NCBI GenBank assembly: GCA_000708835.1 | Contig: DF237105.1 | Location: forward strand, 106,328 to 170,327 | DNA length: 64,000 nucleotides | From: Klebsormidium nitens | Lineage: Eukaryota; Plantae; Klebsormidiophyceae | Direction: 5' to 3' | Notes under the pieces: generated by a model | What the model saw: the letters and a program-made list of their open reading frames with translations, nothing else | Database searches by the model: none | Told to the model about the DNA's origin: nothing | Shown here: in pieces, positions 1-64,000 of the stretch | How positions within the stretch are numbered: position 1 is the first letter of the stretch | Layout: each line of letters begins with the position of its first letter | Position numbers and translations under genes: made by a program

Positions 1-464
1 GATTGCTTATCTTCTGACTCTGCAACATGTAAGTTCTTTCTCGGCCTTGCCACTAACCGCCCATGAAGCTAAGCCAACAGCGTGACAACCAGTCTTTAAC
101 CGAATATGTACGAACATATTTACCTGCTTCCTCTATTCTGGCCTGCAGCAGGATCTCTCTCTATCTTCAAACCTAGGGCGTCCGCCACCTTAGCCGCCTC
201 TAAATTTCTGCCTTCCTCCCGAATGAGGGGCGTTCCAGCCGCCTTGGTTGTTGTTGTTCCTCCTGCGATCCGGTACATACCAGCATCAGGACACATGCCT
301 GCCTATTATAGGCTTTTCTCACATTTTGAGGGGCGTCTATGCCCGAGCGTGCAGCCCTGTAACGGCACACATGGCATGGCAACATGCCTTTCTGGTCCTT
401 ATCGGACGGTAACCCTTTACCGGATAGTGCCCACAGGGCTCTGCCAGTTCGCCAACAGAAGACT

Positions 465-1220
465 TTATTTGCTCACAGGGCAAGCCAACATGTTCACCGA
501 CTTGTCATTTCTGTCCCAGAGAGAAGCTAAGTTCCTGCTGATGGAAGCAATACCTCTGAAAACTCTGAGATTGAAGGTTTTTAGTACGTACGTTTTTGGG
601 CACGGGCGTCGCTTGCTTTCATACGAAATCTCTTGCCAGATTTCAGGTTCATCAATATTTGAGACCCAGTCGGATATGGCAAACTGGACTTTGTGAGGGG
701 GGGCGACCTCACATGCTGGAAGGATCTGCACACAGCCCCCTCCATTCACCAACTCTGAAAATAGAACCTCCCCTCGTGCCAAGCAGATCCGCATGGTCTC
801 CGACCCGAAACTGGCCCAGCTGTCATAGGCATGGCTTGCCACCAAGATTTTGAAAACAGGAGAGATACCTTGGTGCCTTGACCGACGAGCTCGTCTCCAA
901 AGTACGTCTCGGATGCCATCCATCGCACGCGTTTCAGATGATACCCAGGACACCGTGTGAGCAGATTTGCAAAACTGGCCCACCCTGCTTCGCCATGACT
1001 TTGTTGACCTCCGTTCAAGAGCGGTGCAGAGCTCAGGCACGGCCTTTCTGCAGGCGCGCTCCCAACCCCTTTCCTTCAGCAAGCTTGCAAAGCGCGTCGA
1101 TACGCGGGAAAGGCTCGCCAGAGTCTTGGAATCTATTCCTGGAGGGATTGGAGTTAGGGTTTTGTCAAGGATCAGGCAGACAAGGTCGTCGCTCAGGCTC
1201 TCGGATCTTGTGATTCCCAC
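465..1220 (-). pseudogene. EID1-like (EDL) F-box protein pseudogene with two compensating frameshifts
   Basis: F-box-like start LSDDLVCLILDK...LASLSRVSTRF and WERACRKAVPEL. The family motif GWASFANLLTRCPG lies in a different frame (ORF 746..1018). The original frame resumes with FSELV..LPAC..ISD and VFRGI, then stops early after CPVSK. The ORF-track start is GTG, not ATG. Confidence 0.7.
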
Positions 1221-1359
1221 GATTGACTGTGAAAGCCACTCAAAAAATTGCTACCTACTTTGGAAAACATAAAAAGGCCCCCTTGCCCATGACCCAATCT
1301 GTCAGGCTTTGTGATGCCGCGGACGCCATTGCACGGGCCTATTTTCTATCCTGATCGAT

Positions 1360-1497
1360 GTAGTGAACAGTAACGGCCAGTGAACAGTAACGGAGACGGG
1401 TAGGGTTAGTTAGGGGGTTAGGGTGGGTACGGGTGCGGAGCGGGTGATCCTTTAGGTTAGGGTTTTTAGTAACCCCAAAATGCTTACTGTTCACTAC
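1360..1497. mobile_element. Miniature inverted-repeat element with telomere-like (TTAGGG-type) interior
   Basis: Perfect 14-bp inverted repeat GTAGTGAACAGTAA (1360-1373) / TTACTGTTCACTAC (1484-1497). A second direct copy of the left motif is at ~1378-1390. The interior contains TAGGGTTAGTTAGGGGGTTAGGG and TTTAGGTTAGGGTTTT. No clear TSD. Confidence 0.55.
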
Positions 1498-1514
1498 TAA
1501 GGCTTGCTTGCTGC

Positions 1515-3700
1515 TCACTTGATCGAGACATACCTAATACCTATTTTCTTGCTGGCCCAACGTTTGTTCGCTTTCACTGCTTCAGGAGTGCGTCCAATGG
1601 ATTTGTACCAGACGTTATGACGCTTCAGCATAGCAAATGCACAGTGCCCCATCTGGATTGCAGCGACACAGAGGCCGTAAACCGCTGCTTTGGTGTCGCT
1701 GAGACAATGAACCTGTCGAGCGACCTTCTCACGTTGCTCCTCGAGCAACAAGTCGCCGACTCAAATCTGTCATCGGACGAGTACAATTTTCATGCACTCC
1801 CCCTCGCGAGCTACGGCGCAGGATCACGTCTGCTGCACTTGTACAGTCTGTACCACTAATCAGGAATCAGGAATCAGTAGGACGGTTCTGCTGGCATGGC
1901 TCCTCTGCATTGAGAATCCATTCCCCAAAGCTGCACCTACCAAACAATCGGGAAGACTCGCTCTTTGCCATTATCATGCACGTATGACCGCCCAAGCTAC
2001 TGCAGGAGCACTGCCGACGCACCAACATAGGTTCTATCTTTTTTGTCTCAATAACCTCTCACTGTCTCTCCTCTTTTGCCTTGGGCATAGCACGCTGCGC
2101 AGCATCCATCAGCCTGGCCGCTCAAACAAGGCATTGCTGACTTCTAGACCCTGAGGCACCGCTACTGACAAGCAGATGCAAAGAATCTTCAGGTTGAGAA
2201 GCGCCACCAATGCCAAGACCAAGTGATTCTTTCACGCCCTCAGTCAATTGAGGGCTGTAGCATTGTCCTGAAGTGGACGTAGAGACAAGCAGCAGTGCTC
2301 ATGGATTGACTGAGTTCTCCACTTCCAATATTGCCGGATGTGGCAACCTGATCAGCAAGGTCGTGTCTGCTGACTCGCCGTGTGTTATTACACTGAAGTG
2401 TATATTTGTGCTTGGGAGGGCCCAGTACTTCTTGAGTACCAGAGTGAGGGTTTCACTGCACTGGGCTTGGCATATGTTGAGACATACTTAAAAGTATCTG
2501 CAATACAATGAATGAGGGAACGAAAGTATTGAGCTGAGTGCGAGTTGCAAAGCTTCAGGTGAGTCAAAGAACGCAAGCATTCAGCCACGCCGCTGTCCGC
2601 AGCTGGACATCCTAATGGGCGTACTTCTTGTGTCTTTCTTTGATCTGGTGACATCCTGCTCTGATCAAAGTAGTCTGCCTTGATTTTAGCCTGTCCGAGT
2701 TCAGATTCAAGAAGAACCGGTCACATCTGCTTGGGGCTTGTTCCTTCTCCTGACTTTGCAACTGCTTAAGCCTGATGGAGTACCTCTGGCTGCATATGGC
2801 GACTTCTTTAGCTATCTCAGTGACATGCTTGGGGCAGCACTGGAGTAGTGTCAAGGTTTGCCTGTGAAAGGAGTGTGCGCCGGACTGGGTTTAGTGGGAG
2901 CTCAGGTTCCTTTTCTCAACGGCTCCTACGGAGGTCTAACAGTGAGATCAGAAACTAATGGTACACTAGAGAGGATGTGTGCGATATGATTGTCTGTCCT
3001 CCCTCAAAAACAAACACATTGCAGATTGAACATGTATATGTTTCTTTCATGTCACCTTGCTTCATCTGATGCCTCAGTATCGTTCAGCTGTCAGCTAAAA
3101 ACAGTTCTGGGGATAATCTAGGGCTTGGCGATCTGTGAGCAATCCAAACATTCTGATTCTGTCATGCTTTCAGGGGCATGATGAGCCATCCGCCAGTGTT
3201 TCCCGGGAAAGAGTTTCCAATCAAAAGCTGGGGGCGCACCTGCTTCGGTGCATTCCTCATATTCTCCCTCTTCTTCCTGTCCCAAGAATCCAATCCTGGT
3301 TACAAGATTGGGCGGGTAAGTTTTTCCAAGTTACGAAATTCTGTTTGAGCTTTGCGCTGCTCCATTGCGTACATGATTGTTTCAAATGCCGACAGGTCAA
3401 AGTCTGAGCATCTTCTACTGCCTTTCAAAAGCTCATTCCATCGGAAAGTCAGGTGAAAGCGAAGGAACCTCGCTATATTTACCCGTCTCAGTCTGGAAAC
3501 ACTTAGCCCCTGAGTTCCATATCTGAATCCTAGCAGCAGTGCAACTTTCTCATATGTGGCTTTCGCATCGGTGGCATTACGCAGAGACTAGTCTGCATCG
3601 CTTGCTTCTTCAGCTGGAACTACAATCGAAGAGCCAACTCATACATGCTGCCTTTCCTCCTGTTTACAGGGTATCAGTTCGATGCTTCAGAGTAGTGGCA
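1515..3700 (-). pseudogene. Unidentified decayed coding relic
   Basis: Minus-strand protein-like stretches broken by stops, e.g. HCLSDTKAAVYGLCVAAIQMGHCAF (AG/GT-flanked), QSIHEHCCLSLRPLQDNATALN*LRA*KNHLV, and SLRNATDAKATYEKVALLLGFRY...FETIMYAMEQRK. No family recognised. Confidence 0.3.
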
Positions 3701-3957
3701 ACCATGAGATCCCCCAGCCACAAGAGAACAGCACCCTATGTCTCGGCATCTATTGCTTAGAAGGACCCCATCTTCGGCAATCGCTTGTAATGCAACCGAG
3801 TCACTTTTTTATCAAAATACATGAAGCTTGGACAATGTAAGTATCTTGCCAAAACTTCGATGGTGACAGGCCCTGTCTGACACTTGTGAACTGGAATGCT
3901 TCTGCAACTCTAATCCTGCAAGATTCGGGTCTCGGAAAGCCTTGTTTGGTCCTCGAG

Positions 3958-4230
3958 TTTGACTTCAAGAGCAGCAAAACGGTCCATGCAGGTCTTCTGC
4001 ACCAAACGGTGAAGTATGAAGACACAACTCGAGACCAGTATCTTATGCATCTAAGAGAGAGCTTCAGCAGGCAATCAAAATCTCTTCCTCAAAATCTCCT
4101 TATTAAACCGGTTTGGTGTTTGAGGTTGACTTCGAGAGCAGCAGAACGATCCATGCAGGTCTTCTGCACCAAACGCTGATGTCTAAGGACCTTATTCAAG
4201 ACCAGTATCTTATGCATCCAAGTCAAAGGT
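3958..4230. repeat. Two-copy tandem duplication, 167-bp period
   Basis: CCATGCAGGTCTTCTGCACCAAACG at 3984 and 4151; GACCAGTATCTTATGCATC is present in both copies. Confidence 0.85.
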
Positions 4231-4330
4231 TCCGACAGGAGGCGGTCGAACTTTCTATTCCTGCGGCCGGTGTGGTTGAGAATATTTTCAAAGTTTCCGT
4301 AAGTCGCTCAGATGTCATGCCGTGATGCAG

Positions 4331-7300
4331 ATCCAAATGCTATGGCCGAGCCGTCGGTGCCCCAGGCATCTTCAGTTTGGAGATGACTTACGTAGGCAAG
4401 CACATGCTCCGGGTGGACTATATGGCACACCAGGTGAGGTTTTTTACGGCCACCTCGCTATCATGCCTCACCTCGTAATCAACTCTTCTTGCCAGAAGCG
4501 TTAACAGTGATTTCAATTCTATTGTCTACTTCAGTCCGTCAAAGCTGAGTATCTTCACTTAGTCGACTCTTCTTGCCGAAGCCTTTCACAGTGCATCCGT
4601 TCAAGGTCAGTCCGTCAAAGCCGAGTCTCTTCAGTTGCCCATCAGAGGCCGGCAAGGGAAAGTCAGGCTTTGACGGGTAACTCCCCTGCTGTCACTGCCG
4701 TTGAGACGTATAGGCAGGATCGGACGAGCTGCTGCCGTGTTGAAAACGAGAGGCTCATCAGATTGGAGTGTGATGAAATAATTGCTGAGCTAGAAGGAGA
4801 CCGCAATGGAACTGACTTGGCTGGGGCACACACGGAGTATCGCTCTTTCGGTAAAAACAAGCCGCTTGGTTTTCGCAGGAGGGCGACTACAAGCTGTGGA
4901 TCTCCTGCGCTGATTACGTTCCCCCCTGGACTCCACCAGAGCTTCCAACCTCGGCCATATTCACCCCGTGGTTCCATCATCAAACTCTCCCCATGCTACC
5001 AACCGTGCTGACCATTCTCCCCAACTCAAAGGTCGAACCAAGGGGCTGCCAACCTTGCCAAGGCCCTGATATCGGTACTTTCTCAGGGCAATGGGTTAAC
5101 GCCACGGATCTTCAGGCATACTGCGGGGAACATGTGCTTGGGGCGGTCCACGAATGGTTCGAAGACGACTTCGTCTGGGCTGCCCGCCAGTGCACCTATC
5201 CGTTTCGGTCCCGGGCCGAGTTTCTGGAGCGGTTCGATGGGGCCAGCATCCTTTTTGCTGGGGACTCCACGGTGAGCACTTGATGGCCAGCTTGATATCC
5301 GATTGTTACTTCTATTCATAGCGAGTGCACCGAATTTACTGGGATGTCATCGATCTTCATGACGAGCCAGCTTCTTGGATTCTGTAGGCCTGCCACATGT
5401 TATTCGAGTTCTCCCGAAGATGCAGACTGATGAGGAGCACACGCTCTGATGCTTAAAGCTTGAGTGCATTTGTCAGCTCCCACTTCGGATTGCATTGAGA
5501 TGTTTTGAGATGCTCATGTGAGCTGTTCCAAATCAAAAGCCTCCATTTCTTGGGCAAGTCGTGCAGATGAGGGGCCAATTCATCGATATGCAGAATTGGC
5601 TTTGGTATGGCATCGGCCCGGAGACTTTGCAGGCGCCTTTCGTCTACTTCAATGAAACCAGCTTCCACAGCTCTTGGGATGAGCGTGTCTCTGGTTTCAA
5701 CACCGAGAACGACATGCGGGCCGTTACACCAAATCCGTTTGAGGTGAGCGTGCGTTCTCGTTCTGAACGATATAATGCCAGCAAAAGTTTCCTCCGTCTC
5801 GCAAAACCGGCTGCCGCTTTGACAACCACGATGACCACTCTCAGCAGCTTCGTCATAACCGGGTGCCCAATGATGTCAGAATCTCTTCAGCATCTGACTT
5901 ACAAGTGCTGCTATCTTTTCAATCTCTGGTTTGGACTCGTGGAAACAACACTCTCCTGATTTGACTACCAAGCAACTCTGCAAGCAACGCAACTGAATTG
6001 TTCGTATAATCTTTGTCCGTTGAAGCCACATTTGGTTCTGGGTCATGACGGCTAATCATTGTCCCTGTTTGCCTGCATACGGTGTCATTTGAGTGGCAGC
6101 AGTCAGAAAAGGTTTTGCCACAAACTCCTGACTTTCGCATGTTAAACTTGATTCGTATTCGGATCTCAAGATTCTCCTACCTGCAGGTGGGCCGGTTTCG
6201 AGCAGAGTATATCGAGGTAACGAATCCCGTCACAAGGTTTGAAGACGTCGTGCTGCGCACAGCATGGAGAAACAAGGTAAGTAGCCGGAGCCCTTTTGAG
6301 ACGCGCGTGCCTTTTTGTGAGCTCTTTCTGATGAGTCTAGCAAAGCTTACCGTGAAATTCCCGACTCAGGACCAACGTCTCAAAAGCCCGGTCCCCTACG
6401 TTTGCGGTTGGCCACATTATCTGGACTATCATCTCGCAAGTGACCGCGCCTGGATTCGATCATCGGATGAAACGGCACCAGAACGTTGACTTCATTTTGT
6501 ATTCAAAGCTGGCCCGTCCTTTCCGACCTGTGTAAGTACAAGTCTCTGGACGGGGATGCGTCCGAACTTGGTCACGTGATGGGTCATAAAAATTGTAGCA
6601 TGAGATTGTACGCTTTGAAGACTCTATGCACGTGATACCTAAGGCTGTCATGCTTCTCTACAGGTTGAGCTTGCCAAGTACCACTATCACGCAACAGTGA
6701 TAAACTACGGCTTGTGGGGGATGACCTCTGCATACCAGTTTTCATGCCAATTACCCGCATACTTGAAGAATCTATTCGAACGGTTCATATGCCGTCCCGT
6801 GGACCTTCACAGATTTCCTATAGATTACTACAATGACACACTCCCTTCTTTGCCAGACAGCAATATTGGTTACGAAGCTTGCTCATGGAGGGACTATGAT
6901 CAATCCCAGCAGCATGCTGGTAGACTTGGCAGCTTCTCGAAGTCGAAATGCCTCGAAAAATTTCCTGGGAGACTTGTGTACCGATCAACCGGGGCAAAGC
7001 ATTCATGGGACCATGCTTGTGTTGAGGACTGGCCATATCCACGGGGCATGGTAAGCGTTTTCGAGCCTTGGCGCGCAAGCGACACACTTCGATTACGAAA
7101 AAAGAACGACAATCTGTTGGCTACCAATTGGTTTTAGCATCCTACTTCTGATGCCAAAAGGACTTCCTAGATGATTCGGTCATCACTCGTGAAACGTCTA
7201 GGGCAAATCTGTTGGTTCCTGATGCATCTTGGGTCAGTCAAAGGCAGCATCAAAAAGCTGTTGGCTTTGGGTCAGATTTTGGTTGGGTCAGACTCGTATG

Positions 7301-8246
7301 ATGTCCCATGTGCCAGCGGTATCGAAGCAATGTTTTGTAGCAACATATGTCTGAGGTGGTCGTGAGGGATGAGAACGTTAACGTGGGCAGGAATCTCTGA
7401 CGTGTCGAGATCTTGTGGCATACTCAAAACTCACTCGGATGCATTTCGCTTGGGGTGCCACACCAAACATGCACACTTGAGGCTTGATTACAAATTGGTT
7501 GTTTCTTCTTCCCCTTTTCAGTGTCAGCTGGATCGAGGAATTACACAAATGATAGAAGATGTCTATGATAATTCGTGGGATGGCGACCTCGTAAGGCTGG
7601 TGAGTGCGCGATTTCGACGTTATTATCAGATGAAGACGACTCAACAATAGCCTGAACAACAAGTATGCGTCCAAAGCGGACTGTCCGCTTCCCGTCCGCT
7701 AGTTTATACACGAGTCAGCTGGATTTGACCATGTGATTGCATGCACACTCGCACGTGGTTCAAGTCGCCTCTTATCATTGTGGTACAAGTTTACACTCTG
7801 ACATGTTGCTTACCTACAGGACATGTACAATCTGACGCATATGCGGCCCGATCGAGCATTGGATGGCTATCATTTTTTCCCTAGGCCATGCTTTCACCAC
7901 GTGAGTTCTCATGCCTTCATTCAACGTATCACGCTTCTACATCCCGTCTATGTGATTCGCACTCTGCTTGACCGCTCATGATCCTTGTTCGTTTCGAAGT
8001 CACAACGTTGCTTATTTCTATGGCAGGACTCGATCCTTGCAAAAGATCTTTAGAGAGCAATCTGTCCTGTGCCTTTTCACCGATTCGTCATCTTTGTTGC
8101 TGCAGCATAACAAAACGGTATGCAGTTGGAGGCCGGAGATCCCAAAATGTTGCTTCGCTCCTGATTTTCCTCAAGTCGGTTCGCTGACGTTAACGAATAT
8201 AATGATTAACCTCCTGTGGCACGATCCACGGTTATTGAAACATTAG
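4331..8246 (+). CDS. Spliced Ig-like + SGNH/PC-esterase (TBL/NXPE-like) acyl-esterase or acyltransferase; 5' end unresolved
   Basis: Phase-consistent exons 4331-4434, 4879-5271, 5567-5743, 6187-6216, 6664-7050, 7522-7599, 7820-7900, 8106-8246. Motifs: C..SGQW..FVWAARQC..FLERFDGASILFAGDS (GDS nucleophile), VINYGLW (block III-like), LDMYNLTHMRPD..DGYH (DxxH), terminal TNIMINLLW. Confidence 0.8.
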
Positions 8247-9130
8247 GAACAGATGGCAACGCAAGTGCTAAACAAGTGAATTCGTGTCAAAGTTGTTTGA
8301 AGATCGGAGTTCGCATCGGTTTAGGTTGTAGTACTGAATGAGTGAATGACCAGGTCAGTGAGCCTCGGAGTCGTTGGTTAACTTGAAAGCTCGCCATTCA
8401 GATGTTGGTGGTCAGTCGATCAATAAGATCAAGGGAAGGAGCTCCGTCCTTACAGCAGAGCCGGCCGAACAGAACCTAGAGTGCATGCTAGCCACTAGCT
8501 GTACTGCACAAGTGCCGCTGTTCTACAGCCAACATGAAGTCGGACGCATCGTGAGTCCTTGAGTCACTGTGCCACACCTGCCATTCCGGAGTGATCTGAT
8601 CGTGACTACCTAGCAGTCAAGTTTTTTGAATACATATATGCTTCGGCATTTGATTGGACACGTTCTCCAATTCATTACTTTGGCATAATCAACAGCTTGT
8701 TATTTACAGAGCTAGTCTTCAAATGGCCGACCATCTTCGGCTTCAATGGCCGGGCGTATTCCATGCTGCTTCAAATTATATCTAAGAGGTGCGCTCATAT
8801 AGAAAACCGTGGCTCGTAACTGCGCAGCGAGCAAAAACTGCAAAACAGCGCGGCGCCCCCGCTGCGCCATGTATACAGATTCTGCTTTATTCAAACAAAC
8901 TTGGACTCATATTTATTATACTCATATATACTCATATTATTATTAAGTTCATGCAAGAATCACGTGTTTTTCAATCGTCCATGCACTGCATTTCAATTAC
9001 GCGCTATCATTTGAAATAGTTGGCGCTCCACGCAAGACCGGCCCGACGCGACAGAGGTCACTGAGTCACCACAAATCTACCTAGACAGTATGGTATTATT
9101 ACCGTTGGATACTAATATATGTCAATCTAT

Positions 9131-10674
9131 CTACTTCGAGGTGAAGACCACCTTTTCTCCATTCCCATTTACATTCATAATGCCTGCCTCGTCCCTGTGC
9201 AAAAACAGCGGGCTACTGCTACGTACCCTGCCAATGTTCTCCTGGACTTGCTCAATGATAAGCCCCCCGAGTACGTCGGACAGCGGACTCTTATAATGCT
9301 TCAAGATGGCTGTCGAAGTTACCAGGTCCAAAGCCAGAGATAGGAGGGACAGTACAAGAGGGAGCAATATCAGGGCAGTCACCCGCAGCTGACTCACTGT
9401 CTCCTCGTAGATGACTACGTCACCACCGTAGGCCAAAGAGTAGAAAGTCCCATTGATGATATCGAGGATGTCTTGGATTTCATTGGCTGATCTTACTTGC
9501 CTAGACGTCTTGTCGGGATTCCGTTCATATGTGTACGAAACTCCGCTCGTGACGATTGGTTCGTCACCACATACATCCAAATCCGGACTCTTGTAAGAGG
9601 CTCCTTCCGCCTTGATGCACACCTTGCCACTTTGATCAACCGACGCGCACATGATCATACCAGAAACTTCATCACGAGAGTAGTCAAACAACTCAGCCGT
9701 CACTTCAGAGTTGGTTATGGCGCTCAACACTTGATCAAGCTGGCTTGAGTTGAAGATCCTATTCCCGTCTCGATCAATCAACCTAGTGTCGCTGCTTGCA
9801 ACAAACACCCCCTTGACACCACAAGCATACGAAACTGCAAGGTTTGCCCCTACATAATCGCCGGAAAGCCCCACGAGAATCAGGGGCAAATCACTTCCCT
9901 CAATGAAGAAGCTAAAGTAGTTGTTGAATGCATAGCTCAGAGGCACTCCTCTCGGTTTTTTGAATGTGAAGCTCACGCCTGTGTCCTTCACAACAAGCCC
10001 GTCCAGGTGCCGAAGCTCATACTTGTTGAAGATTCTTTTCCTGGCTCCATCTCTCTCAGTGGTGTTCAGCCGAGCATTGGTCAGCCGCCCCTCTTTGCTG
10101 ATCACCATTTTGAACACTTGTTGAACTAAGGAGGAAATGTTTTCGCCCTTGGGGTAGCCACTCGACTCTTGCAATGAGTAGAGTGAAGACGATATGTACT
10201 TCCCCCCCTCCTCCGCATCCTGCAAGTTTGTGGTGCGGGTAACGGTGTTGCTCTCGGTGGAAACCGCAAGCCACAGCAGTGGGTTAATGGAGCTGACAGC
10301 TTGAAGGAGCACAATGGACATTACAGCACACAGATTTGCAAGGCTGCCTGACTTCCCATTCCGAGGCCCCCAATGTAGCCTCTGCTGCTTGTCGCCCCTA
10401 ACTGCTTCCAAGTCTTTTCAACCCAAGAGTCATTTGATTCCCTAAGCTCCACCAGGCCACTCTTTCTCGGCGAATCCCGCCCTGCCCACCCAGAAACCAG
10501 GGCCATGAAAGCCCCTTCCTTCACTTTGTTCAACACGGCCAGGTCTCCAAACCGCGCGAGCAGGCTTACAATGAACCTGCTCAGGCTCCACGTCAGCACC
10601 ACCACTTGCAGCGTGATGACAGCTGACACAGCGGGCGCATACACTGAATCCACAACTACGCTCAGTGCGTCCAT
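9131..10674 (-). CDS. Intronless multi-pass membrane protein of unknown function, split by one frameshift near 10330-10400
   Basis: ORF 10321..10674 (ATG start, N-terminal hydrophobic helix) overlaps ORF 9131..10411 in another frame. The latter has a hydrophobic segment LCAVMSIVLLQAVSSINPLLWLAV, a long Cys/N-X-S/T-containing loop and a C-terminal TM (VTALILLPLVLSLLSLALDLV). Confidence 0.65.
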
Positions 10675-12851
10675 CCTCAGTGGCGCAATTGCTCAGAGCT
10701 GCCCGGGAGATATTGTCACGGCCGCTCAGTGGCTGTCACCGAGTCGAGGGTGGAATGGCCCGGGCCTATGTTTCACTTGCAGCTTTGGTTGTGCCCCGCT
10801 CCCTAAGCAAACACGGCCACCTGAAGACAGAGAAAGGAAGAAGCATGCCAGCATACCAATGGGGGGTATCTTTATGATGCATGTTACGGTATTACATTCT
10901 GACATTACTACCAAACTGTTTTCTAAGATTTGAAATCTGTAACCCAATGCTATTGCAGGCCGCCGCGGCCTACCGGCCGCGGTATACTAAGCTAACTTTG
11001 ACTGGACTCGTGGAGCAGGGACGATTGTTTTCAGCAACGGGATCCCTAGGCTTGGCCCGGGATTTCAGGATAATGGGATCCAGGGATTGCCCAAACCACT
11101 GAGCATCATGCTCGTATGCCACCTGGCGCTTCGAGGCAAGCTGATCTGGTTACGGTACGGAGCCCGACTAGGTACCGGTACGGCGGTAGTTTCTTGGGTA
11201 GTACCTATACTACCGTACCTGGCTACCTAGTCCTCGGCCGGCCGGGCGCCGCCGACGTCATGGTACGTACGCGAAGCGACGTACCGGGTGACGATCATCG
11301 GATCGGGTCACGGGTGGCGCGCGACAGGCGCGAGTGCCGCCGCCGCGCCGGCGAGGCTGCTGGGGGGGCCGGGCCCGGCCCCAGGCTGGCAGGCGCCAGG
11401 CTCGGCTCGGCGCCCACCGGCGTCCGGGCAGCCGGGCCTTATGGGGGCAACCATATTAACACATGTCAGGCTGTCAGCCATGTAATAATAAATGATGGCA
11501 TGCCTGAGGTGACCAGGTAAGTTGAGGTCTAGAGGTCGCGCGGTAGTCGCGTCAAAAGGTGTTCAAAAGTTCGCATGGAAAAGTGAACGAATGACCGGGA
11601 AGAGGCGCACGCATGGTGCACGTATGCCGGCATTGGCTCAGTGGTTGGGCATGTTGGCCCGTGGGCGGCAGCAAAAGAGACATCATCAGGAGGTAGTAGC
11701 CGCCACCAAGAAGGGTTCAAAACATTCGACATAAGTTGCAGACGGGCTGCAGACGGCCCCTGAGGCCTAGGGGAGTGGCATCGTTGGACTCCCCCACGAC
11801 TCCCCGCGTTGACTAGCTAGACTTCGATCGTGTATGTGCACTTCGGCTGAACTGAATATGTATTGATCTACCTTTCGGCTCCGTGCATCCGTGGGCTACT
11901 GGGCGGCTCAGAGACACGGCTGAGAATGTGCAGGTTCGATCCAAAGTACGGTAAGAATGGACGTCGGATTGCAGATAGACAGAGCCCCGAAATTGAGGCA
12001 AACTTGAAAGTGAACTCGCTAAATTTTAGACGGATCATCAGTGATCATCGAAGAAGATTCTGAATATGGATCAGTGTTGCCCTAAGAATGGAGACAGGCA
12101 GCCGGCCAATGTATGCCAGGAAAGGCTGTCGAAGGAAACAAATCAGATGAAAAGAATGCGAGATTTCGTGAATCACTCTCCGGATCAGTAGCGCTGAAAA
12201 TCAATTAAAAGAAAGACGCTTGTTCAAGGGGTTTCAAAAGCTCTGGCCCTAAGTATTTTTAGCACATGGGATTCGTGCATTGGTAATATATGTAGATCTT
12301 GTCGGAACTCAAAATGCAGGCCAGACGTGAGCCGCGTACGGTACGCCGCTTAGCTAGTAACTTAATTTGCATGACGGGATTTGCATGTTAATGATCATGC
12401 ACATGCTGACTACAATATTCTTTGTATACATCGATGTATGCGTGTGACATGTCAATGGCTGTATATTTGTGTTGCCAATACGCCCACGTGGAGGCAACCG
12501 CCGCCAACACTGATCGCTGGGCGACGGAACAAATGATGCATCTGATTGCCACAAGTAACTTTACAACACCTGGACCGGACCCTGTTACAGGGCAGGCTGT
12601 GCTTCCGACTTTGCGGCGGGCGGCTGTGCACGATATGTTTGGATGCTGGTAATGCCATGTGCATTATAGCATGGACTTGAATTCGTAGCGTCACCATCCA
12701 AATCCAAGATGCGCCTTGCCTGCATGTTAGATTCCCTCGACCCGGCTTGGAAGGGGTCAAGCTGCCAGACTACTTGATGACATTTGCAAACTCACGGTTC
12801 AATACTGATTTCTGTATGCCTGTTCCTAACCGCTCCATCTAGCATCTGCAC

Positions 12852-15800
12852 CTACTGAAACAGTGCGAGTCCGATTGGTCCCCCTTGGCTTTCGGGCTCT
12901 TGCGCTAGCTGTCGAGCGTTACTACGTTCCTGCATCAGGTTTCCCCGGTCTGCACGAATGCGACAGCAATGCATCAATGAGGTTTCGCAATTGCAATTCA
13001 AAAAACGAGCACGTCAGAGCAATCCATACCAAGATAGTCTGAAGATTGATTAAGCAGGCGCTTTCACTGCTTCTGGATACGGAAGTAGACGACAATATTT
13101 CTCAAAGTCACGCCTGTACATCATTGTACATCAGGCAACAGCTCGTCGGAAGCTCACACGTATTTCGCTCGTTTCTAAAGCCATACGCAGAAAGATACTT
13201 GAGGAGATGCTAACCGCTCAGAGGGTGAGCAATCGGCCGGTACGATATAAAGGGCTACTGGATTTTGCGGACTTCGGTTGCTTAATAGGCACTTCTTCTC
13301 AGGCTGGATCAGCAAAGAACGCGTCTGAAAAACACTTCTCCTGCCGGCTAATTTGGACAGAAGTAATAGGTATTCGGAGGCAACAAGGAACAGAAGATCA
13401 AGGAAAGGCGTTCTTGAATGTTGTGAAGTGGGTGACATGAGAACAACCGAGAGAAACAGGACCTTAACGAGAAAAAGGACAAGTGTCGGATAAACGATTG
13501 GTTTGAGAGAAGGAGCAACGAGAAAACATCACAGAGCAACATCCCCGACCTGTGAGATTTGTGATGACGTTTCCCGCTTTCTGTGGGGTCAGCGCGCGCA
13601 GCTGCCCCCCCGCGCCGCCCTGTAACAGAGTCCGCACCGCAACCCGCTGCTCTTTGACACTGCTCGTGGCACCGACAGCCGCCTCGAACTCGGCCAGCGC
13701 TGCTGACGTCATGTTCGGAAGCGAGGATAACACCTGCAATACATGAAACATGTTTCTTTTCCTGCGCCGTCAAGTTTCGGCTAAGTTGGAATCCAGGACT
13801 GTGTGCTGCAATTGTGGCAGCTCCTATTGAACAGTCTCTTCATCGAGAAGACTGCGTCGAGCTTCAATTCAAAGCGTCTTCTGCGTCTTCACTCTTGCTC
13901 TGTGAGAAACAGAGGCCCTCCAGCAGAAAACCGACGAGGCTAAGTTAAAAACGTCCAAGCTTCGAATTCTTTTACAGCAGTGATGCAATCACCAACGAAG
14001 CAGTAAAAGAAGGGAAACTGAGGCTTTGAAAGCTTCGTAGACGTATGTCTAACAAGGGATATAGAGAAGCCGGAAAGTCTAATTTGGCCTTGCACGTGGT
14101 TTTGATGACAAGACGTGCCCTTTATTTGGTTGTGGAAAAGGGCCGACTTATTCACCCAGCAACTCAACTTGACGTGAGATTGACAGACAGTTAGCAGCTG
14201 GCTAATCCTCACCTCACCATCACGGTTGACCTATGAACAAAGTGTCAAACAACCGCACCCGCCAAGACTACCCAATGACACTGACTGCTCTCACAATACT
14301 ACAAGGCAGTACCTGTCTGACGGCTGGTGTCACCGGCGCAAGGCGGAGGTAGATGTCGAGAACGAGCGCCAGAAGGTCCGCCTGAATCTGGGCGTTGCTT
14401 TCGAGCGCGAGCGCGCGTACGGCGGTGGCGAGAAGCGTGCGCCCGACGAGTTCGTGCAAACGGGGGTCTGCTGGGGCGACCTGCGAAGAGATGGGGTGAT
14501 TCAGACGGTCGCCCAAAAGGGGTGGGATAAAAAAGTAGTCCTTTGAGCGCGCGTACGGCGGTGGCGAGAAGCGTGCGCCCGACGAGTTCGTGCAAACGAG
14601 GGTCTGCTGGGGCGACCTGGAGATGAAGCAACAAGTCAGATGGTCGCCCGCATACGTATGGGGCCAAGAAATAAAAGGGTTGCTTTGAAGCGCAAGCGTC
14701 TGCAGAACGGTGGCGAGTAGTATGCGTCCAAAAAGATCGTGCAGGCGGGGGTCTGCTTGGGGCGACCTGCGAAGCGGATGAAGCGGTTCAAACGGTCGCC
14801 GAAAAGCGGGTAGAGTCAAGGAAAGTGGTGCTTTCAGCGCGAGCGCTCGTACCGCGGCGGCAAGAAGCGTCCCGCCCTACGAGTTTGTGCAGGCGGAGGT
14901 CCGCTGGGGCGACATGGGCAAGAAGGAATAAGTCAAACGGTCGCCCGGATCCGTAAGGGGTCAAAAAATAGAACGGTTGCTTTCGAGCGCGAAGGGTAGT
15001 ATGGCCGTAACGAGAAGAGTGCGCCCCAGGAGAAGGCCCAGGCGGGGGCTTGCGGGGGCGACCTGCGAAGGGACGAGAAGCATGGTTGCCTAAATCTCGT
15101 TCGGGGGTTTCAGACCAAGGACGGAGTTGCTTTCCAGAGCGAGCGTGCACACTGCCGTGGCGAGGAGCGTGCACCCCACGAGGTCGTGCAGGCGGGAATC
15201 TGCTGGGGCGACCTGCGAAGGGACGGGAAATTTTTCAACGGTCGTCTAGTTTTCGCATGGGAGTTGATCCGATGAGGGAGTTGCTTTTGAGCGCGAGTGG
15301 TCGCGACGAGGTGTCGAGAGGGCGCCCTAAAACCTTAGAATCCCAAAACACCCTACGAATCCTGCAGGCGGGGGTCTACAAGGGCGACGTGCCAGAAACG
15401 TTCAATGTTGAGACAGTAGACCTTTTCTAGTATGGAGATGTGACGGCACGTCAAACCACTATCGCGAGCGGTTCGGATTGGAACATCGATTCAAAAGGTG
15501 ACGGGGAGACGAGATTCTGCGAAAGCTCTGCAAGTGCTATCGCAGTGGATACAAGTGCTATCGTGAGACCACAGCCACCGAAAGATGTTTCACTACCCCC
15601 CCGATCGAAAGAACCCTAAACTAGAGCCAGCTGTATACTGCTTACTGAATACTGAATGCTGATTGCTGAATGCTGAATGCTAAATACTGACTACTGAGTT
15701 CTGAATACTGAATACTGACTATTAAATACCGCGCCCGACGCCAATGCACATAAGGACGAACTAGCACGACACAAGGGCGACACGGCCGACAGAACGAGTC

Positions 15801-18800
15801 GTCAAAAAGAGAGCCCACCTGCGCAGCTCCGCTGGCCAGGATAAGCGCTTTTTGGGCGGCCTCCGTGTCCGGCCACGTGAGTGCCTGGGTCGCCAGTTCG
15901 AGCCCGGCCGCCGCGGCCGGGGGGTGCTGGAGCAACCAGCCCAACAAACCGGGGTCTACTTGGTTGCGGATTTGTTGGGAGGGTTCTGGCTTGGTGGGGG
16001 GAAAACTGGAGGGGGCGAATAGAGCCAGCAGCGAGCAGACGTCCCTGTGAGGAGCATTTTGTGTGAACGGTTTGTCGGTTTGTTTCCCACTTCTTAGCCT
16101 GCTTCTGAAATCACAGCGTGACAGGTTTCAGAAGGGTAGGCAGTCCATACGGACTACTTGGGAGGTCACTTCGCTGGCTGCGCTGAAACCGCTGATTGGC
16201 TTAAAAGGAAAAAGGGCCGACCAAGACGATACATCGGCCTTTGAAGAGAAGTTTCTGAAGTGCTTTCAAGTTATCCTGGACTAGATGCCGGTCATGCGAA
16301 GAAGCCTGAATCAAAGTGCCATTTGCTTGAACAAGCATTATGCAGTATGATTACCGTCATCGGGATGTAAGCCAAATCAGGACAACCCTCAGGGGCCTGC
16401 AAAAACCTGTCTGTGAGATGCAATTGGCATCCCAGTCCCATGTCGACTTACAAGTGTCTCAACTTGTGCAGACTCGACAGGTTATGGAACGCGATCCTAC
16501 CTGCTCAAATCTCGAACCATCTTGTCAAGCAAGATTTCTTCCGCAGCCCCCCCCTTGGTTTGCTGCAGCGGCGGACCCCCCGTTTGCGTGGCCAGCTGGG
16601 CCCACCCCCCAGCGAGGGTCGTGTGCGCTTGCGCCAAAACAGGGGGGACCAGTGGGGCCAGCCACGCTTCCCATTGAGGGGGGGGGCAGTGGGACACAAT
16701 GGGAGAGACCTGTAAGAGGCGAAACGGGGGGGTGATGAACCATAAGCTCAGAGTGACTCTTAAATGCAAGGGCTATATGATTCTCAAAGGCAAAATTGCA
16801 CAAAACAGGGGGGACCGATGGGGCGAGCCACATTTCGCATCCAGAGAGGGGACAGTAAGAGCCGTTGGGGGAGACCTGTATGAGAAAGAACCCAGACTTT
16901 TGAAAAGATACTTGCGGGGAGGTCACATGCTTAACGGTTCCGCTTAGAAGTTGAAGAAGTGGGAACCGGAGACCCTCTGAACTGGCACTTTTACCAGGAC
17001 TAGGACGGTCAAAGAATGGATCTTGAGGGGGAAACTCGACCATACGTCAGTAATAAAGACTTAAGGGATTGTGGGGTTTCAAGCTCAAGGAGACGAGGAA
17101 AGGGGCTTCTGTAGGAGTCGACAATCCTGGCAAACAGGACTGAAATGCATCCTCTTCGGGTCTCTCCAGAACGATGCTCCCAAGTCAATTGGACAAAAAG
17201 ACTGGTCAGAGTGCACAAGCACATGAAGTTTGGATATCCGAACTTGGCCACTTGGAGCCAGTCTCACGTGCAACGCTTCGGTGACTTTGCTGCAAATGTC
17301 GCTTCAGGGCCACCCTCTCCTGCTTTGCCACAGCTTATCCTTTTGCCTTTTTGAATCGACAGCGCTGCCTTTCCTTATGAATCTTTTGAAGCTCATCCGA
17401 CCTCAAATCCTTTTTAGAAGAAACTCTTCGCCCCGGCATCTCAAAGGTTATTCAAGAGAGAGTGCCCGCACAGGTAAACTGCAAACAGCCGACACAAGAA
17501 AGCGTGCACCTTCTCCTGCGCACAGCAAAAAGTATATGCTCACCACGGACTTGATCAACAGCCGCAGGTGCCGAATCTCCATCGCCGCAAGGCTCCCCGT
17601 GAGCGCGGACGCCGCAACAGCCCCCCACTCCGACCGGTCGAAAAACCCGGGCACGCGCGCGGCGGCTGTTCCCAAAACAGTGTACCCCGCCTCGCGCACT
17701 CCCTTGAGCCAATTTCGGGGGACTTGCTCTTCTTCCGGGGGGGAGATTCCCTTGTGTGATNNNNNNNNNNNNNNNNNNNNNNNNNNNNNNNNNNNNNNNN
17801 NNNNNNNNNNNNNNNNNNNNNNNNNNNNNNNNNNNNNNNNNNNNNNNNNNNNNNNNNNNNNNNNNNNNNNNNNNNNNNNNNNNNNNNNNNNNNNNNNNNN
17901 NNNNNNNNNNNNNNNNNNNNNNNNNNNNNNNNNNNNNNNNNNNNNNNNNNNNNNNNNNNNNNNNNNNNNNNNNNNNNNNNNNNNNNNNNNNNNNNNNNNN
18001 NNNNNNNNNNNNNNNNNNNNNNNNNNNNNNNNNNNNNNNNNNNNNNNNNNNNNNNNNNNNNNNNNNNNNNNNNNNNNNNNNNNNNNNNNNNNNNNNNNNN
18101 NNNNNNNNNNNNNNNNNNNNNNNNNNNNNNNNNNNNNNNNNNNNNNNNNNNNNNNNNNNNNNNNNNNNNNNNNNNNNNNNNNNNNNNNNNNNNNNNNNNN
18201 NNNNNNNNNNNNNNNNNNNNNNNNNNNNNNNNNNNNNNNNNNNNNNNNNNNNNNNNNNNNNNNNNNNNNNNNNNNNNNNNNNNNNNNNNNNNNNNNNNNN
18301 NNNNNNNNNNNNNNGATTTCGAGGGGACCCAATCGGAGAGCGGCCTGGGAAAAGAAAGCGCGAGACGTCAGACTGCAGTTTTGAAGACGGAAAGCTGGCG
18401 ACTGTGCGGGCTGAAAAGTTGCAGGACAGTCATGCACCGCTCGGAGAAGCTGGCAGGCAAAATGTGAAGCGAGGAAGCGCGGGAAGATAACCGGAACCCA
18501 AAGCCATACCGGTTGACTAGAGGGTTTTGCGGTGTTGGAGCATGTGCTTTGTCAGAAGATATGGAACAGCGGAGCTTAAAAACACGAAATAACACAAATC
18601 AGCAAACCGCAGCACATTACAACAAGAAGTACGAGCACAACAGATTGGTCAGAATTCAAGAGAGCAGTGATGCCGGACCCATGCATGACATACCATATAC
18701 GCACTGATAGCCATGCAGGGAGAGCACCGCAAAAAAGGCGAGGACGCGGCGTTGGACAGTCATATTCAACACGACCTTCGACGATCATCCATAACCATGG

Positions 18801-21800
18801 AAGTTAATGAGCGCTTCACCTGTAATGTCGGAGAGAGTGTCCGCTGCACTTCCGGTTCCCACAACCGGTGGACAGCTTGCAAAAGGTGCAGTAAGGGGGG
18901 GACGATCCAGCCCAGGTGTTGGCCCATCGGGTGGGGGGGGGCGGGCGGAGTCGTAGGGCGGCCGACGGCTGGAGGGGGAGTGCTGGGGGACCGGGGAACG
19001 CGCACTGCAAAGAAAAGTAAAAAAACATGTCTGCTGACGTCAGCAAATAGGGTAACTATGATTAGTTTTGAATATTGGGGGGAGGACGTGCGCGAAGTTG
19101 CTTCACAGAGGTGGGCGGTCGGATGCTGATGGCAGTAAAACGTCAGGACAAGAAAGTTGGCACCAGGAGGACAACAGGCTTCTGAAGGCGGGGCCATCTG
19201 AAACGACTACATCAAACTGCCTCTCGATGCTTATTTGAACTTTGACGCCGAACTTTTTATCAAGATAGCAGTTGAAGTTCTCGGCAGACAAAAGCCTAAC
19301 AAGGAGCGTCCCATCGTGCTGCAGACGCGCCTGGTAGTGCAACCATGCAAGGAGATAGCGTGATAGATCCAGCGAAGAATTCTCGTGACTTCAGACAATT
19401 TGACGGATATTTTGATTTGGTATAAAAACGTTCCCAGAAGCGTCTCACTGTGGTGCAGACCCGCCTGGTTGTGCGGTCTTGACCGCCTGAACGCTTTCTC
19501 GAACAGGAAACGGCATGGTAGACTCACCGGTGATTCCCAAAGGACACATTCAAAAAGGAAACGGAAGTAATAAAAACCGTTTCCAAAACCTTTCCGTGCT
19601 GCAACCCGGCCTGGTTGTGCGGAGCTGATCGCCGGAGCCCTTTCTCGAACCGGCAGGTGGCGTGGTAAATCCAACGGAAACCTCCAGTAGTTTTCCGACA
19701 GGGTCAAGGAAAACCGCAGTGTTACATAAACGTCTCCAAAGGCGTCTTACCGTGCTGAAGACCTGCCTGATTGTGAGGTGCCCACCGCCGGAGCGCCTTC
19801 TCACATTGGGAGATGCCGTGGTAAGTTTACGAACAAATTGTGAATCTGGACAAACTTATGGTATAACTGAAGAGATAAAAATCGTTTCATAAGCGCCTTA
19901 ACGTGCTGAAGACCTGCCTGGATGTGCGGTGCCGACCGCCGGAGCGCCTTCTCAAAGAGGGAGATAGCGTGAATCCACCAGAAGTTCTCGATAGTTTCGA
20001 AGTGATATACTGGAAAACCGCGACGATAAAAAAGTATTTAAAAGGCGGCTTACCGTGTTGCAGGCCCGCCTGATTGTGCGGGGCAGACCGTCGGAGAGCT
20101 TTCTCAAACAGGGAGATGGCGTGGTAAATCCACCAGTAAGGAGCAGGGCCGGAAGAGAGGCCATTGGCGGCCGGCGATTGCGGGAGTTGCAAAAGGGTCG
20201 CGAGGCCAGCCGGGGTTGAGATGGTCTGTGACACGTGGCGCACGGTACGTTATCAGGGGGTGATACTTTAACCTCACAGTTTGTTCTTCTGTCGCCCACA
20301 AAAATAGCCCAATTAGGTATTAATTAGAGAGCTAAGTTGAACACTGAAGTATGACAGAGTCCAGCAAACACGACGGCAATGTTCAGAAGCAAAAAATGCA
20401 TGCGTAAAGGCCAGACCAACTACTAAGCAACATCTTTATACGGCCCATTCTACAGCTGAGTCATAAGACCAGATTGGACGCTCAAAGATAGAAACGGTCA
20501 CCACAGGAGCATCAGGGATACTGCTCGTTCAGAGTCAGGAGCGACAGCTATGACTCCTAACTTCAAGAGTGTTCTAAGATGCGACTTGATGATATTGAAC
20601 GTGTAACGCTTACCTGTTGCCACGCTGAGTCGACCCATTGCTGGCGGAGCGGAGCGAGGAGCCACTCCAAGACTTGAGCCTGGCGTTCGGCCCTGAAAAA
20701 GTAGGGTAATAAGTATAAGCAAGGACAGACCTTTGCCGAAAAGCGAGCGAAGTAGGCGGTTTCCATCCACAGTCTGCAGCATACTTCAATCTCCTTCGCG
20801 AGGGAGGCAAAACGCTAAATTAGGCAGGAAAGTCAGCTCTTGAACTGGAGACTCAAGCGAAAGATTTGTTCGCGTTCTTGGCTTTTGGAAAGATCCCTAA
20901 GAAAACCGAACCCCTTTGCATAGCTCGGCATTGGTCCTTACACGTCTCCATAAGGCAGCGAAAGCACGACGGAGATGGTTTGGTGCATTCGCCTTTTGAG
21001 TAAGACTTCGAACTTGCTGCCTTCAACTGCTTCAAAGCGCGGCTCTCCTTTCCTGGTAAATCAGTTGTGACGCAATGACGTCAGCAGAGAATCTAAGCCA
21101 GGAGGCCAGCAGAAGCACCAAGCAGTGACGTCAGCGCGGTGACGTCATCCTCACCCGGCGGAGGTGGAGATGACCATGATGGCTTCCGCGAGGCTGTTGT
21201 GCTCGCTCGGCGTCAGCTGGCCTGCGCTGTGCATTTGACCGATAGCGCCCGCGATGCTCTCCAAATGGGGGACGAGACCCGACCCAGCCGATCGAGCGAC
21301 GCGCAGAATCGACGTGCAAACCTGATGAGAAGCGCAAGACGTTTAGCTTTCCCGTTCGTGAAGTGTTGGAAGCTTTAAAGGCCTAGAATTGATGTGGGAT
21401 GTCATTTGATCAAGATCCGGCTGCGCTGTGCATCAAACGGCTGCGCTGTGCATTTGACCAATGGCGCCCGCGATGCTCTCAAAATGGGGGACGAGANNNN
21501 NNNNNNNNNNNNNNNNNNNNNNNNNNNNNNNNNNNNNNNNNNNNNNNNNNNNNNNNNNNNNNNNNNNNNNNNNNNNNNNNNNNNNNNNNNNNNNNNNNNN
21601 NNNNNNNNNNNNNNNNNNNNNNNNNNNNNNNNNNNNNNNNNNNNNNNNNNNNNNNNNNNNNNNNNNNNNNNNNNNNNNNNNNNNNNNNNNNNNNNNNNNN
21701 NNNNNNNNNNNNNNNNNNNNNNNNNNNNNNNNNNNNNNNNNNNNNNNNNNNNNNNNNNNNNNNNNNNNNNNNNNNNNNNNNNNNNNNNNNNNNNNNNNNN

Positions 21801-24800
21801 NNNNNNNNNNNNNNNNNNNNNNNNNNNNNNNNNNNNNNNNNNNNNNNNNNNNNNNNNNNNNNNNNNNNNNNNNNNNNNNNNNNNNNNNNNNNNNNNNNNN
21901 NNNNNNNNNNNNNNNNNNNNNNNNNNNNNNNNNNNNNNNNNNNNNNNNNNNNNNNNNNNNNNNNNNNNNNNNNNNNNNNNNNNNNNNNNNNNNNNNNNNN
22001 NNNNNNNNNNNNNNNNNNNNNNNNNNNNNNNNNNNNNNNNNNNNNNNNNNNNNNNNNNNNNNNNNNNNNNNNNNNNNNNNNNNNNNNNNNNNNNNNNNNN
22101 NNNNNNNNNNNNNNNNNNNNNNNNNNNNNNNNNNNNNNNNNNNNNNNNNNNNNNNNNNNNNNNNNNAATGGGGGACGAGACCCGAACCGGCCGACCGAGC
22201 GTCGCGCAGAATCGACGTGCAAACCTGAAGGCAAGCACGGGTTCCAGATTTGTGAACCCTTTTGGGAGTGTTAAGCATCGAGGTTGTCCTGCGTCAGTGT
22301 TGAAAATGTTACGCCTGCGTTGTGCACTTGACCGATGGCGCCCGCGATGCTCTCCAAACGGGGGACGAGACCCGAACCGGCGGCTGACCAAGTGAAGCGC
22401 AGAATCGACGTGCAAACCTGATGACAAGCACGGGTTTTAGGTTTGTGAAAGGTATTTGGGGTCAGTAAAATGTTAGGTTTGGCCTGTATTGCAAAAACGT
22501 TGCGCCTGCTTCGTGCATTTGACCGATGGCGCCCGTGATGCTCTCCAAAGGGGAGACGAAACCTGAGCCGGCTGACTGAGCGACGTGTAGGATCGAACGC
22601 ACACGCCTAGCAAGAAATCTGGAATATGTAGGGAGCTCAGGAGATTTCACAATTGCGAGGTCAGGTGAGTTTGATGTTGGATCATGTCGCACGAGCTGTG
22701 CATCTGAGCGGTGAAGCCCGCAATACTCTCTACAAAAGGGACCGCTCCTGGATCGTCCAAGCAGGGAAACGTGTCCTTTGTATTTGTCTTCAGTGAAGCA
22801 TTCCGTAATCCTTGCTCCGTCAATTTTTGAACGTTCCATTGCGCCTTGGAATCGACTTTCAAAAGTCAGCATGGTGTGCTGGACAAGCCTGCGTGTTAGA
22901 GTGAGAGCGGGGGATGTCCATCCGGCATGCCTCCTCGAAAGCCGCAACGTCTGCTTAGAAAACCTTTTAGGAACCTCGACTTGGAAACCGTTTGGGTCGC
23001 GACGAAACCTGTCTTTCAAGTTACACCGGACGCATCAAACAGGGGGCCACCGTCTTTGTCGCTGCCCAAACGGCTTTGTCGCTGCCGTAAAGATGGACAG
23101 AGATCACAAATATCAGAAGCAGAAAGCAGATCAAAGTCTGTCAGTAGGACCTTTCAGGCTGGCATATCTGCACTAAGACGAGGCAACTGTTTTTCACTTC
23201 GGGAGCTGTGGCGAACCTCATACGAAGGGTTCCAAACAAGGGGCCGAGGTTGATGTTCAAGGGGCTCACCAGAAGTCGAGCCGACCAGATGGGAGCTTTA
23301 TCTCGGGGGTTGCCGTGGGCCGGGATACTGGGCTCGGAGCTGCAAAAAGAGAAACATACTCAAGCGGAGGACTCAAAATGCTGGATACGCAGCGTCTCTG
23401 GTATGACTTACAGAGCTGATAAGGCCAAGGCCGTTATGTGTAATCGGCACGTGAAGCGCAACTCAAGCGAAGGTTATAGTCACTTGATCTTTGACCCCGT
23501 GCCACTTCAAACCGTAAAACAGGGCGTCAAGATCGATACCGTATTGTCTGACGGTTCTGTTGATTCTAGGGGAAGGGGATCGCCCCCGTGTTCGACCATC
23601 GGATGGTCAGTTGGGCTACTAAGGAAGTGCCCTGGATCGTCCGAAATCGATTCAAACTCCACACGCCTTCCTTGAATATTGCCATCCCACACCGCAATTG
23701 TGCCATAGTTTGAAAGACTGCTGGATGGTCTCCTGTTGAGACCCTCTGAAGGAAGAGTCAGCCTTTGGAGGGTTGGCGACTTCTTGCGGAAGACCAGATT
23801 TTAATGCAAACCAGAACAACGAAAGAGGTAAGAGAATCGAGGACTTCTTTGTAAACTGACTGCTAACTTCCTGGTAGCAGATTCGCCCCGGCAGCATCAG
23901 CAGCAGCTTCGTTGAACTGCACTCGTCAAAGCCGCACACACAAATTTACCCAGCAAACTCCACCCTGGACTCTCGACACCACAACACAAAAGAAGGAAGG
24001 CAAGATTGGAAAGCGGCTCAAGCTCCACCTCTTGAATCCACCAGCATACTAAAAGAAGGAGAAGAGGCTTGCGAAGCCAGCTCACTGTTGAGACCCTGGA
24101 GGAAGCACCAGTCCCTGCAGCATCAACAGCAGCTTGTGCAGCACGTTTGGAACCGCCGCAGGGCCGAAAGCCAGGTACGGGCCACACGCGTCAAAGAGCC
24201 GGCCTTGTAGATGCACCAAACCAGCCGCCGACACCTTGGGGAAGTACAGAGAACCAACGTCAGTTCACTGATTAAGGTGAGAAAGTTGAACTTTGCTTCC
24301 TTTCACAGTAGGCAGACTCCCGTAACAGGACGGCAGATTTGGTCACATTGAACACAACCACACGCGTCAAAGAGCGGGCCTTGCAGATGCACATAAACCA
24401 GCTGCTAACACCTAAAACAAGAAAAGTAGACCCTTTTTGCTCCACTGTTTGAGGTTCAGAGTGGGAAAGACAGTTCCGTCAGAAAAATTCTCTTCCTCTC
24501 GGTATAATCAAGTATATGTAGCAGACTCGTATGGTCCATGTAATAGTTTGATCTTGCGAATTCTCGAATATCAACGGTGTTTGATGACCGAATCAAGTCG
24601 CCAAGCCCTTGACAGGAAACGGCGACGTAAACGTGGGTCGAGCGGTCTTTGTCAAGCAGTTCGCGAATTTCGCATACGTGAGGTGTACTTTGCATTGGTG
24701 CGGCGTTTCATAGTCTATGTTATGATGCGTCACATGCAGCGGAGAACAGCAAAGAAGGCCACTACGAACAGTCATCTCCATCTGAGAAGCTTCTGCCTTA

Positions 24801-27800
24801 CCCTTTCTCCGTGTTTTTTGTAGACTGCATCCAGAAATGATGGAGCACGCCCACTGACCTGAAGGCTCAACAAGTGGAGCAGCATCGCTTCCAGGGGGGT
24901 CGCCAGCCCGAGGTCGTCCTGCTGGGCCTGCCCCCCAGAGCGTGCGGCCGCCTCGAGCGCGGTAGACGGGGCGCCCGCGAGTACGTTCTCAAGGACCACG
25001 TGGGCAGCTTCTACAGCCACAAGCACCTGCTTTCGAAATGGGGGGTCGGATTTCAGGGGATCTTGGGGGAGGTTGTGGTTGAGGAATGCTTGAAGGGAGC
25101 TGTGTTTAGATGACTCTTTTCGGAAATTAAGCTCTGTCGACTCTCTGAGAGTCGTGTGTAGAGGGATTCTCCTGGTGCACGAGTCAGACAGCGAAAACTT
25201 AACCCGCTGAATTAGCACACCACGAAAAGAGTTGTTAACAGTTGGAACCAAAGGGCTTCACGAGATCTGAAACTACACTAAAGCAATAAGCCGGGACCTT
25301 TGAGTCTTTACTCAAGCCGGAAGCGATCGTGATTGGTACAAACGGGTCGTGCCCAAGAACAATCTGACCGTCATCCGAAGCATCCCCTTATCAGCACGCT
25401 CGAGCATGTACATCAACAAAGACTGGATAACCGAGGAGTAACTCAAAAAACGGACGTTCGGGCGGCAAGGACGCGACCAAGGCTTCGGTGGGAAAATTCC
25501 AAACCCCAAAACTCTAGATTCCGCAGCCTTAGAAGCCGTAATTGATTTGAAGTTCGAGAGACCGAATGATCTTCTCATTGTTGAACGGAACACCAGTACA
25601 TTGACCAGCCTATCAGATCCGTACTGAAAACCTTACCTCTTTCGGAGCGGGTCTGGGCGCTTGCGCTGCGGCGGTGGTTGCAGTCATGACCTGGCGGCAC
25701 GCGTACTCTACCGCCAACTGGGGCTGGACTCCCCCGACCAACCGTATGACGTCACTCTGCAGCAAAAGACGGGCGCAGGTCGGCCGTGGACTTCCAACAG
25801 AAGAAATCATTTCCTAGGACTGTCGTCTCTGAATCACATCACTCGTGATGACCGACGATCCAGGGCAGATGTTTCCGTAGACAAACTCTCTGCCTAAGAA
25901 ATGCTTTGAAGAAGTCCAATGCGAGTTCCCGCTGTGGCATCCCTTTTCTTTGTCTGCCTCCAAATGCTCCTTTCCTTCGACCGGCCTTTCTGGAAGACTC
26001 TGATAAGAGAGTGGTAAGTGCTTTCAACTCTCAGATACGACCAGAATATCATGTAGCCTGCTCGAAGGAAGTAGCCTTCGGAGTAACACCACGCCTGTCA
26101 GGGTCAGGACTGGAAACAGGACAATAGACGACGCCCTTTAGTCCTTCACAATCATTTTTAACGACGAAAGTTGACACTATCCGTTCTATGCGATGTACGG
26201 CAAACAAACTATTAACCGCGGTACTTACCAGCTTGCCCCGGTAGGTACCGTAGTCTCGTCCCGACTCAAACTCCGGGGGGCAGTCGCCTCCGTTGTCTTC
26301 AGAGGACCCTTCAACCCCCTCCTCCAAAATCAACCCGTGACCACTGCAGCGCCGCACCTTCTCATGCACTGCATGAGATATTTCACTGCGTCCTAATCTG
26401 GCCGTTGATTAGCGTTTCAGCCGCTTTGATATTTTTGACTATCTGCTGAGATGATTCTCGTCGCGCTTGGTGTGTCGCAGAAAGGTTCTAGAGTGGCGTA
26501 ATTATCGGTCTACAGTTCACACATCATCCGCTAAAGAAGTGTCGGCAGTTTAAGGAGCAAACAGGCGGGTTTGGAATGTCCCTTCAGCGATCGAAGTGGC
26601 TCGTGGGCTGAACAGAACCCCAGACGAACTCTCGATCTCCTCAAATGACGAGCTCTACTCTCATTGCAACCGAGTTCCCGAGACTTCAGAATCCGAAAGC
26701 CAGAGGCCTTGACGCGAACGTCCTTCAACCGTCAGAGCGGTCTATTGGTCGGTAACACACACTTACCTCCGGTCACTCCTCAAACATCACGTACAGCTCT
26801 GCAGCCCTCTGTTCCTCTCCTTGGGAGCCGCGAGACTCAAAATGTAAAAGCCGGAGTCCTTACTCGGTCGCTGACGACATCGAAATTCTGGCACTCAACA
26901 AGCTACAACAAGCTGAATACCTGAAGTCTTGGGCATCTCACCAGCTTCGAGAACTGCCGTCGTCCACTCGGGAGGCAATTGCAGACTGGGCCCCGGCTTT
27001 GGCTTCGCCTTGTCTTTGGGGGCGGCCGCGTCACGCAACAGGCTGGTGACACCTGGCAGGATAGGATTCGCCAGCGCCACCGAGGACGACAGAAAACCAA
27101 GCACCTGTTACAAGCAGGACGGAAGGACTCTTATAGGATTCTTCTGACCCTGTGCGTGAGCGTGAGGCGGAAAGCTGAGCTTCGTTATCGACGAGAGCGT
27201 TTGCACTGACGTGGAAACAGAGTACGTGTGCAAGATCTTGCGGAAGAGAAGACGCCATATGGGGCCGTTTCAAACCCTCCAAAGGATGGGCATGCTTCAA
27301 TGGTACTGCTCGTACCAGTGGTGTAACCTGGTTTTGTTTGAGATTGGAACCAGGTCAACTCTGTCAGGTCTGGATTCCAGGTCATTCTACATGTTTGTCA
27401 GTTGAATGTTCCTTTGGCGACTACTTTGATCAGGAAACAAGAGGAGAAGAACAGCCAGCGACCATATTAAGGTACGGATAATAAGATGACTGTCGTTTTC
27501 AGACCTGATCAGGTCTGAAGGCTCTGATCTATTTGACTCTCCGTCAGCAAAGGGTTCCGTGCAACTTTGATAAGTATGCGCCTGATAGAAGTTTGTCGCG
27601 GGATCAGTCAACTTATCTACCAAACGCTCAGCTCACCTGTGTGAGAAAAGCCGTGACAGCTGTCGGCCCCTGGCCCGCTACCGCGGCCGCGTTCATGCTC
27701 CCAACGGCCGCCAAACCCTCCGCAATTCGCTCTGCATAATCACGGTCTTCGTCCTGATTGTCGGAAGCCTGAGCCTGAGTCAGCGCGGAGGGAGCGGCGG

Positions 27801-30800
27801 CTACCAGAGAGGCTGCCACGTGGCCCAATGCGGCGTCGTGCTGGTCGAGGGTCTCCCGCTCTCGTTCGTCAGTTGGTCGACGCCTAAACAGGTGAGAGTA
27901 GTGTTTCATTGGAAAGTGGGGTCCGTTTGACAAGTAAAGAACTTTGTCGAGTTGGAGATTGCCGGAATCATGTAGAAGGCTAGTCGGGAATGAGGACAAC
28001 CATGTTGCTCTCAATCCGAATAGAAAAACATGGAAGCTTGCTCCTCAGGACGGACTAGGTTATTGGAACTTCATTTGAAAGTCGAGTCAACATTGTAGGA
28101 AGGCTGCATTCTCCACCTTCTGAGGACGTGTCGCCTTCAAGCGTCACACCACACTGCAAAGCAATCCCTCTGTACCTACCAGCCGTTTGATTCAAGCGAA
28201 TCCATAAAAGCCAGGCACCCCAATCTCAACCTCCCCCAAACGATCACCCACCTTCCCCCAACGCGCTTCAGGAACTCCGTGGCCGCCTGCTTTCACCTCT
28301 TAAACGACACTCTAAAAGCACTTCCATCAGACAACCAGCCGCCAAATTCCTCATAAGCATTAACCGCAAGGGATCCCCCACCTTCCCGCGACGTGCTTCA
28401 GAAACTCCGCCGCCCCATCCCGGAACTCCCGCGCCTGAAGCAGCGCCCCGGCCGCCTCAATCAGCCGGCTCGACTCCAGACCAACCACCGGGGCCCAGTC
28501 CGAGTACGCGTCCGCGGCCGCGAGTGCGGCGGTAACGACTGCTGCATGCGGGCGCGCCTCTAGTTGCCGGCCCGACTGGACTGCGGCCATTGCCGCGCCA
28601 CAGTGGACGGAGGCGAGGTTGTAGAGGAGCGGTAGGATGGTGCTCAGATTGGAAGTGAGGCCGCCGAGAAGGGCGCGGCGGGCGGGGGCTGTGAAACAAC
28701 AACAGGAAGAAATGTAAGTGAACAAAGGGATTCGTGGACTCACAAATCAGCGCCCAGAAGCGCTGACTGACATTTGTAACTGGCCAGGCTTGTTCGCTTG
28801 ACCTCTCCAGTGATCGCTTCACATCGAACAGGGCCGTGGCAAACAAACTGGGGACAAGCCCAGCATTCGCAAAGCTGCCATTCCATGCAGATTAATCATG
28901 ACGTGGTAGATTTTGAGAAGGCTCGATAGGACCAAAGTTGTCTGAAATACTTTCAACGAGAACGGGTCAGTCTTTATCCACTGCTAGGATAAAGGTGTTC
29001 AACCTCGAATCACATGTCCTACCACACTCGTACATCAACGACTCTCATTGTGCTCGCAGAGACGTCGTCACGCACCATCAAGATCTTCGTTGTGCACCGT
29101 AACGTCTTCCGGGAGCCACCGCAGGAGCATTGCGACCGTCTCCGCTTGCACCGGACCCTGCTGCGCCATTTCTCTCAAAGGGGGAAGGACTTCTTCTAAC
29201 AATTTCGGCCCTTCTTGACGGATGACTTCAGCAACTAGAGCGGCCGCTCGGCTCTTTATGGCCCAGGGCTCCCCCTCCCCTCCGCTTGTGGCGAGCAGTT
29301 GCAGGAAGAGGTTTGCGAGGGGGTTCCGCTCGGCGGGGGGGACGTCGGACCAACGGGAGTGTGCCACGTGCTGAATAAGCAGGGGAGTCAAATCCGTTTG
29401 CACCAGATTGCTACACCAAATCAAGCTTTTCTGTGTTACGAGTTTCGCTTCCTCTCTAAACATCTTTTCTAATCTTTTCCTACTACATATGTAACTTTCT
29501 TCCTATGGGGACGCTGTGTCTGCGGATAACGAAGTTCTGAAAAGGAAGTAGGAAATGCGTATCAAAGATGGAAAACGACGGCAAGTCCATGGCGGACTGG
29601 TTTATGGAAAGAGAGACAAACATCCTTCCAGACAGGAAAGAATCACATGGTAAGCTGAATTCTCCTACAAGAAGAAATAATGACTTTCGAAACCAATTCA
29701 GCACGGGGGTGACAATTCATACTTACGGAAGACCAGTAGGGAAAGCCAGTTACCTTAGAGCAAGAATACAGGCTCCGATAGGTGGTCACACGTGGTGCTA
29801 TGACAAGCTGCCTGATACAAGAGACCTCATACGCGACCGAAACGCAACTTCCTGTTTCTTCCCTGTAAGATGTAGGGGCCAATCTTCTTTGACTGAAATA
29901 GATCCACTGCTTCGAGGTATACACCCCTTACAGAATTGTGGATTTCTACAGCGCAACCATTCATGTATTCTATTGAAGGAAACTCTCCTCTTCAAGCATG
30001 AAAATCCATATGACAAGATAGAGGGCACCTACCTGCAGGAGCGAGAAGGCATAGTGGCGGACCTCCAGGGGCTGGGACGCTTGTACCAGGAACAAGGCAG
30101 CGTTGGTCACACTGTGAACCTCGCCCAGTTTCACCTGACCAATAGAATTGTGGCAGAAACATCAAGATACAGTGTAATTTAGTCTGCTTAAAGTTTGTCG
30201 CATTGTTCATTGGCACTGGAGAAAGCGATAGCCACTAAATGTTGTCTGCTTCTTTACAAGTCAGTCCTCTGGAAGGTACTGATGAGCAGTGCAGGGGAAC
30301 GCTGCCTGGTCACATTAATGGGGAATCCTTTGATCTGTTTGTCGAGCAACTCTCATTCAGGCATGAATAAACTTCCAGATGACAGCATGCTTCAAGCTCA
30401 GCCTCTGCTTCCTTGTCTCTGACTGACAATGGTCTAGGATGATGCAGTTCACACTCGCTTTTGGACAGAGCTAATTTCCAAAGGAACCAGTAAACCCCAT
30501 TGACTACTTCGACAAGAGCAATCAGCAACTCTGTAAACGGCAAACAGCAATGTTGCGCTCTGCCTTGTAGCCAATGTTGACTGAACAGACAGAAAGTACT
30601 GGTGGTGGTACTCGCAATGCCAAGTTTGCTGGGGAGCAGAATGGATGGAATTATCTGAGAGATTCAGTGTCACCTTGATGTCAACGTGGCGCCAGAAATG
30701 TGCTCAACGACTGCCTACAAGCATCCAGTGTCGGCTTTCAATGGGAAACTCTACAAGCGTCATTACTCAGATAATCCAGGACACCCACAGTAGACGCACT

Positions 30801-30968
30801 ACAACAGCTGCAATGCTAACGGCGCCACAATTGGTACATCAGAACACATACCTGTTCCAAGAAGTCTGAGGCCGCCTTCCGCTTGTCCTTGCCCGCTCCC
30901 GTCACATCCAAGGCCACCTGTAGTGCCTGAAGAATGCTTGTCGCCTCCTGGCCGCCGACAGCCGCCAT
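12852..30968 (-). CDS. HST: HASTY / exportin-5 orthologue (importin-beta family), ~19+ exons over 18 kb
   Basis: Exons match the plant HASTY order: 30852-30968 MAAVGGQEATSILQALQVALD..AASDFLEQ; 30033-30134 VKLGEVHSV..EVRHYAFSLLQ; 29076-29370 AIKSRAAALVAEVIRQEG..MLLRWLPEDVTVHNEDLD; 28382-28688; 27637-27883; then EFESGRDYGTYRGKL, SARLL|VCTSILRVAR, WIYHAISLFEKALRRS, HPMGQHLGWIVPPLL, NWLKGVREAGY..MEIRHLR, EEILLDKMVRDLSR, QALTWPDTEAAQK, LALESNA..AVRQ; 13550-13733 EFEAAVGATSSVKEQR..QKAGNVITN; last exon 12852-12949 ending IGLALFQ*. Confidence 0.92.
14400..15395 (-). repeat. Intronic tandem array of acceptor + exon-start copies (live exon plus 6 echoes)
   Basis: The CAG|GTCGCCCC junction or a mutated form sits at + coordinates ~14481 (live), 14617, 14767, 14914, 15063, 15213 and ~15388. 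Confidence 0.9.
15650..15722. repeat. Degenerate 7-bp microsatellite (CTGAATA/CTGAATG)n in HASTY intron
   Basis: ACTGAATACTGAATGCTGATTGCTGAATGCTGAATGCTAAATACTGACTACTGAGTTCTGAATACTGAATACTGAC. Confidence 0.85.
16620..16880 (-). repeat. Single echo of the acceptor and 5' part of the HASTY exon VSPIVSHC
   Basis: Live acceptor at 16710-16712 and copy at 16876-16878 (166 bp apart). The copy translates VSPNGSYCPLSGCEMWLAPSVPPVL versus live VSPIVSHCPPPQWEAWLAPLVPPVL. Confidence 0.85.
17761..18314. other. Assembly gap (N run) inside HASTY
   Basis: N bases; flanked by HASTY coding sequence AALRLGPLEI and SHKGISPPEEEQVPRNW. Confidence 1.
19300..20135 (-). repeat. Intronic tandem array of exon-end + donor copies (live exon plus 5 echoes)
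   Basis: Junction anchor at 20054 (live), 19902, 19751, 19595, 19449 and 19315; periods 152, 151, 156, 146, 134. Confidence 0.9.
21220..22610 (-). repeat. Intronic array of acceptor + exon-start copies of HASTY exon VCTSILRV, interrupted by a gap
   Basis: GACGAG anchor at 21271 (live), 21490, [gap], 22174, 22364 and 22555; ~190-bp period. Confidence 0.9.
21497..22166. other. Assembly gap (N run) inside echo array
   Basis: N bases; both flanks are the same repeat unit. Confidence 1.
23880..24415 (-). repeat. Echo copies flanking the HASTY exon VSAAGLVHLQG
   Basis: Upstream copy 24358-24413 (TAG|GTGTTAGCAGCTGGTTTATGTGCATCTGCAAGGCCCGCTCTTTGACGCGTGTG), 177 bp from the live acceptor. A more decayed downstream copy lies near 23880-23950. 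Confidence 0.75.
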
Positions 30969-31677
30969 CACAACCGCACAACTTTAAGCAGCACCTTCAA
31001 GCAGCAACTGAAACAGTCCACTCAATGTTGATTGAATCAGAAGGGCCCCTCTCAAAGCGTTGATCTCCAAACTGGCGTCTTGCATGTCCCCGTTGCACCA
31101 CCATGTGCACCTTTTCTAGGTTTTCACAGCATGAAAAACATTCGGTAGCGTGCGCGCGCGTGCTCGTTTTACTAGTTAGGGTTAGCCGTCGACGATCGGA
31201 GCGGAACGGAACGGAACGGACTGCGCGATCGGGTTTACCTAATAGGATTCTCAAATTTAGGGTTTGGAGGGCTTCCATTCACCCGCCAAAACGTTCAAAT
31301 TCAACTCGAGAGTCCAAGTCAGTGGCAAGTGCTCTGAATTTGATCTGGAGGTCTGGCTGCGGTCTTTAGCTTTTGAAGGCTGAAGTGACGTTGCAATGAT
31401 GCGCGCTCCTCCTGATACCGTACATACACCCTCCAGCTGCTGCCTGCAGCTCTAGCGCAGTAGAGGATCTGGGCACACCAGACGGCTGCTCTTTAGACTA
31501 GAGGGACGTAATTATCCGCCGATATGGTCTAAAAAGGCGGTTTGGGCCGTTGGGCCAAAGAGAGTCTTCTCCGCAGTTTACCGCTGGTCCAGCACTTCCA
31601 AAGAGAGATTGAAATGGACCTGTAAGACAAACTTAAAGTCATTGGCTGCTCAAGTGTTTCTCATCGCTAGTTAGACA
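30969..31677. promoter_or_regulatory. Probable bidirectional promoter with telo-box and site II motifs
   Basis: 709 bp between divergent ATGs (30968 and 31678). TTAGGGTT at 31176, TTTAGGGTTT at 31256, TGGGCC at 31543 and 31551. Confidence 0.55.
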
Positions 31678-34600
31678 ATGGACAGCGAGAGGGAAGCCCC
31701 GTCCGAAAGGGTCCTCAGCCAGGTGTCAGAAAACGTGCCGATGGGGAACGCAGACTGCGCGAGCTCCGCAGACTGGAACGCTGCCTTGTTCACGCCCGTA
31801 AAGCTGCCCACTAGTGCGGTGACTTGCGCTGAAACTACGCCTGTCAGGGAGATGGAGGCGTTTGTGGAAAGCCAAGTGCGGGCCCTAGGGCCCATGCGGG
31901 CGAGCTTGGACGGCAACGCCGAGGAGGAAGCACGCAAAATGGTGAGTTTGTCTGGGTAATGCCCTTTGGTTTCGAGGTCTGAACAGGCCATGTTGAAGGA
32001 GGTACATGCCTTACCACTTGGTTTAAACAAGAGACACGGCCACAGAGATCGCATGGGTTGAAACGTGTAGTCTTTTGCTTTTGGGGCAGCATGTAAGTTG
32101 CACTAAAAAAATGGCCCCCACAAAAAGATAAAGGACTGGAACTTGGCATAAAATGTTTGGCATGAAACTCTTAAGGCTTGCCTCTCCAACCCCTCAAGGA
32201 AGTGGATAAGGGATCTCTACGTTTGAAAGAGAGATCTGTGTCTCTCTTTTACCCTACTCACTGGGCCCAGTGAATGCCACCTGTCAGCTTTTCTATAAAA
32301 ATCAGCCTTACTTGGCCCGTTGGCGCCACCTGTCAAGTGGTGCATTCCCAGTTGATGATGAGCGAAGGCCCCAGAAGATCCATCGCGCTCCCTTGTCTGC
32401 AGACCGAAGATTTGACATCAGAAGATGGGCACGCGGCGGCACACGAACGGCTGGCGAAGTTACTGCATGCTGAGAAAGAGAACGCAGTTCTGCGGCAGCA
32501 TATTGAGAGCTTAAAGGTAATCTGGGTCACGCATCTCTGTTTCGCGATTGTCCAGTCAATCTAGACATGATGGTTAAGCCCCAAACAGACTCAAGTGAGA
32601 AGGCCACTTGCTCTGCCGTAATATGGTGGACAACTGTCTTGCTTACTTTCAGACAGGTTGAAAATGAGACACCGTGTCACTGGGGCTCTGACTATGTTTC
32701 AGAGTCTCGAGTCACAGATGCCCTCATCTTGCATTAGCCGGTGAAAAGTTCTGCGGCGTTACCCAGTCGTGGCGCGCAATCTCATCTGGCCCTCAGGAGA
32801 CAGGGGCACTTTTCAATGCGTGTTTGCTTCAAAGGTTAAGGTAACAGAATCATCGATCTCCGGAAGGACTTCTTCTGTTTGTCAATCCGCTTATCTCTTC
32901 AAAACAAGGGTCGTGACAACAAGCTGGAAAGCGGCTTGCATCTCCCCAGGTATCCCATCCCCACCAGTACCCATGACAAGAGAACTGATTCCACCTCCCC
33001 TAACAAAGGCTTCTGACCTCTCCCCCCAGGACAAAGAACTCGATCTCGCACTGGAGAGCGGCAAAGAGGAGCTTCGCCGGCAGGAGCAAATGCAGGCCCA
33101 ACATCGGACCGCGATGGCCGCCGCCGCGCGCGAGATCGAGCACCTGCGAACGGAGTGCATGAAGCTGGGGGGTGTTCTGGAGAGCCGGCAAGCGGAGGAC
33201 GTTGCGCGGGAGGAGACGGAACAGGAGCTGCTGGAGCTGCTGGCGATCGTGCAGGTAACCCAGCGGGTTAAAAAAGCTGACCCACCAGCTCGAAGTGACC
33301 TCACAGGTTTGTGCCCGCCAGGTAGTATTGTTCTTGGCAGCGGAACAAATGTTCGCTTTTTCAAGGGGCACCTCCAAGGATGACAATGGAGCAAATTGGT
33401 GACCCTTTGTGGCTGAATCGAGATACACGCGACGCTAACTTTCTCGTATGTAGTGCTGAGGAAGGTGAGATCTGTTGATCTCCCACAGTACATTGAAGCT
33501 GGATATTTGATCATTTGCATCAACAGCCCGCAGCATGGCTGATAAGGGCGTCTGGCTTGCAGGAAAATGTACAGCTGTCAAAGCAAGTCCAAGCCGAGGT
33601 GCAGCGGGCGGGGTTTGACGTTGAAGGGGGCGGGCTGTCCGTAGGGCCGGGAAAAGATCAGGGCCCCGAGGATGCAGACGCTGAGTTTGTTTTCACGGAA
33701 AGCAGGGACGGACTAGGGCCAACAAACTCTGCGGGAAGCGATGCTCCTGAGAAAGCAACAGATCCTTTTGCCAGGACTAATCGGCTGACAAAACAACGGC
33801 CGAGGCCAAAGAGCGCAGGGGCAGTAAGTGAGTCTCACTGGAGCAAAGGGACGGTGGTATTTACACCGGCACTGGAAAGAGCAGGCTCCGGAGGTCTGGG
33901 GGTGGGGGGTATGCTTACGAGCAGTGCGGAGGGTATGGTGAGGGATCCCCCTGGAAAGAAGGGGCATGGCCGGCTGACTGCGAGGATCCGGGAGTTGGAG
34001 GCGCAGCTGGAGGAGGCACTTGCAGCGCAACAGGTAAGATTCGTCTAGGATTCTGCTCTGAATCACAACTCTGTTCTTTTAATTTCTTTTTTACACGCAG
34101 AGAGGATGAGGTCCGTCTGTGCTTCAGGTTCAATGCTGTTCGTCCTGTCTTCCTCCGAGAGCATGGGGGCTTCTTCTAGGAGCCCTCGAATATCTGGTGG
34201 CACATGTTTGACGCTAGAAACCAAAACGTTTCTCAAAATAGTCAATCGCCCACGCCCCTGTCCTGTGCGTCTCTCCTACAAGCAAAGAGCCCAGCTCCTT
34301 GAAGCTTGCTGTACACGTTTCTCTCCCTGTGCCTTCTACTTTTTTGCGCAGTTGAGGGAAAAGGATTCCGATTACATGTGGAACGCCCCACTTTTGTCTT
34401 TTTTGGCAACTTCAAAGTTTGACGTAATTTTCATCCCCTTTCCGACACATATTGTCGGTTCCCCTTTCCTCGAGTCCACAGAGGAGATGCGAGCTGCTCT
34501 TGGTCGTCTCCCTACTTCTCGAGCAGATATGAGCCCGGATCCTGAACATATAGGAAGGCTTATAATCTAGGCTTTTGTTTTTCCTCTTCCGCAGGTGTCT

Positions 34601-37600
34601 GCGAATCTCTCAACCCCCGAGCCCACCGAAGAGATGCGCGAGCTGCTCTTGGTCGTCTCCCAAGTCGAGCGAATGGAGCGCCACATCGAAGCACAATCTG
34701 GATTCAGCAAGAAGCCAAAATTCGACTTTCTCTTCCCGACAGGTGTCGGCGTCTCTTGCTGCCCCAGAGCCAACAGAGGAGATGCGCGAGCTGCTCTTGG
34801 TCGTCCCCCAAGTTGAGAAAATGAGGCAACACATTGAGTTACCAGACTCTGGATTAGCATCAAAGACCCAGAAGTTTGACAATGTCAAATCTCTCACCGA
34901 CAGGTGTCGTCGGCTCCGGAACCCACGGAAGAGATGCGCGAGCTGCTCTTGGTCGTCTCCCAAGTCGAGCGAATGGAGCGCCACATCGACGATCTCACCA
35001 AAGAGAACCACCGGCTGCGGGCGGCAGCAGCGCAGCCGAGCCCGCGCAGCCACCTGGACATCGGTGTGACTTCCCCCCTGAGCGACGCGGAGCCAGGGGT
35101 GAACTCGCCCTCGAGCGACGAGGAACGGGGTGTGAATGCGCCCAACTTTAGGGATGGGGGGTTCGGTACCTCCCTAAGCGATCCGGAGCCCGGTGTGAAA
35201 ACGCTCTTTCGGCAGGGAGGGAACCGTGTGAAGGCCTCCCACGAGCAGGGTGTGAATGCGGACTCCAAGGAGGAAGAGGCTCTTCGGGAGTTGAGGGAGA
35301 AGGTCGAAACGCTCGAGACCAAGCTAAGTAACTCGGTGCAAGCCCTTGCTGAGAAAGAGGGGGCCCTCTCTCAAAGCGCAGCGGCGCTTGCTGCCTCAGA
35401 AGAGGAGAAGGCCCGCCTCCGTAGAAAGCTGGAGGTGCTAGAAATGGAGCTGGGCGCGACGCATAGCTTATTGGAGGAGAGCGAGGCGGGGCGGCAGAGC
35501 GTTCTGGAGGGGCGTGACGAGGGGACGGGTGACGTCATGCTGATGGCACAACTAGAGGCGGCGATCCAGGAGGCGGATGGGCTAAGGGGACAGCTGGCAG
35601 ATGCGCTCGGGGAATTGGCGGGGGCTCAGGAGCGGGAAGAAGTCGCGGCGCAAGAGACGGAGAGATTGAGGGGTGCGATGCGGGACCTAGAGGCGCGAGA
35701 CAGAGAGAGGGCGAAGAATTCGGTGCGAGAAACGGAGAGGATGACAGCGGGACTTGAGGGAGAGGTCGAGAAGTGGGCATTGAGGATGGAAGAAGAGAAG
35801 GAGCGGTTGAAATCTCAGATGCGGGAGGATGTCGAAAAGCGGACGGTGGAATTGGAGAGAGAGATGGAGCGGCTAAGAAAGGCGATTGAACGGGTAGAAG
35901 AGGAGGAGGGCTCTAAACAAGAGGCGGAAAAGTGGGCGACTGCAACGGAAGGGTTGAGGGGGGAACTAGAACGGGCAGAAAAGGCAAGGGAGGCTGTTCT
36001 AGAAGAGGCAGAAAACCTGAGGGGCGAGTTGGGAAAAGAAAGGCAGGGAGTTGACATGCAAAGGGAGAGGGCTACGGGGCTCGAAGTTGACCTTGAAAGA
36101 GTGACAACTGACCTTCGAGTGCTGGTGGAAGAGAGGGAGAACGAGCGCAGCGAGTGGGAGGAGGGGCTCAGCGCTTGTGTGCGGGCGGCAGAAGCGCAAG
36201 CGGAGGTGCTGACGTCAGAGATGAAGGAGGTGAAACGGGACTTGGAAAAGACGGTCGAGTCTTTGGTGTCGGCGACTGCCCAGCTGGCTTCTGAGCGGAA
36301 AGCGGTGGCTGACCAATCGGAATCACGTGAAAAGGCGGAAGCAGAAGTGGAGAAGCTGCAAAAGGAACTGGGTTTGGCCGCTAACCGGGAGGTCGGTTTA
36401 ATGAACCAGCTGGCGGAGTGTGAAAAGGCCCTTGCGGAGTGTGAAAGAGCGCTCGCGATCGCAGAGGAAGAGACGGTGCGCTTCCGGGAAGACCTTGCGG
36501 GAGCTGCCGACCGAGCGATCCGGCTGTCCGAGCAGGTGGGCGCAACGGAATCCGCTCGAGAACGGGCGGAAACGGAACTGAAACGTCTGCGAGTGGACCT
36601 GGCAGAGGCGAGAAAAGTTGGGGGGCAGATGGCTGGAACGAAAGAGGCCCTCTTTTTGGCAGAGGCCGCGCTGAGCGCTGCTGAGGAAAGGGCGAGGGGC
36701 GCAGAAGAGGAGGCGAACAGGGCCTCGGCGGAGCTGGAGGCGGTGAGGGAGGAACTAGAGCGGGCGAGGAAAAAAGTTGGCGGGGAGCAGCAGCGGCTGG
36801 AGGCTAGGCTGGAGAAGGTATGGATGCTGTGCCGTTTGGATTCGCGCCAGTGTCTACCCTTTCATAATGCTGTTGATGTCAAATATGCAATTAGTCTTTT
36901 CAATCAGTGCGTTGCTTGCGCTGAAGCAGTCTGATATGCCTTTGTAAAAGATGGGAGAGGTAGCGCCTTCGGGTATGCAGGTTCGAGAACAACTTAGAGT
37001 GTCCTAACAGCATCAATCCCTTGGTGACTTGCTACTTTTCCGCTGCGCTACGAAGCCGCTCTTCAATCATCGAACTTGGAATGTCAGTGCTTGAGTCAGG
37101 ATTCGACGTCGACGATTCGGTCCAGATTCGCCCAAGATCTCTCAGCATATATATACCTTCTCAACTACTGTCGCTCTGTCTTTCGGAAAATGCAGGGTTA
37201 GCTCGACCGTCTTTCATCCCTTTCAACCCAACCTTCGTCAGAGACCATCTTCAACCCGTTTCCTGGACCCCCTTCACAACTGCTTTCTAGGCATGTACAA
37301 TCGGCAGGAGCAGAAGACCGTCATTTAAATACAGCAACCGTTCACTGCACCCTTACTCCGTTACCCGTTACCCCTTTCCTTTTCTTTAACCCTTGACCCT
37401 CCTCCCCAACCCTTTCTGTAAACCATTTTTCATAACCCTGCTTTTCAGGCGCGAGCCGAGTGGCAGGAGGAGCTTGACCGCCTCCTAACCGCCACGGAGC
37501 AGCGCTACTCGGAAGGCCTGGAGTCCGCCCTGGCAGGCGCCAAACTAGAGTGGGAACAAAACACGGAGCTGCTGGTAACGGAGACCCGCCGAGAGTGCGG

Positions 37601-40600
37601 GTGGGAGACGGAAGGACAGCTGGCAGCCCTTCGTAAGGGCTTTGAGGAAAGCTTGGAAAATCTGGACAAGGACTTGGAACAGAAGGGGGCAGAAATTGAG
37701 ACTCTGAGGCAAGAGTTGAGGAGTGAGAAGGGGAAGTTGGAGCAAGTGTCTGCGCAAAAGGACGAGTTGCGCAGAGGTTTGGAGGCGAGCGTGACGGAGG
37801 TTAATAAGTTGGAAGAGACGCTCGAAGCGGAACGGGCGGAAGTAGCGGAACTGGACGTGGCTCTGGAAGCAGAGCGGGCGAAAGTCGGGAAGTTAGAGGA
37901 GGCGCTGGAACTAGAGCGGGTAAAAGCTGGGAAGTTGGAAGAAGTGCTCGATCTAGAGCGGGCAAAACTAGGGGAGCTTGGAGAGGCGCTGGAACTAGAG
38001 CGAGAGAAAGTCGCGGAGCTTGCGAAGCTGGAGGAGGCGCTCGAACTAGAGCGGGCGAAAAGTCGGGAGGAGGTCGAGAGCGTGACGGCGCTGTTAGAGG
38101 TGGCGCGAGCGCAGAGCCGAGATAAGGAGGGGGAGATTGTGGAGTTCGTGCAGCAACTAGACGCGGCGCAGTCCGAGTGCGCGGCGCTCGCTGGCCGGCT
38201 ACAAATTGCGGAGCGCCAACTAGAGGCGGGGAGAGAAACGGTTGTTTCGGACACCGACGAGTTGCAGCGGCAATTGGACGACGCTCTGAAACTGGGCGAA
38301 GAGGCGTTGTCCGGAATCGAAGAAAAAGAAGAACAGCTGGCGGGGTTAAGAAAACAGCTAGGGGAGGTCAAGGCGCAGTTAAAGGAGGCGGTGGCGGCGT
38401 GTGACGCGGCAAAGGAGGAAGCGGACCTTTCGGACGCGCGCGCGGTCCAAATGGAGCGGGAGATGTCCGAGTTGCGGACGCAACGGCAGGAAGCGAGGGA
38501 AGCGCTGGAGGCGGCGTGTCGGAAAGGGGAGGAAGCGGAGAAGCGGGGAGATGCGGCACGTGCGGAGTTGCTAAGCGTCCGAAGCGAACTGAACGGCGTC
38601 CAAACTGAGCTAGAAAGCGTTCAAAGTGAATTAGAGAGCGTCCGAAGGGAGTTTGAGGGCGTACGAATGAGGCTGGAAGGCGTCCGGAAGGAGCTTTCGG
38701 ACGCAGAGAAACAATCGGCGGCTGTTCAGGGCGAGCGGGACCATGTCAAGAAAGAGCTGGAGGGCGTCCGGGCAGGACTTGACACCGTTCGGCGCGATCT
38801 TGATACTGTCCGAAGCGAGCGGGACAGCGTCCGGAGCGAGCTTGAAAGCGTCCGAAAAGATTTCGACGCTGCACGGAACGAGCGTGACGTCATTGAAAAG
38901 GAGTGCGAGAAAGTGAGAGACGGGACGCGGGCGCTCGCAACGGCGCTGGAAGAAGCCCGGCAGTCGCTCGCAGGAAAAGAGGAGGAACTGCGGAATGCTG
39001 CCGAAGTGCGCGAACGAGAGGTGGGGGCTTTCGGCGAAGCAGTTGAAGTCGCAAAATTGCGGTGGGAACGGGAGTCGAAGGAAGTGCAGGCTGCACTGGC
39101 GGCAGCCGTTGGCGCGCTGTCTGAGAAAGAGATGGAGGTGGCTGCTCTTGGTGAGAAGATGAGAAGTCTGCGAGAGAGGTTCGACAAGGCCGAGGCGGAG
39201 ATCGTTCGGCGCAAAGAGGAAGGCGAGCGGCTGGGGGTGAGCCTGGGGGATTTCGAAGCAAGCTTGGCGGACGCGAAAGAGAAGCTCAGAGCAGCGGACG
39301 CGACGAGAGCGGCGCTCGAGAACCAAATTGCGAAGCTGTGCCACGTGGACGGCGCGAAAGGGCGTCACGTGTCGGCAGCGGAGCTGTCAGCGGTAGAAGA
39401 GGAGTTGGCGGCCACACGCCGTGCGTTGGAGGCCCGGAAGGGGATCGTCGAGGAGATGACACGTCAGCTCGACACGTGTCAGGAGGAGAGCAGGGTTTGG
39501 GAGGAAAAAGTGGCAAGGCTTGAAGAGGATTTGGCGGAGACACAGGACGAGTTCGAGAAAAGGGTGGGGCTCTGGGCAGTTATTCTGGTGGCCGGTTGGT
39601 GTGCCGTGGTCAAAAGCCGGAACACAACGGAACGGAAAGCGGACACCGGAAGGGCAGATACCGGAATTCGGCGAGGCGAGCGCCAAGCAGATTCGGGAGT
39701 CCGGAAGAAGCTGGCGTTTCATGCGGACGACCCGCAAGCGGAGGGCAGTGTTCTGGCGGTAGAGGGCGACCTTGAGACTGGCTTTGAGGGGGATGTGGGC
39801 GCCCCTAAAACAGGAAGAAAAGCACTCCACGGAACGAAGGGAAGACCCTCGCCGGGGGTCAAACCAGGGGCGGAAACTTCCCCCGAGAATTCACTCAATC
39901 CTCCCCCGACGGATGAAGTACTAGTGGGGGTGCCGATTCCCGGAAACGAGGTGCCAAACGCCGGGGGGGTCGAAACAGCGCGGAGAGCGTCCCCCGGGAA
40001 CGAGGTGAAGTCTGCCCCGGGGGATGACGTGGCCGCTGCGCAGAGGATGCTCTCAGACCTACGTCAGCAGAGTGAATGGCTGCACGTAGAGCTGGCGGGG
40101 CTGGCAGTCGCGGAGAAGAGAGACGACCGGCGACGTCAGGCTGACGTCAGCGGACCGTTTGAAGCAGGGGGGGGCAACGACGAGGGTTCGACGGAGGACG
40201 AGTTGCGCGAAAAGTTGCTGGTAAGGACACGCTGAATTTTCATAACAGTGCGATATGGGCCTTGGCTTCATTGGACCCCTTAGGCGTGGGCCTTGGCTGG
40301 GTAAACACGAAAGCAGATTGGGGCTGATTGTGCCCCTTTCTTATATGCGCATCACTTTGAGGAATTTTCCGAGCCAATTGTGCAGCTTTTTGTTTGAAAT
40401 GCCAACAGATTTGAAGGGGGTGGGAGCCAATGAATGTCCCCCAACAAGACTTGAGTTGAGTCTGAAGTCTTGTGTTCCAATGGCTAACAAAACCAAATGG
40501 AATTGGGAGCCGACAAGTATTGAGTATTGCCCGCCAAGAATCAAGTTCGATAATGATACAAGACTCAAACCACAATTAGCCAGCAACGTACAAACGAAAA

Positions 40601-43600
40601 TGGAACCTGACCGCAGTGCAAGTATTCGGAAAATTTCCTGTCGATAACATTTGGTGATCCGTTACGTGTCAAAAGAATCTTTTATACTCGTGTTAAAAGA
40701 CCCTTCTTGCCATTCACGCGAAAGTCGAAGCGTTTCACCGATGGCGGAGTCGCTAACCTGACCAGTTCTCTCCGAACAGGGCCTCCTCTCGCGACTGCAC
40801 GACATCCAAGCGTCCCTGCTGAAATGCCTGGGCCCTGTTTCTGCTGGAGGTATCGGCCGAAAGACGTCTTCTCCCAATCTGCTCCACCCCAGTTCGGACT
40901 CGCCGGACGTGGAAACCATCTTCGGACGCGTGCTCATGGTTCTCAAGGACAACACGCATTTGTGGGCCAAGGTAAAGTGACGTGCAATGTCAACCTGCTT
41001 TGACTCCGTAAGCAAAATAGTTGGATGCGAAGTGCGGAGCTTGCAGTGTACTTTCTGAAGGAAAGCTTGTTTCCCTCTTAGGAGAATAACAGACTTAGGA
41101 AGACATGAACCCGAGATAATAATAAGGTCACGTCACTTAGGTTAAATTCAAGATGAAGGTGGATAGGGGTGCGGAGCGGGTGTCTTTCTGGGTTAGGTTC
41201 AGTATTGTGTGTCGAAGCTTATTATTGAGTCGGCCTAGTATCCTCTTTTTTGAGTTTCATCAAGAGAGTGGCCTCCGCCGTCTCAGCCATAGATTAAAAT
41301 GAAGCCGCACGAGAAATCGACGCGGCATCCTCACGAATCCACTCTTCCACGGAGATACAGAAGCTCTCTTGCCATGTGTTCCAGGTACAAGATCGGTCAT
41401 CCGTTCCGAAGGTTTTGAACTCGATTTCGTTCCGTAAGTCTGGCCTCAGTCCTTTTAGCCATCGAACACTTACAAGCGCAAAAGTTACTTCTTACTCACG
41501 ACACTTTTTCTCACGAACTCACTTGCTTTCTCTGAGGCTTGCTTGCCGTCTACCAGGTACGAACTCTGCCATTCGTTGCCCCACCCCTGGAGCAGTCTCA
41601 CGCCGCCAGCCTTCGCGAGCTGGAAAAATGGTCGCCTGTCAACTTGAATTTTAAACCCGCTCTCTTGGCATTCTCACACAACTTTCACGGACGTTTGTGC
41701 CAGGTTCGAGATCCGCCGTCCGTTCCCCGACCCCTGGAACAATCTGATGCTGCCAGCCTTCGCGCACTGGGAGACGCTTGTCCGCGGTCAAATTACTCGA
41801 TGAATTATCTCCCTTATCACATTCCAAAGAATTGTCTTCTTTTCCCACCAGATTCGAGATCTGCCATCCGTTCCTCCGTCCCTGCCCAACAGGGGGTTGA
41901 AATGATCATACTAAAAGTTGTACTGCGTTTGTGCTAGGATCGGGATTTGCCAATCGTCTCCCCGTTCCTGGAACAGTCTCACGCCGCCACCCTTCGCGAG
42001 CTGGAAACGTTTGTCGCCTGTCAATTTACAGACAGACTTGCTTGTATCATTCTCCTGAATGACTTTTTCCTGTTCCTAGATTCGCGATCTGCCAAGCATC
42101 CCTTCGACCCTGGAACAATCTCACGCTGCCAGCCTTCGCGAGCTGGAATCGTTGGTCGCCGCGCATGAGACGCTACAACGGGAGCTGCAAAGGCACGCGC
42201 GAAGCCCGCAACCTCAAGAAACGGCAACCCGCAAAACCACAACTACGGAAGGGAGCTCTCAGAGAGGGGAAGGGAGTTTCCGGGGGGGGAACAACAAGGG
42301 ATCTCGTGATGGGGGGGTGCAAAGTGATATGGATCTTGTGGGGGGGACTGTAACCGATGGTGAAAGAGCGGGGGGCGTGCAGAATGGGGTGCAAAAAGGG
42401 GAGTACGCTGACACCGACGAAGAAAGAGCCCTGGAACAGGATGAGAGAGGGGGAGTAAGACTGGCGGGAATCGGGGCTGGCTGTGAGGGGCCGAGTCGGT
42501 TAGAAAGAGGAGAGGGGAATGATGATGACGTGGACGATGACGACACGGGGTCGGTCGACCCGTCTGATCAGCTGGAAGGCGGAAACTCTGAGATGTTTAG
42601 AAAGCTCAGCTTGAGCGAACGGGAGCCGACGCTGGCCGTTGGATTGGACGGAGGAATGACCGCCAAATTTTCGGCGGGGGTCGGGTTAAGTTTGGGGTTG
42701 CCCAAACCCCCGGGCGAAGCAGGAGGGTTAGAGCGAGGGTTATCGGGTACAAGCGGAGGTTTGGAGCAAGAACCCTTCGTCAAGGTTTGGGGGGGCGAGG
42801 TTTCCGTTCCAGGGGGGTCCAGGGCTTGGTTCAACCCCGTGTTTGCGGAAGAGGAGGGGGGGGTAGAAGGAAGGCGAGATAGCGGGGAGGGTGCGGGTTT
42901 GGGGCTCGGGACGGCGATTGCGGAAGTTCTGGGCGACCGTGACAGGCTGCTCAAGCAGAATGGTCGCCTGGTTATTGAGGTGAGATAGCCCACGGGATTG
43001 CTGCTGTGATTTTTGCGGATGCAAGTTACTGGGAGGTTAGGCGTCCGGAGATGGTTGGCGACGGACAACAGCCTGCTTAGGTAGAACGGTCGCCTGATTA
43101 TAAAAGTTGAGACTCCTCGAGAAACTGATGTTACAGGCCTGAACGGAGTTTGATGCGGGTGTTCGCAGTGGAGAGCTGATGGGCGACTATGAGCAGGCTG
43201 CTCCGAGAGAATGGTCGCCTGCTTATGAAATCACCATCTTGAGAAAGTCACAGCAACACTGGAAGTGTCACAGACGATGTTGCACCCAGACAAACGGTGG
43301 ATGAGCTGGTTGCTGAAAAGAGTTGGATCTCAGTCGCACTCCATCTTTCTAGGTTTTGGGCTCCTGAATCCGGTCGCTCGCCTTGTGCAGTTGGAGACCC
43401 TCAAGTCCCGCTTCTCAGTCTCCGAGAGCGAACTAGAGCGGGCGCGCTCCGCGCTCGCCTCGGCCGCCGCTCTAGCGTCCAAACTCGACCTGGCGTACGG
43501 ACAGCTAGTCCGGGAGCTGGAGACCGTCCGCAAGGAGCGGGATGACCTGGCGCTGACGTCAGCGCCGACTAGAGTGACGTCAGCGGGGATGTTCCGGACC

Positions 43601-46186
43601 GTCCGGACGCCGGAGAGGGCCGTTCCGACGGTGCTCCCGCCGGTTCGGACGCCCGGAACATCTAGAGCGAGGGAAGAGGCGAGGAAGCGGGGAATCGAGG
43701 GCGGGGGCGGGAGGGAGGACAAGAGGCGGCGGCAGGACGGTAACGAGGGGGGAGATAAAGTGGACGTTGGGCTCCGAGGGGGGGTGGATTCTGGGCTTGA
43801 AAGCCGGGGGGGGGGAGAGGGTCTGGAGTTGAGTCTGGAGGAGAAACGTGCGGCGCAACTAGGGATGGCGGCGGGTGTGAGTGAAGCGGAGGAGCGGCGG
43901 CACCTGCGGAGCATTCTGGAACGGGTCCTTGGTAAGAGAAGCATATTGGATGGATATAAGTATGCATCTGCGTACCTATACATTGGTCATACTACATACC
44001 TGCTGTCTCCCTTCTCTCTTTTCTTATGGACATGGCAACCCCTGGGCGCCAGTGTTCAAATATGTAGTCGTCGATTAGTGGAAAAAAAGCGGCAACTTTC
44101 GGCCTCTCTGTTGGAGCGGACTGCGCCACTTAACGGAATGGGCGACCATCAGTAGACAGGAGAATTGTGAAAACTCGGATTGCTTCATTGAGCCGATAGG
44201 CAACACTGTATAAACCCATCACATTCGGTCGTTTTGCAGAAGTCATTGGCAGTTCCAGGCGTCTTTTTTAGACCGCACCTGTGGATGACCACGAGTGGAT
44301 CTTTTCATACTACCTGGTAGTTGGAGTGGAGCAAACAGGCAGAACAACCTACTCATGATTTCCGGTCGTTTGCAGAGGAGAAGCGCCGTCTCGAGGCGTC
44401 TCTTTCAGAACAGACCACCGCCCTCGAGCTCGTCACACGGCAAAGACGACACGACGGCAAAAGGGCGAAACGGGCGGAGGCGGAGTGTCGCACGCTGACC
44501 GGTGAGCACAGCCCATTAGACGATGGGTTTGTATCTGAGTTTTAAAGCAGCAAAAAGCTAACACCTTTTCAGTGATATGGTTCCAAGGGTTCAAGGGGCG
44601 GAGGCGGAGTGTCGCACACTGACGGGTGGGGACAGCCCTTCGGAAAAGAAAATTGTAACAGGTGGCATGAATACAGGGATATTTTCTGTAATAGAGTCCA
44701 CTCTGACGTTGCTGAAAGGGCAAAAAACGGGGAGGCGGAGTGTCGCACGCTGACGGGTGACGAAAGCCCTTGGAATGTCGACCTTAGATTGACAATCTGA
44801 ATGAGAGTTTGTTTCGTTCAAGATTTTGGTGAGGTCCGGAGAAGGACTCTGGTGATCCATTGAAAGGGCCCAGAGATCTGGTACGCACTCTCTTTCCTGA
44901 CGCTTCGTATACGGTCCGGTGTATGGGATTCGAGGAGTTCTGAGGGTGCATTGAATATTTGAGGCTGCAGTCCTTCGCAATTCCCTCCGAAAGTCGCTTT
45001 GCGCTTTGTTTCCTAAGAGACCTGCCGATAATCCACAGAAGACGAACTAGCAAGTATCCGCGTCGCAACAAACATATGTGTCAGGCTGATGTTACTTCTG
45101 TCCAGAACAGCCGAAGTAGATTAAGGCTCGGCGTCGCTTGCAAAGTGTAAGAGCTCATCTGCCATTCTCTAAGTAATCTGAATATGACTTGACCGAACAC
45201 GTCGATACCTGGAGCATTTACTCCGTAAACTGTGTTTCCGGCACATATATGTGGACACGCTGGTCCGGCCATCAAAACTGGACTTGTAAGCGCACTCCAG
45301 TTAAGGCAAATCGTGGCAAATCCTGATTCTTTCTTTTACTTCGTCTTTCAGGACGCCTGCACGAGCAGGGCCTGCGGCTGGAGGCCATTCTGCGCGAGCA
45401 TGCTGACGTGTGCCACCGGCTGGGGCGGAAGGAACTAGCGGTGGCGGCACTGCAGCGGCACATCAAGGTCGTCTCAAAGGTACGCACCGTCACACCTCCC
45501 CACATCTATAGGGTCAGAAAACACTACGGCTTGACTTGCTCCTTCTGAATTTTGAAAGTTGGTTTGAATGTCTTTGAGAGGAGTTAGCGGCGTTGACGCT
45601 ATGGATTCCCATTATCTCAGGATGCGAACGGAACGAGTTCCTCAAACCGCCTCTTACTCTTGAACTTTGTAACCTTGGGGTGAGTCTGAGAGTTTTGAAT
45701 CTGCTGAAGAGTCGAATAGTCGTACTGGATAGGGGGCTGCCCTTGACGTAGTTTTCTCCATGTTTTGAACTACAATTGTAAGGCTTGGACCGGGAAAATG
45801 TTCTCTCTGGATCTGGGGACTTGGTTTGGGAGACATACGATAAGCGCTTTCTTATTGCAGATTCGTGCGTCGTTCTTTTTATCAAGGTTGCCGGCAGATT
45901 CGGAATTTGATGGCGATGTAGAAGGTAGTTCGAGAGGCCGAAAGCGGGTGACGTCATCTGCAGACCAGCCGTTCGCCCACCTTCGCGGTTCTCACGTTCC
46001 CAAGAATGTATTTTGATTTCCTTTGCCACTTGCCAGCGTCTGCTGGTTTCACTTTCATCGCTTGGCCGATTAGATTTTGTCTTAGTAGCTCATCGCATGA
46101 TTCTCTTTTTGCAGGAGAACCGTGAGCTTCACGAGTCTCTGCGAGACAGGGAGAACAGGATTGTAACACTGGAGAGGCATCCTTGA
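31678..46186 (+). CDS. Very long coiled-coil protein (~2,600 aa), family not recognised
   Basis: Exons 31678-31941, ~32403-32516, ~33030-33254, ~33526-34032, 34904-36817, 37449-40220, 40780-40971, 42080-42979, 43391-43931, 44376-44501, 45352-45479, 46115-46186; phases were checked and consistent from 34904 onward. E/A/L/R/K-rich heptads; no motor or catalytic motif seen. Confidence 0.85.
34440..34990 (+). repeat. Intronic array of acceptor + exon-start copies (3 echoes plus live exon)
   Basis: GAGATGC anchor at 34484, 34631, 34779 and 34931 (live); periods 147, 148, 152. Confidence 0.9.
37820..38880 (+). repeat. Coding tandem repeats in the coiled-coil gene
   Basis: 14-aa units (KLEEALELERVKAG / KLEEVLDLERAKLG / ELGEALELEREKVA) at ~37820-38060 and 7-aa units (ELESVRR / ELEGVRA / ELESVRK) at ~38580-38880. 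Confidence 0.8.
41128..41200. repeat. Partial copy of the telomere-like element at 1360-1497
   Basis: Shares GGGTGCGGAGCGGGTG followed by T-rich and GGTTAGG sequence with 1431-1460. Confidence 0.55.
41380..42160 (+). repeat. Intronic array of acceptor + exon-start copies (5 echoes plus live exon)
   Basis: Copy starts at 41385, 41557, 41704, 41852, 41938 and 42080 (live, IRDLPSIPSTLEQSHAASLRELESL); all retain an AG. Confidence 0.9.
42930..43235 (+). repeat. Exon-end + donor echoes (2 copies)
   Basis: GAA(T/C)GGTCGCCTG at 42958 (live), 43084 and 43209. Confidence 0.8.
44220..44775 (+). repeat. Echoes on both sides of a 126-nt exon
   Basis: Upstream acceptor copy CGGTCGTTTTGCAG near 44227; donor copies GGCGGAGTGTCGCAC at 44479 (live), 44603 and 44734. 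Confidence 0.85.
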
Positions 46187-47740
46187 TAAAAGTAAAGGAC
46201 GTGTTCAGTTTTAGAGCGTGTACAGCAGCCAGCCAAATGCTTGTCTTTTTGCTGGGCTGAAAAGAAAATATAGATCAAGGGATTGGTAAAGAAGAGCGAC
46301 AAGAGGTTCTTGGCTGGTGTATCGATTATATCTACTCTCGAGAGGGGATTCTAAATTGCCCACTAGACCAGCTAGTTTTCAAACGTAGCCTCCAGAATGC
46401 TCAACTGCACCGGTACGGATTATAACCAGCTTCCCGCGAAGTTGAAGTGCCCAATGTATCTCACCGACTCCCTTCGAATCCCGACGTACTCACAGATCAC
46501 CGTCATAATCGGTGCAAATTAGCGTATATTAATATCACTTGCACGCAACTAGGTGTTCCGGAAGCTGTACAGTCACGCATTCATATAGCAGTTCTGCTCA
46601 GCGGCTGCCTTTGTAACCCTTGCATTAGATGCTGATTCAGGCTAACTCGAGCGACTCACGTAACTAACCGCACGCAGCCGGCATAAGTTGTTTTTGCGCC
46701 TGACATGGATCACCGAAAGAAACCATTAATGATGATAAACTTGAAAGCTTCCATGAAAGTAACTCGTACGGCCCACAGCCTGGCACTTGTTAAAGCCGTG
46801 CATGCCATTGTCTCATGCAGTTGCAGGGATTGAACTCAATTCTGCCTTAATATATGCATGGGAGGTCTTTCGTTTTATACGTTCCAACCGTTTATCGCGG
46901 TACGGAGGCTCGGCCAATCTCACTGCACAGGCCTGAAAGTCAATCAAAATTAATTCAGAAGGACAAGTTAGTTGGCGTCTCCAGCCCGGGAGCGCAGCAA
47001 ATCCTTCGGGGGCGGCCTTTGCGCCTTCAATGCATTGCCCGGTCAGCTAATATTGGCTGCTGACACTCGTGAAAAGGCCCCATGCACAGTGTTAGTACTC
47101 GGACCAGTACTAGAGTCTCAACTGCAGGCGGGCGGGCCCGGGCCAGCTAGGGCTGACGCAGTACCGGCAGGGCCGGGCCTCTGGAGCATCAAGCACTGCA
47201 AAAACACTAGGGTCAGATTGGTAGATTACGTTGAATAGTAACGAATAATATCACACCGGCCCTGCACCCCCCGCAGCCAAATATGTGTACTTCAGCTGTA
47301 TAATTAAACAGTCACCAACAAGCTAGGATACGTCCTTAGCAGATTGCTTAGTAAACGTCCAATCACCAAAAAAGCGGACCTTGCCATGCATGAGTGTTGG
47401 GATGCATCGAATAGATCAGTAATATTATCGGTCACGCTGCTAAAAGAGAGATGTGAGGAAGATACGAGCGCGCCTTCGATTACAAGATTTCCTCGTTACT
47501 GGCAACTCGCGAGGTGACGTCCTTCCCCTGTCTCTTGTCGATCCGTTTCATAGCGATCCTCAGTCGTGAAGAGGCCTAGCTATTACTGGACTCAAGATTG
47601 TCCATGCATGACTGAGCTGCGGCAAACTGTTCCGATGAATCGGATCAATACGAAGCAGCCCACATTTCCGAGCCGTCGATAAGCATTTGAGTCATATTTT
47701 CAACGTTCAGGAATCAGGATACGTCCGTCATTGACAAAAA

Positions 47741-47965
47741 CCCTGGCGACCATCAGCGTTTTGGGATCTTGTCGAATGTTTGTCGAATCGACATAAAATC
47801 AATACAAAATAAAATCAACACGGGATCCAGTGTCGATTCGACGGAGAAGACTTTTCAACCACTATCTGGATTGTTGATTCAGACGCGAAACTTTATCGAC
47901 GGTCTTGAAGCTTGTTGAAATCATCTTGAAAATATCCAGTTCGGTAAATCAATGTCGATCACGTA
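47741..47965. repeat. Left (sub)terminal repeat region
   Basis: AAAATCAATACAAAATAAAATCAACACGGGATCCAGTGTCGAT, plus further TTGTTGATTC, TTGTTGAAATC and AAATCAATGTCGAT motifs. Confidence 0.65.
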
Positions 47966-48391
47966 GCCAGCGTGGCTAAAGAATGTCAACATCAGCTGTG
48001 CACCTGCTGCAGTGCATGTCTGGCATTGTTTGCATGCGCTACTACCGGATCTCAGTCTGCCAACTGAGAAAAGGAGAAGGACCTCAGCCTCAGGTTCTGC
48101 AGAAGCACTGGGGCTGTGGTCACCTTAAGATGCAGGTCACTTTTGCCAATTGTGGACACCAGCTGCTATCCTGCGGGCCATCCTGGGAGCTGATGAGCTT
48201 GCGGAGCAACTGTGGAGAGTGGTAGCGCGTCGTGTGGAAGTTAGCATTGCGTTCACTTGAAGCTCTCTGGCAGTAGTACTTGAATCTCAGTAGCTTAAGA
48301 TGGAAGACCAGCTAGATCTGCATGGCGGCGGAGCCAGATTCATGGGACTTTTCTCTGGGATTTTGGGATCCTGGCTTTGTTCTGCTTGAAG

Positions 48392-51300
48392 ATGGTCAAC
48401 CACTTCATTGATAATCTTTTTCCCCATCTTTCTCCCACGAGACGAGCAGTTGCACGGACCACCAATGGGCAGGGCAGTCCCCTAGGAGGCGGCAGAATTG
48501 TGTGTCGTAGATGTAAGAGGAAGTTTGTGTCTTTTCAGCAGCTGACCAACCATCAGCGAAAGGAGGGGGGCTGCACTCCTCCAAGGTCTACTGCATCTGG
48601 TACTGCAGTTGCTTCCTCAACTCCTCCACCATCGTCGCCGCTCCGGCAGTTCAATGCTTTTGATGCTCCCCTTGGACACTCTCTGTCCCCCGTTCCAGAT
48701 TCCCTAACTCCTCCACAAAACCATACTTCTAGTCAGGATGCAGCTGGCGCGGGTAACTCTGAAGAAGCTGATACTTCATACCACCATTTAATATCTCCAG
48801 AGCCAAGGACATCTGCAGTAGGACAGCAGGTAGGCGCGCGCTTTGAACAGATTCCTTGCCGCGATGGGCCCAGCACCTTTGCTTCTGAAGATCCAGAAGA
48901 AGAGAAGAGGCAAGAGGTAGTAGCATTCATCAAAAACTGCAATGGGGGCAAAGGGCTCTCACGAAAGGACCAGAACTGGCTACTGAGTTTCGCCGAGGTT
49001 CCTGGGTTGGAGAGCGATAAGGACGTGCAGAAGCATATTGACGCGCTTCCGAAACCAGTGAGCCCCAATTCTGCCACAATCTCCTGTGAGCTTGGCCAGT
49101 GGATCTTCGGATTGTGTGGGCCTGAGAGGGACAAGAAAGTGGATGCCTTCTGATGGTGGCCTCTTTATTGCAATCTATGAATGCAGCCTGTGGAGACTGT
49201 CTCAATGGGCAGCCTCAAACCTCAAGTGTCTACCAGATACCAGTTTGTCGGTTGTACCTTCATCGCTAGGCCCTTTAGCTGGAAGTCCTTCAGCTGTGAG
49301 CTTTGGTGGTACGGGAAGTTTCATTGTCCATCTATGAGCAAGCAGTGTAAACTTATGCATTCCGTCGGTATTCAGTGTCAAGGGTCATGTCTTTCCCCTT
49401 ATCGTCTTTCATTTTAAGTTCAGGAGCTTTTGGTTTTAGCATGAGGATCTGGTAGCTGATAGATCGTGGTTTGTTTGCTACGCAGGAAGGCTGGTCCAGG
49501 ATCAACCTTGCGGACCCCACGGATGGACAAGACCTCTTCCTCGACTATTGTGATGCATATACTGCTGTTTTGGATCTGTGGAGGGATCCCATACACGCTG
49601 GAAAGCTGATCTTGAAGCCGAGGGTACTGCGCGGCAGAAATGGGGAGCGCCGGTACAAAGAGGCCCATACCAGCGTCTGGTGGAATGAAATGCAGGTAGG
49701 CTTTTTCAGACCTGACCCGCGGCTAAGTGGTTTTGCTTCTTTTGAAGTTCTGGTTATGTTTGCAGTTCCTCAAGATCCAACTTTGAGCAGCAAGTTATGA
49801 GAGAGCTTCTGCAGCGATGTATCCAAGTGGGCAGCCGTCAACGTTCCTCCAGGGACAAAAGCGAAGTTGAGATGAGTGTGGACACTATTCTTGAAGCATT
49901 CAGGACTGTGGTTGTTCACATAAGTGTGTCTGCATTTGCAGAAGTTGATTCCCGCTTCGGACACAGTGCTGGCGCTGATCCTTTACAGCGATGGGACACC
50001 GCTCAGTTTGAGCGGACGACTCAAAGTGCGCCCGGTCATTTTGAGCCTTGCCAACATTCCCAAGGAGCTTAGGGGGAAGCTGTCTGGTTGGGTTCTCGTG
50101 GGCTACATTCCATACGTGGAACCACGTCCAGAGTTTAGTCTCGCGGAGGGCTCGGAGGCGCTCCGCTTACGGCAGCTCCAGATATGGCACGACTCCTATC
50201 GGAAGATTCTGGAGCGCTTGAAACTTTACACTCTGACGTAAGGTTCTGGATCCATAGTTTGTTCAGGTCACCGCACAGTCAAGTTTTCTAGGCTGGTTTA
50301 CTTCCTTGTCTGTCTTGGACCTGGGATCAGTTGGCTTGTAGCTCAACAACTGTTAATACCTGAGAATGTTTTTGTTCTTGTGATCATGTCTACGAGTGAA
50401 GTGAGACCTCTCAAATGGGGAGCACCTTCTCATTGAACTTGTTTCTTGTGCAGGGGCATGGAGGTTGAGGATGCAAACGGAGTAAAGACGACAGTTTGGC
50501 CCATGATATACGCCGTCGTAACTGACTGGCAGGAAGGATGTGTCGCTGCAGGTACAAAGAGCGGCAACAAGACCAATTGTCCTTGTCATACGTGCCTTGT
50601 GTTGGCTTGCGATCTTGACGATCTAGTTGCAGGCAGACGCGCCGAGCTGCGGACAGAGACAAGGATGAAGCAGATCTACGATCAGGTTGTGGAGCTCCAC
50701 AAGAAGGGGGGGTGCACTGCGGTCATTGAGTCCTCAAAGGCTGGTCAGCAAACCCGGTTGAGGTACGTGGAGGTTCTGCTTGTCATCCTTTGCACTCAAG
50801 AGATAGGGTTTTGGGCGTCAAGTAGTATGAATGATAACCTTGTATATTGCGCCGCAATCAGCTCATGCACAATCTGCCTGGCAAAAGCGTCGAAGGCTGC
50901 CAGTGTTACTGCCATCTGCTGATCTCTGCATTGATGCGATTCAGTCTCCTTGAGAAGAATGATGCGGCTGTCCAGGCTGGTCGTGAGCGCTTATCTTCAA
51001 AACACGGGCAAATTCAAATCAGTATTTCTACAGTCCGACCCGCATCAGGGCTTGAATCAAGAGTCTTTTCCTACTACCGATTGGAGTTCGGGAATCTGCA
51101 CAAGTCTGTATGGGTTGGATCATCTGATCTCCGTTTGATCTGAGCACTGCGTTTTGCAGAACGCGCTGTGGGATTGGAAGGGCGGCAACACAAAGTCTGG
51201 GAACGTTTATCGTTCCATACTACCAGAGATCATGCACCAGGTATGCGGCGTCACAACGCAGCCTGTGACTTTGTTTCAAAGTTTCGTTTTGCTACTTTAT

Positions 51301-53842
51301 CCTTCTCCAAACGGCTGCTGAACTGAGGTAACTTTACTGAACTTGAAATTCCAAGCAACACCGGCAAAAGGGTGGTCTTTCCGTCCTTCCCGACGCAGAC
51401 ATCCCGTCCAGATCCTGCTCAGATTTTCAAAAAGCACTACGCTTTGTTCTGGCAGCTAGACCACGGGGTAGTACCCATGCTCTTCGAGCTCGTGGGCAAC
51501 TACGCCAAGGACAAGTTTGGAGCGAAGGAAGGGAATAAGCGCCTGGCTTTAGCGAACAAGCGCTTTCTTTCTTTCCGGAACACACACCCGGGTCTCCGCC
51601 TGCCCAACATCGACTTCCTCGGCGGTTCCTCTTTTGTGACTGCCTTCGAGCATCGGCACAGTCTGTCGGTGGGTGTACGGTCTCAGCAGATCTCTGTTTG
51701 ACCGGTGATTCTACCGTTGGTTGCTGTTAACTCAATTCCGGGTGCCTATACCCGTAAGGTACTGCTGATCTGATCTGATTCTAAGCCACTCGAATCAAAG
51801 GGAATGCCCTACGTTGATGTGGACTTGACGGTTATCTGATCAAAGGACGAACGTAGCAACTTGTAGTCCCTGGTTCTCCAATCTCGTTGGTTACAACTCC
51901 GAATATTGAATCGTCCACACAGCCTGCCACGGAGACTTCTCTTTTTCCGCCTCTTTGCAGGTGGCCGTCTATGCAGTCGTGGGCGTCTTTACCCTGCCCA
52001 ATGGGCGTGACGAGATAACTCCTCTTTTTCGAGACTTTGCTGATGTGTACCTTGACTTCGCAGTCAGGCACAAGAGCCGAGGTCACACCGATGCGTCCTT
52101 GGCCAAGGTCGACGCTGATTGGGATAAGGTTCTAGCTAAGATGAAGAGGATTTTGCCATACCAGGCCTCGGGTTGGGGCACCTCAAAGGTACACACGAAC
52201 GCGCATTCGACCGAGTCGGTCAGTCTTAAAGGTCTCCCCGGGGAGTACTCTGCCGATAATTACGAGTCGAGTCACAAGAGGACGGCGAAGAATCCCTTCA
52301 GGGCTTCCAACAAAAACCATATGCAGCTGCAAATGGTAAAGCATGTGACCGACCGACTCGCCCTTCGAAAAGCGGGGAAGGATTACTTCGTTCCAACTCA
52401 AAAGGAGACGGCTCTCCGAAAACGGGTGAGTTGTTTTTCGCAGGCTTGGCCCCTTGCATCCTTTTATTCTTGCAAGTGCTGTCCTTCTCTTTCCTGGTCT
52501 CTGTTCATGTCTGTTTCTCCTTCCTTTGTTGATTTGTCGGGATGTTCTGGAGCGTTTCGACCAACTGAAACTTCTCGAAGTTCATCAAGCGCTCAGTGAG
52601 GGGGCTTTTCACATTGCCAATGGTGTTTGACGCGCTTTGAAGGCTCGACTGCTTCTACAGGACTATCTCTAAAACTATCTGGTTGTTGCGAGTGGGTGTG
52701 TTTCTTCCTCTTGGTCGATCTTGCCTAAACATCTTGACGTTCCTGCCTGCCACAAAGTAGGCTAACTTTGCGTGGATGCAACGCTACAGATGATTTTCTC
52801 CAAAAGATGTTTTTTTTTCATCCTGATTGCAGGCTAGGGACCAGAAGACCAACCTGCTAAGCGTGAAAGGTCGCCCTCTCCGGCTCTTCCGACTGTCCAG
52901 GCAGTCCCTGCGGGATGGCAATCGAGATCCCGCACTTCTCGCACAGCCCGAGCTGGTCCATCTCGAGCGCGTTCTTCGTTCGCACCTCGGGGGAAATCCC
53001 AGAGGTACGCGAGCTTTGCTGGCGAACCTTCCTACCGTCCAAGACGCCAAGGTGAGAGGTGACTGAGATCGACCGATTCAACTCTGTTTTGGGTTTGTGC
53101 TGCTACATCGCAACGTTCTGGTAGTTCTTTGGACTGCGGTCGTTTAGATTCGAAGCTCTTCAAGAAGTGAGCAAGTTGTGGATGCGACGAAGTTGATTGT
53201 GTAATGATGCTCAGTCCTCAAAGCGGAAGCTTTGGTTCGAACGATGAATTCTGCTTAAGTCTTATGTCATTAGATTGCCAAAGGATTGCTTGCTTTCGGT
53301 GCTACAGTCGCCGAAACGTTGAAGCTGTTGTACACTGTTGACGACAATTGTCATTCTGCCGGGTGCGAAGCTCAACGGGTTCGCTTCTCATTATGCAGGT
53401 TATACGACACATGACGCTTGCGATTGCAAGAGCGCGCCAGCCTGACGGCAGTTTGAAGACGGAGTTGGCTCGGGCGAACCCATGCTTCGGGCAGAACAAG
53501 CGGCCCGTTTTCAGCAGCGTGGTTGTGGATGGAGTAGGGCCGGAACGACGAGGGCGATTGGAGCGGACCGATTGGTATGCACAGCTTCGTTTGTTGTTTT
53601 CCTGTGTTGATCACCGAGGTCGGAAGCGCGCCTATGCGTTCGTGAAGTGGTATCAGAAAACGGGCCCACAAGACGGAACGAGGAGCGTTCGTTTGAAATG
53701 GGAAATGGTAAACGGGCCCAACGGGGTTGAGCAGGTTCGGTATGACGTCATAGGTCTTCAGACAATAAAACGGCTCGAGCACATTCTCCCAGATCCAAAT
53801 AACGAAGGTATGTTTTATGTCAATGAAACGCGTCTGGTCTAG
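48392..53842 (+). CDS. Plavaka-family DDE transposase, spliced, apparently intact
   Basis: Exons 48392-49057 (CxxC..H..C zinc finger), 49486-49695 (ERRYKEAHTSVWWNEMQ), 49942-50237 (LILYSDGT..PVILSLANIPKELR..LVGYIP), 50454-~50760 (AVVTDWQEGC..CPCHTC), 51160-51240 (NALW..PEIMHQ), ~51459-51669 (LDHG), ~51961-52425 (KVHTNAH..YSADNYESSHK), ~52833-53050, ~53399-53842 (YAQLRLLF..YAFVKWY..HILPD). The junction at 50760-51160 was not resolved. Confidence 0.85.
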
Positions 53843-55393
53843 GGCCGCGCATGCGGCGCAAGGTTGCTAAGACCGTCAACAAAGTAAGCGTAGTTTAGTA
53901 ACAATTATTCCATTAATCTGACTCAAGAGCGCTTGATTGGATCAGACAGAATTGTACATTACGACTAACATATGTTATTGAAGTTTGAGTTGTCAGTTCC
54001 AATACCGACACTTGTTTCGGGGCTTCTCGACATTGTCGCATTTAACAATTTTCTTTGTCTGTCACTCTTCGAGCTAGTGCAACCAGTTGCATGGCAAAGG
54101 CGCGCCAGGTAGGCACGCTATGGAGAAGCTCTTTAGAGCCAGCACATCATATATGCACACGATCAATTGCGGCGCTCGATCAAGTTGCACATGCATGAAG
54201 CATGGTGCAACTTCAAGCATGCGATGCAGCCGGCCCGGCCACATATGAGCCCCCATTAACTTGTGGAACGGAACCACTGCGGGGCCCGGGCCGGGGAGCT
54301 GAGGTTATCCATTGAATGTCGACGTGACAGCCCGGCCTTTTGCACTACCGTATATCATGCATATGCTCGAATATGCAATGAGCTCAATGGCACACATATA
54401 TACTTAAAACGGCAGGTTCCATCGTGACCGACCATGTCTTATATATCTCGATATGCTTGTGCGCGGCAGGCTTTCAATTGATAACGCTCAATCTCATGCA
54501 AAGTTTTCAACTCGGAGGCGAGTCGAAGTTCGTCTGCATCGCGCGTGCATTATGTCTTGTTACTCATGAGCGCACGAAGCGTTTCTATTATTAATGGAAA
54601 CGCATATGGCCTCGAACCGTTGCAGTCAAATGTGATTAGTACAGTAACAGTTACAGAAATTACAATTTCGCTTACCGCTGCACGTGATTGAGTCAAATGT
54701 GATCATGAACAGAAGTCAGACGATCATTACCGTTGAATGACAAAGCCCTCGTCGACTAAGCAGCGCCGCGGCGCAATCTTTCGTTCTTTGACTGCAGCAA
54801 TCAGTGCAATGGACAATCGGATCATTGTACGTTGGCGGCATGCCAGGACAACTGGCCGGACATATTGTTGAGTGGCTCATGTTGAGTGCGCAGTATAAAA
54901 GCTAGACGATGTTGTATTTTGGCAAATCTTCTATATGGTTGTATAATGAGGGAACAATTGAAGCCCGGCCCGCATGCCAGGACCATCGTCACATCATCGA
55001 TGTAGGCTAATGACTTGAGTCCCCACGATCGCTGGTTGCCGCATCCGATCAGGCTCGATTTGTCATGAGGAGGCCTGGCAGATCATAGTGCCCATAGTCC
55101 GAGTCGACATGCAGCATTGCTTACGATCGTTAAGTTGTTCGCCAGTGCATAAAGTCCAAGTCGATCAGCCGGGCACTTGCGTTCATCTGCGCGGGCGCTG
55201 CCGGCACTCCTCATTGCATACGATTACGACCATTTGATCGAAGGGCACATGCAACTGATCCCGTCTATACCACATCGCAGCTTTGATGTGCGGGCGGCGA
55301 GCCGCTGTGCAAGATTCCGGTGGGCTGTCAATCGACCGACGCCTGCAGTACATGTTCAATGTAAAACTTTTCAATAGATCTACCTCTTGTCTT

Positions 55394-56308
55394 TCAATCC
55401 TTACATTGATATATTTGCCACAATGTTTCAAAGGCTTGGAGCACCTGATCACAAGTCGGTCTATTCGAAGGGACTTTTTCAGAGAGCGAAGCTATTAGAA
55501 GAAGCACCTTACTCCAGTCCGTTGATTCCGACAACTCTTTTCTGACTGAAGCCCGATCGAGCCCTAGTAGATCCTCCAACAGGAGACCTACGGCATACAT
55601 GTCGCTTGCTTTTGAAAAGCAGCTCCCTAAGATCAGCTCTCGAGCAACGTACCTATACCTTTTAGCGTACTGCTCTTCCTCTTTGACGGACTTGAAGCTC
55701 CGATGACTCTTACAGTCAACAAGCCTACTCGCCAAACCAAAGTCGTGCACAGCCAGCTTCATAGTCAATTCACGTTCGTTGAAGTGGACGAGAATATTGT
55801 TGGGAGTCAGGTCGTTATGTACAATACCTTTACTATGAACGTGCTGGATTGCCCTTAAGAGATCCAAGCACGCCCCCACAAGAACCTTGGCCTTCCGCAT
55901 AATCTTAGCGAGGGGCTTCTCCAAGCTGCGGTCATCCCGTTTTTGAAGGACAGAACCTAAAGATCCCTGATTGAAGTAAGGGAAGAAAGCCAGTGGTAAA
56001 CCAGAGCCGCCGATGCACACAGCGAAGGGCTTCACGACGTTGTCGTGCGAGAAGGCCGATGCTAGAATGACCTCGTACGAAAGGTTTTGGACTGTGTACA
56101 CAGTACTGTGATGATAAGTCAGGCCTCTGCCGCGATACTCTTTTACAGCAACCCTGGTCCCAACACGATCAGGAAAGACACTAGCCCAAGAAGACCCCCC
56201 TTCAATCAACACTTCGTACACTGTTCCATACGACCCACTTCCCACAGCGTCAGCCGCGTCTGGCATTTGCAGCATCTCTCGCTCCTCTACCGTCAGCATC
56301 CGCAGAGA
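55394..56308 (-). CDS. Ser/Thr/Tyr-type protein kinase domain exon, non-RD (HND)
   Basis: GSGSYGTVY, VAVK, alphaC Glu (YEV), HNDLTPNNIL, HDFG, ARE, SDMYAVG, RPT; 305 uninterrupted codons after a CTGCAG acceptor. Confidence 0.92.
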   Translation of the reverse strand, partial: SLRMLTVEEREMLQMPDAADAVGSGSYGTVYEVLIEGGSSWASVFPDRVGTRVAVKEYRGRGLTYHHSTVYTVQNLSYEVILASAFSHDNVVKPFAVCIGGSGLPLAFFPYFNQGSLGSVLQKRDDRSLEKPLAKIMRKAKVLVGACLDLLRAIQHVHSKGIVHNDLTPNNILVHFNERELTMKLAVHDFGLASRLVDCKSHRSFKSVKEEEQYAKRYRYVARELILGSCFSKASDMYAVGLLLEDLLGLDRASVRKELSESTDWSKVLLLIASLSEKVPSNRPTCDQVLQAFETLWQIYQCKD

Positions 56309-56473
56309 CTGCAGCACAACAACATGGTCAACCAAGAGTATATGAGCGACACTTCTGCAATCTCAACTGAGAAATCTTTGACTGAGCAGAACCGCAACGT
56401 GCTCATTGTGCGCTCGTACTGGATTCTCAGTGGACAACTTTTAGATGCCCAAGTGGAAGCAGTGAGCTTTTAC

Positions 56474-57930
56474 ATCCAAGATGTGCCACTGATCACAGCC
56501 AGAAGGGCCTCGGTGCATGACGTGGCAAACTTGGGTGATTGCTAAAGCAACCGACCACCAGATGCCGGACTGATCCTTGAAACTAGAAAGGTAGAAAATG
56601 TGGACAGAACTTGCTTGTAAACATATCCAGACGCGAATTTTCTGAACAGTAAAACCACACCAAACAAGCTGCCCAATAAATTGATGTGAACTCTGCGCAG
56701 CCAGGCGAGCCTGATGCAGCATCCTGCTTTGTACGTCTGCGCTTTCCGGACAAAAAACTCTTCAAACAGGTGTGACTTCATACAACACATACCTTGTCCC
56801 CTATGGGTGACTCATACTCCAGCGATCCTGCGGCGCCATTGACCCCTCCCTCGATGCCCGAGGCAGCTTGACAGCTCGAAGTGCTGGCAACTGCGCTATT
56901 AGGGCCTCCACTGCCGCTCTTCACCACCTTCCCCACGTTCTCCTCTTTTGGTGCCCCCACCATATGCTTCTCTCCCCTACGTGCGCCAGCACTCCCGTGC
57001 TCTCCTAAACTGCCGGCATCCGGCCTCGCGAACGCCGCTTCTGCCTGCCCTGACTCTAGTGTCTCCGGGCCTGACCTTTGTATGGCAGCGTCAAGGCCAG
57101 CGCTCTCATCCTCTCTTTGCCCCTCCTCGGCAGCCCCACCTGCGTTTTGCTCCAGCCCTGGGCGGCAGTCCCTGCAGAGAACAAAGACATGTCTTCTATC
57201 GGCAGCAAGAACACTGCGCTTCTGCAGTGGACAATAGGCGCGCCAAGTATGCAACCCAATTGAGTTCACACCTGTTGGGTTTGCTGGCTTGGTAAACAAG
57301 CTCCCGTCCAATCAATGATCTTAATGTCACTTGCTCCAGATCAGAGTGGTTTGTTGACAGTGTTACACAGGTTTTGAGACGGGAGCTTTGGACTAGAGTC
57401 TATTTTACCAAGAGAAGCAGGCTACTGAAACTTGTCTGACATCTTTGAAAGCTACCCTTGAATGAGCAACGTGAGATTCAGCTTTTCCTTAGCTAAAAAT
57501 GCCTGGCATGCCCAGAAACCCTTTGCGAAACTGTGCAGTCATAAGAAGCAAAACTTGCCTGCTGCCCGGACCACCCCCGCGCTGCAAGGCCACCACGGCG
57601 CTGACTCGTACAACCGGCTTCTTTGCAACATTCCCTCGCTTGACCTTCTTGAAAATGCCTTCAATCTGTTTTAATCGATACTGCGGTTCAAATCGAAGGA
57701 ATGCAGAGTCCCAAAGCTTTCGCTCTGATTGGTAATATCTCATGAACAGCGCCCGCCACTTGCCCAACAAGTCCTTCTCTTTCGACAGCGCCGCATGAAG
57801 GTAGACATGAAGAGGCTCAACTAATGATGACGGCGCGTTTACCCTGACGAGCTCGCAGGGCACATCTCTGGAATGTACATTCTGCAGAGATGGGTACAAC
57901 GGCTCCTCAAATTCCCAGGTGCTCGTCATC
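56474..57930 (-). CDS. Probable upstream exons of the kinase gene
   Basis: AG/GT-flanked open segments FKDQSGIWWSVALAITQVCHVMHRG..HILD (56474-56582, phase 0 into the kinase exon), a low-complexity segment ending PIGDK|GTATGT (~56790-57180), and MTSTWEFEEPLYP..LLGKWRALFMRYY (~57530-57930). Some phases unresolved. Confidence 0.5.
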
Positions 57931-58861
57931 TCTGCCTTGCAGATAAGGCGGACGCCTACGCCCAACCCGCTGCTCTCCATTCGCAGCGCCCAGGCACAGA
58001 GCAAAATGCTGTCAACAAAACCTGCTCCTTCGTGCCGCGTGACCTGCACGAGTCACTCCAGTAACTGCAATCTGGTCACCCTGGACTTAGCCAAAAAACG
58101 ATGCTCCTTTCTATATAAACCGTGGTTGTGAAGCCCTGAGTAGCTACTGAGCCTCTCAAGAGGCTAGAATCTGGATTCAGGAACATCCGATCAGCACCAT
58201 TAGTGAGTGTCCTGATGAGCTACATCACATAAACAATTACCACCCAGAAGTGCTGAAAGATACAAAGCGGAAAGCCAATAGTCCACCTTTCTGTCACTAT
58301 TCAAGGTCTTGCAGAAAGTTCCAACTTGAATCTTGCTGCGCAACCCAACTCAGCAAGCCGCTCCCAAGGGTGCAAGCCATTACCAAATTGACGCCATGAC
58401 GGCTTCGCTTGCTGTATCAGAGGATGTATCTTTCCACCTAGCAGGATGAACCAGATTGAGTTGGTCATCTTTGGCTAGCCGCTAAGGCCCAAAGTTCACG
58501 AGGAGGACCCGGTCCTCGGAGCCTTCCGATCTGTGTACCTGTGATGGACGGTTCACATCAGCAGAATTCAAATGGCGGGAACGATTGATCGGACGGCAGT
58601 GACAGTAAGCTCTCCCCTCATCGACGATTTGTGTTGTGTATCCTTGACGGATGCAGCCGATATTATTGCCCTCCGATCGCACAGATTGGACATCGACGAC
58701 CGCTGTTTACCCCGCAACTACATATGCAGATTCAAATTTCGTTCTGCCTGCAATGATCTAGGTACTAGATTCGAGAAGCCAAACCGGGCACTGTGGCACA
58801 GCACAAGCTGACTTTCTCGTTGAGTCTATTCTCTAATTCTCACCAAGGCGCCTTAGGCGCC

Positions 58862-59426
58862 NNNNNNNNNNNNNNNNNNNNNNNNNNNNNNNNNNNNNNN
58901 NNNNNNNNNNNNNNNNNNNNNNNNNNNNNNNNNNNNNNNNNNNNNNNNNNNNNNNNNNNNNNNNNNNNNNNNNNNNNNNNNNNNNNNNNNNNNNNNNNNN
59001 NNNNNNNNNNNNNNNNNNNNNNNNNNNNNNNNNNNNNNNNNNNNNNNNNNNNNNNNNNNNNNNNNNNNNNNNNNNNNNNNNNNNNNNNNNNNNNNNNNNN
59101 NNNNNNNNNNNNNNNNNNNNNNNNNNNNNNNNNNNNNNNNNNNNNNNNNNNNNNNNNNNNNNNNNNNNNNNNNNNNNNNNNNNNNNNNNNNNNNNNNNNN
59201 NNNNNNNNNNNNNNNNNNNNNNNNNNNNNNNNNNNNNNNNNNNNNNNNNNNNNNNNNNNNNNNNNNNNNNNNNNNNNNNNNNNNNNNNNNNNNNNNNNNN
59301 NNNNNNNNNNNNNNNNNNNNNNNNNNNNNNNNNNNNNNNNNNNNNNNNNNNNNNNNNNNNNNNNNNNNNNNNNNNNNNNNNNNNNNNNNNNNNNNNNNNN
59401 NNNNNNNNNNNNNNNNNNNNNNNNNN
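58862..59426. other. Assembly gap (N run) within the putative transposon
   Basis: N bases. Confidence 1.
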
Positions 59427-62400
59427 CGGAAGAGGCCCGCCTTGCACACATGCTGGGGGATGACGCTGGAGAATTTGCGACGTTGGTCACTGCCTTGACC
59501 AAGAATCCAGCCGCTCTCGCTAAAGCAAAGGCAGCCATAGCTACTGCAGCGGGTCAGTCTGAGGGCAATGCCAATGGCAAAAGGAACAGGCCACAAATGA
59601 CGTCACTGTTCCAAGACAACGAGAGCGATGAGGAGTCGGGGGAGGATGATGATGCTGGCGGCGCTGAGGCAGCCGACAAAGAGCCTTCAGATGAGCTGTC
59701 TGGTTCCGAGTACAATGAGGGTGAGGATGATGGTGAGGAAGAAACCGACGGCGAGGGCGATGATGACCTGGAGGAGGAGGACATTGCCAAAGAGCTGGGT
59801 TCTGAAGAGGCGCAGAACGGTCCTGAAAGGAGTAAGGCAACTCTCACATGTAACTTTGAGACGTAATGTTTAATCATTAGATTTTTCCATAAGTCTGAGC
59901 AGAATCTGCACTGATGGTTGTCTTTATTTCTTGAGAGCAGCAAATAATCAGCCATGCGATCAAAAGCATCCGCCATCTCAGTGGGAATATTGACAGCAGA
60001 CAGGACAAAGGCAGTGACTGGTCTTTGATGCATGAAATTCCTGCACCAGCTTGGTGTCAGCTGCCATGGGTTCAGATTCGCAATGCATTCCAGAATTGAA
60101 GAGGTTTTTGAAGACTAGCATTCTGAACATCCTGACTTCTGCAGATACATCTCCGAGTTTACAACCTCTTGTCAGCGCAGCCCAAGCTTAACAAAATTTG
60201 AAGCATCTTTCTGTATCACATGACAGCAGCTTACGTCAAGCCCCTGTTCTAATCTGCAAGGTGGTGAGGCTGATGGCGGCGATGCTGAAGAAGACACCGG
60301 GCTCGCTGACTTGTTGGCAGCGATTCCAAGGAAAGAAGAAACCCGCAAAAAGAGGAAGAAGTCTGGAAACAGTGGGGCGATCGTCCCCGTAACCACAAAG
60401 AAGGGTGAGTATCAATGAAGTGTGAATCTGAATTCTTGTACCGAAGAAAAGAACGGTCAGGCCTGGACGTGGTACTGAGTCAACTCAATTAATGCAACTT
60501 GCAATGTCTTGTGCTATGACATTGCCTCGATCTACTGAAACATACATCTGCTCCTCAACTGCTTATCTGAAGCGAAAGATAGCCACCTACAGTGTGACAA
60601 ATAGGCAGGTTGGATTTTCCTGCTAAAGTTGCCCACTCATCTAGAGATGTGCAGGCAGGGTCCTGAGATCTCAGATGCTTTACGAATGATAAGGTCCAGC
60701 TCTTTGATTCGAGTGTCTTTCTTTCTTTCAGGTGAAAAGTCTCAAGCCAATGGCCGTCGGAGTGCCGCAGGTGGCCTGGTGCTCAATGCGGCTTCCACCG
60801 AAGCTGGTATCGACCTCAACCTTCTGTTGCTGTCACACCTGAAAATGCAGCAGGCCCAAGCTGAGCAACTGGCGCGCAACGACAGGATGGAGAAGTCAAT
60901 GATTCAGCTTCTGAACTGCTTCAAGAAGTCAAGACCAGGGTCGAGCCAGCAAAGTCCTGATCCTACGACGTCTTCTGCGACAGTGACTCAACAGGTAATT
61001 TAGACTTTCTTTTTATCAATGTGGTGTCAGCCATCGTTGACATATATTCCTATCTCTTTTCACCTTGTTGTTTGCGGAGTGCTTTGTAGTTAAACCTGAT
61101 GGAACCAAGACCCCTTAAGGGGAGCGTCTTTTTCCTACAGATCCCAACGGTATGCCTCGCAACAGTGTACCAAAGTTTGAATGCATTATTGGACTACAGT
61201 AGCTCAGATCAGTGTGGTGTCCAGCATCACTAGGGCCAACTCCAGCTTGCAAACACTTCGAACAAAGTAGTACTAAAGGTGAAGGTCTTTAACACATGTT
61301 GCCAGGTCTTGCTTGAAGTCTCCTTACTTGCATTCAGAGCAGCAGAATTGCATAAAGGAGAGGCAGTACTACGAGAAACAAACAGCTTGTCATGGACCTT
61401 CGAATCATCTCCAAGGACTAAGCGAAAGATGCTTTGCAGGGCGGAGTATCCGAGCACCAGCTTGGGCTTCTCGAGAGACTTAAGGCAAACCCCAAGCTCC
61501 TCAATTCTGCAAAGTCCCCAATCAAAGTAAGTAGCCAGAATCCAAGAACAAACTCTGCAATCTCGGCTCACGTCGTGTCTAAGGCCAATCAATGCGCTTA
61601 GCTCCATTCCAGATCTGTGCTGTCTCGATGGTGCTTGTCCTACTATTAAGGGCTCTGGCACCTGATTGCTTCAAATTCTCTTTGAATGTGACCTACGCAA
61701 TGCTTGACCAATGACACCTTGTATTTCATGACGAATCTTGAGCATGATCTGGTATGGCTGCAGATCCATCTTCGTGGATCTTAGCCAGTGAACTCTTTGC
61801 AAAGCCCTTCGTTGTCTCCTGTGCTAAGACTAATTCCTATATTGCAGCTCCTGGTGTCCGGTGCTGTCAACCTGAGCATGCTCACATCCGGAGTTGCTGA
61901 CTCCGAGCTCATGAGAAGCAGCACCAAGCTCGCACTCCGGGTAGGACCTGACCCGGAGCAGGAGGAGCTGTTCGAGGAGCTTTACGAAGACTTTATCCAA
62001 GCTCACCAGATGGACAAGTTCCGCATGAAAAGGGGCCAGGCGGTGTCAACTATCCGTGCAGCAGCCACAAAGTGGTACAACCTGCCGGCGACTGGAACCG
62101 AAGACTGGTCGAAGATCACCACCGAGCTTCTTGCAGGCAAGGGTTTTTCTCACTGTTCCGGAGAGCAGGCAGCCAGACATACGAGCAATAGCTTCTTTCG
62201 CTTTGACGTTCGCTTCTCATCATGTGCGAGCTGCAAATTTCCTTCTTTGCCAGACCTGCTAAGAGAGGAGTAGACGTACTGCATGTACGTCAAGCTTCAA
62301 TTTCCGAACGTAAGCAACAGTTCAAGAGGATCCGTGTTCTCTCTTCTGAGCAACTTCGATCACTTTTGTCAAATGTGTGGAACAGCAACCGGTTTCCTTG

Positions 62401-63456
62401 TAGAACTGCCTTGGATGGCAAATCAATATGTTTCTCGCAAACAAGTTGAGTCCAGCTTTTTCGAGCAGCCTATAATTGAAATCGTCCTTGTACTCTTTTC
62501 AGATCTCTAGTATAATATCTGGAACTCTTTGAGACGTCTGCTGATGATATTCCCAATCGTCATTCGTGCATGACAGGTGACGCCTATCGCAAGGCAGGTA
62601 CGGACGCCTACGGCGACATTCGGTTCCGGACAATGCTGGCGAAGGCGTGCGGCGTCGACGTCGACCATCAGCCTGTACCCGATCAGTTGATCGTGACGAT
62701 CGCTCGGCTTGCACTGGTCGAGGTTGTGGTACGTACTCTCTAACCCTGTCCAGATCGGCCACCCCGACTGGGTGGCTCATTTGCTAGATGCAGATTGAGC
62801 ATTCTTTCAAACTTCGTCGAAACACGTCTCCTTCCAAATAATCTGCGAAGGGCTAGCTCCTCAATCTTTCCAATATACAGAGGGGACTGCGGTGATGGAA
62901 TCAGAAGCGCTTCCACCCTTTATGCCGTTGGATTGGCGTACACTCGTGCAGCGTAAAAGCAGCTCGGAAGTAGTCGACCATTTTTTTTATCGCGCGTGCA
63001 CCTTCCATTCTGTGGCCAGTCGGATTGTTCGGCAGCCTGGAGAGCTCTGATAACTTAGTAAAATGTCGAGCCTGATCGAGGACCGTATCATTGGGACATG
63101 TCCAGCTCAAACTGTAAGAAATGCACACCGTTGTCCTCGTTTGTACCAACCTGATGGTGCCCGGTACCAAGCTGACAGGGCCTCTCCTTTTGCCGCAGCT
63201 GGAGCTACATTTCCGGGGCATCAAGCGGTTGGAGAAGCAAGAGGCGAAGATGCTTCAAGTACGGGAGGAGGCTCTAGCTGGAGAGACCCGAATCAGCGCG
63301 TTTGTACTCGTTGTGGCACCAGAAGACCCTTCGGTTTGTCCGATGAGGCTTCAGAGCCGTGCAGGAGAGCGCGCGAAGGCACTGGCAGCAGCCGGGGCAA
63401 ATGAAAATGGTTCGACGGAGCAAACCCACGACAGCGCAGCGAACCCGAATCAGTAG
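59427..63456 (+). CDS. Spliced accessory protein of unknown function with a D/E-rich tract and basic NLS-like motif; 5' end in the gap
   Basis: Segments 59427-59831 (DNESDEESGEDDD..), ~60260-60404 (RKKRKK), 60731-~60994, 61847-~62143 (FEELYEDFIQAHQMDKFRMKRGQAVSTIRAAATKWY), ~62577-62727 and a probable last exon to 63456. Phases are consistent for the first three junctions. Confidence 0.6.
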
Positions 63457-63829
63457 TTAGATTAGCCAGTTTAGCTCGTTGTGATAACCACTGAAGTACT
63501 TCGTCACTACTTATGCATCTCATTTGACAAGACTTGGTCGGTATCCACACGGGCCCTTAGTGTCTAGAAGTAGAGTGTTGTCCCCGTATTGTTGTTGAGA
63601 CTGTTGAGAGTTGTAACATTGAAGGTTGTAACAGTTCAAGCGTTGTATCATGATCCAGTTTGCTCCAAGCGTTCTTCCAGATGAGATCGAAGTCGAGACA
63701 GCCATACAACTTGGAATGTGTGATGCATGTATCCCTGAATCATGATATCGTGCTTCTTACCACCTCCGTTGAAATGATGCTCAATCAACACGAAACGAGC
63801 GCTCGTTCAAGTAGGCATGCCCTTGTTGA

Positions 63830-64000
63830 TAATGTACGTGACTTGACGTTGAAAGATTATCGTCAAGTAAAATCAACAGCCGGCTGTTGATTTTACTTCG
63901 TTATATGCCGTTGATTCACAATCAACATTGATCATCCATTAAATCCAGTGTTGATTTTATTTGGTGTTGATTTTCTGTTGTTTCAACATGCGATCGACAA
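63830..64000. repeat. Right subterminal repeat region including a perfect 34-bp palindrome
   Basis: AAGTAAAATCAACAGCC|GGCTGTTGATTTTACTT at 63865-63898, plus repeated GTTGATT motifs to the window end. Confidence 0.8.

Follow-up and report, generated by a model that had tools for sequence, protein, structure and literature searches.

Comparative sequence analysis identifies a probable PlavakaB-type DNA transposon with kinase and orphan cargo genes in Klebsormidium nitens

PlavakaB transposons of Agaricomycotina fungi have 5'-CATCA..TGATG-3' termini, a 2-3 bp TSD and, after the second D of the transposase, C(2)C and H(3-4)H motifs (Kojima 2025, PMC12730594). Such an element can carry an accessory gene, which encodes a TET/JBP dioxygenase (PMC12730594). 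Rust-fungal IS3EU transposons carry an alpha-kinase gene (PMC12730594). In the red alga Bostrychia, giant Plavaka elements of 17-19 kb contain accessory genes PAG1-3; PAG2 is an N6-adenine methylase/SET gene and PAG3 a ParB-like/2OG oxygenase gene (bioRxiv 10.1101/2025.02.11.637652). Plavaka has been reported from red algae, chlorophytes, streptophyte algae and moss, and that account argues for vertical descent and for presence in the Archaeplastida ancestor (PMC13519894). Hence, the view of Plavaka as mainly basidiomycete, given with our original prediction, is out of date. With algal and moss Plavaka published and vertical descent proposed, the need for a fungal horizontal origin was rejected.

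We analysed a 64,000-nucleotide stretch (the window) that matches K. nitens scaffold DF237105.1 of assembly GCA_000708835.1 at 100%. Judged from sequence, positions 47751-64000 are a single PlavakaB-type DNA transposon. The element is roughly 16 kb long and lies 1.6 kb downstream of a large host gene. It contains three genes: a transposase gene (+), a protein kinase gene (-) and an orphan gene, gene 3 (+). Coordinates are given in Table 1. In two relatives these three genes recur in an unchanged order. The first, L002, is a 16,224-bp element with both ends in a 16,472-bp metagenome contig. The second, L010, is K. nitens scaffold DF237989.1. The original prediction was of one Plavaka-type element of more than 16 kb with two cargo genes. 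Three independent copies with identical gene order and termini support this, and the order transposase (+), kinase (-), gene 3 (+) is fixed in the window copy, L002 and L010. The two further genes that had been proposed are real; one is a minus-strand protein kinase gene and the other a plus-strand multi-exon orphan gene.

Table 1. Features of the K. nitens element, in window coordinates
Feature	Position	Strand	Basis
Left TIR	47751..47826	+	About 76 nt, imperfect; six aligned termini; start of L002 homology
Left subterminal region and transposase 5' leader	47827..48391	+	Motif positions; kept with L002 to about 47936
Spliced Plavaka transposase	48392..53842	+	PF18759 on three exons; NCBI model of 907 aa carries Plavaka match
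Transposase-kinase spacer, tail-to-tail	53843..55393	.	Not conserved between copies
Protein kinase gene KFL_001560290	55394..58049	-	Pkinase match, alignments
Kinase/gene 3 head-to-head region	58050..58861	.	Gene orientations; patchy L002 conservation
Assembly gap (N run)	58862..59426	.	Ungapped L002 comparison; N run also in NCBI record
Gene 3 (orphan)	59427..63456	+	Seven conserved coding blocks (tblastn); 5' end lost in gap
Right subterminal region and right TIR arm (63943-64000)	63457..64000	-	Inverted match, motifs, six aligned termini

The left TIR opens CATCAGCGTTT and holds TGTCGA and AAATCAAC(A) blocks. The left end had been placed at 47741. It is in fact at 47751 (CATCAGC); homology to L002 begins exactly there, and 47741-47750, common to no relative, is flank. 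A 58-nt ungapped inverted match described beforehand was confirmed between 47769-47826 and 63943-64000 (81% complementary). This pair is the sole long inverted repeat within the window. Motif AAAATCAACA occurs five times in the window, against 0.11 expected, and every copy is at the two ends. TGTCGA/TCGACA repeats lie at 47770-47953 on the left side and eight ATCAAC/GTTGAT copies lie in 63784-63971 of the right subterminal region. Alignment of six ends gives the family termini CATCAGC...GCTGATG. The ...GCTGATG right end is present in L002 and in Logan contig L009, and L010 lacks 1 nt of it. Contig L009 ends precisely at CATCAGC, and scaffold DF237989.1 ends 1 nt before CATCAGC. A 2-bp TSD, TG on both sides, was read in L002 (n = 1 complete insertion). 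The L002 flanks encode the RNase H domain of a Ty3/gypsy retrotransposon (matching PF17917 at 18-61 and 64-103), and removing 2 bp restores the frame. A 3-bp TSD was rejected (GTG versus TGC in L002).

Base 64000 of the window is the last base of scaffold DF237105.1. The scaffold ends inside the element, and the last 18 nt are missing. The 18 nt beyond the equivalent position are present in L002, L009 and L010. By comparison with these relatives, the element would run past 64000 to ...CAAACGCTGATG within about 18 nt. The original prediction expected 28 nt past the window end; relatives have exactly 18, and the final 10 predicted bases correspond to host flank. From the relatives, we infer that this copy is complete. 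Two K. nitens scaffolds (DF237105.1 and DF237989.1) break at this repeat.

An assembly gap separates the transposase-kinase half of the element from gene 3. Measured against L002, the N run stands for about 210 nt rather than 565, and about 210 nt is probably its true length. It conceals the ATG and first 50 or so codons of gene 3, together with about 60 nt of upstream sequence; the L002 ORF begins MAGGGG. No reading frame can be followed through the N run, and a "357-aa ORF" spanning it was discarded as an artefact. Both sides of the gap are collinear and in the same orientation in ungapped L002 and L010. Hence, the two sides belong together. Comparison with relatives indicates that the absent right 18 nt and gene 3 5' end are assembly losses, not deletions.

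These results bear on a composite origin, in which a transposase gene and two host genes lie between MITE-like AAATCAAC-rich repeats, or elements were mis-joined over the N run. The position of the gap is compatible with such a composite, as is the absent right terminus, which leaves both ends of this copy not visible together. However, L002 and L010 hold the three genes contiguously, without a gap and with identical ends. The entire L002 unit interrupts an RNase H domain and is flanked by a 2-bp TSD, and AAATCAAC blocks are absent from the window beyond the element ends. We reject a composite or MITE-flanked origin as highly improbable; L002 and L010 largely refute it.

The transposase gene of this single element has nine conserved coding blocks, T1-T9, all open; T1 has a C2H2-like zinc finger. 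Pfam and other transposase searches were run exon by exon. Three collinear plus-strand ORFs match Pfam PF18759 at model positions 43-99, 106-197 and 201-285 (E=8e-5, 4e-12 and 4e-5). One exon by itself passes the PF18759 gathering score (46.4 versus 26.3 bits). Searches of Pfam with T5, T6, T8 and T9 gave no match. GT-AG enumeration of the exon-intron structure gave too many solutions, and the T5|T6 junction alone was fixed, from three copies. For the spacer between the transposase and kinase genes, blastn found no counterpart in L002 or L010.

Catalytic D, D, H and E residues had been proposed. All four motifs are present, with the D of YSDG at 49990-49992, the D of VTDW at 50524-50526, the H of IMHQ at 51235-51237 and the E of NYESSH at 52264-52266; the H and E stay candidates. 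A C(2)C motif (CHTC) lies at 50584-50595. YSDG, VTDW and CHTC are all inside Pfam-matched exons. There are two H(3)H candidates. The first, MHQ|LDH, crosses the T5|T6 splice (51235 / 51456), and the splice after IMHQ is kept in three copies. The second is HTNAH (52192-52206). Candidate E104 (NYE) is 20 residues past HTNAH, and H80, H84 and E104 are invariant in eight close homologs. When T7, the candidate-E exon, was compared with PDB sequences using phmmer, there was no match even at E=10, and none to solved RAG1 or Transib structures. The AF2 model of T7 had a pLDDT of 45, too low for use. A word search with T7 found short-contig members of the element family only.

The element resembles fungal PlavakaB in its PF18759 transposase, which places it in the Plavaka superfamily by profile, and in its CATCA...TGATG termini (CATCAGC at 47751 on the left, right ends read in relatives). 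It also shares the 2-bp TSD, read on the one L002 insertion, and the capacity for accessory genes. After the second D it has a C(2)C motif, two candidate H(3)H motifs and a candidate E, which may correspond to the PlavakaB series. This likeness is one of ends and motifs. Unlike fungal PlavakaB, the element has a streptophyte algal host and many spliceosomal introns in its transposase, and its cargo is a eukaryotic-type protein kinase and an orphan gene instead of a TET/JBP dioxygenase. It is like the Bostrychia giant Plavaka in size, transposase lineage and possession of several accessory genes conserved over long evolutionary time. However, Pfam searches of its conserved blocks found no PAG2/PAG3-type domains; by Pfam domains, the kinase and orphan gene are set apart from PAG2 and PAG3. 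The Spirogyra pratensis genome paper (PMC13519894) concerns the same superfamily and broad host group. Its available part covers transposase domains and phylogeny only, with no account of element structure, termini or cargo in Klebsormidium.

Similarities also extend to land-plant CACTA/EnSpm elements, which belong to a related DDE clade (CMCT), have subterminal repeats, are large and have a second gene beside the transposase. In contrast, our element has CATCA rather than CACTA or CAC..GTG termini, a TSD of 2 rather than 3 bp and a Pfam Plavaka rather than Transposase_21 match. Membership of CACTA/EnSpm sensu stricto was rejected on the CATCAGC termini and 2-bp TSD. Like IS3EU, the element is a DNA transposon stably holding a kinase gene in the orientation opposite to the transposase. 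Unlike IS3EU, it has a transposase of another superfamily, and the kinase has a classical Pkinase-type domain rather than an atypical alpha-kinase domain.

The kinase-domain exon (55397-56362) matches Pkinase (PF00069, E=5e-23). A GSGSYG G-loop (G32-G37), VAVK65, an HND loop (H173, D175, N180) and DFG (198-200) are present. By domain and catalytic motifs, the predicted cargo kinase belongs to the eukaryotic protein kinase superfamily. The gene also has a low-complexity linker exon (about 56781-57311) and a conserved N-terminal exon with no assigned fold (about 57545-58049); the N-terminal exons had no match in Pfam. The kinase is 84% identical to its element-borne counterpart in L002 (P0001). 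Catalytic residues are kept in P0001 and in P0002, a homolog of about 50% identity from L003, outside the element family. In P0004, N replaces the DFG aspartate. A kinase-alignment scan of the metagenome contig collection gave 342 pattern matches, with 0 confirmed. Public models of the kinase and gene 3 are mis-spliced or truncated; NCBI model P0003 omits most of the kinase domain. The kinase gene and gene 3 lie head to head, and the region between them is presumed to be a divergent promoter.

Kinase homologs of about 50% identity occur outside the element family at three loci, L003-L005. These adjoin another conserved gene ("gene X"), the motifs and language-model neighbours of which look RAG1/CACTA-like. 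Comparison of the Plavaka exons with gene X of L003-L005 by hhalign gave a probability below 1%. Given this arrangement, the partnership of kinase and transposase may be older than this element family. If so, kinase plus CMCT-transposase would be a recurrent module.

The N-terminal half of the gene 3 product is disordered and acidic/basic, with a basic patch of KKKKK type. The C-terminal half is helical. None of the gene 3 blocks matched Pfam. A full HMMER search with exon G5 against 1.84 billion representatives gave four matches, all element-family members. Hence, gene 3 remains an orphan. A word search with G5 found short-contig family members only. ESM Atlas scores for G5 (0.85 or less) were uninformative. 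AF2 modelled a 560-aa gene 3 protein (P0017) as long helices with a pLDDT of 59, and a Foldseek search of this model against the PDB gave no fold match (best E=3).

Mean identity of exon blocks to relatives is about 0.81, while introns and spacers are unalignable. Against L002, dN/dS is 0.16 for the transposase, 0.25 for the kinase and 0.29 for gene 3. Against L010, the respective values are 0.125, 0.24 and 0.35. These ratios indicate purifying selection on each of the three genes. Selection on the kinase and gene 3 could in principle be at host level instead. A different reading is that both are neutral passengers, host gene fragments captured once with no role in the transposon. Gene capture is common in large CACTA-type and Mutator-type elements, and the kinase homologs outside the family fit with such capture. 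So does the relaxed constraint on the disordered low-complexity half of gene 3 (block G1, dN/dS 0.46-0.84). Conversely, both cargo genes are complete, multi-exon and open in three lineages that diverged to dS 0.45-0.75. Their dN/dS is 0.24-0.35 overall and 0.10-0.16 in the best blocks, gene order and orientation are fixed, and the kinase catalytic residues are kept. We regard neutral passage as improbable.

A further alternative is that the family is, or was, active and this insertion is an immobile relic. The TIR arms are 81% matched, the closest relatives found are only about 80% identical, and the searches made turned up neither a near-identical second copy nor an empty site. However, each of the 19 conserved coding blocks is open and free of stops and frameshifts. 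The arms of L002 differ from each other as the window arms do; hence, TIR imperfection is a family trait. The missing pieces are, as above, attributable to assembly. An immobile relic is a serious possibility, with somewhat less than an even chance.

Taken as a whole, the locus is very probably one copy, of about 16 kb, of an autonomous-type cut-and-paste element of the PlavakaB lineage (CMCT / EnSpm-related DDE), with the mechanism and accessory cargo outlined here. The transposase would bind the subterminal repeats and cut at the CATCA ends, using a DDE mechanism and zinc motifs like those of RAG1/Transib. The kinase and the nuclear-looking gene 3 protein would be accessory factors kept for helping the element to spread, and not neutral passengers. 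Possible targets are the transposase, chromatin or silencing of the host, or cell-cycle or damage signalling. In a more specific proposal, the kinase (with its N-terminal domain) and gene 3 would be obligate accessory factors, and the element's own kinase would modify either the transposase or host proteins of chromatin, silencing or checkpoints, letting the element move. We put this forward tentatively, and think it rather unlikely in so specific a form.

Accessory genes kept by transposons for millions of years usually reflect dealings with the host, as do the anti-silencing factors of VANDAL. Precedents within Plavaka are TET/JBP in fungi and methylase, SET and oxygenase genes in red algae. 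Plavaka has already been described from green-lineage algae; the cargo reported here, a kinase and an orphan gene, seems not to have been published. In practical terms, the analysis yields exact ends (CATCAGC), a 2-bp TSD and a TIR of about 76 nt. A classical kinase under purifying selection in a PlavakaB element would add signalling or phosphorylation to the accessory repertoire. Klebsormidium, an early-diverging streptophyte, would be a tractable place for testing the role of such a kinase.

The window carries a large PlavakaB-type transposon, correctly read in the original prediction but cut short where the assembly ends. An ungapped inverted match of 58 nt between 47769-47826 and 63943-64000 was confirmed (81%) and is the sole long inverted repeat in the window. 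Five copies of AAAATCAACA were observed, compared to 0.11 expected, and every copy is at one of the two element ends. Six aligned termini have the common start CATCAGCGTTT, followed by TGTCGA, TTGAA and two AAATCAACA blocks, spanning ~76 nt. The right arm of the window copy joins this alignment at position 19. Hence, exactly 18 nt are absent from the right end of this copy. Scaffold DF237105.1 of assembly GCA_000708835.1 is 170,327 bp long and window base 64000 is scaffold base 170327, the scaffold end. A prediction made for the next 28 nt was therefore examined using relatives of the element. The first 18 nt were approximately right, since relatives read ...CACAAACGCTGATG, while the last 10 are host flank. 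The left end, placed originally at 47741, required correction. Homology with L002, a metagenome contig containing a complete relative, starts at 47751, and the ten bases upstream (CCCTGGCGAC) are without counterpart at any other compared end.

The L002 element occupies positions 126-16349 (16,224 bp) and has TG flanks on both sides. Together, the flanking sequences (1-125 and 16350-16472) translate into a single Ty3/gypsy RT-RNase H domain (PF17917 positions 18-61 and 64-103). The reading frame (...ALR/TWRCYLEG..., slash marking the junction) is regained only on removing 2 bp (or 5 bp). Given this frame restoration, and the symmetric CATCAGC termini, the target site duplication (TSD) of this single insertion is 2 bp. 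A 3-bp TSD was ruled out (GTG versus TGC). The element interrupts a Ty3/gypsy-type retrotransposon in its RT-RNase H domain, and rejoining the flanks gives a clean reconstructed empty site. PlavakaB elements are defined by the termini 5'-CATCA..TGATG-3' and TSDs of 2-3 bp (Kojima 2025, PMC12730594). The element matches these terminal features exactly, its assignment drawing on the termini and on the TSD of L002.

Ends of other sequences coincide with the element terminus. The Logan contig L009 ends exactly on the C of CATCAGC, and the K. nitens scaffold DF237989.1 (L010) ends one base before the CATCAGC terminus. Such stops are typical of assemblers at the edges of multi-copy repeats. Two K. 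nitens scaffolds, DF237105.1 (at window base 64000) and DF237989.1, have their ends within this kinase-carrying Plavaka family or precisely on its terminus. The family thus accounts for some of the breaks in the 2014 assembly.

Comparison with other copies supports the reading that the three genes belong to one element. L002, a JGI contig of 16,472 nt, aligns with window positions 47751-63999 in 20 collinear blocks (70-91% identity), between which the sequences cannot be aligned. The 16,358 nt L010 scaffold, retrieved via its gene-3 protein P0017, has the same collinear pattern, which begins at transposase block T2 and runs as far as the right end. In aligned blocks, the three copies are ~80-81% identical pairwise. 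Unlinked genes, with ends derived from an independent MITE, do not describe these copies; in all three, gene order and orientation are conserved for the transposase, kinase and gene 3.

Between kinase and gene 3 is a run of Ns (58862-59426), likewise present in DF237105.1 (100% identical to window 45449-64000). Both flanks of the run are collinear, in order and orientation, with the two ungapped relatives L002 and L010. Hence, the join is sound. In L002, the equivalent interval has ~373 nt between last and first matching bases, of which ~165 are in the window. The real gap is therefore near 210 nt rather than 565. The matching L002 stretch contains the gene-3 ATG and first 50 codons (the ORF begins MAGGGG), and gene 3 of the window picks up at ...EEARLAHM immediately after the Ns. 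Hence, the NCBI 530-aa gene-3 model (start 59450) is 5'-truncated. Any ORF spanning the Ns was rejected as an artefact.

Coordinates of features in the window
Feature	Position	Strand	Description
Dispersed direct repeat families	14391-15227, 19444-20139, 21218-22746, 34592-34989, 41553-42160, 44461-44769		
Transposase coding blocks T1-T9	48368-53839	+	9/9 open in window, L002 and L010
Kinase domain	55397-56362	-	single exon; GSGSYG, VAVK65, H173-N-D175...N180, D198-F-G
Gene 3	59427-63456	+	multi-exon; seven conserved blocks

Upstream of the transposon are several families of dispersed direct repeats, with 3-5 copies each and ~140-220 nt spacing (a single interval within 21218-22746 measures ~0.9-1.1 kb). 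These look like repeated exon units of a large host gene (2624 aa, ending at ~46186).

The gene at the left is a Plavaka-type transposase, as first proposed. Searches were run on single exons, and results are per exon. Three collinear plus-strand ORFs match Pfam PF18759 (model positions 43-99, 106-197 and 201-285), and block T1 has a weak C2H2-type zinc-finger match. All four motifs listed originally (YSDG, VTDW, IMHQ and NYESSH) are present. Candidate catalytic residues D1 (LILYSDG) and D2 (AVVTDW) are both within Pfam-matched exons, and CHTC follows ~20 residues after D2. An intron follows ...EIMHQ; in all three copies the Q codon precedes GT, CAG directly precedes LDHG, and protein similarity ends exactly there. 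Hence, the spliced sequence is MHQLDH, an H(3)H motif. A second H(3)H (HTNAH) is found in T7, 20 residues before the NYE glutamate. These T7 residues (H80, H84 and E104) are invariant in 8 of 8 homologs (63-80% identity). RAG1 residues H937, H942 and E962 show an equal 20-residue spacing. We therefore favour the NYE glutamate as the candidate catalytic E, and either H(3)H may form the zinc site. The T7 exon had no match among sequences of solved structures, and its AF2 model has a pLDDT of 45.

Both further genes are real. The minus-strand ORF at 55394-56335 encodes a protein kinase domain (E=5e-23) and matches K. nitens protein KFL_001560290. The kinase is remote from solved kinases (best PDB match E about 5e-12), and word search among 5.8 billion proteins found only five relatives. 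Exons upstream of the kinase domain specify a low-complexity linker, together with a conserved N-terminal domain that has no match in Pfam. The public model P0003 removes most of the kinase domain as intron. This 422-aa model (window 55449-57980) exits the domain after ~145 residues, ending ...KVLTDL, and looks mis-spliced. Gene 3 blocks match no Pfam family. A full scan of 1.84 billion representatives, using the most conserved exon, identified four proteins, none outside the kinase-carrying Plavaka element family. Hence, we call gene 3 an orphan. In P0017 (560 aa, L010:10001-14101) the first half is acidic/basic and disordered, with a KKKKK patch, and the second half is helical. Its AF2 model consists of long helices (pLDDT 59) and has no Foldseek match. 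The P0017 model also looks mis-spliced, leaving out ~30 conserved residues at the end of exon G5. A 45%-identical G5 homolog occurs on a 2.3-kb metagenome contig (L011:266-661), and eight GTTGAT motifs cluster at the contig end (L011:2182-2338). The cluster probably marks the right end of a more distantly related element in this group.

All three genes are under purifying selection. For the transposase, dN/dS is 0.16 compared with L002 (1072 codons) and 0.125 compared with L010 (793 codons). Respective values are 0.25 and 0.24 for the kinase gene, and 0.29 and 0.35 for gene 3 (best block 0.10). That the kinase and gene 3 are neutral passengers fits poorly with the cargo dN/dS, which is 0.24-0.35 at dS values of 0.45-0.75 in both independent comparisons. 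Both products are instead predicted to serve the element. The transposase is predicted to bind ATCAAC/TGTCGA subterminal repeats and would mediate DDE cut-and-paste transposition. The head-to-head kinase gene and gene 3 probably have a common divergent promoter.

Genes ~50% identical to the element kinase, N-terminal exon included, occur on three other contigs (L003:4100-9700, L004:600-10700 and L005:450-4650). None adjoins Plavaka or gene 3. In all three cases the neighbour is a conserved multi-exon gene, gene X. By eye, its alignment contains LTxDMK, CLYC and VHxCTMHAENR, a D..C(2)C..H(4)H..E-like arrangement. Its closest clusters in the ESM Atlas are RAG1 ZnC2/ZnH2/RNase H and Transposase_21 (0.88-0.91), and neither Pfam nor hhalign supported transposase likeness. 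As a lead from sequence, gene X may belong to a second lineage of CMCT-type transposases that pairs with a kinase of this kind.

The Plavaka family, and its occurrence in algae, is already known. Plavaka is found in red algae, chlorophytes, streptophyte algae and moss, and presence in the Archaeplastida ancestor was inferred (PMC13519894). Published work thus largely settles the question of a fungal horizontal origin. In the red alga Bostrychia, giant Plavaka elements measure 17-19 kb and carry three accessory genes (bioRxiv 10.1101/2025.02.11.637652). Giant repeats flanked by Plavaka in Amoebidium, and active EnSpm-Plavaka in Auxenochlorella, have also been described. Our literature search on Plavaka and kinases found no report of a kinase inside a Plavaka element; the nearest published case is the alpha-kinase gene of IS3EU transposons in rust fungi (PMC12730594). 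The combination of kinase and orphan gene as cargo appears to be unpublished, and is the sole part of wider interest.
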